This document shows positions 1 to 64,000 of a DNA stretch of 64,000 bases, piece by piece; position 1 is the stretch's first letter; each line of letters opens with the position of its first letter. A model generated the notes under the pieces. That model was not told where the DNA came from. It made no database searches and worked only from the letters and a program-made list of their open reading frames with translations. Where the stretch lies: positions 27,404,001-27,468,000 of the forward strand of contig NC_083236.1 in assembly GCF_032191835.1 (NCBI RefSeq), in the 5' to 3' direction. This DNA is from Heteronotia binoei (taxonomy: Eukaryota). Position numbers and translations under genes: made by a program.

Positions 1-633
1 TCACAAGGTGTGGAGTAAATGCCACAAATGAATTACATGTGCCAGAGTACTCCATTTCCTTTCAAGCACTTCAGCTTCACCGGAATTAATGAGTCACAGC
101 TATTCTGCAAAAGGTACAATCAGAAAAGCAGAAGCCGTTGAACTAAGCCTCAAATTACAAGACTTAAGTAACCAGTCTGTTACTATTCAGTTGATTAACA
201 CAAGAAAAAACAGGGGTGGTGGCGGTCTGTGGAAAACTATGACCCACAATAGAGGAACAGTTGGTGAAGATAATGGAACTTGCAGAGATGGCTAAACTTA
301 CTTCTTTGATTAGAGGACAGACATTAACTACATTTATTGTTAACTGGAACCCCCTTATAGACTTTTTACATGAAAGGGTGGGCGGGAGATAAAATGATAA
401 TTTGTAGATTTGATTATCAAGGGGGGAGGATTAGAAAATAGAAAAAGAGAGCTTTTTCCTTTGTAATTATAGAGTAAGTTTGTAAAGCGTCTTATATTTT
501 TTGTGGAGAAAATCAGGAGTCACTTATTTATATTCTTTATAGCCTGAGCTTCCTTCCTGCTCCTGGAAAGTCTACCCACTCCCACCCCCCGCCAGTTGCT
601 AAGAGGGACTTGGCAACCCTAGTACCTGACCAC

Positions 634-703
634 TGTGTGTGACAGGGTGCTGGACTAGATTGACCACTGATCTGATCCAGCAGGATTCTTCTGATGTTCT
701 TAT
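634..703 (+). mobile_element. CR1-like LINE 3' tail fragment
   Basis: ggactagattgaccactgatctgatccagc...gttcttatg is the reverse complement of the element end at about 7392. Confidence 0.6.
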
Positions 704-1184
704 GCCTCTCTGCTTATCTTAGGTAGATTTTCACACACCACCAGCAGTACTCTTTGGTTGACCCCACATGACATCTGGAATCAGGACAGTGGCTTCCACA
801 TCTGCCAAAGACATTTTGCTGATCCAGGATTCCTTGCAAAGTTGCTGAAGATTCCTGAGCCAGACTCTGGAAGTGAGGAGCTGTGTGCCGTGCAGGAGTT
901 TGTATTTCCAGACTCCTCTGTGGCACACATCTTAGGTATCTGAAGTGACCAGTGACTCACAAAAGCTCATATCCTGACACAAATTTTGTTAACCTTTAAG
1001 TTACTACTGGATTCTTGCTCTTTTCTGCTGCTGCAGAGAGACGTACACAGCTAACCACCTTATCTATCTTGGTTTATATGTGGCTTCTTTAGTACCACTA
1101 GCAGTAGAGCTGCTCATCTTAAAGGACTGCTTACTTGTGCAGTGCCGGAAGACTACCTGATTGCTTTCTCTTTTTTCCAAGTAG

Positions 1185-1375
1185 ATATCCGGGATCTAAA
1201 GAGCATAGAGGCTGCTGTGCAAAAGGTAGAAGAACACGTGAAAGGGAATGGGCTGACTCTGCTCATAAACAATGCTGGCATTTTGGTTAAATTCACCTTC
1301 TTGGCCAGTGAGACAGCAGAGAACATGGCGCGCCTGTACAACACAAACACCATTGGGACTTTGCAAGTCAGCCAG
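1185..1375 (+). CDS. SDR paralog 1 exon 3 (DIRDLKSIEAAV...LINNAG...TLQVSQ)
   Basis: 191 bp, phase 1 to 0; ttccaagtag acceptor and CAG/gtgag donor; aligns residue for residue with paralog 2 exon 3. Confidence 0.92.
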
Positions 1376-4300
1376 GTGAGAAGCCTTACAAGCCTTACAA
1401 ACTGACAGCATAAAGTGGGAGTGGGGTAAAGTTGCCAGCCTCCAGGCAGTGGCTGGTGATCTCGTGCTACTAAAACAGATCTCCAGGCGACAGAGATCAG
1501 TTCCCCTGGAGAAAATGGCTGCTGTGAAAGGTAGACTCTATGGCATTATACCCCACTGAGGTCCCTCCACTCTCCAAACCCTGCCCTTCTCAGGCTCCAC
1601 CCCCAAATCTCCAGGTATTTCCCAATCCAGAGCTGGCAACCTCAGGGTGGAAGGGAGTCCATACTGGTGCAGGATTCAGCAGCACAATCAATAGCACTGC
1701 AACCATAGGGTGAGATGGGGTGGCTGTAGGACTTGTGCCCCTCATGCTGTTCTGGCTGAGCAGCTGCCTCAGACATTTGTTTGTTTATTATTGGAATGGT
1801 TTAATCACTTTTCTGTCTTGTATTCTTTCATTTCAATTTTTTAAATTAAATTTCATTGAGACCCAGGTTTAAATCCCCAATGGTGCCATGGAAGCTTGCT
1901 GGGTAACCTTGGGTCAGTCACACACTTTCAGCCTAACCAACCTCATAGGGATGATGTGAGGATAAAATGGGGAAGAAGGGAGGATGAAAGCTGCTTTGGG
2001 TGGCCTTTTAAATGAAGTAAACAAATAAATAGAAAAGCAGGTTTAAAATGCTCTAAATAAAATTTAAAAAATAAATGTCTTAGTGTAACCTGTTCCCGGA
2101 TTGGAGCAGCAGCAGCCTGATACAGTGCACCCCCATCCTGCAGTGACTATTTCCTACCACTGGGGGTGCTGTGGCTGCAGTCCTGGTTGCCTCAGAGAGC
2201 AGCAGCAGCCAGGCTCCAAGGACGGATTTAGACAGGTTACACAAACTGGCCATCTATCTAAGATCCCACCCTCAGGTCAGCCTAGCCAAAAATACCATTG
2301 GTAGCAGGAGGGACCCACCAGCAGTCATTTACCAAAATAATAAGACTTGCTATTGCACTACTGAAATGTTGTAAGGGCAAGAGAAGAGAGGGAAGAGAAG
2401 ACTTTGATATACTATTAAAAAGGTAAAGATGCAAGCACAGAGTTGTTTCTGACCCATGGGGTGACATCACATCATGACATTTTCTTAACAGACATTTACG
2501 GGGTGGTTTGCCATTGCCTTCCCCAGTCATCTATGCTTTCCCCCCAGCAAGCTGGGTACTCATTTTACCGGCGTCAGAAGGATAGAAGGCTGAATCAACC
2601 TTGAGCCGGCTACCTGAACCCAGCTTCTGCCGGGATAAAACTCAGTTCATGAGCAGTACTGCAGCTTACCACTCTGCTATTAAAAATGGGCATACTTTTT
2701 TTAAATAGGAAGAAGTAAGTGTGAGCCTTCCCACAAAACTCAGGCATGGACGGACATAAAGGGGTAGACTCAGAGACCAACAATGCAGCACTAAGTAGCG
2801 TTGCATCCTCCTAAGTCTGCTGAGGATTGCATCACTGAGTCTCAGAATGGGACCTCAGTCCACAGGCCTCCACCACTACCTCCAGCCATTTTGTAGCAAG
2901 ACCTGAGAAGCCTTGCACTCCTGATTCACATCATATATAGTGTGGTCATTCTATAATATATTGCCAGAACAGGGTTCATTTTACTTATTTATTTATTTAC
3001 AAAATTTCTCTCTTGCCTTTCTGCTCTTATAAGGTTCTTCAACACAGCTAAAAATTTAAAATATGCATGCTAAAATCATTTTAAAACCATTAAAATGTGG
3101 TTTAAATTGTTTGAAAATCCCACATCATTAAAACAATTAGAATGCATACAAAAGATAAAAACAGCAAATTAAAATATTGGTTAGGGAGGAGTGATCATTG
3201 AAGGAATATCAAACAAAACAAAAAATCCTTCACCACTGGCAGAAGACAGAAACAGAAGGGAGCAGAATAATCTCCTTGGGGAGAGTTCCAGAACTTTGGT
3301 GCCAAAACTGAGAAGGCCCTGTCACGGCTGCTACCTACCTAATCTCAAAAGGTGGGGACACCCAATGAAGAGGCTTCAGCCTTGTCCCCTGCACTGTTTT
3401 TGCATCCCCCAAACTACCCCACAAAACCACTATTGCTGTAGAGTTGCCAACCTCAGGGTGGCACTTGAATTTCTCCTGGAATTAGAACTGATCTCCTCCT
3501 GGCTACAGAGATAAATTCCCCTGGACAAAATGGCAGCTTCAGAGGGCAGACTTTACAGAATCACATCCTTGCTAGAGTCTCTCCCATCTGCAGCCCTCCT
3601 CCCCCTCATTTCACTCCCAAACCACTAGGAATTTCCCAACCCGGCATTGCCACCCCAATTGGTGCTGTTATAGAAATTCCACGTAGTCACATAAGTTATG
3701 TGATTGTCACATGAGAGCCAAGTTATGTGACTGTCGCATGAGAGCCAACCATGAACATGATTGGAGGATATGAAAACAGCAGAGGGGGGTAAGGCTGAAG
3801 CCACTTATCTCCATGCATAACCATCACAAACAGAAAAGGGCCATCATGCATTCGCGACACACAAGTCTCCCCTTGCAAGTTTGGGCAAAGGCCCTCATAT
3901 CATCCACCAACAAATACATGAGCTTTGTAATGTGCAGCAAGGGCCTAGTTAGTTTCCCAGGATTTGCAGACTGGCTGCCAGTCAAGGAGAATATGGCTGT
4001 CTAACAGACACTGGGTGGAATTCTCTCGAGGCATTCCTGCCCTTGCTGAAGACTGCTGCCCTGAGAAGCCCCAAAGAAGGCCTGAGCTGCAGTAAAGCTG
4101 CAATTGTCAACATCTCCAGTGACTTCGGCTCCATTGAGAAAGTGGCTGGGTGGAATCTCTCGCAAGTTGTCTCCTATCGTTGTAGCAAGGTATGCAGATC
4201 TGTGCCATACAGGGCAGGGCCCTTTTATTAAGATTTCATTAAGACTTTGTTAATGTGCCAAATAATAGTTTGCATCAGTTTAATTTATGAATTAATAAGC

Positions 4301-7300
4301 TAATTTGTGTAATAAGTGGTTTTTGTATGGGATATTGGTTGGAGCACTGTTTAATGCATGCAAAAGAACATCCAGGACTCTGTGTTTGTATTTTATTTCT
4401 TTACAGTATTTATTAACAGTACTGTCCACAATATTTTTCAAGTGCTTTATTATTCACCATTTATAATAAATGAGAAAAGCATCATAAACCGAAATCAAAT
4501 TCAATAATGGCCATTACTGAAATCAATAAAAGCAGAAAAGGTGAAATGGGAAAGAAGAATAAGAGAAGTGGTAATCTTGGATTGAAGTTGTGACCTAAAA
4601 GCAAAGGTGACTGGTGCCCTGCCCCCATGCCATGTAGTGGGTGTCCTGTTTTACACCCTTTGTCCTAGAACTCTTTTCCTCTCCTAGGAGGAAATGATAT
4701 ATCACCATATAATTTTTCTAGGAAGTGAGGTGACCCAATTAAGAGTCTTTATGGCCTGACCCATAGGAATGGGATTCAAGGTAAATCTGTGACATTTTCT
4801 GGCACTTCTCCAAAGAGGGCATTCTCAGGATTGGTCTAGGGCAGTGGTCCCCAACCTTTTTGGCACCAGGATTCAGTTTTGTGGAAGACAATTTTTCCAC
4901 GGACCAGGGGTGGGTGGGTGATGGTTTCGGGATGATACAATTGTGCACTTTATTTCTATTATTACATTGTAATATATAATGAAATTATTATACAATTCAC
5001 AGCCTGGTTACTAATAGGCCATGGACCAATACTGGTCTGCGGCCTGGGGATTGGGGACCCCTGGTCTAGGGGACCATATGAACCCTGTAAGAACTCACAC
5101 TGCACTACCCTCAGCCAACTGGTGCAGGTTTCAGTCCTGTGAAGGCATTGGATTCAACCCTTTGACATAGGATGGTACAGAGTGACATTACACAGTTCCC
5201 CAAGATGAGTAAGGTGGTCATGTGACCTGCCCCAAGGCACACCCTGCTACTCCCTATCCAATTATTATAGGTTTCCAATCAGTGCTGTTGTTTTGAATCT
5301 TGTAGCATGGACAGATAAGTTTAGAGGAGAGACTATGGCTCAGTGGATGAGCCTCTGCTTTTCACACAGAAGGTCTCAAGTTCTGTCTCCAGCATCTCTG
5401 GTTAAAAAGGACCAGGTAGCAGGTGAAAGACCTCAGTCTGAGACTGAGACCCTGGAGATTGGCTGCTGGACTGAGTAGACAATACTGATGCTGATGGACC
5501 AATGGTCTGCTTCAGTATAAGGCAGGTTCATGTGTTATATAACACCTATCCTCAGTTTTGATCCAAGAGCTTATGATCACTCTAAGAACTTGCCCCGATA
5601 TGCTGAGAGTATGACTTAGGGCTCCTATGTTTTTGTTCAATTCTCTTGATATTTTAAGAATAGGAGGCAGAATACAGGCTAGTGGAAAGTCATGGAGAAA
5701 GGATCTGTGGTTTGCCATCGATCACAGATTGAGCATGAGTTAGCAGTGTGATGCAGCTGCAAAACAGGCTAATACAATTTTTGGCTGCATTAACAGAAGT
5801 GTGGCATTCTAGTCACAAAAAATAATAGTTCCACTCCATGCTAGTCAGATCGCATCTGTTTCCAGTTCTAAATGCCACAATTTATAGACAAAATGGAATT
5901 GCACTGAAGGGGTTAACAAAGAGGATTGAGGGAGTCAAGAAAACAAGTCCTACAGGGAAAGGTTGAAGGCACTGGGCATGTTTAGCCTGGAGAAGGGAAG
6001 ACTAAGGGGAGACTTGGTGATGCTGAAGGGTATCACAAAGAGGGTGAAGGCTGGAACTCACCACCAGCACCCCTGCCTCCCCCTCCCACCCATGTGCACT
6101 GCTTACACAAAGTGTGCGGCCATGGCTCAGTGGTAGAATACCAGTGCTATGTACAGAATGGCCCAGGCTCTGTCCTTCTCATTTCAAGAAGTGACTTGGG
6201 ATATCTGCATGACTGAACTGACATTGTCAACTAGTGTTTGATCTTGAAACCTCAGACACCTTTCCCAGTCTTGCCCCCTGCCAGTCCAAGCTTAGGACTC
6301 CTTCTGAGGTCCTCCCAGACTTTATCACATGCGCATAATTGCTGTATGAACTTGAGACAGTTAGGTGTGAAGACACTGCCTTTTTCTTGCTTTTATAATG
6401 GCATGAGCTTGGGGGTACTCACTAGTTTCAAGACCTCTGGCCAGAACGTGTTCATCCCCCTCACATGATGCATTTATGTCCTCCTGTTCTGACTCGTCCT
6501 CAGACAGCTCTGAACATGCTCACCAGATGCCAGTCCTTGGAGTACAAACAGTTTGGGGTTCTTTGCCTTTCCATCCACCCTGGCTGGGTGAAAACCTCCA
6601 TGGGAACTCTGCTGGTAAGTGACTGTGTTGGGGGAGGGAGAAATCAGGGTACTTGGGCAAGTCTTCTCCAAGCAATGGATCTGGTCTATAGGATCCCCTT
6701 GCTCTAAAGCGGTAGCAGATGGTAGTTCTCAGGGGCAAGGAGATCTGTGCCTATGGTGAACACAGAAGATGCCAGAGGCTGGGCAAAACAGCTCCTCCAG
6801 TCCTCCAAAATTCTTCACCAAAACTCACCCTGCAAGCTGCATGCACACCTGAGATCACATACACGCACCTGTGTTTACCACCTGTAAGTGGCCATCAAAC
6901 CCTTACCTCCAGCATAAAGTGCCTGGATCCACACCAAGGTAAGCTCTGATGGGCTTTTGTGAACCTATCTACATTCACTGTTAATTGACAATAAAAAATG
7001 AGAATAAGATCCATAATGATCCCAAAAGAGTCTCTCTTAAAAATTTAAATGTTCCGTTTCTGGTTGTTATGACTGTAATTCTCCTTGAAAACAAATACTA
7101 TATTTAGAATATACTTCATATCATAGGTAAACTCTTAAGTTAAAAGTCTCCTGAGATAAGATGATCCTTACATGCCCCCTAGAGGCTAGAAGGGATGATG
7201 TGTCTCCCTAAGCACATGAGATCATATGAAAATATCAAGCTACGTTGCGTTGAGTCAGGCAATTTGCTCTATCACATCAGTCATGTTATTTTGACTGGCG

Positions 7301-9793
7301 GCAGCTCTGCAGTGTCTCAGGCAGAGAAGGGTCTTCTCTCCACCTGCGGTTGTGTAAGTGGGAGATGGCAGAGGCTGAAGCTTCTAGATGAATAAGAACA
7401 TAAGAAGAGGCCTGCTGGATCACACCCATGGTCCATCTAGTCCAGCATCCTGTCTCACACAGCATACCAACCAGTTACTTGGGAGAACAACAGATTGAGG
7501 CCTTCCCCTGATGTTGCCTCCTAGCACGGGTATTCTGAGGTTGAATACTTCTGAATGTGGCAGTTCCATTAGTCACCTGGCTGGTAGCCACTGATAGGCC
7601 TAACTTCTGCAAATCAATCTAATCATCCTTTTTTTTTAATAATAGATTTTATTTTTTTTATCTAATCCAATACAAAGGGAGCATAGGGAAAATAGATAAT
7701 AAAAATATAAATCTAACATACAAGAATCCAATTTAGAACATTGGATGCATATAACATACAGTTTACAAAAACAATACATAATATGCTAGGTATTAAGAAT
7801 TAAGAAACAGCCAACAATTCATTCTATTAGGCAAAAAGGAAATATTGCCAAAGAATTCCAAAACTGGAGCCCAAAGTAAATCATAATCTATAGCTAAATC
7901 AGCATCATTTTTGAAAGGGTTATCCATTGTCTTTCCCATTACATACTGGTCCCATAACTTATCATACCACATTTCAATCGTGGGGGTATGTGGCAGTTTC
8001 CAATTTTTAGCAATCGTCATGTGATCTATTGCCAACATTGTCGAGATTAAAGATTTCTGATCTTCAGTTGTCAATTTATTAGGTCATATATCAAATGAAG
8101 TTTAAAATCTACTGGAATAGTAAGCTTTATTTGTGCTACCACTTTATTCCAAAATTTAACACTGTTGGACATTCCCACCACATATGATACGGGGAGCCTT
8201 TAGTTCAATCTAATCATCCTTTAACATTATCTGTGTCTGAGGTCATCACTACACCCTCTGGCGGCAAATTCCACATTTTAATTACTTGTAGAGTACATAA
8301 TTATTTTCTTTTTTTCTGTCCTGATTCTACTGCCCATCAGCTTCATTGAAGGCCCTTGAGTTCTGGTATTTTGGGAGACAAAGAGAAAATTCTCTCTATT
8401 TGCTCTGTCTACCCTGTGCATAATTTTATGAATCCTCTATCATATATCCCCTCAGTTGACTCTTTTCTCAGACTCTTCAGCCTTTCCTCATAAGAAAGGT
8501 ACTCCAACCACGTAAGGACCTTGGTTGCAGGGGGGTGGGGTGCCATTCTATAGCACCTTACCTTCACTTACATTGAATTTCGTTTGTCACATTGTTGCCC
8601 TCTCACCCAATTTGTGGAGATCCTCCTGGAGTTCTTCATCATCAACCTTAGTTTTTACCATCCGAAATAATTTTGTGTGATCTGCAAACTTGGCCAATAC
8701 ACCGCTTAACCCCAATTCCAAACCATTTAGGAACAAATTAAACAGCACTGGCTCCAATGGGAGAGCCAGTCTGGTGTAGTGGTTAAGTGTGTGGACTCTT
8801 ATCTGAGAGAATTTGGTTTGATTCCCCACTCCTCCACTTGCAGCTGCTGGAATGGCTTTGGGTCAGCCATAACTCTCTCGCAGAGCTGTCCTTGAAAGGG
8901 CAGCTTCTAAGAGAGCTCTCTCAGCCCCACCTACCTCACAGGGTGTCTGCTGTGGGGGAGGAAGGTAAAGGAGATTGTAAGCTGCTCTGAGATTCAGAGT
9001 GTAGGGTGGGGTATAAATTCAATATCTTCTATCTTCTTCAATACTGATCTTTCTGAGATCCCAGTGCTTACTTCCCTCCATTGAGACAATGGCCCATTTA
9101 TTCCAAGTTTTGGCTTCCTTTTGTTTAATCAATACTTTATCCATGGCTGGTAAATTTACTCAGGTGTCTTTAGTGAGGAAGGCCAAGTATAATATCTACT
9201 GCATCAGCATTATATAAATGTTTGTTCACTTTCTCAAAGAACTCTTTACTGTTGAAAGGCCAAGTATAATATCTGGCACTGGTATTCAAAGGCTGACCAC
9301 CTAGATATGCAAGTTCTTTGATCTCCATGAAACTGATGGACTGATTGATTTATCACTATGTTTCTGATTCTTGTAATTCTACTTTGTGTCAAGGTTTAGG
9401 CCTTTGTGTCAGGAGAAACTTAACAGCTCTGGCTTTATTTTGGGCTCTCTCAGATTTTAACAGTGACAGACAGAGACACAGAACTTTGCTTCAAGAGCAA
9501 TATACTTTCAAGGCAATCCCAAGGATTATTTCCTGGGAGTAAGCCCTATGAAATAGACTTGAGTAAGACTCTGAGTAGACTTGTTTAGGATTGCTCTCTG
9601 GGGGGGAAATCTTGGATCAGTGGGCATCAGACAAAATATAGCATTTCTAACTGATCTCCCTCACTATTTTCCTCACTAGGTTCCAACTACTGTGAAGGAT
9701 AGCACCACAGGGATTGTTAAAGTGCTTTCTGCTGTCACTGAAAGAGACTCAGGATCTTTCCTTGATTGGGAAGGGAACACTGTTCCTTGGTGA
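1185..9793 (+). CDS. C-factor/sniffer-like SDR oxidoreductase, paralog 1 (partial; exons 3-6 in window, exons 1-2 upstream of window)
   Basis: Exons 1185-1375, 4031-4189, 6504-6614, 9680-9793 join in phase with AG/GT boundaries. Motifs LINNAG, NTIG, NISS, YRCSK, HPGWVKT, and C-terminal DWEGNTVPW*. AATAAA at 9849-9854. Confidence 0.93.
1428..1643. mobile_element. Non-autonomous DNA transposon (MITE), 'agggttgcc' terminal-repeat family (further copies at ~3439-3655, 24093-24252, 46604-46862, 56750-56897, 59690-59905)
   Basis: gttgccagcc...ggcaacc inverted termini; shared body gatcagttcccctggagaaaatggct...ctccaggaatttcccaac. Confidence 0.75.
2430..2677 (-). mobile_element. Sauria SINE (Squam1-type), partial
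   Basis: Reverse complement of the 19108 and 20596 SINE body (ggggaaggcaatggcaaaccacccc). Confidence 0.8.
4031..4189 (+). CDS. SDR paralog 1 exon 4 (AFLPLLK...NISSDFGSI...YRCSK)
   Basis: 159 bp; CTAAC branch point at 4001-4005, ttctctcgag acceptor, AAG/gtatgc donor; carries catalytic S and YxxxK. Confidence 0.92.
4842..5063. mobile_element. hAT (Charlie-like) MITE
   Basis: Terminal inverted repeats cagtggtccccaa / ttggggacccctg; perfect 8-bp TSD gtctaggg at 4834-4841 and 5064-5071. Confidence 0.85.
5322..5535 (+). mobile_element. tRNA-derived SINE (Squam2-like); second copy at 22881-23070
   Basis: tggctcagtgg A-box head; body gaccctggagag...ctgagtagacaatactga...gatggacc shared between the two copies. 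Confidence 0.7.
5722..6030 (+). mobile_element. CR1 LINE ORF2 3' fragment, decayed (another at ~49990-50290)
   Basis: atgagttagcagtgtgatgcagctgc...tttagcctggagaagggaagactaagggg, typical CR1 ORF2 C-terminal text. Confidence 0.7.
6504..6614 (+). CDS. SDR paralog 1 exon 5 (TALNMLTRCQS...HPGWVKTSMGTLL)
   Basis: 111 bp; cctcag acceptor, CTG/gtaagt donor. Confidence 0.93.
7632..8204 (-). mobile_element. 5'-truncated L1-clade LINE 3' end
   Basis: Poly-T head on the + strand; ORF2 C-terminal peptides YHMWWECP..FW and IAKNWK..TPTIEMWY; 18-bp TSD tcaatctaatcatccttt at 7614-7631 and 8205-8222. Confidence 0.85.
8760..9039 (+). mobile_element. tRNA-derived SINE (Squam3-like); other copies at ~22672-22880(-), 28620-28830(-), 31750-31950(+), 37485-37745(-), 43568-43810(+), 50770-51020(-)
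   Basis: gagagccagtctggtgtagtggttaag head, ctcagccccacctacctcacagggtgtctg body, microsatellite tail. Confidence 0.8.
9680..9793 (+). CDS. SDR paralog 1 terminal exon 6 (VPTTVKDSTTGIVKVL...EGNTVPW*)
   Basis: 114 bp to TGA at 9791-9793, same length as paralog 2 exon 6; AATAAA 56 nt downstream. Confidence 0.9.
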   Translation, partial: VPTTVKDSTTGIVKVLSAVTERDSGSFLDWEGNTVPW

Positions 9794-10692
9794 ACAACCA
9801 GGTCACGTGATGAAAACAAATCTGCTGTTCCATCAACCATAAACAGACAATAAACAGTCTGCTCTCAAGCTTCTTTGTGGCCCAGTATTTTGAATATGTC
9901 TGACATGTGGTACACACCTGGTCACTCGATATCGTCCACTGAATCCGTTTCTGTTGGTGAAAGTGTTGCAAGCTTTTGATTTACACACAGCTGCTTGGAA
10001 GAAACAGGGAATGCACAGTGCATGCTTCCTTCCAGTTTCCCTTCCTGAAACCAATGGGGATGAATGCAGTCATCATGTGGATCATTTCCAGGAACTGGAA
10101 GAGAAAGCTTATCCCTTCTTGCTCTTTTTCCAATCCCTGTGTGTTTTGCTGCTGATACAGAGCTTGCACCCATAAGAAGCATGACTCATGAGTCAAGAGC
10201 TTGGGTGGCGCTGTTTGCTTGCACAGGGAACAACTGGCAAGGGAGGGAAGGATTCTGCCTCCTGCTTGTGCAGGCAGATTTCCCAAGTTTGCAAGGGATG
10301 TTCCCTGCAGAGGGTTATTAAGCAGTGTTTGAGGTCATCCTCCTGGCTCTAGAGACCTTCTGCTTGTGGAGGAAACTGACTGATATCTGCCTTCAGCAGC
10401 TGTTAGATGTATGAATCCCCCTTTCCCCCCAGCTCCCCCCTGCCCATCTTCTGAAATGGCCTTCTTAGCTAGTATGCATGTTGTGATTATTTCTGCCTGC
10501 TTAAAATTTTTATAAAGTGCCTGAGGCTTTTGGACACCACATACAAAAAAGGAAGTTCCAGCTGTGCAGCTCCCTGGCTAGAAAAGAGAAAATACAAACA
10601 GAAAGGAGAAAAAGTATGGAAGAGATAAACGCCAGCTTCAATAAAGTGAGGTTAAAAAACACAGGATCTACCAATTCAAAAAAAATAAAAGG

Positions 10693-10948
10693 NNNNNNNN
10701 NNNNNNNNNNNNNNNNNNNNNNNNNNNNNNNNNNNNNNNNNNNNNNNNNNNNNNNNNNNNNNNNNNNNNNNNNNNNNNNNNNNNNNNNNNNNNNNNNNNN
10801 NNNNNNNNNNNNNNNNNNNNNNNNNNNNNNNNNNNNNNNNNNNNNNNNNNNNNNNNNNNNNNNNNNNNNNNNNNNNNNNNNNNNNNNNNNNNNNNNNNNN
10901 NNNNNNNNNNNNNNNNNNNNNNNNNNNNNNNNNNNNNNNNNNNNNNNN
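10693..10948. other. Assembly gap (256 N)
   Basis: Run of n. Confidence 1.
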
Positions 10949-11019
10949 ACAGGAATAGGCAGATGGGTTTAAGCACACAAGGTTCCCCCTTTTTATTGTT
11001 ATTTATTAACTGTGATCAC

Positions 11020-11267
11020 CAGGGCTTTTTTGTAGCTTTGCATATTAAGCTCCTTTGCATATTAAGCATGTTAAATCACACACCTCCTCATATTAAGGAA
11101 CTCCTTTGCATATTAAGCATGTTAAATCACACACCCCTGATGTAGCCAATCCTCCAAGATCTTACAGGGCTCTTAGTACAGGGCCTACTGTAAGCTCCAG
11201 GAGGATTGGCTACATCAGGGGGTGTGGCCTAATATGCAAAGGAGTTCCTGCTACAAAAATAGCCCTG
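11020..11267. mobile_element. Palindromic 'cagggcttttt' MITE with internal tandem duplication (related copies at ~12646-12735, 13166-13361, 20365-20960, 33590-33790, 35665-35750, 62555-62680)
   Basis: cagggctttttt...aaatagccctg termini; self-complementary body (tgatgtagccaatcctcc / ggaggattggctacatca). Confidence 0.8.
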
Positions 11268-13986
11268 CTGTTCACCCTGACCCAAATGGCCCACATCTGA
11301 AAAGCTATGTAGGGTTGGCCCTGGTTAGTATTTTGATGTTATCTGTTATCTATCTGAATGTTATCTGTTATCTATCTCCAGACCAAGGGAGGCCAGACTG
11401 TGCTCTACATTGGCGTCAGTGGAAACAAAATGAAATCAAATATATAAAATGTTAGGCAAACCAATAAATTTAATGAAAATTACTCAGTTTTTTAAAAGGA
11501 AAGTTAATTGGAAAATTGTGTATATGACCATTAAAAGATACCTCAGAAAAATCATTCCCACAAGTAGTCCCAGATTGTCCTGTTTTCTTCAGTTGAGTTG
11601 TTACAATAAAACACCCATCATTCACTTTGGGTTGGATCCAAACTAAACTGTTTCCACCAATTACCCCTTCCTTCTGCAGCTCCCCACCCCTGCCATGTCA
11701 TTCCACAGGATCCCCTATCCCCCAGGAGCAGGATTTGATGGAGATCAGTGAGCTTCAGTGAGGGAGGGGGAGGTGGGAAAAAATTGTTCTGCTGATAGAA
11801 AATTTAGCCTGGATGCAACCCATTGTTACCTGAAAGGATCCTTTGGAAAAGTTGCTTAGGCCATTGGTAGTCATTTCACACAGAGAATAACCTATCCGTT
11901 GTGTCACCAACATATGTAACCAACTGCCACAAAATATTCCAGCAGTGGCCGTTCCCCCTCCTTGCAGTAGCCACCCAATAAATACAAGGGTTCTCTCATC
12001 TCCAGACACCAGGTTCAAGGATTTCTTCTTCAGGAGGGGACCTCAAGACATCTCCCTTCAAGGCAACTGAAATTTTCCCTTCGCTTAAGGAAGCACTATC
12101 ACCTTAATCCACCTCAGCAATCTCCTGCAATGAGACATCACCATAACTGAAATTCATCCAAGTGACTGCAACTCGGTTGTGCTCTGATTGCATTCTGACA
12201 ATGCCTTGTTGGAATAGATGTAGCTCTTCAGGCTGGCATTGCTATAAGAAATTGATTGAGCCAGATTATAGGGTTTTTAAAAAGAGCTGACCACAATCTG
12301 AGAGAAGCTTCATGTATCTGCAATTACTTCTTTTCTCCTCATGTGGTCTCTAGTTGGATAGGCTATTGAAACAGTAAATTAGTTGCAGAGCCTGGCTATA
12401 TGAGGCTAATGAATGAGCAACAATCCTTCTTTAAACCTGCCTACAATGCTCTAAAAATATCCTCTCCAGCTTCCAGGTGCCATTATGAGGTATGCCCTGT
12501 TCCTGTTCTTTCTGGTAGCACTTGATTGGCTGTTCTTGGATTTTGGTCTCATCTAGTAAACTAATCTTTTGTTCTTCATGATCTTGGTCCCTCATATCAC
12601 CTCTCTCTCTATGTTCTGCCATGACAGTTTTGCTCATATGAGAAGGCTAGGGCTTTTAATGTAGGGGAACTTATTTGCATATTAGGCCACATCTCTGATG
12701 CCAAGCCAGCCAGAACTGCGTTCCTGCTCAAAAACAGCCAGCGACAACCGCCTGTATATGTGCTTTCTCTGTTGTTCCCCTCACCTTATGGAATGGCCTG
12801 TCTGAGGAGGCTATCCTGGCTTTCCACAGACTATGCAAAATTGCATTATTTACAATGGCATTACTACACAGGTAATGTACGAAATGGTTTACAATGTGAC
12901 TGGGATAAATTATTAGGGGCTGTGGTTTACACTACTATGTATAGCTTGCTCTGAGTAGGAACCTACTATGTAATTTTTGCATTGTTTACTTTATCATGAT
13001 AATACTTTACAGTTCTATTTTTTAGATCTCTGGTTGGTTCCAGACTTCTACAATCCTTATTGTATTTTATTGTGAATTGAATGTTTCATCCTGTTGATCA
13101 TATTGATTTGTTCTGTGGAATCTGCCTTGAGTCCCACTGAGAAAGGCAGACTATAAATAGTCAACCAGGGCTTTTTTTGAGCAGGAACGCACAGGAGCAC
13201 AGTTCCGGCTGGCTTGGTGTCAGGGGGTGTGGCCTAATTTGCAAATGAGCTCCTGCTGGGCTTTTCCTACAAAAAGCCCTGTGTAAAACAATGGTGACAT
13301 CAAGGGGTATGGCCTAATATGCAAATGAGTTGCTGCTGGGCTTTTTCTACAAAAAAGGCTCTGATGTCAACAAACAAATAAAAATATGGTATTTAAATAG
13401 GCTCTGATCCATAGGTGCTGAGAAGCCCCTTGCTGAACAGATGCTCATCTCTAAAGTCCAATTTCCTGTTTGGAGGAGAGAAAATAATGATGTACAAGTA
13501 CCAGGACATAAGCACACAATTTTGAACACACTCAGTTAAATGCATTGCTTTTTAGCACTTTGGTATATCTAGCCAAGAGCATGCAGCAAACATACAAACA
13601 CCTTCATTTCGACACCTTGAAGGAAGGCAAGACCAGTGATGGTCCTTGATGGCTAAGGAAACGCTCCCCCCCCCTCCATCACAAAGGAGTCTTTATCCAC
13701 TCGCTTGGCAGTTCAGCATGGAAAATGCAAGTTCCACCCTCTGTGTTAGAGAGCACTCCAGGCTATTTATTCTGAGCTGCCAATCTCCCCAGCTGTTTCC
13801 TAGCAAAAGTAGGTTGAGCTTTCATAACAAAGAACATGATATTTCTGTATTACGAGTGAAAAAGAAGGCGGGAGCTCCGGCTAAACCAAGCGAGGAAGTG
13901 ACTGCAGCCCCACTTGCACGAAACCTCAGTGTGAGAGACAGCGGGATCAGCAAGAGCAGCAACAGCGCAGTGGCTTCACAGAAGGC

Positions 13987-14133
13987 ATGGCGGGACCTCA
14001 GTGCTGCGCTGTCATGGTGACAGGGGCCAACCGTGGCATCGGCCTGGAGTTGGTGAAACACTTTCTTAAGGAACCAAATCCCCCCAAGGTGGTGTTTGGA
14101 ACCTGCCGTGACCCAAAAGGACCAAAAGGACAG
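13987..14133 (+). CDS. SDR paralog 2 exon 1 (MAGPQCCAVMVTGANRGIGLELV...PKGQ)
   Basis: ATG at 13987; CAG/gtgagt donor. Confidence 0.93.
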
Positions 14134-17100
14134 GTGAGTTGTGGCTCTTGCTTAACAAACCTGGAAGGCAGGAAGCGCAGCAGGGCAAAAAGTCCTCCCT
14201 TGGCATAGCTGGGATGGTGGCTTCCTGCTGCCTCCCTCCTTCCCATCACAACAGCGAACTATTTCGAACAGTGCAAATGTCTCCTGAGCTGAAGGCCCAA
14301 GATTTGAACTTATGTAACTCTGGCTTCTGCACTCCACATGGATTGCAGGGTATTTTTGAAGAGCGTGCACTGAAGGATGCCTGCTCATGAAGCTGGAGCA
14401 AACCAGTAGTCCAATTTCTCATGGTGGGCTACTGCATACCTCCAGGAAGCCCACAAGCAAGGCAAAATATCAGTTGCCTTTCGCTGCTATTGCCCTCCAC
14501 CCCAAGCAGCTTCTATTCTCTGGCATGGATAAGGAGCTTCGATTTAACTGTTATGGCTATCCTGCTCCATTAATATGTCAAATCTAAGCCCGAATATCTG
14601 ATTGCAGTGAATTCTGAAAGTAAATCATGTGTTGTATCAAAGAAAATAGTGTTTTCTTTGTCCTGTGCAGAAGCTACTGGCCTGGATCCAAATGCATTAA
14701 GAAAACTAAAGTGCCCTTGCGTTTTATTAAGAAGGGGCACTGTGGAGTGCAGAAGCCAGAGTTACATAAGTTCAAATCTTGGGCCTTCAGCTCAGGAAAC
14801 ATTTGCGCTGTTCAAAATAGTTCGCTGTTGTGAAGGGAAGGAGGGAGGCAGCAGGAAGCCACCATCCCAGCTATGCCAATTTCTGCTTATTTCGTCCTCC
14901 CACTGCAGTCCCTCCCCGCCACTATATTGTTCACAGGCTCCCCAGAACAAAATTTTAGAAGTCTAAGTGGGCTGCAGTGGCAGGAATGAGTCTGAAAACT
15001 TTGGACTCCTTCTTAAGAAAACTTAGGAACACTTACGTTTTCTGATATGAATGGTTGAATCCTGGCCACTCTCAATCAATTTACTTGCATTATCCCAAGA
15101 TCTAGGGGAGGGGGAAAAATCTATGATGCTGTGCACAGTTTTACAAAACCTTCTAAATGCAAAGGCAACAAAGGTTTCAGTATCTCCTGTGGCTGCTTTC
15201 ACATGGAACTCATGGCTTTCTTTGCCAGCCAAACTTCCATGTTTCGAAGGGCAGAGGTTCTGTGTGATATTGTTGTTTGGTTGCCTCCCTTTGGGTTTTC
15301 TCCAGCCCTACTGCTGCTTTTCCGGAACCATCTTTGGTATGGTCATTCTTAAAAGATCATATCCAACATGAATTTGGAGAAAGTGTGGAAGGGTCACATG
15401 GCCTGTGTCACTTCTCCCATCTGCCGCCACCACCCTCCCTGTGCCAGTGGAACTTTTCTCCTTTTCATAGAATTACAAATAGTGCTAACATACTATAGTA
15501 ATTTCCCAACTATTGATAGCAAAAAGAACTTGCAAAAAGCCCACTAGTGGTTGTGGTGATGGCGGGGAAATTGGGAGAGGGAAAAGCACAGGGCAACCCC
15601 CTGGATGGAAGTTGCATGGCTGCTGTGAATATTGTTGCATTGAATTACACTGACGTATTTTTGCCTTTTACCAGTAGAAGGCTAAGTTGCTATCCAACTC
15701 AGTTTACAGACTAGCCTTAAGGTTGCGCTGGACTACTGGGTTTTGACAAGCTATTCTGGTTGTTTCCACAAGGAGATTTTGCTCTGGTTCGCAATCCAAA
15801 CTGTATCAGGATTTTGAGGTTTTTGTATTTGGAGCCCACCATGCAATGTCCCCATAACAGCTGCTTTCTGGGATTACCCCTGCTTTACCAGAACCTTTCC
15901 CAAACCTAGTTAGATACAGTCTTTTGGGAAAGACTGCAGACATACACTTTTGCCTGCTGTGTGGACAGGAAGGTGCATATTTCCCATGAAAATGAACACC
16001 ATTTTCCTTGCTTCAGTCCTGATAGCCTCCATTCCACCCACCCTCCCCATGCATCAAGAAAACTTTTTTTGGAAGTCTTAAAAATGACACTTGATCTATT
16101 GCTATAGCATTATGACAACCTATCTACTATTTCCTCTGAATCCTCAGCTATAATTTTGTTAAAGGGTAAGTTTCTAGCACATTTTGTTGTATAATATCTC
16201 ATCAACAAAAAAGCATACACTCTAAAACACAAAAGTTTGGAATTCAAAGGAACTAATAATGACTTATCTATGACTTATAAGGAACTTATAATGACTTATA
16301 AGTCATTATGGCCATCTGACAGCAATGAAGATCCTGTGAATTTTGGGGGAGGTATTTGTGAGTTTCCTGCATCGTGCAGGGGGCTGGACTAGATGACTCT
16401 GGATGTCCCTTCCAACTCTATGATTCTATAATTCTAATGCTATAGCAATATACTAAGTACTGATTTTTGTAGAATCCACAAAAAAGCTCTCTGGTAGTGG
16501 TGGTGGAGAAATGACAGTCATTGGCAGCTGAAATAAGGAAAGGGTGGGGAAACTGCCATGTGGAGACTCCAGTACCACTGAAAGTATCTAGCATCCATGA
16601 GAGCTAGACAGAGAATCATTGTCATATAGAAGGAGCCTCCCCTCACATCTGCAATATGGGGATTGTGATTCTGATCTACCTGACAGTTTTGCTTTAAGGA
16701 TGATGAGAAAATAATGCATGTGACCTGCATAGAACACTCTAAAGCATTTTATAAATTACAATTATTTTCTTGTAGGAATTGAGAAATATGGCTTCCAAGC
16801 ACTCCAACCTGATAATTCTGCCACTTGGTAGGTCCTTCTGTTCTCCAGTCTCTCCTTTCTGCCAAAAGACTTTTCATTCATGCCAAAGGCTTTTGTTTAC
16901 TGAGCTTATTTTCTGTGTTTGCAGCTCCCTCCCCACCAATTTATATCTTTCTATATCTGAAGGCAGTGTGTTGAATGCCCTCTAGGAAAGTACACACAGA
17001 GTTGTTTTACTTGAGTGTCAACACAACTCACAATTTTGACAAGACAGACATTAATTTGTTTGCTTAAAATATTTATAGCACACTCACACAATAAAATATC

Positions 17101-20100
17101 CCCAAGGCAGTTTACAACATTCAATAAATGTAAAAACAGCAATAGAGAATGTGAAGCACAAAAAAAATTACACAGAAGCAACAATAACAAGAATTAAAAG
17201 CAGCAATTAAAATAATTAAAACAACAGCAACAGAAGCATCAAGTAATTCCACCCAGGCTCATAACTTTCAGGGCCTAACCACACAATACACTTGTTCCCA
17301 AGCATTCCCCACTCGTCTGGATCCTGTCAAGCAGATGTGTGCTGTTGAAACTTTGATTCTCAGAGGACCCAATTTACAGCAAGACCACAGCATGCAGGGA
17401 GAAGGGGTTTCTCCTCTGCATTGTTTTCCAAGCCTGAAATGGCCCTGGGGAGTAACTGTTTGTCCAATTAGGTCAACTGATGGGCTACATGCCTACCCAT
17501 TGGCTGCATTTATTTATTTACAGCATTAAAACCCTGCAGGGTAAAGAGTAGGGGTCCCAAATCCCCCGCTAGGCCTGGAGACCCCTGATTTGGAGCCTCC
17601 TCCTCCCGCTGGCCATAAAAGGGAAAGCGGGGGGGGGGAGGGGGAGAACGGCAGCCCTTCGCACCCAGCCCCGATCGCAGCAGCCAGAGCTCTTCCGTTT
17701 TCTCAGGCTGCTTCCCGCCCCCAGTCAGCTGGCCGGTGAAGGGAGGGGAGCCCAGCCACGCCCCCAAAGGACCATGTGCCTTTGCACCTCCGGAGGTGAG
17801 TGAGTTCTGTCTCCTGCATCAGATTTCCCAGAAAGGGGGTGGGGGGGGGTGGGGGGGAGGGGGGTGGAGAGGGAAACGTCTTCTCATAGGGTATAATGGG
17901 GAATTGATCTGGAGGTTTCGGGGGCTCTGGGGGAGCTGTTTTTTGAGGTAGAGGCACCAAATTTTCAATATAGTATCTAGTGCCTCTCCCCAAAGTATCC
18001 CCCAAATTTCAAAACGATTGGACCAGGGGGTCCAATTCTATGAGCCCCAAAAGAAGGTGCCCTTATCCTTCATTATTTCCTATGGAAGGAAGACATTTAA
18101 AAAGGTGTGCTGTCCCTTTAAATGTGATGGCCAGAACTCTCTTGGAGTTCAATTATGCTTGTCACACTCTTGTTCCTGGCTCCGCCCCAATGTCTCCTGG
18201 CTCCACCCCCAAAGTCTCCTGGCTCCACCCCCAAAGTCCCCAGATATTTCTTGAATTGGACTTGGCAACCCTAGTAAAGAGCAGTTCCTTTGGGGCGATT
18301 TAAGTTTGTGAAAATGGCAGAGGGCAGAGGCTTAAGCCCCTTCTTCCTACATGCCATGGTCTTTACCCAAATTTGGCCCTTGAATGCCTAGAAATCAGGT
18401 TTCACATGGGAACACACACACACACATCTGCTTGTCAGGACAGAGGTCACACTCAGGAATGGGCCCAAGAAGAATATAATATATAGCCAGGCCTACAGTA
18501 GAACACCAAAGAAGACAAAATATTAATTTCTGGGAGGGCAGAGTTTTGAAGCCTCAGCACCTGACGCTTATCCACTTTCTTCCTGACAGTGGGGGCACAT
18601 AGAACGGGGCCTCTGAGGGTGTCCTTACCATCAGGCAGGTCCCTGTGGAAAGAGAAGGTCCTTCAAGGCGCATACTATGTAAGGCTTCATAGAACACATT
18701 CTGCATAATACCTTTTATTATCCAAAAAAACAGAACACAGTCCACCTAATGCTTTCTATTCACCATCCAAAATCCTCAAACACAATCCACATAATACCTT
18801 TTATCAGCTCTCCAAAAACCCAGAACACAGTCTATATAATACCTTTCATTAACACCCAAATGACACACAACTGTGTGCAAGCTTTCGAGTTCTCCAGAAC
18901 TCTTCTTCAGGTTGAATGTTACGATTTAAAAAACATGGAAAGGAATATGCCCTTAAATGAGAATGTCCTGAATAATATTCCTTTACCTATTGTATTTTAT
19001 TTTATTATAACATCTAACATGAAAAAGAATTCTGGAGAACATGAAAGCTCACATGTTGTTAATATCCCATTTATGTAGACCTATTAAAACATTATATTAA
19101 AATATAAGAGCCCCGTGGCACAGAGTGGTAAAGCTGCAGTACTGTAGTCGGAGCCCTCTGCTCACGACCTGAGTTCGATCCCACTGAAAGTTGGTTCAGG
19201 TAGCTGGCTCGAGGTTGACTCAGCCTTCCATCCTTCCAAGGTCGGTAAAATGAGGACCCAGCTTGCTGGGGGGGAAGTGTAGATGACTGGGGAAGGCAAT
19301 GGCAAACCACCCCGTAAAAAAGGCTGCCATGAAAATGTTGTGAAGCAACGTCACCCCAGAGTTGATGCACAGGGGATTACCTTAACCTTTACCTTTATTA
19401 AAACATTACGTGGATCATGTTCTGTTTCTTGGGTGCGGTTTTTTTTCATTTGGACCTGCACTGCTAACAATTTATTTATAGAACCATCACTTAGAATTGT
19501 TTTCTGGGAAGCATAATCATTAGAAATCTGAGTCTCCTCCTGATATTGATGTTCATGTTAAAGTAAACTTAATTGATTCAATTCAGAAACAAACAAAAAT
19601 AGAATTGGATTAAAGTCATGTTAGGAGAGAGGAGAAAGGCAGTCTGGCAGTCACCCAACCTTCTCCAAGTGCTGTTTGAACATTCATTGCATTTTGATGC
19701 CAGTGGGCTTGGTTGGGTATCTTTCTTACCTCACACTCAAAAGGATGGGGTGTGGCTGCCATGGCAAATGTACATTGCTAGCTCTTTGCAAGAGTCACTC
19801 TTACAAGGGATCAGTCAACAGAGATTAGCAATTCAATTGGCTAAAAAGGGCGTAGCTCTGTTCAGGACTGGCAGCCTGGCAATTCAGGGGCCCTCCATCC
19901 CAAGTCCTGACAAGTCTCCAATTCTTTCAAATGTTTTACTGAGGTCCTGTTATTCTCTGTTTTGTTTTTCAAATAACAGCATACTCTGATAGCATTTGAA
20001 ACATAATCCTTGCTCATCCTTAGCCCCCATCCACACTCCCACACCTGGCTGAACAAAGTCACAGTTGCAAAGTCTTGCCAATATGACCCTTTCACCTCCA

Positions 20101-23100
20101 TGGATGAGAAGTTAACACCAGAGTAAGCAAACACAGCCTGGGCATGCAGAGTAAAGGATGACGGGATTGGGAAGGGATCTGTTTTCCCATAATACTCAGG
20201 GAACAAGGGAACAGGACAGCATTTCTTAGTACCCTTTTTTAAAAAGTACTCACATTTACTCAATAAGCAAAGCAACCCTCTATAAAAGACAATCCTGTGC
20301 ATTCCTCCTCAAAAATATGCACTAAAATATTTTCACTAGACCTGTTACTTTTTGTTAATTAAAAAAAAAGCCCAGCAGGAACTCATTTGCACATTAGGCC
20401 ACACACCCCTGACATCACCATTGTTTTGCACAGGGCAAACCACCCCATAAAAAGTCTGCCGTGAAAATGTTGTGAAAGCAACATCACCCCAGAGTCGGAA
20501 ACGACTGGTGCTTGCACAGGGGACCTTTCCTTTCCCCCTTTTTTGTAGGAAAAGCCCAGCAGGAACTCACTTGCATATTAAGCCACATCCCCTGAGAGCC
20601 CCGTGGTGCAGAGTGTTAAAGCTGCAGTACTGCAGTCCTAAGTTCTGCTCACAACCTGAGTTCAATCCCCAGCAGTAGCTAGGTTTTCAGGTAGCTGGCT
20701 TGAGGTTGACTCAGCCTTCCATCCTTCTGAGGTCGGTAAAATGAGTACCCAGCTTGCTGGGGGGAAAGTGTAGATGGCTGGGGAAGGCAATGGCAAACCA
20801 CCCTGTAAAAGGTCTGCCATGGAAACGTTGTGAAAGCAACGTCACCTCAGAGTTGGAAACGACTGGTGCTTGCATAGGGGACCTTTCCTTTTTCCTTCCT
20901 GATGCCAAGCCAGCCAGAACTGCATTCCTGAATGTTCCTGCTAAAAAAAAAAAAGCCCTCATATGTAAAAAATGACCTTTCCCACTTCTTTTTCCTTTTT
21001 AAACTTTTTGATGGTGTGCTTTCGGGAGGGGGACGCGATTCTAGTCTTGCATTGGAGTCAGTAAGGTAGAAAGGCAGTTGTAACTAAGTTAATGACAAAC
21101 TTGGCTACCCTTGTGGATTCCTAATCAAGTTGGTATTCAGAGAGGATTAGTGGTGTGCCAAAGGCAGGATATCAGCTTTTCATCTTCTGAGAACACCACA
21201 CAACTCTAAACAGTATCAGGGAGTGCCCTTGGGGCTGGCAAACTGCCCACAAACAACATTGACTAAACAGAACATGCAAACCCGTTTCAGACATCCTGAG
21301 CTCTGAAATAAAAGTCCTTTTCATTTTCCAGATCTGATTCTGACCAGCTGGTGTTTAAGGAGTTCTCCTTACATATGGCTCCAATAATTATGTCCCCCCC
21401 CCCCCCCCCTTTCTCCAAGCAGAAAGAAGTTCAGGATCTGCTTGAACTGGTTTCTTTGGGAAGAGAGAATCCACTCTAGACAGTGGACAGGGCCAGCTCT
21501 ATCACTAGACAAACTAGGAAATTGTCTAGGGCACCAGCCTTCTGTGGGGCACTGAATTGGATGCCCCCCATGTGACTCGGTGACATTATCAGTCCCGGGG
21601 GCGGGGCACCAGAAGTTAGCCTTGCCTAGGGCACCAGACAGTGTAGGGCCGGCCTAATTGTGGTGTATCTTGTAATGTTTTCTTTGCTTAAAGTGTTGTG
21701 ACTTTTGGTTGGCCTTTCTCTTTCCCTCTCTGTATTGGCATCAAGACCAGCTCTTCTTCTTGGCCAGTCACATAAGACCCAGAAAATGAGTTTTGGTCAT
21801 TCATGGTATAAAGACTGAGCCCCAAACAAGATGATACGTTTTTTGCAAAAGTCAGTTTGGGGCTCACCCAGCACAACTTGCCTCTGTGCATCCAGACAGT
21901 GGATATAACAAATTTTGTAGACCATCTCTGCAGCACAGGGAGAGGAAGGGTTTCAATCTTCTTCCAAATGCCATTTTGCTGACCTGAAACAGTTTCAGAG
22001 GTGTTATTTGCTCCATTGGTCAGATGGCTACATGTGCAGCATTTGGACAAATGACGCAGTGAGTTCTCCACAACTACTGTTTGGTTGCAAGGACGGTGAA
22101 TTGGCTCAGGAGAACCCCCCCCCCCCCCCCAATGACTGGATTGGGCCCAGGAACCTGCAGAAAAGGGGCTGCCTGCTACCGCAAGGCAAATTCCCTGTAG
22201 TCTCATTTGCACTCACCAGAAACAATGGTGGTCCTGGAAAGAAACAAGCTTCTCTTCCTTTAGAACTCAAACCTAGCAAATTCATTTCCACAAATATAAA
22301 ATACAGTAAAACCGGACCGAAGTTCCTCCACCCATGGTGGCAACTAGCTATGTGAGGACTGAAACGACTTCTTTTTTTAACCCAGCTGAGCCTTACTCAA
22401 AAGAAAGTCACTTTTCCCTTTTTAGAAGCCACAGATCCATCAAGTGTTGACGCAGCTGCCAAGAAGGCGGAGGCCCACCTGGGAGGCCGCGGCCTGAACC
22501 TCCTCATCAACAATGCTGGTGTCATGCCACCTTGTTCCATGGATTCAATCACCGCTAAAGACCTGCTGGATGTCTACAACACCAACGTTGTTGGGCCAAT
22601 GTTAGTCACCAAGGTAAGTGTCTCCACTCTTGGGGAAAAGTTGTGGGAAAAGGAGAAGAAAAAGAGGGGTTGGTTTTCATACCCTGCTTGAGTCTCAAAG
22701 CAGCCTACAATCACCTTCCCTTCTTCTCCCCACCACAGGCACCTTGTGAGGCAGGTGGGGCTGAGAGAGTTCTGAGAAAACTGTCACTGGCCCTATGATC
22801 ACCTAGCAGGCATCATATGGAGGAGTTGGGAATCAAACCCCGTGTGCCAGATTAGAGTTAGAGTCTACAGCTCTTAAACTGGGAAGGGACGGTGGCTCAG
22901 TGGTAGAGTATCTGCTTGGTAAGCAGAAGGTCCCAGGTTCAATCCCTGGCATCTCCAAAAAGGGTCCAGGCAAGTAGGCATGAAAATCCTCAGTTTGAGA
23001 CCCTGGAGAGCCGCTGCCAGTCTGAGAAGACAATACCGACTTTGATGGACCAAGGATCTGATTCAGTATGTTCATATTCAACCACTACACTACACCACAC

Positions 23101-26100
23101 TGGCCTAGTGGGAAGGAGTGCCTAGAGGGGAAGCAAAAGTTTTTTTCTTCATTCCCTAACTTTACACCTATGCTGGGAGCAGGACACAGCCTGAAGGGGC
23201 TTGGGGTACTGTCTAAGCCCAGCTCTTTTCCTGGTATGCCTGGTCATGTCTCTAGGCCAACACTCCTGTGTCAGGTTTGTACAGGTGTGGTGCCAGCAGG
23301 GGCAGGGCACTTTGCTGGCATATCTCCCAGTTACACTGGCATGGGACTTGATTTCTATCCTTAGCATTTTATGGGCTGGCCTTGGGACTGTGCCTCCAGT
23401 GTCTTCAAATCCTTGGCTGATCTAACAAAGCTGCGGATTCTTAATTCTTTCTCTTCTGGAGGAGCCAGTGAAGACACAGCAGTGTAGAAAGCGAGGTGTA
23501 TAAAAAGCAGGGCTGCCAGCCTCCAGGTGGGTTAGAACAAGAGAGAAGTCACTTTGAGACAGAGAGAAATACAACTATACAGTTATAGTGACCAAATAAC
23601 GAAATGATATTAACAATAAAAGCAAGGTACAATTGCAGCGAGGAGTCCCAATGTTTAGGGGATCGACTTGAAACATCCTGCTTCGATCATTCTTCATGCA
23701 TGGGGTGCTCCATTCTTAATAAACATGCAACTACAAAATAAATATAGTATAAGGTTACAACGCACTACAAAAAATGCAAAAAATACAAAAAGGGCAACAA
23801 AGGGGGACGCACTACATGTCTCTTTGTTGGCACATGTGCCTTTGTTGGCCTATTTGTATTTTTTGCATTTTTTGTAGTGCGTTGTAACCTTATACTATAT
23901 TTATTTTGTAGTTGCATGTTTATTAAGAATGGAGCACCCCATGCATGAAGAATGATCGAAGCAGGACATTTCAAGTCGACCCCCTGCACGTTGGGACTCC
24001 TTGCTGCTTATTGTTATTAATGCAATTGTACCTTGCTTAATTGTTAATATCATTTTGTTATTTGGTCACTATAACCGTGGTTGTATTTTTCTCAGCCTCC
24101 AGGTGGGGCCTGGGGATCTCCCAGAATTACAACTAATTTCCATACTACAGAGATCAGTTCCCCTGGAGAAACTTTGGAGGATGGACTCTATGGGATTACA
24201 CCCCCACGGAACTCCTTCCCACACAATTTCCCAAGCCAGTATTGGTAACCCAAAGAACAAGCAGGGCCAGGGGGCTTGGTCTTCTTCTTAGGAGTCTGTG
24301 TAATTTTTAAAAAGGGAGATTCCTATCTGAAGCACTTGCATGTCCTACATTTATTGTTGGGCAAACCAGCTGGGTATGGAAAGGCCATTTTGCTACCAAA
24401 TCAATAGTTCTTCCTCCTCCCTCTAGGCCTTCTTGCCTTTACTGAAGAAGGCTGCCCATGCATGCCAGCAGAAAGGCTTGAGCTGCGGGAAAGCTGCCAT
24501 CATCAATATGTCCACCATCCTGGGATCTATTGAGAAGACCCCCGAAACCTATTTCTTCATGCCTGTGGTCTCCTATCGCTGCAGTAAGGTAAGCATCCCT
24601 CTGTGGGATGTAGACAAAATCTGGCGTTTCTGTTAATTAGGCTCCATGGTAGAAGAGTGCTTAGGCTTGATGTCAAGCTGCCAATGATATAGTGCTATCG
24701 TCATGAGTAAGTTGTGATCCATCTGTGACTCCAGGATGGAGTCCATGTTGAAATTGTTCTTTTAAAAAATCAGGATTACGAACGGAGATAAAGGCCACTT
24801 CCACACAGGGGTGGGAAAAGCCACCCCCCAGGCTGCGAGCAGATGGGCAGCCTTGCTCTGGCAGCCTCTTGGCTTTAAAAAAGCAGGTGCTGTTTGAGGC
24901 ACGTCGTGGCAATCAGAGGGCGCATGTCCAACTGCCAAGAGAGGCACAGGCCATGCATGCAGCAAAGGAGCAGTCACACCTTGCACATACAAGGTGTGTA
25001 CATGGCACGCCCCAGCCATTCAGATAGCTGGGAAATGTGCCATGGAAGCATCTCAGTGATTTGCCAATGGGAAGTACCTGGTGGCTATTAGAAGTGGAGT
25101 CGAAGCATTGGAAGATGAGGTAGATGTGATTGCATGGTGGGGCCCAGATGTGCCCATGTGACCATGTGTTTTTAATCCAGGGGTGTGGGATGGCTATGGC
25201 AGGGCAAATGTTCCATCTGAATGAAGCCCTGCTGTGGAAGCAGAAGCACATATAGTACAGGTAGGTCGGATGCACACACCTTGTCCCCAAGGCCCAAACT
25301 AATCACTGCTGTCTCTGCCCCTCCCCCATTATGTCAGTGCAGAATCACTGATGAGTACTGTTGGCAACACCCCTTCCCCTTTTCACAGGGTTGAAATTGA
25401 GGGGATGGGAGAAAAGCAGAGTTTAGTTCTGTCCTGTTGAAGGCGAAGTTTTTCTCCACTTGCTTCTCAGATCACCTGTGAGCTGAGCGTCCACAGAGAA
25501 GTTCTGCCTGCAGCTACTCTGCTATTTCCCCTTTAAGTCAGAACAAAGTCAATTCACGCTACATTAAGGGGGAAATCCTTGAAACTCCACAAGTTGTGCC
25601 TAGAAGGAACAAAGTCTTGTGTGGAAGTTGTTCCCAAGAGAGGAGGTGTGCTGTGTTTCACACACCAAAAAACTCCATGGGCAAGCAGCCCAAGTGTCTT
25701 GATGGGCCTGCATCCTATGAGATAAATCTTCACAATTCATGGAAGAATTGTCCTCTCCTTATTTATTTGTTCTGTTATTTGATGGGTGCCAAAATGCTGA
25801 ATCTGTTTGTGTTAGGACACCCATTATATATTCCAGAGTCAGGCTGCATGAGGGGAGCAGGGTATGCACCGTGTGATCACTACTGTAAGCGATAGCACTG
25901 GCCATTGTATAATTCTGCCCTTAAAATTCTGCCCTCAAGAATAGGCTACTGTAACGCCCTTTACATGGGGGCGCCCTTGACGCGAACCCGGAAGCTGCAA
26001 CTAGTGCAGAATGCTGAAGCCAGGTTGTTATTGGAGCTACCTTTACGGGAGCACATCCAACCTGCGCTGGAGACATTGCTCTGGTTGCCTGTGGCGTTCT

Positions 26101-29100
26101 AGGCTCGCTTCAAGGTGTTGGTGATGACCTTCAAAGCTCTATATGGCCTGGGACCTGCCTACCTCTGGGACCGCCTGATTTATTTATTAATAAATATTTT
26201 ATAAATTTATTTATTTATCAAATAAATATAAAACTAGCCACCTAATGCAGTAAATTTACACCAGTAGCTGTTGCTTCAAGAAAATAGTCTTCATGCCAGG
26301 AACCAGAAAGACTTTGTGGCTGGTGTTGCAGTTTCCAGCTATGGCAGGGGAAAGTCATCTTGTTTTCTACAGTCCTTCGGTCTTACCCAAGCCCTCTCCT
26401 TATTACAGCCGTTGTCCCACTTTTTTGTCCATTCAAACCCCATGATCCCCAGAGTAGTCAACAGTGACTCTTCCTGCCTTTTTCACCTGCAGAAAAGTTG
26501 GCTGAATCCAACCACAGGGTTCAGCACTTAGTCCTCAGTTTCAGTTCGTAGGAGGCAAAGCTGAGAAAGATTTTTAACTCAGATCTGGCTTGAAGAGCTG
26601 AACTGAGCAGCCTTTGACCATACACTGCTGGCTGGGAGTGGGAAGGAAGAGCTGGGTCCATGTCCGGGCCAAGGCAAATCTTCAATGCCAGTCTTATGAT
26701 GCCAACCTGGGTTCAGCCAGTGATCCATATGGTTAACTTTATTGACCCCTCCTCCTGCTTTATGATTTGATCTGTTATTTAGTGTCATTTTTTATTCATG
26801 TGTTGGTCTCTTTTCAGGCTGCTCTGAACATGCTCACAAAGTGCCAGTCAATGTGTTACAAAGAGGAAGGGATCTTGTGCACCGCAATACATCCTGGCTG
26901 GGTGAAAACTGACCTGGGAGGTCATCAGGTAGATTTCTCCGTAGTATCTTGGGAGTTAAAGGTCTCTTGCAAGCAATGGGGTCTTGGGCTTTGCCACCAT
27001 AAGTGCTAGCATGAATTGCTGCAGAATTCCATTTCCTTTCCTGATGGCATTCGTTTCAGTTCAGCCCATTTCCACTCAATTCCAACAATCACAGTGCACA
27101 AATCAAACAGGACAGATCTTAGAACTTAGCATAATACCCCTTACATAGACTTGATTGCAATAGATAGGAATTTTGCCACTGGTAATATAAGCTTTCACCA
27201 AAAAGAAAAAATTGAAACCACACACATGGATGATATTCTGCAAAGTTTAGAAATCCAAGGCACCAGCAAATCACAGTGTGACCCTTAATAAAGACTACAA
27301 GATAATCACATGTCAGAACAGATTCTACAATATTACTTCCACAAAAATATGCCCTTTCAGACTGAGGAATTTGCTTAAATCTGACCTCCAATGAAACGAA
27401 TGGTTTTTAATGGCATTAGTGTTTTCTCGCATCACCTATAAATAATGGGTTCAAAAGAAGGAGCAAGTGTTCTTTCCACAGGAAGAACACCATGCTTTTT
27501 ACACTGCCTGTCTTAAGAAGGTAGCTTATTTTCTCTCTTGCTGATACAAGGAGAACATCAGGGTTGCCATGAGTAGTTTGTGACTTGATGACACACATTA
27601 TTATTTAATTTTGCACCCCCCGCCCATTCACATAATCTCTCCAGGAAAGTAAATGCATGCCTGAGAGCTTCTCTGTTCCTTGGGTGTTCAGTATGAGCGT
27701 GAACCTGCCTTTGCCTTTTCTCTCAGCATGTCCATTTATCTGTTATTTGCAGTTGATTCACTTCCATTTGCCTGCCAAGTCATCTCAGAAAGCAATACAT
27801 GACATTCTTTACTCAGATTCATTGATTGTAGAATTTCAAGTAGGCTTTAAGAGCTCTTCATACATGTGGGATCTTGTTCCTGCCAAGGTATACAATACAT
27901 TGTTCCAGGATCCATCTACTATACTCTGCCCTGGGAACTGACAAGCAGATGTGCATTGGGAGTTCCCAGGTAAATCGCAAGATTCTCAGGTCTGCAGGGG
28001 CCTGATTTGGATCTTTACAACATGAATGGGGAGAAGGGTCTCAAACCTCCTCTTTGCACCATTTTCCTGATCTGCTGTGGCCCTGAGGATCTGTTAGCTG
28101 CCCCATTAGGGACATTTACGTGTAACTCATTGGCATGCATGCTGCCCACAATAGGACAAATCTTGACTCCCCAAGACTGTTTCAGGTTGGGAGAATGGTA
28201 TAGAGGGAAGGCTTAAGTCCTCTCTATCTGCAGGTCACGGTTCTGATCCAAATTTGGGTTCCTGTTTGCCTGGGAATCAATTATCACCCAGGAATTTCTG
28301 GAGCACATCTGCTGGGGATGGATCCAGGAATAACATATCATGTATTGCTTTGTGAACCAGATTTATTTAATTATTTATTATTGTATTTCTGTGATGCGTT
28401 TCTCCCCAAAGGTGCTTACAAGAACTTCCAAAATACAAAGCAACCTATTTAAGCAATACAATTTAAACAAGAGAACAAGCAAAACAAACGCATTGTGGGA
28501 AGGGGGCCCGATTCACCATTATGGCTAACTACAGATGACTCACAAATGAGCCCAGAAGTTCCAAACCAATAGGCTTTGCATCCAAATGTTCAATTTTGTT
28601 TATTTATCTATTTATTTAATTCATTTATACTCTGCTTTTCTCCCCAATTGGGACCCAAGGCAGCTTATATCATTTTTCTCGCCTCCATTTTATCCTCATG
28701 ACAACCCTGAGAGGTAGGTTAGGCTGTGACTTGACCATGATTCCCAGCAAGTTTCCATAGCACATGGAGGTTCGAGCCCAGGTCTCCCATATATTAGTCT
28801 AACACTTTTAACTACTAATCTACACTGGATTTTGTAAGTCAAAGTATTTGTTTAGTGACTTGAAGTGCTGCATGTCACAGATGTGACCGTTTCCCACCAT
28901 CACCCTCCTCCCTTTATCATGCCAGATCTTTCCAGAAGATGAAACCAAAATAGGGTAGCCAGGACAAATTCACTGTGAAATAGCAAATACTTTCTGCAAG
29001 ATGTTTTGCAGAAGTTGCTCGGAGTGCAAGCATTATGATAAGTGCAGAATGTGGTCTATTTTTAGCTACATCCAGACAATTCTCCAGTTTGCCCCCCACA

Positions 29101-29416
29101 TCTACATGCTGGCGTTTGACTGAGGCTGTAACATCTTGGTTGACACTAGACTCCAAGAGAAACCAAGTGATGCACCAGCAGGCTAGGAAATACACAGGCG
29201 GTCTTTAGCAAGACAGTCATCAATCAAGTCCCTTCCCCACCCTTGTGGATGTGCCACTTTGGTTGCCTTTCCTATTTTCTGACAACCTTCTGAACATTGC
29301 AGGCTGACATTACCGTGGAGGAGAGCGTGAAAGGCATTATGAAAGTACTTTGCAACCTCTCTGAAAAACAGCACGGGGTCCTGGTCACTTGGGAAGGGAA
29401 CGTTCTGCCATGGTGA
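13987..29416 (+). CDS. C-factor/sniffer-like SDR oxidoreductase, paralog 2 (complete, 6 exons, 257 aa, probably NADP(H)-preferring)
   Basis: Exons of 147+52+188+162+111+114 = 774 nt join in phase. TGANRGIG Rossmann motif, Arg in TCR after beta-2, NNAG, YRCSK, HPGWVKTDLGG. Good Kozak context (ggcATGG). AATAAA at 29511-29516. Confidence 0.95.
14200..14879. repeat. 139-bp inverted duplication (arms 14200-14338 and 14741-14879)
   Basis: Manual alignment shows 4 mismatches in 139 bp; the same peptide appears on opposite strands in the ORF track. Confidence 0.95.
16776..16827 (+). CDS. SDR paralog 2 exon 2 (ELRNMASKHSNLIILPL)
   Basis: 52 bp, phase 0 to 1; ttttcttgtag acceptor, G/gtaggt donor. Confidence 0.9.
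17550..18273. mobile_element. Longer 'agggttgcc' family non-autonomous DNA transposon; opposite-orientation copy at 62686-63150
   Basis: Ends in ttggcaaccctag; body (tgaggtagaggcaccaaatttt, ccccagatatttcttga) is the reverse complement of the 62686 element. Confidence 0.75.
18705..18870. repeat. Degenerate ~44-bp minisatellite, about 4 units
   Basis: Repeated accttttat...tccaaaa..agaacacagtc..ataat units. Confidence 0.65.
19108..19396 (+). mobile_element. Sauria SINE with (ACCTTT)n tail
   Basis: gagccccgtggcacagagtggtaaagctgcag head; flanking direct repeat tattaaaacatta at 19082-19094 and 19396-19408. Confidence 0.88.
20596..20897 (+). mobile_element. Sauria SINE inserted in a MITE (a second 3' SINE fragment lies at ~20437-20535)
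   Basis: Full head-to-tail match to the 19108 copy; cctga repeated at both flanks. Confidence 0.85.
22426..22613 (+). CDS. SDR paralog 2 exon 3 (EATDPSSVDAAAK...LINNAG...PMLVTK)
   Basis: 188 bp, phase 1 to 0; missed by the ORF track; cctttttag acceptor, AAG/gtaagt donor. Confidence 0.93.
23532..24092. mobile_element. Fold-back (hairpin) insertion flanked by 15-bp direct repeats, family unassigned
   Basis: Arms 23565-23803 and 23839-24092 are reverse complements with a 35-nt loop; cagcctccaggtggg at 23517-23531 and 24093-24107. Confidence 0.85.
24427..24588 (+). CDS. SDR paralog 2 exon 4 (AFLPLLKK...NMSTILGSI...YRCSK)
   Basis: 162 bp; ctctag acceptor, AAG/gtaagc donor. Confidence 0.94.
25930..26180 (+). 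mobile_element. L2-clade LINE ORF2 3' fragment (longer copy with 3' tail at ~57545-58345)
   Basis: SRIGYCNALYMGAPL...RKLQLVQNAEARLL...EHIQP.L..LLWLPV, a typical L2 C-terminus. Confidence 0.85.
26818..26928 (+). CDS. SDR paralog 2 exon 5 (AALNMLTKCQS...HPGWVKTDLGGHQ)
   Basis: 111 bp; ttttcag acceptor, CAG/gtagat donor. Confidence 0.94.
29303..29416 (+). CDS. SDR paralog 2 terminal exon 6 (ADITVEESVKGIMKVL...EGNVLPW*)
   Basis: 114 bp to TGA at 29414-29416. Confidence 0.92.
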   Translation, partial: ADITVEESVKGIMKVLCNLSEKQHGVLVTWEGNVLPW

Positions 29417-29789
29417 GAGCCCTGAGTGTAGCAGGAAGGACCAAAGATTCAGCTGGCAACACGCAAGGACCTTTGCACTTCTGTATGTTGGTACAATGAG
29501 GCTTTTTAAAAATAAAGTCTTGATGAGCAACTTGTCTTGAATCCCTCTGTTCTGTGTCCCAATATGACATTTAACATGTTTGCTGCAGGATCTTTCAACA
29601 ATGCATGGTCTAGTGTTCTCAGCCCTGCCTGCCTGTACCTGTCAGCGCTACAACCTCTCAACCTGGTCAAGAAAACACACTCATGCTGAAATCTGTACCC
29701 TGCTAGCTACCCCATCATTCCCTTGAGGGAGGCTTCTTTAATCATTCAGGCCTGCTAGCTCTCACAATAACTGTGAGGTAAGCAGCTGC

Positions 29790-29930
29790 CCTGACCTGTC
29801 AGATCTTGGGAGCTAAGCAGGGTCAGCCCTGATTAGTATTTGGATGGGAGACCACCAAGGACTTCCAGGGTCACTATGAAGAGGAAGGCAATGACAGACC
29901 ACCTGTTAGTCTCAGCTGTGACTTGATAGC
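29790..29930 (+). mobile_element. 5S rRNA-derived SINE (5S-Sauria-like); other copies at ~39335-39540(-), 39600-39790(-), 62350-62530(+)
   Basis: cagatcttgggagctaagcagggtcagccctgattagtatttggatgggagacc matches the 5S rRNA internal control region, followed by a Sauria/BovB-like tail. Confidence 0.75.
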
Positions 29931-32900
29931 AGGTTACACATGCAGCAAACAGCCAAACCCAATGAACATTATGAGGGAAGAGAGGCAGCATTATGCTGTA
30001 TCGTTAGTAGGGCAGCCTGAACTTCCTCTTGCTTGGAGGATTGTCTTAAATGATCAGATGCTTTGGCACTGTCAGGGCACTTTGGATACCACAAGGAGAC
30101 TTTGTGTAATACTTAGACTTGGCAACTGGGTACCAGAGCCGGTATTGCAGCAGAAGACCCTCTGGCCTTCATCAGTTGCAGTCCAAGGCACACAACAGTT
30201 CTTAGCAACAGAGTGTTGTGGTAGACAAGGAAAAATTGTGTCTTTCCTTGGTGGGAAAGGCCCTTAGCCCAAGGGTTCCCTGGAAAATACACTAATCACC
30301 TGCTTCAATCACTCAGGACCTTCTGAGAACATCTGGACTGACCCACTCAGAAGACATCCCTGCAGTACTATACTAGAGTAATAATAAAGGGACAGAGTGG
30401 AAAGCCTATAAAATACCTTATGACCAACCTGGTAGCACCTGTACAGTCTAGCATGTGGGGAAGAGATTAAGAGAAATATCCCAGAGAGATAGATTATATT
30501 AAGTCAAATAAATTGTCTGCATATTAAAAAGGTTAATTATAAAGGGTGGGGGGAAGGAAAAGTGGTTGGCGTCTAAACTGGGGGTGGGGGGAGAATGACA
30601 GAAAATATAATACAGAGAAAGACAAACAGCTTGGAGAGGTTCAAACGAAAAACAATACAGTTGAGCTAGCTGAGTTAAACACACATTACCTAAGCTTTAG
30701 CAGGTTCCTTAGAGCATGTGCAGCTGCCCTGCCCTGTCAGGTTCCTTGTAGTGATAAAAGATTGAAGAGGCCATTCACTTCTACCCAACTTCCTGTAGAC
30801 TGTTTCTGCTGAAGACTGACATCAAGGGAAAATTCCAAATGTTTACAATAAATGGAACTCAACCTAAACCAGTCCCCTTTCTAAGAATGACAACCTTTCT
30901 CCAATCCCACACAAATCCCCAGCTTTGATGTCAGGGGCTCCTGTTACAAATAGAGTTCCATCTCCATCAAAGCACCTGGCAATGGCTCTGAACTACCATG
31001 ACAAATAAGTGGTCTGCTCCAAACTGGACTATCCTTTGTCCAAAGAGGATTAAGTTTGCCAGGATGGTCCAATGTGGAATGGAAAGGAATGGTCATTCTA
31101 ATGGAACCTTCAATCGAGGTCGCACTCTTGGGCATTAGTAAATGCTAAGGTTACTGTCATATGGAGGTAAAATGTTGGGGGGGGGGGGTGGCAGTAGAAT
31201 AAAGCTTAAGTCCAGTGGCACCTTTAAGACCAACAAAGTTTAATTCTGGATATAAGCTTTCAGGTCCATGTTTCTGAATTGTTGCATGCACTGCTTGGAA
31301 ACTTTTGAAGAGGACGTAGCCTGCAACTGGGGTCCTGGCTTCGCACACAATTGCAGCCTCTGCATCAAGACTTGTGTTTGGCAGTGCTGCCTGGAAAGGT
31401 GAGCTTGTGGCATGTTTCTCAGCCCATCCTGTCTTGGCAGGGCAATGGTTGTTTGTGTGCCAGACAAACAGATCTCTTCTTGAACAAAATGCACCTCAGC
31501 TATATCAGTCCTCAAGCAGACACCACACAGAAAGGTATTTATGAAGGAGAGGGAAAGAAACCAAGCCTCCTTATGCTGAAAAACAGCTTTATTGATTTCA
31601 TATATAAATACAAAGTTTATAATCATCAGAACGGACAGCTCATGTAAGTCTCTCAGTTTCCTCCCAACACTGATTTGATTGCTAAGGGTTAATTCACACT
31701 TGTTAGGGGAAAAACATGTACACTGTAAAAAAAAAAAGTACAAAAAATGGGCAGCCAGTATGGTGCAGTGGTTAGCATGTTGGACTAGGACTTGTGAGAT
31801 CTGGGTTCAAATCCCTTACTCCAAGAAGCCCACTGGTGACTTTGGGCCAATCCATTTCTCTCAGCCTATCCTACCTGTCAGGGTGGTTGTGAGGATAATA
31901 GGAGGAGAAAACTGTTTATGGTGTCCTGAATTCTTTGAAGAAAGGACAGGATAGTAATTTAATAGATAAACAGCTTTTGAAGACAGGTAAGCAGAACACA
32001 TGAATATTTTAAAAGACCAAGTAGACAAATGTGTGCATACATACAAGCATGTGAGAAGGGAAAGCACATAGTCCTTCATTGCTATCTGAAGCATCATCTA
32101 AAAGGCAACACAGCTAGGCCAGCAAACCAACTGTATGCTTTCTCATGCTGGCTTAGGAAAACTTAAAAACCAAATAGGCAAGCCTCTGTGGAGCAAAGCC
32201 AAACCAACTTTTTCTTTAAACAAAGGAAAGTGTCATTCAAGCATGTACAAAGACAGAGGAAGCCACCTACAGTATTGGGGGAGGGACCCATTCCTCCTGC
32301 AAGGATACAAAAGAAATATGATGGGAGGCCTCTAGGCATGCTGCTTTGGTTCCTGTGATGGGAGAAGTGCACTTCAAGGTTCCACAAGGCTTCTTTTTGT
32401 CTGTGCTGTGATAGCATGGCAACCTGCTGGAATTTGCAATTAACTTGAGTGATGTTTCCTTCCATATGACAGGAGTCACACCCAACCAGAGGTCATGACT
32501 GAGCTCATAAACCCTAACACTTCAGAAAGCCTCCCCCCCCCCCGCCTTATCCTCCATGTACATAACCTCCACTTTCACAGGTGCTACCTATTTTGGTTGT
32601 CCGACCATGGGAAAATATTCTCCTGTGGGGTCCTACCAATTTCTAGAGGAAAAAAAAAATCTGTGTCTGTCTCTTGGAAAGTGATTAGTCTAACAATGCG
32701 CTTCAGCTTTTCCGAGGCTTCAGATTGCAAAATGGTCTGTTTAACCTTTTGCAAGCTGCTAACTCTCTAGGAGAAAAGATGGCTGCCTCTCAGCTGGTTT
32801 CTTGAGTATCTCTGAAGAATGTAATGCATGCCTGACTCTCAAAGATACATGCAAGATAGCCTGACATTTGATTATAATTGCCTTTCTAAGTCTCTTATCT

Positions 32901-33261
32901 GCATATGTCACAATAAATTGCTTAATCAGATCTCCTGTGCCAACTGGTAAATCTGCAAATCAAAACAACTGTCCTTACATGCTTAACTACAAGATACTCT
33001 TTTCCAGGATCTGACTGTGGTTCCTTACATTACAACAGACTCTAGCCGATTACTTTTCACACTTGGGAAGCCTGAACGTCAATCTCCAATTCTGACATCT
33101 ATTGCTTTTGCTGTTTTTTCCTGTCCTGTCCACCCAGGCTGACAATTGCCAGACCCCAACTTGCTATTCTTTTAATCTGCTAAAACAATTTTCACTACTT
33201 TGCATACTAGTTCACTGCCCACTCTCTCTATATGTAGGACTGATATGCTAATTCCAACACA

Positions 33262-33402
33262 TACTGTTGTCTGATGAAGTGTGCTGTTAGCAGATGAAAG
33301 CTTACATTGTGAATAAAAGTTCGTTGGTCTTAAAGGTACTATTGGACTCCAACTTTGTTCTGTTCCTTCAGACCAAAACAGCTGCCCACCTGGATCTATC
33401 CA
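33262..33402. mobile_element. Penelope-like element terminal fragment (similar at ~18870-19060, 31190-31270, 49140-49265)
   Basis: ctgatgaag...gaaagcttac...aataaa...ggtcttaaaggt, recalled as a squamate Penelope terminal motif. Confidence 0.5.
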
Positions 33403-34097
33403 CTAACCCAAAGAGCAATGTCAGGGCGTTAGCTTTATAAAGTCTTGTGGGATACTGAGTCCAAGAGAAGCTATTAGAATCCAATATATGTAAAAGCTGG
33501 AAAGACCAAGCCTCAATTATTGATCAATTCTCCAACAATTTATTCTTAATTAGAGTATCAATGACAAAAAATAAAATTTATGAAAGAAATCAGGGTTTTT
33601 TTTGGTAACAGGAACTCCTTTGCATATTAGGTTCCCCCTTGATTTAGCCAATCCTGTAAGAATTTCCCAAACTCTACCACCCCCCATCCCGTGGCCTGTT
33701 TATTTTTACACTTCTCCTTCGTGGCCCACTAAAATTTGGGGGGAATGGAGCCAGAAGACTTTGGAGGTGGAGCCGGGAGACAGGAAATGATGTACAAACA
33801 TGCTTACAACTCTTGCAATATTTTGTTTAGGAAAGGTAGAATAGTGGGATTTTGCAATGCAATTCTAAAAATAAAACTTCAAGAAAAAGCACAAGGATCA
33901 TACAGAAAACTAAAAATATAAAATGCTCTCAGCCTGGGAAAACATGAAATGGCAGGGCATTTCAAGCTTCTCCCCCCCCCCCCCCCGGTCTATTCAGATT
34001 AGCAATGGCAAGGAAAGGAGGGAGGGAGAGAAAAAGAGAGAAAGAAATAGCAGCCCGGGAAAGCATGAAATGGTAGGGCATTTCAAGCTTCTTCCCC

Positions 34098-34721
34098 NNN
34101 NNNNNNNNNNNNNNNNNNNNNNNNNNNNNNNNNNNNNNNNNNNNNNNNNNNNNNNNNNNNNNNNNNNNNNNNNNNNNNNNNNNNNNNNNNNNNNNNNNNN
34201 NNNNNNNNNNNNNNNNNNNNNNNNNNNNNNNNNNNNNNNNNNNNNNNNNNNNNNNNNNNNNNNNNNNNNNNNNNNNNNNNNNNNNNNNNNNNNNNNNNNN
34301 NNNNNNNNNNNNNNNNNNNNNNNNNNNNNNNNNNNAGGGAAGGGAGGANNNNNNNNNNNNNNNNNNNNNNNNNNNNNNNNNNNNNNNNNNNNNNNNNNNN
34401 NNNNNNNNNNNNNNNNNNNNNNNNNNNNNNNNNNNNNNNNNNNNNNNNNNNNNNNNNNNNNNNNNNNNNNNNNNNNNNNNNNNNNNNNNNNNNNNNNNNN
34501 NNNNNNNNNNNNNNNNNNNNNNNNNNNNNNNNNNNNNNNNNNNNNNNNNNNNNNNNNNNNNNNNNNNNNNNNNNNNNNNNNNNNNNNNNNNNNNNNNNNN
34601 NNNNNNNNNNNNNNNNNNNNNNNNNNNNNNNNNNNNNNNNNNNNNNNNNNNNNNNNNNNNNNNNNNNNNNNNNNNNNNNNNNNNNNNNNNNNNNNNNNNN
34701 NNNNNNNNNNNNNNNNNNNNN
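34098..34721. other. Two assembly gaps (34098-34335 and 34349-34721) separated by 13 bp, followed by a purine-rich low-complexity tract to ~35040
   Basis: Runs of n; GAAA/GGAA-rich flank. Confidence 1.
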
Positions 34722-37235
34722 ACAAAAAAAGAGAAAGATAGAGGAGGGAGTGGGAAATAAAGCATATAGAGGAAAAGAAAGACTGATAGAAAGAAAGAAG
34801 GAAAGAAAGAAAGAATGAATGAGTGGGCAAGGCAGAAATAAAGCAAATAGATGGTAAAAGAAAGACTGACTGACAGAAAGAATTAATGAATGAAAGGGCG
34901 GAGAGAGCTGGAAACAAACAGAGAAAAAAAGGAAAAAAGAAAGGAAATAGGAAGGAAAAAGGAGAGGAGTGAAAGAAAGGAGGGACAAAAGGAAGAAAGA
35001 AAGAGAAAAGAAAGAAAAAGAAAAACAGAAAGAAATGGGATGGGAGCAACTCACCTTTAAAACTGCTGACTCTTGCTGCACAGCTGACTCTCGCTGTCCA
35101 AGCGTGGCTGGTTCCCCTGACCTCCACTGGCCAGGGGGAAGTCAGGCCTAACCCGCCCCGTGCACTTCCTCTTCCCCCCCCTTCCCCACCCCTGGTCAAT
35201 TTCATTGTCCGGAAGGGTGATCAGTGGCACTCGGGGCTATGTAAAGGTGCCCCCCCCCACTGATCGGCAGAGAAAACCATGCTGAGCGATCACTCAGCGC
35301 CCAGGCAGGTCAGTGGCAGCATGAACCAACTGTGTCTGGAAAGGGCGCCATGACTGCTCCCTCTTCCGCACTTCCTTCTCATCCAGGAAGTGCAGAGGAG
35401 GGAGCAGCAGCCGCTGGCCTGCCTGGGTGCTAAGTGAGTGCTCAGTGCAGTTTTCCCCACCGATCAGCTGATTGACAGAGGGGCGCCTTTACACAGACCG
35501 TAGCAACGCTGACCAAACACTGAAATTGACCTGGGGTGGGGGAGGGAGGAGGCGTGGGGGGCACAATGCCGGGGGGGGGGAGAGGCGTGGGGGATCGCAA
35601 GTGAGGTTGGGTCGGACATCGATAGGAGGCCCCGCGACCTGGCATTGGGAAACGCCACTCTAAGACCTTACACTAGGCCCTGTAAGCTCTTGGAGGCTTC
35701 GCTACATCAGGGGAGTGTAGCCTAATATGCAAAGGAGTTCCTGCTACAAGCCCTGAAAACATCCTCAGCCTCAAACTGAGCTGAGGGAAAAAACAGAGAA
35801 CAGCAGTGGATATCATCTCTCCATGGCAGCAAAAAGAGAACTGAGGTCAGGGGCGGTCTATCCACTAGGTAGCCCTAGCTGGCTGCCTGCGGCATGACTC
35901 CAGGGAGGGTGCCAGTTAGGGTCCTCCCACCCACCCTCACCTCCGTAGCAAGGGATAGCTGGGCTCACCCGCGGCACGGTGCCTGCACCTCAGAGTGAGC
36001 CGCTGGGCTGCCGTTGCTCTGTCTAGTGTGTCAGAGGCAGGAGGTGGAGCTACAGCAGCTTGGCAGTGCACACTCTAAGGCACATTCATTGTGCCATGCA
36101 GCTGCTGTGCCTTGCCTAGGGCGTTGGCAGTGCTTCAGCACTCTAGAGCCACTGCTGACTGAGGTAGTGCCCCTCCTCCTAGTCATGTGATTGTTTTGGT
36201 GGGAAAACATCAGAGGGAGGAGGGGTGCTCCTAATCTATTAGAAAGCTTGGAAATCTTTTCTGTGGCTGGCCTGCGCTCATGCAGTCCCCATGTGGGACT
36301 GCACAGAAGCCACAAAGATGAACCATACTTATACTGCCTCAGTTTCCCATGTTTTGTCCTGGGAAGGCTAACCTGCATCTGCACACATGATGGCTGCCCA
36401 GCGGCTTCCTCCACTACCCCTCCCCAAGTTTCAGAGCTGACCCATTAAGAGGGGGGAAATACTCCAAAGAGGCACATTCGGTTTAATTCATGTAACCTGA
36501 ACTTCTCTTCCCTACAAAATCTTCAGAGACAGAAATAAAACCAAAAACTTATGACTGCTGCTCAGGTGAGAAGTGGCCATGAGAGGATAGGTGATCAGTG
36601 AACACATGCCTGACTCAACCACTCAGCACTGGCACTGGCCAATAGACCTCTTCCTCCATACTCCCATGTAGGGGCCAGGGTAGCTTTGTTCTCACCCTGA
36701 TTCTGCTGAACTCCAGATGGAAGCTGGACAGGGCTTTGACAGGGTGCAGCTGTGCAGATGGAAAGGCAGGAAAGATCTCTTCCCTGCTTGCCTTTCACTG
36801 CTCTTTCTTTCCACTGTTGCCATTCTGGACTCAGAAAAGAGCTTTGACCTCTCTGTGGCTTCAGACAGCCTTGTACACAAGAAGAAGAAGGGAGGGAAAG
36901 ACCAATACTAAAATGCCCACATTAGGTGCCAATTTGATCCTAGTATGGAGCCCCAGGATGTACTAATGTAGATCTTTGGAAAGCTGGGCTGAAGAGAGCA
37001 CACACAAGATAAATACAGAAATGTGGGTTGAGCTCAAGTATCCTGGAAAACTAATTCTGGTGGATGCAGTGGAGTCTCTTCTTAACATCTTCTGCTCTGG
37101 TAAGATTACTGCTAGGTAAAAGAAATCACATTTTAAAAAGCCGCAAACTGCAGACACATCATGTGATGCTATTCTTATGTGAAACAAAGCATAATTCATG
37201 AGATAGTCTGCATGGGAAGGTAATTCTGTGCTCCG

Positions 37236-37446
37236 TCAGAAAGGACAGCTGCTGAGCTGCTGTGAACTGCACAGCTGGCTAAAGTCAAAGGCAGAAGAGG
37301 ATGGCGCATGGCGGGAGGTTCTCACGAGGAAAGGAGCCTTGGTGGAAGCAGTGATCTTCTCCGAAAGAAGGGCTCCTTTGGCTGAGGAAGGGCCTTGTTC
37401 TCTGTTCAGCTGCTGCATAAGAAGATTGTTTGTGGAAACAAGAGAC
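37236..37446 (-). pseudogene. LRRC36: LRRC36 terminal exon (SLVSTNNLLMQQLNRE...SCPF*)
   Basis: 211 bp, phase 2 start, TGA at 37236-37238. Confidence 0.85.
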
Positions 37447-37454
37447 CTAGACAA

Positions 37455-37484
37455 TAGATATAGATAGATAGATAGATAGATAGA
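37455..37484. repeat. (GATA)n microsatellite, tail of the adjacent SINE
   Basis: tagatatagatagatagatagatagataga, immediately beside the LRRC36 last-exon acceptor. Confidence 0.9.
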
Positions 37485-38318
37485 TATTGGATTTTTATCC
37501 CGCCCTCCACTCCGAAGAGTCTCAGAGCGGCTCACAATCTCCTTTACCTTCCTCCCCCACAACAGACACCCTGTGAGGTGGGTGGGGCTGGAGAGGGCTC
37601 TCACAGCAGCTGCCCTTTCAAGGACAACCTCTGCCAGAGCTATGGCTGACCCAAGGCCATTCCAGCAGGTGCAAGTGGAGGAGTGGGGAATCAAACCTGG
37701 TTCTCCCAGATAAGAGTCCGCACACTTAACCACACCAAACTGCCTACACCAAACAAAGATGGGCAGAAGGGGTTAAAAGATACCGCTTGTGACCAAATGG
37801 AGCCTGGCTGTCTGAACCAGGAGAGCCCCTTTCTTTCAAACCGGCACAGAAGGATTAGACTTCATAGAACTTGCTTGCCATTCTCCTGTATGCTCAAGTC
37901 GTCCCCCCACTCCCAGGCTGCAGTGATCAAAAGAATTTTAGCTACGATAATAAAATATTACATACAATAAAATTATGGAAGTGCCAACAACTGCAGATGA
38001 AGTAAGCTGTTCAGACTGGGGTATTTACTAGTAACCTCTTCTTATATCTATGCCAATCTCTTTCCTGGTTTGAATTATGCTTTAAACACCAAACAAAACA
38101 AGAACTGTTGATCAGGAAATGCCTGCGCTGCGGGTCTGCCCATGTCAGCAAGGCTCCAGCCATGCAAAGGACTTTACTACAGACATGAATGTCTGAACCA
38201 GCCCTGGCTCTGTGAGCAGAGACTGGGCTGTACGAGTGTGCAGAGCTGGCACTAAGGTCTTGGGTGAATGGACTGTACCATTATTTGCATCATGGGAACT
38301 TACTCAGTGTGAACTTAC

Positions 38319-38433
38319 TTTTGACTCTCTCGCAGTAAGCTGATGGTATCCTGTTGATTTTTAAACTGTTTTAATTCTGAAGTTAAGGCATCCACTTTAG
38401 CACTCAGCTGCTTGTTCCTACTTAGCAATTCAT
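38319..38433 (-). pseudogene. LRRC36: LRRC36 about exon 13 (DELLSRNKQLSAKVDALTSELKQF...LLRESQ), intact coiled coil
   Basis: 115 bp, phase 1 to 2, no stops, canonical splice sites; missed by the ORF track. Confidence 0.88.
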
Positions 38434-39864
38434 CTAGAAGGAAAGATCAATGGATAAGCAAAGCTAGACCCTATGTAATCAAACACGGAGAACAAAAGGC
38501 ACAGATCCAAGTGACCTGCTTTCCAGGACATTACAGCTAATAAAACCACCAAGAATTGCAGCACTTAGCATGTACCATTCTTAACTACTGATGAATTAGT
38601 GAAGTAAGATGAATCTGAATAAAAGTTAATAAACCTGCAAACCAGATTCAGACCCCACTGAATCCATGCCTGATTGTGCCAAATCTGTAGATGATTCCCA
38701 GTTTGGCATCTGATCACTGAATGTTCCCTTTAAGCTCTTCTGCTGAAATAAGGTAACCTTCACAGCTAATAACCCCCCCCCCCCCCCCGCAGTCTTTGGC
38801 TGTTTGTGTAACTTTGGTATAAATCTCTCTCTTGTGTGTATTGTATGCATCTGATGAAGTGGGCTCTGGCTCATAAAAGCTTCTGCCACAAAAGAAGTCT
38901 GTTAATTTGGGCAGAGCTGATTACCACACAGAGTGTGATCACACTGGAGATTAGGCGTAGCATTATCCCAGCTCTGAAAAAAAATGGTTCACCTTTATCC
39001 GTGCTCCTAAATTCGTACAGCCCCCATCCTGCTGCCAGGAGAGGCACAGGTTGCATATGCACAAGGAGAGTCTTCAGACTGCTCATGCGCATGCTGGCCG
39101 GGTGCGGGGCAGGTGCAGCATACGCCCAGCCATTCAGTCAGTCAGGAAATGCACCCTACATATGGTTATAGGTTTGCTACCTGGAAGTTCCCAGTAGCTA
39201 TTTAATCTGGTCCCAGCCCATCCTCAGATGAGGTAGGTACAGGTGGGACCTGAGAGGCAGATCGAGCACATTAGATCCAGATGGGAGGCATGGTTAGGTC
39301 AGGCTGAATCTCTCGTGTGATCACATCCTAGTGTTGGGGTTGGAAAGTGCCATCAAGATGTAGCTGACTTATGGTGATCCTGTAGAGTTTCCAAGGTAAG
39401 AGGTGTTCAGAGATGCTTTGCCATTGTATGCCTCTGGGTAGCAACCCTGGACTTCTCTGGTGGTCTCCCAACCAAGTACTGACCAGAGCCAACCCTACTT
39501 AGCTTATGAGATAGAAGAAGATCAGGCTAGCTTAGGCCATCAAGTGACCCCTCTGGAATTGCAACTCTTTTTTTGTATTTTTGCACTTGTGTGTGTGTTT
39601 GTCTGCATCTGGAAGTCATGGTGACTTCTGGTGACTGAACCCTACTGGGGGCCTAGAGGATATTCAGAAAGGTGGCTGAATAACGCCTGCCCCTGTCCTT
39701 GAAATAGGTCTCCCATCTAAGTGCTTGCCAGAGTTGACCCTGCTTAGCTTCTGAAATCAGGCTTGCCTGGGCTATCCTGGTCAAGGCTGGAATTGCAACC
39801 TTTGTTATTTAAACTATTTCTTTCCTCTCTTTCCCTAGTGCCTGATTCCTCTGCTGAGACTTAC

Positions 39865-39955
39865 CATAAGAAAGTGAATGTTTTCCTTGGGAACTGTAAT
39901 TCATAGCAGCACTTGCTTCCCCGCTTAGTTCCTTGAAGGATGCTACCTGGCTCTC
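39865..39955 (-). pseudogene. LRRC36: LRRC36 about exon 12 (ESQVASFKELSGEAS...HSLSY), shortened, in frame
   Basis: 91 bp, phase 0 to 1; ctccccag acceptor, G/gtaagt donor. Confidence 0.7.
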
Positions 39956-40766
39956 CTGGGGAGGGAGAAGCAGCAAGAGAGTTAGGGCTGGACTAGGCTG
40001 TTCATAGTCATAGTTGTGACAGAGAGGGCCTTCCTTTGGTAGGACTAGGAAGGGCAAACAGATGCTTGCAGTACAAAAAACAAACTCACAGGGGAGGGGA
40101 AATTGCACCCTCTTTCCACCCCCACTTCTTCCCTTCTTCTGCTTTGCTCCCCCCCAACCCAGCCCAACCTTCCATTTCCAGATTACCCCAATTGCCTTAT
40201 TTCTCCTTCTCACCAATCCGTATTTCTCCTTTGTGATCAATTCCTAACTTTTTAAAAAAGCTTTTTACAAAAAATTTCAACCCCAAATGTCAACTGGATT
40301 TCTTTTTATTTTTACAAAATAAACACATGCACAGACATCACTAGCTACTGGGGGGGGGGGGTCCTAGCCCACACATTTTAATTTTTTAAAATATATTTTT
40401 GTGCATGGCATCCTTTTGCGTTGGGACCACTCATCACAATTAGATACATAATGTTTAATTCCCTTAAATAATTGTGTGTTACCTCTATGTTTTTGCTGTT
40501 GGAGCAAACAGCTTGTGAAGGGTCATCAGCAAAATCAGCATGGGGGAGGAGATAACAAATGGTGCCACAATCCTGATCCAACTTGCCCCTTCCCTGCTAT
40601 TTTTCTCAGCTTAATCCACCTCACAGGGCTGTTGTGAGGACAAAATGGAGAAAGGGAAGTGCCCTCATCCCTTTGGGAGGAGTATGGGATAAACATGTAA
40701 CCAACAGATGACAGATGTTGCTACTGTTTTACCAGAGACGAAGGCACAGACCACAGGCTTCTCTAC

Positions 40767-40921
40767 CCTCAAAAAGTGCTGAGAATACTTTGGCAGGTCC
40801 TTAGGAATCCTGGAATTGATTCCTGTGGACTTTGAACGTGTTGTGGCTACAGTAGTGGAGGAACTGACCTGTTGTGAAGGGGCAGCAGCCATCAGATTCC
40901 TCAGCAAGTCACGAGCTGCAG
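40767..40921 (-). pseudogene. LRRC36: LRRC36 about exon 11 (AARDLLRNLMAAAPSQ...); donor position uncertain
   Basis: ctgtag acceptor; ARDLL..L..APSQ matches human. Candidate donors give exon ends at 40767 (phase 0), 40789 (phase 2) or about 40869 (phase 0). Confidence 0.65.
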
Positions 40922-41297
40922 CTACAGAACGACAGAAATATAAACAGGGTCTCATACATGAATTGGCACATTTTAGGAATTTGGGAAATACTGATGGTTA
41001 GTGCCTGTGCTCAATCTTGTCCAGGAGACTCCTTTTGACCCTGGAAATTCTTCTCTGAAGGCTAGTGGGTAAGGGAAAGATGATTTCTATGTCCTCAGAG
41101 GTTCCCTGGCTGGGACCCTTCAGTGAAAACAGGTCCTTCCCAAAGGGAAGATCTGGTGAAGGCCATCAGAAATGAAGCACAGCAGGCAAGTCATTCCCCA
41201 ACAAACTGGCACAAGCCCATGGCCAAAGGTAAGCAAAGCTGTTTGTCCCTGTCTCCCAAAGGTAAGAGCTAGCAGGAGTTCTAGGCAAGCCACCTAC

Positions 41298-41454
41298 CAA
41301 GAAAATTGTTATTGAGGAGAAGGGAGCCTGAACCATTCCAATAGCGATCCACAAGTTGCAGGAGTTGTAGCAGGACAACGACAGGAGAACTTTTATCTGC
41401 ATCATGGGGACTTTCTGTCCGGATATGGCCGCTCTTCTGCTCACTGAGTTGATG
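41298..41454 (-). pseudogene. LRRC36: LRRC36 about exon 10 (…LLQLLQLVDRYWNGSGSLLLNNNFL), intact
   Basis: 157 bp, phase 0 to 1; strongly conserved WNGSGSLLLN motif; canonical splice sites. Confidence 0.88.
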
Positions 41455-41680
41455 CTACAGAGAGAGAGCCAAAGTCAAACATTTGCCAGATCTTTGCAAA
41501 CTTCTCACTTAAAGGAATGTCTAACAGAAAACAATAATCATCATACATTTTTGAAATTTATTTTTTAAAATCTGTAACTGACATATCAAGATGCTGATAA
41601 AACTGTATACATCTATACATCAATTACCAGCTTTAAAACAGAAAAAGACAACTGCCCCCCAAGTGGCATGGAGTGGGGGG

Positions 41681-41865
41681 CAGTGTTCCCTCTGAGCTGA
41701 GTTAGTGTGAGCAAGCTCACAGTTTTTTAGCCTCCAGCTCACGCATTTTTGTCTCAGCTCAGGAAAAATGGCCCCAGAGCAAACTAATTTATGGAGTAGC
41801 TCACAACTTTAATGCCAGTAGTTCACAAAGTAGAATTTCTGCTCCACAGCTTAGAGAGAGTATTG
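41681..41865. mobile_element. hAT MITE (cagtgttccctct termini)
   Basis: 8-bp TSD gtgggggg at both ends; homologous to the 42938 copy. Confidence 0.8.
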
Positions 41866-42074
41866 GTGGGGGGGGGGGGGGGTGTCTGCTCCGAGGACCA
41901 GGGGAGGGGAAATGTAGGAAAACCTGCCATACAGACACCCAGTTGCTGCTGTGTAGCATCAGCAGCTGCTGTGACAACAGGCAAACCCCAGAGACATGTC
42001 ATTATGTGGAACAGCCAAGAAGACACGTTCCATTGTCCACCGATCTGCTCCACAGCACGGAACAAAGCACTTGC

Positions 42075-42369
42075 CTCCTTATTTGTTTCTTTTGAGCAAT
42101 GTGTAGGGCTTCTGCTGTGTTTAAACTCCACTCTTGAAGGACTGAGTGAGCGACTGACTGAAGATTCTTGCCCTTTCCGGGCCACAGATAATGGTGCTGA
42201 AACTGGCTGTGAATCCTCAAGTGGTTTCTCATCCAATAAAGATCTGCACTTAGACTGGAAATCCCCTAAGCTTGTAAAAGTAGAGTTGGATAATGGACAA
42301 AAGCAACTGTTCAGCTTTGCATCTAGGGAAAGGGGACACAAGAATCAAAAGAGCTATGTTACTCCAAAA
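42075..42369 (-). pseudogene. LRRC36: LRRC36 about exon 9 (RSLSPSRVEF), with alternative acceptors at 42369 and 42322 and a GC donor
   Basis: The distal acceptor gives an immediate TAA; the proximal ttccctag acceptor gives an open 248-nt exon; donor GAG/gcaagt. Confidence 0.7.
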
Positions 42370-42937
42370 CTATAATATCAAACTGATTTAAAAATTGGTA
42401 TACTCAAAACAAAAGTATACTGATATTCTGAGAAATGTATGTCGTTGAGCTTTATGTCATTAATGACTTTTTGATACCCTTTCTCCCTTTTTTTCCTTCT
42501 GTACCCTTCAATTATATAAAAAATACCTATTAAAAAAAAGCAAAAGTTCTCAAAAATATTCACGAAACAAAACCAAAACACAAACAGGATGTGTCAACTT
42601 TATTAAGGCGACAGAGGCAGATTCTGTCAGAATAAGATCTATTCAAAATCTTCCTTGTAGAACCATGGAGGGGCCTTACAACTTTCAAAAGACAGATTAA
42701 TCAGCTGCTGACATCAACAGTGATGTTGCTGGGGAAATGGCTTTTGTCCACAAGCCCCAGACTTTCCAGAGAAAAAGCAATAAGGAGACAACAAGGGCAA
42801 GTCACCAGAAGCTGATGGGAAAACAAATATTTCATCAATTATTGAATCGTTTGCAGTATAATACTCAGCCATACTTTGGAATTCAGCCAGCACTAATTCC
42901 TGACTAAAGGAACTTTGGGTGAGGAAACTCTCAGGAG

Positions 42938-43153
42938 CAGTGTACCCTCTAAGCTAAATTATTGTGAGCTAGCTCACAGATTTTTAGCCTCCAGCTCACA
43001 CATTTCTGCCTTAGCTCAGGAAGAATGACACAGGAGCAAACTAATTTATGCAGCAGCTCACAACTTTAGTACCAGTAGCTCACAACTTTAATGGCAGTAG
43101 CTCACAAAGTAGAATTTTTGCTCACAAGACTCTGCAGCTTAGAGGGAACATTG
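42938..43153. mobile_element. hAT MITE (cagtgtaccctct / agagggaacattg termini)
   Basis: Perfect 8-bp TSD ctcaggag at 42930-42937 and 43154-43161. Confidence 0.85.
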
Positions 43154-43998
43154 CTCAGGAGGAGAGCTCATGGAACTCATCAGCCAGTCCAAATCTCTAA
43201 CTGGTCAAGGAATTTGAGGGGTACTGAGAAAGGAAAGGCAAAACCAGTATTTCCATTTCTTTTCCTTGTCCTGCTCCCCCACCCCATCTCATGGCCATGT
43301 CAGTCCACATAAAATCTAGAACCACAACAAAACCAGTGCAATATTTTTTACTAGGATAAATCAAACTGAAACCAAACATTGTGTGAGCGTACCAGAATTC
43401 TTCATTGGACAGGATATTAGAAAATTTAAAAAGGGTGGGGAGCAGATTTCTCAGGCTGTAATGTTAAGGTTTGCTCTTACAACAAGCATTTTGAAAAGGA
43501 GACGACTGAGACACTAAGTACTGGCAGAAGGATGAGATGTTGGACTGCTTGAAGAGCAGTCTTCCCCTCCCCAGTTTGGTGGTTAGGAGCGTGTACTCTA
43601 ATCTGGAAGAACCAGGTTTGTCCCCCCCCTCCTCCAAATGCAGCTGCTGGTGTGACCTTGGGTTAGTTACAAGTTCTCTCAGAGCTGTTCTCTCAAGAGT
43701 TCTCTCAGTCCAACCTATCTCACAGGGTGTTTGTTGTCGGGAGGGGAAGGAAAGGAGACTGTAAGCCACTCTGAATGAAGAGCAGGGTATAAATCCAATC
43801 TCTTCTTTTTCTCACAGTAGGTGTATAAGGCAGAATCTTTTTCCCACAGTAGGTGTATAAGGCAGAGAAGGACGTGTTTGCCTACCCAGCACATACTGAA
43901 GCAGTGTAGATCCCCCACAGCTATGCAGAACCTCAGAAAGTCAAGCAACAGGAAATTAGACCACTAAATAAATAAACAAACAAATATTTTTTCTTCAC

Positions 43999-44475
43999 CT
44001 GAACTGTGTTTCAAGGAACTTTCAGGATCTGAGCCTGTTTGCAAGTACTGTCCTCGGAAATCCCCACAAGAGGACCAGGTAGCTGCCAGGGCTTCCTTAG
44101 CATCCTTGGAGCTATAATTACGGCCACTGTCTGCTGCTTTCCTGTCATCTGCAAGTCTCTTATGCAGCTCCTTGTGAGCAGTGGAAGATGCGAGACACTG
44201 ACACTCATAACTACCCAGCTTGAGATCTCTGGCCAACTCATGGGAGTTCAGCTTCCCTGTGTCATTCAAATTCAGTCTTCTGGTTGGAGAAACACCTCGG
44301 CCAAAGTCAAGCAGGTCCAATTTCCGTCCTCTTTCTTTTTCGCTGTGAGGGAAGTCTGAAGGGGAGTCTTCGGAAAAGGACACATGAAGTCTTCCTTTAC
44401 TAGATCTGGCTCTGCGTCTTACTTGGGAGTGCATGGAAGTTTGGGCTTGAGGGGATGAGGAAAGGAGCTTGTGGT
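43999..44475 (-). pseudogene. LRRC36: LRRC36 large internal exon (about exon 8), open reading frame retained
   Basis: 477 bp, phase 1 to 1, no stops; LHVSF...EKE, HKELHKR and SSCGD resemble the human sequence; AG and G/gtgaag boundaries. Confidence 0.75.
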
Positions 44476-45460
44476 CTACAAAGAACAGCCAGAGAGAAGA
44501 AAGACATTAATTTAAAAACCCTGTTAAATGTATAGCCCCTTTCTCACAAGGTTCTCCTGTCTAAGGGGATAACCAAATCCACTCCTACTTAGCTTCAGTA
44601 GTGCTACACATCAGAGACTCATTGCATTTCAGAAAAAAAATACTGTTTAAACTACATTTTTTTTCCACTTTAGGTGTCACCCCTACTCTTGTTTGTCTTT
44701 ATCAAACGATGTTTCCGGCCCATAAACTTTTCTGTGACAAACAGAAGTGCCAATTATAAAGAAGCAGATACTTAATCAGCATTTATACAAAGGTTCCACT
44801 TATATGTGTGGCAGAGGTTCGTTTGATTTCCTGAAGCATAAGCTGAGACAGTATCATGTGCGGCAGGGACAAATGGCCACAGACCTAGCTTATTAGTGGC
44901 CATGTGGCTAGCACTGCAGTGGCTGCAATAGGAAGCCGCTCAAAATGTATCATGGAGGATGCACTTTTGGTATCAAGATAAGGCTGATTTCTCTTAAGGG
45001 AAACATCCAGTCATTAAAAATTTTAGAAGACTAGAAAAGAGTGTTCAAGCAATCAAATTTCCACATGTGCTTCCTGGATTTTATGAATCTTTTTCTTAGA
45101 TGTAGGCAACACTCTTACAAACAAGTAAGGCATCCTGGAACACTAAAGTGGGATATAAACAGGGATGAAATTGTGTGGTTATCTTGCTATTGTTCCAGAT
45201 CCCATATGGCACACCTGTGGCAGGGCTTTCATAAAGCAGGTTCCTCTGCATTTTCCATCCATCTCTCATGTCCCACCTGTTGCACTGCTGGCTTTTTTAC
45301 ATTTCAAAGGAAACTGGCAACAGGTAGATCATTATAACACTATATATATATATAGTATAACAATATACAATATAGATTGTTACATCAACAATCTATAAGG
45401 TTCCCAGATTTCATTTCATAAAGTAAATATGTAGCCCTTTTTGTTGTGCAGTTATGAGAA

Positions 45461-45752
45461 GGGCCCCGGACGCAGAGTATTAAAGCTGCAGTACTGCAGT
45501 CCTAAATTCTGCTCACGACCTGAGTTCAATCCCCGGCAGAAGCTGGGTTTTCAGGTAGCCGGCTCAAGGTTGACTCAGCCTTCCGTCCTTCCGAGGTCGA
45601 TAAAATGAGTACCCAGCTTGCTGGGGGGAAAGTGTAGATGACTGAGAAAGGCAATGGCAAACCACCCTGTAAAAAGTCTGCCATGAAAACGTTGTGAAAG
45701 CAACGTCACCCCAGAGTTGAAAACGACTGGTGCTTGCACAGGGGACCTTTCC
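45461..45752 (+). mobile_element. Sauria SINE
   Basis: Matches the 19108 and 20596 copies; gagaagggc repeated at 45456-45464 and 45756-45764. Confidence 0.85.
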
Positions 45753-48435
45753 TAAGAGAAGGGCATTAGAAAGAATCTGCACTAAAAAGAACCTGAAGTG
45801 GTACAATCCAGATGCCTCATTTGCTGTTTACAAGAATTAAGCCTGAGATATCAATCAGATCAGCATTAGGATCTTAAGAACTCTTTATTTCCTCATATTC
45901 AAGATGTATGCCATTTTTCCTCAAATTGAAAGAGTAACTGAATAGAACACTCACCACAGTCCAAGGGGTTATGACTCAGTAAATGTCTTCTCTTTGCATC
46001 ATCTACCTAGAAAATATTAGACATTTAGCATTTGGGAAAGGATCACAGTTACACATTTATTGATTTACTTTCCAATCTGAATCAAAGGATCTGAATAAAT
46101 ATTCATAGATTGTCATACATCATAGCAAATGTTGTCATGATTTACCTGGACATTGTACATCCCTCAAGCTGAATCAGACCAAAGAAAAGGCTGTGGATCT
46201 TGGGACAGAAACTCACAAAATGACACACAACTGCTGCCATGGAAAGCCTACTCCCACTGAAGTAATTAGTGATTAAAAATATGTGACATGGCATCATCAA
46301 GCTTCAAGTTTCCCCTTTCCAGCTCAATTTAATTGGTTGTCACTTGCAGGGGCAAGAATCTCAAAGCACCATAACAGTATGTCATGCATTTTTGCTTTTG
46401 GACAAAAAGGGAGAAAGAGGATGCTCTTCTCAAAGGCAACCACACATCTTTCTAATGCTTGGTTAGGCTCTCAGAGACTATTGTGTTGTGAGAAGTTTCT
46501 GATATATAGGGGAAGCTGAGTTTGCTTTATTCTAAGTTCCTCTTGATAAAATGATATCCTCCTTCAGTGTGCATATCTCTAGGCTGGAAATTATCTACCA
46601 CATATTGGGGTTGCCAGATCCCCTCTGGCCACTGGCATGGGTGGGGCGGGTATGGTTCCCAGGTCCAAATTGGGAAACTCCAGGAGATTTGGTGGCGGAA
46701 CCTCAGGAAGACAGGGACCTCTGTGGGGCACAATACCACAGGGCCCACCTTCCAAAGCATCCATTATCTCCAGCAGAACAGATTTCAGTAGTCTGGAGTT
46801 GAACTGTAATACCAACTGTAATACCAGGGAATCCCCAGGTCCCAGCTGGAAGCTGGCATCCCTACTACACTCTCAGAGCTAATGTTTTCTTAACAATGAA
46901 GAATTTTAACTATCTGAAGTTATAAGTGGCTGGTGCTTTGATACTGGTGATTTCTAAAATTCTGGGTTTTCTGTTTTTTGTTGTTGTCAAGTACAGCAGA
47001 CTTAGGATTGCATTGTGAAACTTCAATTGCTAGAGTTAAGGAAGGAAGATATCAAGCACCACCAAAACCAGCTTCGGAGCCCTGTCTATGGAGGAAAGCC
47101 CTCTGCCCACACTCATCCAAGCCTACTTACTAGTATCTGCATATGGAGGTTATGTGGCGTGTGTTCTTTAGTTGACTTGTTGGCTTGCAGTTTGGAAGCG
47201 GCTGAAACTCTTACAGAATTGTTTCCATCATGGTATGGCTTATGGTGGTGAAAAGACTGGCTTAGGTTTGATTCTGTGTTCAAAGGAGAAATAACTTTCT
47301 GATTCTCCAGCATAAAAAGAACTAGAAAGAAACTTAGTCATGGCTTCTTCTACATAGGGGTATTTTCCCAAGGTGCTTCTCTCTTTATTGGGGAGTTTGC
47401 ACATGGAGATCATGATCTTTCCAAATATGACTCGTAGGGCTCCCAGGGATTTCCCTAAAAAAGAAGGGGGGAAACCTCCTTTTTTTAAATTTAAAAAGGA
47501 ACCAACACACTAACTGCAGGCAGACCTTCCATGCAACAGCTCTGCCTACAACCAATACAGGGGGAAAGGGGTGGAACTTAGTGCTGCCTTCAGGATGACG
47601 ACACTCAACTCTAGTCTGTTTCCCCCTATTTTAGCCCTTTAACAGGGCTTTTAAAAATTGATTGTTGTATGAGTGAAACACATAAAATTGTACACAGTCC
47701 AAGATTCACAGGATCCAGTGTTCAATGGACAAAATCTAATTTTTCGCAGATCTGTTCCACAAAGGTCTGCATCTTTTTAATGTTAACTTAATCAACATTG
47801 TCACTGATCACACCTTCTCATACCAGTAACTGATTAATGTTAGTGCTTTCAATCGCCATGCTATTAATATGGTCGGGATGTCTGACTGGGTGACTCCATT
47901 TCAAATGAGGACAGATAAAAACAGGAGTGTCTCACTGACGGGTTAAATGGTGTGTCTGACTGCAGTCCAGGTCTCACACATGAAGGATGCAGCATCTACA
48001 TCAAAGAATACCTGTCCAAACTAAACGCACACTTTCATTTTGCTTTTTCAAAGCTGTCTTTCATTACTTCTGGAGGGCACTTTAGTAGTCAACAGTCAAT
48101 ACTGGAATGCCTGGAATGACTTTGCAAGATCTGATTTGCTCCAAGTAGATGACACAATCTCAGTATGAAAAGCATGCACTCCTAGACTCTAAGTGGTCAC
48201 TCAAGAACATTCATGGAAAGTCAGTCCACTTCTTTTACTCAATAGTACCCATCCAGTGGGGTCTACCCCCTCCTGCTTCCCTCTCCCAAACTGGACCTGA
48301 GGAAGCCTAGCATTTGTCTCATTTGGGATGTGTCTGGGTGCTCAGATTGTTCCTGCTCCAGAAATATCTCTACTGGCAGTAAGAACCAAAATAATTTTTT
48401 CAACTATCACTGCATAAGAAAAGCTCCCCCTAGAC

Positions 48436-48910
48436 CAGGGTTGTCAAACATAAGACCTGGGGAATGGAACACGCCTATCAAGGGCTATCTTCCAGCCCAT
48501 GAGTGACTGGTGCAAGGAAGGAAACAGGATGTTGTTGTGGGGGGAGGGCAGTGGGCAGAGCCACTTTGATTGTGACTCGGCATGGCAGAATAATCTTGTC
48601 TGCAGCAGTCAAGCAGAACCCCCCTTCACTTCAGTGGCAGCCTCACTGGTAAACTGGAAGCCACCTCAGCCACATTCATGCTGGCTCTGCAGTCTGCCCA
48701 TGCAGGTTTCCCTCTGAATGCACGCCCCGCCCCCCAGCCCCTGGGGCCTTGCAGTGAGGAAAAACCAACTTGGAGCTTACCAGCTGCTGTCCTTTATAAA
48801 GTTTATGTCTTCGGTACCTCACATTACATTTTATGACACACACGGCCTGGCCTTATAAAATCACATTTATGTCAGATCTGGCCTTTGTAACAATGGGTTC
48901 GACATTTCTG
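48436..48910. mobile_element. hAT (Charlie-like) MITE
   Basis: cagggttgtcaaac / gttcgacatttctg termini; TSD ccctagac / ccctagat (7 of 8 match). Confidence 0.7.
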
Positions 48911-51900
48911 CCCTAGATCATACACAGTGACCTTGATTCCTACCTGTAAGCTTTTTAATGTTTTCTGCATCCAAACTGGACATTGTAAAGATCGCCTGGT
49001 CTCGCATTTGACTCCTCATTGTATGTTCTCTAGACCAGCAAGATGCAAAAACAAATTTAACAGGACATTGTTAGAATTTAAATGTATTTAAGTACTGGAC
49101 ACTCTTTCTTTATCCAAATACACATCTTCAGCTGACTGTGAATGTGCAAAATTTGAGTCCAGCAGCACCTTAGAGACTAATAAGATTTCCAGAGTACAAG
49201 CTTTTGAGAATTAAAGCTGCCTTCATTTTCTACAGCAGACCAACGTGGCTACACACCCAAAACTTACTGTGAAAGTATGCATCTTATTTTAAATGAAGTA
49301 CTTTCATTCTATCCCTAACTCCAACAGGCATTCACTCTTACCTTTCTCCATTTGTCCACAATCCCTCGTGACTTTTATTTTAGACTGAAGCAAGAAACAG
49401 ACTGTTGGTATATAGTTGTGAAGTGCGGAACATGCAATGCATCTGCAACGTCACTATTCATCTCCTTATGTCTGAAATGTGCCCAGGTGTGTGTGTGGGG
49501 GCCTCCATTTTGAGACTTATGTAGTGCTGGGCTGCTGAGTTTCTGCATTGGTGATTTCTGTGGTCTCCAAGACAACATTGTCATAAAATCCCCCTCTGCT
49601 CATGTTGTGCCCCCAGCACTAGGATAACATTATGGTGGTAAAAACACTTGCATAAGAATAACCATTCTCTCAAGATACAGTGAGGGTGAAAAGGCAACTG
49701 CTCTCTGGCCATGCCAGCACAGTCAGTGGTTCAACTGAGGATAGGAGCTCAGCCCACCACAGTTCTCCTGAGCACTACAGAAATCCCAAGTAGAGCATAG
49801 ATAACAGGATGTGGAGCTTGTAATGGGCCCACTTATGGATTATATGAAAGTAAACAGAGCATAGACAGTTCTCACAATGGCTAGGGGTGAGCGGTGCAAT
49901 CCAACAAGTAGCGGTATCAGGATGGAAGCTGTTTAATTTGTATACAAATTATTGGGGCAGAGGGAGCAATCTAGCAGTCCAGTTGCCAAGTCTGTAGATT
50001 ATGCCAAATTTACAGAATGGTAGATTGTGAAGAGCTACGGGACAATCTCTCTAAATTGGGTGAGTTGGCAATAGTGTGGCAAATGTTCAAGGTGATGCAT
50101 ACTGAAGCAAAAAATCCTAATTTAAAACATATACTGATGGAAGGAAAGAGATCTTGGGGCTGCAGTGGAAAATCTGATGATAAGGTTGACTCAGTGTGCT
50201 GAATCTTTCTGGAATATTTCATATACATACACATACATAGCCTGGAGAAGGATTTTGGTGATGGGAATTCTAAAGAGGCACTTTGCACAAAAAAGGAAGT
50301 GAGGGAACACCTAACTGGGACTGCAAGGACTCAGTCCAGGTAAGCAAAGGAGGGAGATCCCTGCCTCAGTTTTGGATTGTTGCCTCTGTCTCTTTCCTAC
50401 AACAGTTACCTACTGTGTTATTAGCTCAACTGCCCTTCCTCCTGAAGAGCTGAAAGCAGAGCCTTCCTCCCAGGGGACACATGAGAAGTAACCATAGTAT
50501 AGAGAAAGTAGCCCCTTTGGATAGATGCAGGCAGGACACCACTGTGATGTCATGCAAGTTTTACCTCACATGCCATGCAAATTTTATCTCACACACCAAC
50601 CCCACAACCACAGCTATTGCTGGACAAACAGGATTCCTGTAGCCTCACAGGAACACAACCCCAACAGGTGACCAAGTACCATTTGCAGACAGAGTTCCAT
50701 TGCAACTCCTGACAAAGGGGAAGTTACAGGCCCAACAACTGCACAGTGTTTCCTCAGCTCAAGCCCAGTAGAAGAGAAGAAATTGGATATATACCCCGCC
50801 CTTCACTCAGTGGCTTACATTCTCCTTCCCCTCCCCACAACAGACACCCTGTGAGGTAGGTGGGGCTGAGAGAGCTTTTAAAGAACTGCTCTTGAGAGTA
50901 CAGCTCTGAGAGAACTTGAGACTGGCCCAAGGTCACACCAGCAGCTGCATGTGGAGAAGTGGGGAATCAAACCTGGTTCTCCCAGATTAGAGTCTGTGCT
51001 CTTAACCACTACATCAAACTAACTCTCCTCTAGACATATCACAGACAGTTTGCATACAAACTGTGTACATGCTATCTTTTCCTGTAGGCAAACTGAATAA
51101 CTCTTCTTACAGTCAACATACTAAGGCAGGATGTACAATTTAAGGCACAGTTGTATCCAGGTTCTGATCCTCAGTTTTATATTTAAAATGAAAGTGGGTG
51201 CTGACTTTTCCTTATGAACAGATACATGTTCACTGCTGTATGTACAGGGCTGCAGTTTTCCTAGCTGAACAAAGGCCACAACAGCAGTCTAACTTTCAGC
51301 CTGCCACAGTGAGGAAGATTCCCACAGGTAGCCAGCAGAACAAAACAGGTTTCCTTCTGCAGCATCAAACTGTCAACTAAAGCCAAGAAGCTAGAAATTT
51401 TCCATTTGTAGAAGGGGGCTGCTGGTGTTTATGGTATGGAACCCTTTTGTAGATTGACTGGGAAAGCTAGAAATTCCAGGAGAGCATCTGAAGTGTGAGC
51501 TTCTGAGGGTGAGGAGGAAAAGGCTGTCATTTTGGAGACCGCTCTGGCAGAAACCAAAAGATAGCCTTGGGGAAGGCATATCTGCCATAGCATAGCAGAC
51601 CGTTTTGCTTGCCACACTGTGATAAGCCTCCACCAGCAGAACTGTTGGGGCTAGAGGCACAACAGAAGGCAATAGGCTTATGCCTGCTATTACCTTCTGG
51701 CCCTGCACAAGCCACATGTTAGGTGGTTGCTGAGATGCTGATCCAAACATGATCTGCCAAGCTTAACTCTCACACACCCCTCCCCATTTTGTTTGCTGGC
51801 ACAGCAACATCTTAACAGGGAAAGGATGCATTTTTTTCCTGTCACCTGGGTCAAAAAGACAGTCTACCCCTAACTGAAGGAAAGAGGGATTTGAGAAAAT

Positions 51901-53585
51901 GACCTCCAGAAAAAAAAAAAAGATGGAGATCAAAATCTGAAAACTTTAAGATTATCCTGTCTACTTCTTAACTCACTGTCATAGGGGGTAAGTGCAAGAC
52001 CCAGAAACGGAGGATAACTTTTAACACTCTTATTTATTCTTCCTTTGCTCTGTAGTGACTGGGTGATTCTTGCCAACTACAAGTTTGTCCTTACAAATAA
52101 CATATTTTTCTTTTTACGACTTTGTTGCTATTGTGGTCATGCAGCATCCACAGACAAGGCCTTAACATGGTCTCAAAGAAGGGGCCAGGAAAGGCTAGGA
52201 ACTCCTAATTTAAAGACAAATTTTAAAGAGACAAAGAGAGAGAGAAAGAGAAGACAACAGAATGGTTTTTAGAGGGACTAAATCAGTATACCTTAACATC
52301 TTCTATATGTTATAAAAAGAGGGAAAGAGGCAGAACAAGGCTAGAAAAAGATGAATTCCTCTCACTAAAGTCTAGTAATTTGGGATACATGTCAGGTAGG
52401 TCAGTTCCTCATCTGCTGTGGCAGAATGGAAATAATGACAGCATTTGTCTGTGTATTTAAGACCTACACAAGGGAACAGAGAGTATACGGCCAGAGATGC
52501 AACTTGGATTAGAGTCCAGTTTAATGCATACTAAGATGAAGGGTTTTGGGATTGTTTCCCAGATGTGTATGTCTGGCTCACATCTGGCCAGGCCAGCCTG
52601 ACAATTTCAGGTGTATCTTAAATGGTCCCCACAACTTGCTGCACCAGAAGCACTGGGTGATACAGCTTACAGTGGCACTGCAGAATATAGCCACTAGTGC
52701 AAAACATGGAGACACCTCACACCTTCATAGGGAGCATTGTTTGGTTCAGAATGGCTGATAACAGATGGGCAGTTTGGGGTGGATGGGAGGCATCCCAAAT
52801 TGGGCTGACTCAGAAAGAACTGTCCCAAACGATCCACATGCTCCAGCGCAAGGCGCCCTTATCCTGCCTGCAGGGCACCTTGGCATGGTCAGACGACTGT
52901 AGCACACTATTCCCTTAGAGTGGTTTGGTTTTCTTTTTCCCCATACATTTTAGTAGTCATGCGCATATGCATGCTCATGTGCTCTGGGCAGTTTGTTAAA
53001 AAAAAAAGCAGGTTCTCACCACCAAGGCACCTCACCTGCATGCTTCCGTGTCCAGATGTCAAAGAGGCGATTGGAGTGCAGCTCAAAAATTTGCTACTAC
53101 TTCGAAAGTGGTAGCTTTTTGAGTCACTCTGAGGACACCAGAGGATGCGGTGAGTATAGGATGAGGACGGGCAGCAGATGTTAGCGCTTGGAAGGATTTT
53201 TCATGTCGGTTTCTGAGGCATCTCTGAGTTGGTCCAAACTGCCCATCTGTTATCAATTGAATTGTGCCTATGTGGCTTTGCAATATGAATGAAAAAAGGA
53301 AGGGACTTCTACCAAATCAGCTCCTGCCAGTCAACAATGTACAGCCTACCAAGGCATTCAGAGGCCTTCCCTAGGCAACATAGCTGGAACTACCTTGCCA
53401 CCATTTGACCTTTTCTATTGTATAAGAATGCAACTATTTGAACAGCACATGCACAGACCTGTGCTGCTATATAACTGAGGTGGGCCCAAGTACAGGATTC
53501 TTGTGTGCTTAGCATCTCTTGTAACAAAGGGTGTATATCAAGCAGAATCCACAACCCAGAAACAAAAGCTAAACAACATCCATAC

Positions 53586-53652
53586 CTTGACTTCTCTTTG
53601 TTCTTGAGGCTGAAATGCAGGTGGGCAGCTTTTCTTTCATTCTCTCTGTCAT
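53586..53652 (-). pseudogene. LRRC36: LRRC36 exon 4 (DDRENERKAAHLHFSLKNKEKSR), shortened but in frame
   Basis: 67 bp; cctttag acceptor, AG/gtatgg donor; ERKAAxLHF motif. Confidence 0.8.
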
Positions 53653-54000
53653 CTAAAGGAAACAGGAATGAATTCACCATTTGAAAGTGTTGCAGAGAAT
53701 TGTGTTTTCACTTGTTCAGGTTTATGTTTGGGTAGAAGCAGGGTGATAGCAGGGAGGCATGCTGGTGTGGTGTGTGCATTCATTGCCTCCTTCCATAGGA
53801 GGCTGGAAGAGAGGAGTCAACGGCATCCCACTCCATGAGAAATTACAGGTCTCAAAACAGCAAGCACAACTCCCAAAGCAATTTGGCTCAACAGGAAGCC
53901 TCTAGTTAAACTGAATAGCAGATGCAAACCATCACTTTAAGATAAGGACCCCAAAAAACAACGTGGAGCTGTACATATTCTTCTTTGCACTTTATCTCAC

Positions 54001-54178
54001 CTAGTTTTTCAGAGCTTGTAATTTTCTCACTGTGAACAGCCAATAATCAGAGTCATTCCTGGTTACTGGGTTGAGGAGAAGGTCTAGCTTTCTCAGGCGA
54101 GGGAAAGTCTGGAGGCAGGCTACTTCCAGCAAGGATGAAATGTGATTATAATGCAAATGACTGTAAAGACTCTAGGCC
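54001..54178 (-). pseudogene. LRRC36: LRRC36 exon 3 with two frameshifting deletions and a stop
   Basis: GLESLQSFAL* (TAA at 54146-54148). The homologous HYNHISSLLEVACLQTFPRLRKLDLLLNPV...DYWLF peptide is in a shifted frame. The end reads CTG AAA AAC TAG instead of CTG GAA AAA CTA G. Confidence 0.88.
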
Positions 54179-54535
54179 CTGCACTGAGAAAAAAAAGGCA
54201 GCAGTAGAGTTTTCAAAGGGAACAGTGCTTTAAACAACAAACTTGAAGGCACATTTCTTCCGATTTCCTCTCATTCAGTACAGCCTGAGTTGTCTTCTTT
54301 GTCCTACTCTCATGGGTAAAAAATAAATGTGATAATCTAGTCCTTGCTGCTATAATTCACAGAAATTTTAGCGTACTCTTTTAAGGAGTCAGCACTGACT
54401 AGGTATTTTATTTAATTTTCTATTGCAAACACGGTCTTACAGAGCAAGAATCATGCTGGAAACAGTTAAACCAGCTCTTCCAGGTCCTTGGATTGTATGC
54501 ACATAGGTCAAGAAGACCCAGAATACAGAACTCAC

Positions 54536-54667
54536 CTCCAAGCTCATGAGCAGGTTCTTTGACAAATCTAAGTACTTGAGGTTTTTAAAAGATTTCAGAC
54601 CATCTCCCAAGGAGACTAGGTATTTTGTCTGCATAAGTTCTTTGTAGTGAGAGGGAATCCACCTGTT
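54536..54667 (-). pseudogene. LRRC36: LRRC36 exon 2 with 4-bp insertion frameshift
   Basis: EQVDSLSLQRTYADKI in one frame and VSLGDGLKSFKNLKYLDLSKNLLMSLE in another, separated by CCTA (+ strand tagg, 54617-54620). In-frame TAA at 54585-54587. Confidence 0.88.
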
Positions 54668-54794
54668 CTGGAAAGAAATGAGAACTTGTAAATGTGTTTA
54701 AGTCCCTTGTATAGTTGTTCAGCTGAACACATTTCAACAACTTTCATTCTGGCGAGGTTCAGATATTTTAATTAATAAATAAATCGGGGGAGGG

Positions 54795-55200
54795 ATGTGA
54801 CATGTGGATCACGTCAGTGGTCCATCTAGTCCAGCACCGTTTCACACAGCGGTCAACCTGTTGTCATGGAGGGCCAACGAAGCAGGGCACAGATGTTACC
54901 TCCTGGTATTCAGAGGTTTATTGTTGCTGAATGTGGAGGTTCACCTTCAGTTACCATGGCTGGTAGCTGCAGATGGATCCCTCCTCTGCGAATCTGTCTA
55001 CCCTCCCTTTTCAAAGCCATTTCCATCCAGCAGCGAATTCCACAATGAATCACACGTTGAATTAAAGCAATGATTTCCTTTTGTCTGTCTTGAATCTAAT
55101 GCCCATCAACTTCATTGCCCAACCCAAGTTGTAGTATTGTGGGAGAGGGAGAAAAAGTTCTAATGCATTTTCTCCAAGCTATGCGTATTTTTACAAACTT
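54795..55200 (-). mobile_element. CR1 LINE 3' end in LRRC36 intron 1
   Basis: Same text as the 7392 element (ggtccatctagtccagca...ttttgtctgtcttgaatcta...gagggagaaaaagttc). Confidence 0.8.
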
Positions 55201-55479
55201 CTAACTTCCTTCCTTTGCTTTTTCTCTCCCCTCCGTCCCTGGTATTTTTAGGGATCCTTTCTATTGCTGGGAGCCCTTTGGCATGAAGAAGAGGCTATAA
55301 AACATGACTTATGATTATGCTGAATGTGCGACCTACGCTTTCCACTCCAGGTAAGGGGCGGAGGTCAGAAGCAGAAGGGGCCTTTTGCTGAACAACCACT
55401 GATCTTTAGTCGTCCTTCGGGGGGGGGGGGGAGGCTCAGACAGACTCCTAGCAGAGAAGCTTCACTTCCCAAAGTCTTG

Positions 55480-56130
55480 CGCGCTCAAACACACCCAGAA
55501 TGACACAAGTGCCCGTATCTTTTCTCCACAGTTGCCTAATACTCCTCATCCTCATCCTTTGGGTTTGGAAACCATTCCTCAAATTTGAGCAGGCGCGAGC
55601 TGCGGCCGCTCCTAACGGCTCCCCCGGCCCAAGAAAAAAGAAAGCAGGGAGAGGAGCCGCCCAGTCCTCTCGTTCTGCCTCTCCAGTCCTGCCTGTAAGA
55701 GTGCCTCTGGGCGCGTGCAGGGCGCCCCTCCCTCTCCCAGCGGCTTTTCTCTCTCGCCCCGCCTTCCTTTTCTCCCCCTGCTCCAACTGCCGTCCTCCGC
55801 CCCCCCCCCCCGGTTACCTGGCTCGAGGCCTCGCAGGGCCTGCTCCTCCCGCATCCAGGCCTCATTTAGCTCTATCTCCAGCGCCATGGGCCGCGCGTTG
55901 CCAGGCAACCCGGCCCAACGTCCGCCCGACAGGGGGAGGGGTGGGTCGCTGGGAGGCAGTTGAGCCGTCGCTCGGCCGCCCCTCCCCCCAGAATGCACCC
56001 TCAGTTTGCTCAGCATGGTAATGGCAGCGCTGAGAGAGCTAAGGAAAAACACCAACCCCGCCCCTCCCCCCCCCCCAAAAAAGCTAGGAGGGCAGGGAAG
56101 GGGGAAAGGCAACCAAACCTTGTCAGGGTG
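55480..56130. promoter_or_regulatory. CpG-rich bidirectional promoter shared by LRRC36 and KCTD19
   Basis: The most CpG-dense tract in the window; divergent ATGs at 55887 (-) and 56015 (+); X-box GTTGCCAGGCAAC at 55897-55909; GC box at 55921-55928. Confidence 0.8.
55818..55887 (-). pseudogene. LRRC36: LRRC36 exon 1 (MALEIELNEAWMREEQALRGLEP-), intact
   Basis: 70 nt (23 codons + G) then gtaacc donor; resembles human MAEQWELDEEGIRRLGALTLEQPE (recalled). Confidence 0.85.
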
Positions 56131-59100
56131 GGCTGGGGGACAGCAAAAAAGCAAGATCCAGTTGCCTCCTCAGCCAGCTAGCTCTCACCTCTAGGAGCGA
56201 AGAGGAAAAAGTGCCTCTCAGCATGCTAGGGTTGCCAGCCTCCAGTTGGGGCTTGAAGATCTCTTGGAACTGGGCATCGCACCATTCTTTGCAATACTAA
56301 AACATCTGCTTTGTCTCACAGCTCCAAAATACAGATGAGCAATTATGCTTGCAAGATTAAAATGCACTAACCATCCAGTTTCTGAAGGACATATGTTAGG
56401 GATGCCATTCTTAGATAAATTGAAATTGCGGCCCATGTTCTGGTTCTGAGCTTGGTATAATGAGGCTAGAAATAAATTGATTAAACCCCTTTATGCAACA
56501 CTGGAAAGATTATCCACCAGATATTTTGGTTATTTTATTATGAATAGATTCTAGATTAGAAAACATTCTTTTAAGTAAATTTCTTATTCCAGCCATGAGA
56601 ACTCAGGCAGCCTGTAATAGGATGGCCTCCTTTGTATGGCATGCCCTGGTTCTCTGGCTTGAATTCTTCCTTTGTTCTTCTTATTACCAACTACTTTTAA
56701 CAGATACTGCTCAAGATCTGCAAGGCAGGAGATTAGAGAAAGGAAGAAAGAAAGTATCTCCAGATTACAGAGATCAGTTCCCCTGGAGAAAATGGCTACT
56801 TTGGAGAGTGGACTCCATGGCATTATATGCTGCTTTCCCAAACCCCAACCTCCATCCCCAAATCTCCAGGAATTTCCCAACCTGAAGTTGGCAGCCCTAC
56901 AAAGGGGAGAGGATGAGATTGATACAATCTAACTGACATTTACCAAATGGGCATTGTTACTAGAGTGTCGGGTTAGGATCCTGGATGTCAGGTACTACCA
57001 ATCTCTACTGCCAAGAAAGCCTGCTGGGTGACCTTGTTCAGCCTAACTCACAATGAAGGCCTGTTGTGGAGAATAAAATGTAGGAAGGAAGAACAGTGTA
57101 AGCTGCTTTGGGTCCCCATTGGGGAGAAAAGCACAATATAAATAAATGAAATAAATATACAAGCCATCGTGGCTGCTGGTCTGTCTACTATCTATTTAGG
57201 TGCCAACTATCGACTTGCTCTCCATTCTTACAAGCATCATCTTTAATCTTTCACAAACAGCCTGATTATCATGAGCATCCCTTCTTCCAACTGTGGGCAG
57301 CTGCTCAGGAATCAAGCCTCTTTGGCCAATTTTTGGAGCAGGAGCAGAAGCCAGACACAGACAGCAGGCTTCAAAAAAAGAGGACTAAAAAAGCAATCTG
57401 GCTGCTCTGTGGAGGCAGAATGTGGCACTCCTCAGGTGTTGCCTTCATTGGTGCTCCGCTGGACAGCTAGGCTGGGGGGGGTCTGGGTCAAGGAATTCAG
57501 CTTCGCACTTTCAATGGAGTACAGCTAGTACCATCTTCCTCCATCAAGAGTCTGGGTGTGATCCGAGATGCCTCCCTCTCACTGGAGACTCAGGTCATAA
57601 ATATGGCCAGGACAGTGTTTTTCTATCTTCAACAAGCGCAGCAACTGATCCCCCACCCATCCCATGCCGACCTGGCCACAGTGATCCATGCAACGGTCAC
57701 CTCTAGATTAGACTATTGAACACACCCTATGAAGGGCTACCCTTGAACTTGCTCTGGAAACTTCAGCTGATCCAGAATGTGGCAGCACAGATACGGACCC
57801 CTTTGAGAGCACATATACAACCTGTGTTCCAACAACTGCACTGGCTGCAGATTGAGTACTGAATCAGGTTCGAGATTCTAGTACTTACCATTAAAGCCCT
57901 AAATGATCTGGGGCCATCGTATCTACAGGACCACCCCTCCCTATAGACCCTTTAAATGTATTATGCTCATCATCTATTAACAACCTACAGGTAATCCCTG
58001 CCCTCAACCAGGACCATGAGACTCGAGCTCTGTGGGACTTAGTTCTGTTCTGCAGGGCCTGTAAGACCAACATGTTCCACTTGGCATATGGTTGAGAACA
58101 GTGATGGCTAGGGAGATTGGTTGGCCTCCCACCCTCCTGGCTGCCTCTCCAGCTGCCCACCTGTGATAGATTGTTTGGGGCACGATCTGAGATAATAAAT
58201 TGTCAAGTTATAAAAATAGTAGAATTTAAATTTTAATATTTAATTTAACTGTAATATTTTATGTAATTAAAAGTTGATTTTATTGTATATTTAATTGTTG
58301 GAAGCTGCCCTGCTTGCCTGGGAAAGGAGTGGGATATAAGTTAAATACATTAAATAAATAATAATTGCACCCACTGTAACAGGGCTCATTGGTGTTTTTT
58401 AAATGGAATTGTTGCTCTACACATCATTGACTTGATTTTTTTCCTCCCCAATTAGGAAGAGCCAGAAACCATTAATGAATTATCTGAGGAAGAGATCGTT
58501 CATTTTAATGTTGGTGGCTGGTGTTTCTCAGTTCCTAAAAGCAAAGTGGCCCAGTTTCCAGATTCCCTGCTCTGGAAAGAGGCCTCAACCTTGACTGAGA
58601 ATGAAAACCCAAGACTATTTATTGACCGAGATGGATACACCTTCAGACACGTCCATTATTATTTGCACACGTCCAAACTGTCTTTCTCTAGCTGTGCTGA
58701 ACTGAACCTTTTGTATGAACAGGCACTGTTCTTGCAGCTAATACCTCTTTTGCAGGTAACAACCAATTTATTGCTGCTCTCCGAAGTATAGAGAGGTGGC
58801 AGAGTCTGATGGAAATCCAGGGTGGACTGTGCTAAACACACAAATGGCACAATTCAGTATCTTCTGTACTGAGCTCCACAGACAAGGGTAGCAACTCAGC
58901 TAGGGCCACAGACTCTCCTTCCCAATTAGTATGGCCAACTTCTAGCTATCTTTTCAACTGCAAAGATGATCTGAAGCTGGAAGATCATGTTTATCTCCAT
59001 AGTATGAGGAAGTTTCACCTGCTGACCAATCTTCTTGCTATTTTCACACCAGTTATCTGCTCCAGGTTTACTATCTTGGGAAGGTTTTTTTTGTCAAAAA

Positions 59101-62100
59101 CCTCTTTCCCCATAGTATTCCTGTACTTGCTGGTACTTCTGTGACTTTTCTTCAATCTTTCCCTAATCTGCTTTGCTCGGAAAGTTTGGGCTGCCCAAAA
59201 AGCAGCCATTTTTCTCATGTGGCAACTGAATATCATACCTGTTAATGGGACAGCTCTGATCTCAAACAGAGGTCTCACTTGGAGCAAAGGTGACATGCAG
59301 CAAATTAGGAGAAAACACAGGTCAAATTGGACATCCAAGCTCAGTTCTGATATGGCCATGATGCAGTGATCAGGAGCACCCCCGTAATGTCATATGCTTC
59401 CTCCTTTTCCTTCTTCCCCCGTCACAGAAGAGTTCTCCCTTTCACTTGGTATTTGCTAATCATAATTTTTGATTTGGCAAATCATGGTTAGTTCCTGGTT
59501 CCTAACCACAGTGCAACCCCAACTTGTGAGCTATGGTTTAGAGGTTAGCACTAGCCGTAGCGCCTCTTCACACATTACTGAGTATTCAGGTTGAGTCTGA
59601 GCCTGAAGACCCAGACTTGTGTCAGATGTAACGCAATCACATGTGAGTTGTGGGTTTTCCTCAATTTCCACATGTAGTGACTGATTATGATAGGCTATCA
59701 ATCTCCAGGTGGTATTTGAAGGTCTCCTGGGATTACAACTGCCCTCCAGGTGACAATGATCAGTTCACCTGAAGAAAATGCCTGCTTTGGAATGTGAACT
59801 GTGGCATTATATCACACTGAAGGCCCTCCCATCCCCAAGCCATGGCCTCTCAGGCTCCACCCTCAAAATCTCCATGTATTTCTCAACCAGGAGCTGGTAA
59901 CTCTAGATTAAGATCAAGAGTTCTAAAATTTCAGGCACATCATCAAACATGAAGGCTTCAAACTCAGAATATTCATTCATTCATTACCAATATTGTATTT
60001 ACTTGCTGTGCAGGATGCCTCTGAAGAACCAATTCACTGTTAAAATAGCATATAGCTCATTGTTCTGTTAAGAGCATTATGTGTGCTAAAGAAATGTTTA
60101 TCTGTTCTAACAGACTTTGGACAATTTGAAGGAAGGAAAACACAACTTGCGCATCCGACCTGCTGATATACCAATAGCTGAAAGAGCATCTATGAATTAC
60201 TGGAGAACACGGAAATGTATAAGCAAGCCACCAGAATTTCCTCTGAAAAGTCCAGCATTTACTGGTAAATGTATTGTAGGCAACCACCTATGCTCAGGAT
60301 CAAAATTGTAAATCATGTTGTCTACCATTAGTGAAAATGTCCAATAACTTCTGAAAATTTAGTCAATTTGATCCAGTGGTCAACATTCTGAGGTTGAGTT
60401 CCAATCCAACCAGTTAGCAGATTTGGAACATATCAGGGCCATTTAATTTCCTTAAGCCTCAGATTCCCTCCCCCAGACAAATGACAGATATAGGACAACC
60501 ATAGACCCCACAGGTAAATTATAAACTTTTTGCATATTTAATGGTGTGTATACATTGCAAATTACCTGCCAGTAAATTTTCCCTTGCAGTGATTTCAGTG
60601 TATTTCTTTTGCATCTGCTCTGGTCTTGACTTGAGACTTGTTTAAATTTCTTAATTCATCTGCAGTATATCAGCATAATCAGTTTATGTTTGAGACTGGC
60701 ATAGTTCTGTTACCTTCTTACACAATCTTTTAAAAAGTCCCCTGGAGAGAAATTAACAGACCTGACACCGTTATCTGACAACTCTGTAATGACAATTTGC
60801 ATCTACTTAAAATTACACAGCAAACTCCGCACTGCTGATAAACCAAGTTTACCCAGCTTTGTCCATGGCACTCAAACTGGTTTGGTCCTCAGCAATCCAG
60901 ACGTCACATGAAAGCCAGTCCCTGCCCAGCCGTAACAATTATCATATGGATGAGAATGCTAGATCCTTATTCCTGCTCAGCTTTGGACTAGTTATGCATC
61001 AAGCAGAGACACAGTATGGGCAGAATAGAAGGGTCCAACATCAAACCAAGAGCTGGTAAAAATCAGAGATAAGCAGCAAATCCAGTGGGCCTGGCAGCCA
61101 CATGGTCTGAACTTGAAGACCACAATTCAGAGGATATCAGGCATAAGGTCAAGACCAGCAGGAACCAGGACGGGGGCAGTTTGTATAATAGCTAACTGCT
61201 CTGGCCGATAAGTCCAGCCTGTAGGTAGCAGTTTTAAGCCTCTAGTCTGGCTCTCAGTATACCCTTCAGCTAGTCCCCCATTCCCATTGGTTCCCTCCAG
61301 GCAGGGTGTACTTCCTCTGCTGGCCATCTGAAGCAAGCTTTTGATACTAAAGAGATTGGACCAGCAGCCAGCTCAGGGGCAGTTAGAGCAAGGCTGTATA
61401 GCTGGGTTCAGGCTCCCTGCTACTCTGTGGCCTTGCTTGGAGAGGTCATGTTCTCTCAGCCGGTCTTTCTGTTGCAAAAGGTAGGAATGGCTGTCTATCT
61501 TGCAGGATTGTTATAGAAAGAAACCTTGCAGGGTTGTTATAGGGAGAAACAAGACAAATATGGAGCATGAAATTATAAATAGTGCCTTTTCTACATGTAA
61601 TTTTGCTTTGGTGCAGAATAAGTCTTTATCTAGGCATTAGCTGAACTATTAATGTGTCTATTGCTGACTGCCTGTAGTATAATTGCCTTCTAATTTTTTT
61701 GTAATTGTTTTGCTATGCTGTTGCTAGCGTGATTTTAGAAGAATTGTAAATAGTCTTGTGCGCTTTTGTGGAAAGGCACTATATAACTCAATACATACAG
61801 AAATGAATGGTAGGATAAAATGTGGGCATCTTGAAAAGGGCGCCCACCACTGACCCATATACCAGCTGAGTGATGCTTTCCCTGCAACCAATGCAAAGAA
61901 AATATATATCAGAGCTTTGTTAGAGTAATCCTACCCCACAGTCAACTGTTTTCACAGATAGCCCCATAACATGCAATCCAGATTGCTAGTCATCCATCAG
62001 AGAGACCAGGTTTCATGCTAACATGTTCTTTTTCCCCCTGTTAGGCTTACATGAGAAAGCTCCTCTTGGATTAATGGACACACCATTATTAGATACTGAA

Positions 62101-64000
62101 GAAGAAGTGCATTACTGTTTTCTACCACTCAGCTTGGTTGAAAGATACCCTTCCCTGGTTAATGATGACAATTTACTCTGGCTGTCTGACAATTCCGTTC
62201 TGATAGAATGTGAAGGCAGTGAGTTCCGCTTCATAGGTAAACTTCTCCTTAGGAAACACATGGAATGTTGAAGAATGCAGGATGCAGTGAAAAAAGACCA
62301 TATTCCCCCCTCACTTTTAAATATTGATATTTTTATTGTTGTGACCTAGATGGCCCAGTTTTGCTTTATCTCATCAGATTTCACTAGCTTAAGCAGGTTT
62401 GGCCCTAGTTAGCACTTGGATGGGAGACCGCTAATGAAGTTCAGAGTTGGTACTCGGAGGCAAACTGCTGCTGTTCATTTCTTGCCTCGAAAACCCAATG
62501 AAGGGTTGTCATAAGTTGGTTGTGACTTGTCAGCTCTTTTCATCAGTTTTGCTATACATCCTTCTCCTGGAGCTTACAGTAGGCCCTGTACTAAGAGCCC
62601 TGTAAGCTCATGAAGGATTGGCTACATCAGGGGTGTGCGACCTAATTTGCAAAGGAGATCCTGCTACAAAAAAAGCCCTGGTGACTAGGGTTGCCAAGAC
62701 CAACTCAAGAAATATCTGGGGACTTTGAGGGTGGAACCAGGAGTCAGGTTGTGACAAGCACAATTGAGCTCTGAAGGGAGTTCTGGCAATTCCATTGGCT
62801 TTTAAATGCCTTTCCTCCATTTGGAAATAATGAAGAATAGAGGCACCTTCTTTTGAGGCTCATAGGATTGGATCGCTTGGTCCACTTGTTTTGAAACTTG
62901 AGGGGGGTGTTTTGAGGAGAGGGACCAGATGTTATGCTGAAAATTTGGTGCCTCTACCTCAAAAAACAGCCCCCCCAGAGCCCCAGATACATACAGATCA
63001 ATTCTCCATTATACCCTATGGGAATCAGTCTCCATAGGGTATAATGGAGTGCCCAGCAGACATTTCCCTCCTCCCACCCCACTTTCTGATAACCCTGAAG
63101 GACCTCCAAACTGGGGGATCCCCCGCCCCCAACTGGGGATTGGCAACCCTATCTACCTCACAAGGTGATTGTTGTGGAGAGAGGAAGGAAAGGTGATTGG
63201 AAGGTGCTTTGAAACTCCTTAGGGTGGAGAAAAGTGGGTTATAAAAACCAACTCTTCTTTGTTTCACTATGATTATTTCTCTCTCTCTCTCTCTCTTAAA
63301 CCTCCCCCCCCCCCCAAGCTAATTTTCTACGTTCAGGGAAGATTATTTTGCCTGACAACTTCTCCAACATGGAAGCTCTGGAAGCTGAAGCTGAAGCATT
63401 GGGAATCCCTGAGCTTATGGAAGCAATGAAGATCTATAGGAGTCAACCAGGTGCAATTCTTTTTACATTTTCAGTGTAAACCACCTTTCCAAGTAAAGAA
63501 GGAACCTCTTTGGGCCACGCTACATGATACATCTAATATGCTGAGTCATGGGGGTATGACTGGACTCACAGTCAGACACAAATTGGGGAGAACTCCCCTA
63601 AAAACTGCTCAGTCACTTGGCCTTGCAAAAGAGCACTGTGAGAGGAAAAGAAGCTTCCAGTCTCCATCCCACTCCACTTAACCAGTGGAAAAATGCAGTG
63701 TGATTCAAGCTCAAGTCTTCCCTGATCAGAATTCTTTGTTGTTTGTTGTTGCCTTTGTCTGTTTGTTGCCATCCATGCCTTTGTCTTCCAGAGGCCCACC
63801 CAGAGGGAACTCCCCGTTCGCAAGGCTCTGTGAAAAGCACAATACAAAAGCAGCAGAAAGCAGCTAGCCTCCCCTTGTATCCAATGGTGCTTGGTCTCTT
63901 AGTCAAATATCCTGATTCAGCTTTGGGACAGCTCCATGTGGAGAACACCCTGGATGGGAACAAGCTCTACATATCAGGAAACGGAGTTCTCTTTCAACAT
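56015..64000 (+). CDS. KCTD19: KCTD19 (BTB/POZ domain protein), exons 1-6, continues beyond window
   Basis: Exons 56015-56017 (ATG only), 58456-58755, 60114-60264, 62045-62236, 63319-63450, 63792-64000+ join in phase without stops. Motifs [34 protein letters not shown]. Confidence 0.95.
58456..58755 (+). CDS. KCTD19: KCTD19 exon 2 (first BTB domain)
   Basis: 300 bp; [22 protein letters not shown]...QLIPLLQ; attag acceptor, CAG/gtaac donor. Confidence 0.96.
60114..60264 (+). CDS. KCTD19: KCTD19 exon 3
   Basis: 151 bp; [20 protein letters not shown]...KSPAFTG. Confidence 0.95.
62045..62236 (+). CDS. KCTD19: KCTD19 exon 4
   Basis: 192 bp; [27 protein letters not shown]...SEFRFI. Confidence 0.95.
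63319..63450 (+). CDS. KCTD19: KCTD19 exon 5
   Basis: 132 bp; [16 protein letters not shown]...KIYRSQP; acceptor tract built from (CT)n plus poly-C and ending in AAG. Confidence 0.9.
63792..64000 (+). CDS. KCTD19: KCTD19 exon 6 (truncated by window end)
   Basis: Phase 1 start; [42 protein letters not shown]. Confidence 0.92.

Follow-up and report, generated by a model that had tools for sequence, protein, structure and literature searches.

Canonical LRRC36 is judged from its sequence to be inactivated in the Heteronotia binoei assembly, and we hold firmly that the normal protein cannot be made. The locus was found on the minus strand of the 64,000-nucleotide stretch of DNA that was analyzed (referred to as the window), with 14 exons that are collinear with annotated gecko LRRC36. 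The event itself is of an ordinary type, in that a gene under weak constraint has been lost, in whole or in one domain, in a single lineage; the unusual point is that the remaining frame is open. A unitary pseudogene with its distal frame still open was ranked first among the readings considered and is given about an even chance; it was placed first because residue-level constraint is lacking, the exon 6 donor is mutated, and the NCBI model is truncated.

According to the pseudogene reading, canonical LRRC36 would have been lost in the Heteronotia lineage after its split from the Paroedura lineage, with (i) the LRR-repeat exons 2 and 3 hit by changes of +4, −14, and −1 nt; and (ii) the LRR-cap exon 4 hit by changes of −9 and −18 nt. 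Read from the conserved ATG, the product terminates within exon 2 at 50 residues. Transcripts that start at the canonical promoter, which is common to KCTD19, are predicted to meet the premature stop long before the final exon junction and should undergo nonsense-mediated decay or yield a 50-aa peptide, which would make the gene a unitary pseudogene. The whole coding sequence, coiled-coil exons included, has since changed at the neutral amino-acid rate, and the open distal frame would be a matter of chance or else what is left of weak selection. The loss was probably tolerated, since LRRC36 is a weakly constrained paralog of CEP72.

Identity, gene order, and copy number of the LRRC36 locus

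LRRC36 is a poorly understood centrosomal paralog of CEP72, and KCTD19 is essential for meiosis in male mice. The two genes stand head to head in H. binoei, and the assignment of the locus as LRRC36 beside KCTD19, proposed in an earlier sequence-only reading, was borne out by this synteny together with the 14-exon collinearity. The neighboring gene was identified by one exon:

58456–58788, plus strand: KCTD19 neighbor exon, BTB-like segment, which confirms the head-to-head synteny (context only)

A BTB_2 gene was likewise found upstream and on the opposite strand at the LRRC36 loci of all three other geckos examined (Eublepharis, Paroedura, and Sphaerodactylus). Exon-by-exon alignment was performed across four geckos, Heteronotia, Paroedura picta, Sphaerodactylus townsendi, and Eublepharis macularius, with Paroedura and Sphaerodactylus LRRC36 each reconstructed exactly, in 14 exons, from protein and locus. 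All 14 Heteronotia exons aligned in the same order with those of Paroedura and Sphaerodactylus. Gecko LRRC36 (740 aa in P. picta, 715 aa in S. townsendi, and the E. macularius locus) resembles that of Heteronotia in its head-to-head arrangement with KCTD19, in having the same 14 exons and phases and nearly all of the same splice sites, and in a protein identity of 60–80% by exon.

When exon 8 was used as a query, reptile LRRC36 proteins were retrieved along with a 300-aa NCBI model of H. binoei, “uncharacterized protein LOC132582278,” which is the only product that the NCBI pipeline calls at the locus. This model was 100% identical to the window over exons 7 and 8 and 99% identical over exon 9 and its read-through. 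An exon 3 query detected a single LRRC36 copy in the 2.63-Gb genome, and a second intact copy was therefore rejected. The next best match was the CEP72 paralog on another contig (54% identical), whose homologous exon is intact and full length; that the window locus is itself CEP72 was rejected on this identity and on the synteny with KCTD19. In sum, the reading frame is disrupted relative to intact orthologs, and the genome holds no second, intact copy.

The central motif and the C-terminal coiled-coil exons are present, as shown by alignments of exons 10, 13, and 14 to the proteins of geckos, turtles, and Hemicordylus; a private 3-nt deletion and several replacements were also noted. Pfam searches of the distal exons returned nothing useful. 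The N-terminal LRR domain (Pfam LRR_9 type) was not found in one reading frame: pieces of the LRR peptide are recognizable (LRR_9 E-value 8e-5, 22.7 bits, below the Pfam cut-off of 30.5) and sit in different frames with stops between them.

Lesions in exons 1 to 4

Lesions were defined against the orthologous gecko DNA. The first four exons of the window gene are as follows:

Exon 1, 55818–55887, minus strand: 70 nt; ATG at 55887–55885; donor GT; ends in phase 1; intact
Exon 2, 54536–54667, minus strand: 132 nt compared with 128 nt in the three other geckos; 4-nt insertion
Exon 3, 54001–54178, minus strand: 178 nt compared with 193 nt in the other geckos; deletions of 14 and 1 nt
Exon 4, 53586–53652, minus strand: 67 nt compared with 94 nt; two in-frame deletions of 9 and 18 nt

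The coding part of exon 1 aligns without an indel to the three other geckos, in keeping with the intact 70-nt, phase 1 exon described previously. Read in phase from exon 1, exon 2 begins with the conserved start of the LRR region and departs from the conserved peptide after K-I, with the conserved continuation (VSLGDGLKSFKNL...) found in another frame. The cause is the 4-nt insertion, which can be placed equivalently as CCTA at 54617–54620 or TACC at 54619–54622 and which shifts the frame to a TAA at 54585–54587; by spliced translation, the product from the exon 1 ATG is 50 aa. Exon 3 is entered as GLESLQSFAL followed by TAA at 54146–54148, and its conserved LRR peptide continues in a second frame that closes on a TAG formed by the last three bases of the exon. 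Its 14-nt deletion (junction 54159/54158) removes about one LRR beta-strand motif, and its 1-nt deletion removes one G between 54011 and 54010, near the 3′ end. The sequence-only reading had called the exon 2 insertion with its stop and short product, the exon 3 peptide and stop with the LRR peptide displaced to another frame, and the missing G near 54010, and each of these calls was reproduced by the reading frames, the four-gecko alignment, and the spliced translation. It had estimated that exon 3 had lost about 9 + 5 + 1 nt; the gecko DNA alignment resolved the “9 + 5” into a single 14-nt deletion, so that the loss is 14 + 1 nt. The two exon 4 deletions were not on that earlier list and are added here. 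The 9-nt deletion takes three residues (T/A-I/V-R) after LDDR in the LRR-cap region, and the 18-nt deletion lies near the 3′ end of the exon. Because the net change across exons 2 and 3 is −11 nt, their lesions are not mutually compensating. Exon 3 also shows three arginine replacements, R>C, R>L, and R>W, each at a position that is invariant in six other reptiles.

All five indels (4, 14, 1, 9, and 18 nt) fall in non-repetitive exon sequence, and the gene contains no N run. Outside the gene, N runs of 238 + 373 nt (34098–34721) and 256 nt (10693–10948) were noted, the former within a strongly AT-skewed, low-complexity stretch. Intron 3 (53653–54000) measures 348 nt compared with 692–961 nt in the three other geckos; several hundred bases are therefore also gone between the damaged exons 3 and 4.

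In Paroedura, Sphaerodactylus, and Eublepharis, exons 1 to 4 are uniformly 70, 128, 193, and 94 nt and are read in a single frame (three of three), in contrast to Heteronotia, where the LRR exons of 132, 178, and 67 nt are accompanied by two premature stops. The five lesions in exons 2 to 4 are private to the Heteronotia genome, and the earlier proposal that the frameshifts are lineage-specific holds against the DNA of all three other geckos. Since the lesions are private among the four, they arose after the Heteronotia lineage split from the Paroedura lineage. Other gekkonids (e.g., Gekko and Hemidactylus) were not found among the matches listed for Hemicordylus and Paroedura LRRC36 queries, and the lesions are therefore datable only to after the split from Paroedura. 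In E. macularius, exons 1 to 4 are intact in the DNA although the NCBI model is without the LRR part (locus 5733–8432 and 10001–23843). The NCBI annotation of this species splits LRRC36 into a 382-aa “LRRC36-like” protein, which has the exon 5 Met as its start, and a second model of 186 aa for the 3′ exons. Either the gene has an internal start and the intron after exon 10 is retained, or it is mis-modeled.

The open distal frame

The remaining ten exons were found in a different condition:

Exon 5, 48944–49029, minus strand: 86 nt; no indel; holds a Met at 49019–49017
Exon 6, 47131–47273, minus strand: 137 nt; no indel; ancestral donor mutated
Exon 7, 45955–46006, minus strand: 52 nt; intact
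Exon 8, 43999–44475, minus strand: 477 nt; large central exon; open; no private indel
Exon 9, 42075–42322, minus strand: 248 nt; ends at the GC donor GCAAGT
Exon 10, 41298–41454, minus strand: 157 nt compared with 160 nt; private in-frame 3-nt deletion
Exon 11, 40752–40921, minus strand: 170 nt; intact
Exon 12, 39865–39955, minus strand: 91 nt compared with 100 nt; ancestral acceptor lost
Exon 13, 38319–38433, minus strand: 115 nt; coiled-coil region; intact
Exon 14, 37236–37446, minus strand: 211 nt; ends at the ancestral stop TGA, 37238–37236

Exons 5 to 14 (1737 nt) form a 579-codon ORF that runs from the exon 5 Met (ATG 49019–49017) to the ancestral TGA with zero stops, zero frameshifts, and a usable splice site at every intron. 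Most of the reptile sequences in the comparison share this Met, at which the LRR-less turtle isoforms and the Eublepharis model are predicted to start. For each of the two damaged splice sites in this part of the gene, a substitute that keeps the frame lies close by, at 6 and 9 nt. At exon 6 the ancestral donor GT is now AT (47136–47135), and a consensus GTAAGT lies 6 nt downstream (47130–47125), the use of which would preserve the frame; at exon 12 a new AG acceptor lies 9 nt downstream, with the frame preserved. The 3-nt deletion of exon 10 falls within the most conserved central motif. The GC donor of intron 9 (GAG/GCAAGT; 42073–42074) is common to Heteronotia and Sphaerodactylus, and Paroedura has an 8-nt deletion at this donor and a GC donor that lies 12 nt upstream in window terms.

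The integrity of this frame was compared with neutral expectation in two ways. In a random-placement simulation, the probability that no stop would appear after the 110 branch-specific substitutions in exons 5 to 14 was P = 0.03. From the intron rate (26 indels in 4334 columns), which may overstate the exonic indel rate, 10.4 indels were expected in exons 5 to 14, 7.2 of them frameshifting; only one was observed, in frame (P about 3e-4 for all indels and 7e-4 for frameshifting ones). Independent of the intron-based rate is the contrast between the two parts of the gene, in that five of the six coding indels lie within the 415 nt of exons 2 to 4 (P = 0.0013). Decay is therefore not seen across the whole coding sequence, exons 5 to 14 departing from neutral expectation, and neutral decay does not easily explain the intact distal frame. 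Counting against the pseudogene reading are thus the 579-codon ORF with its lack of stops and frameshifts, the clustering of the lesions in exons 2 to 4, and the in-frame splice substitutes.

The 300-aa NCBI model of the locus follows another path. It apparently starts in exon 5 from an ATG of a different frame (MQKTLKSLQ; 48944–48970), has the donor of this exon spliced straight to exon 7 (45955–46006) so that exon 6 is skipped, and reads through the exon 9 GC donor into the intron. Exon 6 skipping may be a real splicing pattern; as modeled by NCBI, it breaks the frame from the exon 5 Met.

Selection on the Heteronotia branch

The dN/dS analysis that the sequence-only reading had suggested exon by exon was run by exon group. 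A four-taxon maximum likelihood branch model (our own GY94-type implementation, F3x4) was applied to the four geckos, with the codon model and the neutral benchmarks both being our own scripts. For exons 5 to 14, omega on the Heteronotia branch was 1.00 (95% CI about 0.63–1.68), indistinguishable from 1, compared with a background of 0.49 (LRT p = 0.006). The same pattern was found for exons 10 to 14 (1.04 compared with 0.40, p = 0.0125). For exons 1 to 4, the Heteronotia estimate was 0.58, uninformative by itself given its wide interval (95% CI 0.27–1.3), and the background was 0.36 (p = 0.32). Parsimony counts agreed with the branch model. On the affected branch, exons 5 to 14 have accordingly evolved under relaxed selection, with omega near 1.

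That the high omega is an artefact of low dS was rejected, as the dS of about 0.067 on the Heteronotia branch matches the intron rate of about 0.069 per site (0.105 for Paroedura). Lineage-specific intron substitutions numbered 300 in Heteronotia and 453 in Paroedura over 4334 aligned columns (introns within 37447–55817), which makes the neutral branch length of Heteronotia about two thirds of that of Paroedura; the ratio of indels to substitutions in introns was about 0.09 on the Heteronotia branch and about 0.07 on that of Paroedura.

The replacements point in the same direction. Among the residues of exons 5 to 14 that are invariant in seven other species, 14 of 103 were replaced in Heteronotia compared with 2 of 103 in Paroedura (p = 0.003), and in the LRR part 9 of 73 compared with 3 of 73, including the R>C, R>L, and R>W changes. 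Replacements on the Heteronotia branch were equally frequent at invariant and variable sites. For most of the branch since the Paroedura split, the whole gene has therefore been free of amino-acid constraint. A loss of function that extends beyond the LRR domain alone is supported by the omega of 1.0 and by the replacements at invariant sites. The earlier proposal that the LRR domain has been lost in this lineage is upheld by the lesions and by the failure of every LRR-frame rescue considered; the death of the whole gene is not established, as the 579-codon frame is open.

A possible LRR-less remnant and other explanations

Ranked second is domain loss instead of gene death, in which an LRR-less LRRC36 would still be made and selected, at least for an uninterrupted frame; we hold this as a tentative possibility. 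Started at the exon 5 Met, the predicted protein would have about 579 aa, and an ATG that closely precedes exon 4 would make it slightly longer; its production would require a transcript start downstream of exon 3. The preservation of the distal ORF, its splice sites, and its in-frame-only indels beyond neutral expectation argues for such a remnant, as do the predicted LRR-less forms of turtles and Eublepharis that start at the same Met. Further support comes from two non-gecko squamate transcript contigs (SRR6291270, positions 1–720; SRR12656984, positions 1–1400) that carry LRR-less LRRC36 ORFs of 637–639 aa, both beginning MKQY... within an upstream extension of exon 4. In the SRR6291270 contig, exons 1 and 2 are degenerate, with an in-frame stop and about 15 of 39 exon 2 residues changed, and exon 2 is joined to the upstream-extended exon 4 with exon 3 skipped. 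The pairwise dN/dS between the two ORFs was 0.41, and the LRR-less form is therefore under purifying selection in that squamate lineage; these transcripts may reflect an independent LRR loss with a functional remnant. Like the open frame of Heteronotia, the ORFs of these transcripts and of the predicted turtle LRR-less isoforms (594–601 aa) begin beyond the LRR exons and extend to the usual stop.

The likeness is limited in two respects: turtles also retain full-length LRRC36, unlike Heteronotia, and the Heteronotia branch, with its omega of 1.0, does not resemble the constrained LRR-less ORFs of the other squamates. Further evidence against a selected remnant is that invariant residues were not avoided, even in the coiled-coil exons; that the exon 6 donor is mutated and the NCBI model skips this exon, with the frame from the exon 5 Met broken as a result; and that the remnant would require an internal promoter and expression in Heteronotia, both of them putative. 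Other LRR-less models were noted among sauropsids. All three listed LRRC36 isoforms of Carettochelys insculpta (594–626 aa) and a 430-aa LRRC36 model of Rhineura floridana are without the LRR region, and no snake, iguanian, or bird LRRC36 was among the matches listed in the protein searches. Among the matches listed, these observations hint at wider LRRC36 variation in sauropsids and prove nothing.

Published work on the paralogs was also considered. LRRC36 and CEP72 share N-terminal LRRs and a C-terminal coiled coil, LRRC36-GFP localizes to the pericentriolar material, and depletion of LRRC36 has no effect on ciliogenesis in cultured human cells (PMC3431927). The CEP72 construct C72C, which is without residues 1–135, still localizes to centriolar satellites and binds PCM1 (PMC3431927), and it offers a functional model in favor of an LRR-less remnant; C72C is, however, an engineered fragment of human CEP72 and not LRRC36 or a reptile protein. 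Cep72 knockout mice are viable and fertile, and Lrrc36 has been named as a possible redundant gene (PMC9585255). As in Heteronotia, one of the CEP72/LRRC36 paralogs is dispensable in Xenopus (Stowe et al. 2012, PMC3431927). The two cases differ in that the CEP72 locus is reported by the authors to be lost in Xenopus tropicalis, whereas in Heteronotia it is LRRC36 that is hit, with the locus present and most of the frame open. A literature search for LRRC36 loss in reptiles found no paper.

It was considered improbable that the lesions stem from misassembly of a poor stretch, or that the assembler picked a null haplotype in a species that still has an intact allele. A homology search with the 86-aa open frame of exon 2 found no independently assembled copies, which leaves some room for this explanation. 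Against it stand the five indels of differing length in non-repetitive exon sequence of a gene free of N runs, the radical substitutions at invariant residues that accompany them, and a neutral substitution pattern along the whole branch, which points to an old relaxation and not an artefact.

It is most improbable that an intact LRR protein is still made through exon skipping, recoding, or the use of another start or other splice sites. One frame of exon 2 is open throughout, with an ATG ahead of the conserved LRR peptide, yet in exon 3, which it reaches in phase 0, it is closed after 10 codons, and rescue through an alternative start was rejected on this ground. The skipping of exon 3 (178 nt), of exon 2 (132 nt, wrong phase), or of both leaves the frame broken, no combination working on phase arithmetic given the net −11 nt, and one LRR repeat is physically deleted.

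Implications for LRRC36 in geckos and other squamates

The pseudogene reading, which we continue to place first, and the LRR-less remnant have in common the loss of the LRR domain. As a natural, lineage-specific LRR-domain knockout, the Heteronotia gene would mean that full-length LRRC36 is dispensable in at least one gecko lineage, and the LRR lesions would explain why the locus is annotated as an “uncharacterized protein” in H. binoei. A broader proposal, which we regard as rather unlikely, is that the LRR module has been dispensable more than once in squamates with the rest of the protein kept, such that the 579-codon frame of Heteronotia is held open by selection amid fast sequence turnover, in parallel with the unrelated squamate lineage of SRR6291270 and SRR12656984. 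If this were true, the essential part of LRRC36 would be its central and coiled-coil region. Heteronotia LRRC36 may also serve as a natural experiment that bears on the importance of each part of the protein, and the pairing of neutral amino-acid change with a preserved 1.7-kb frame presents a small, concrete puzzle on how dying genes decay.
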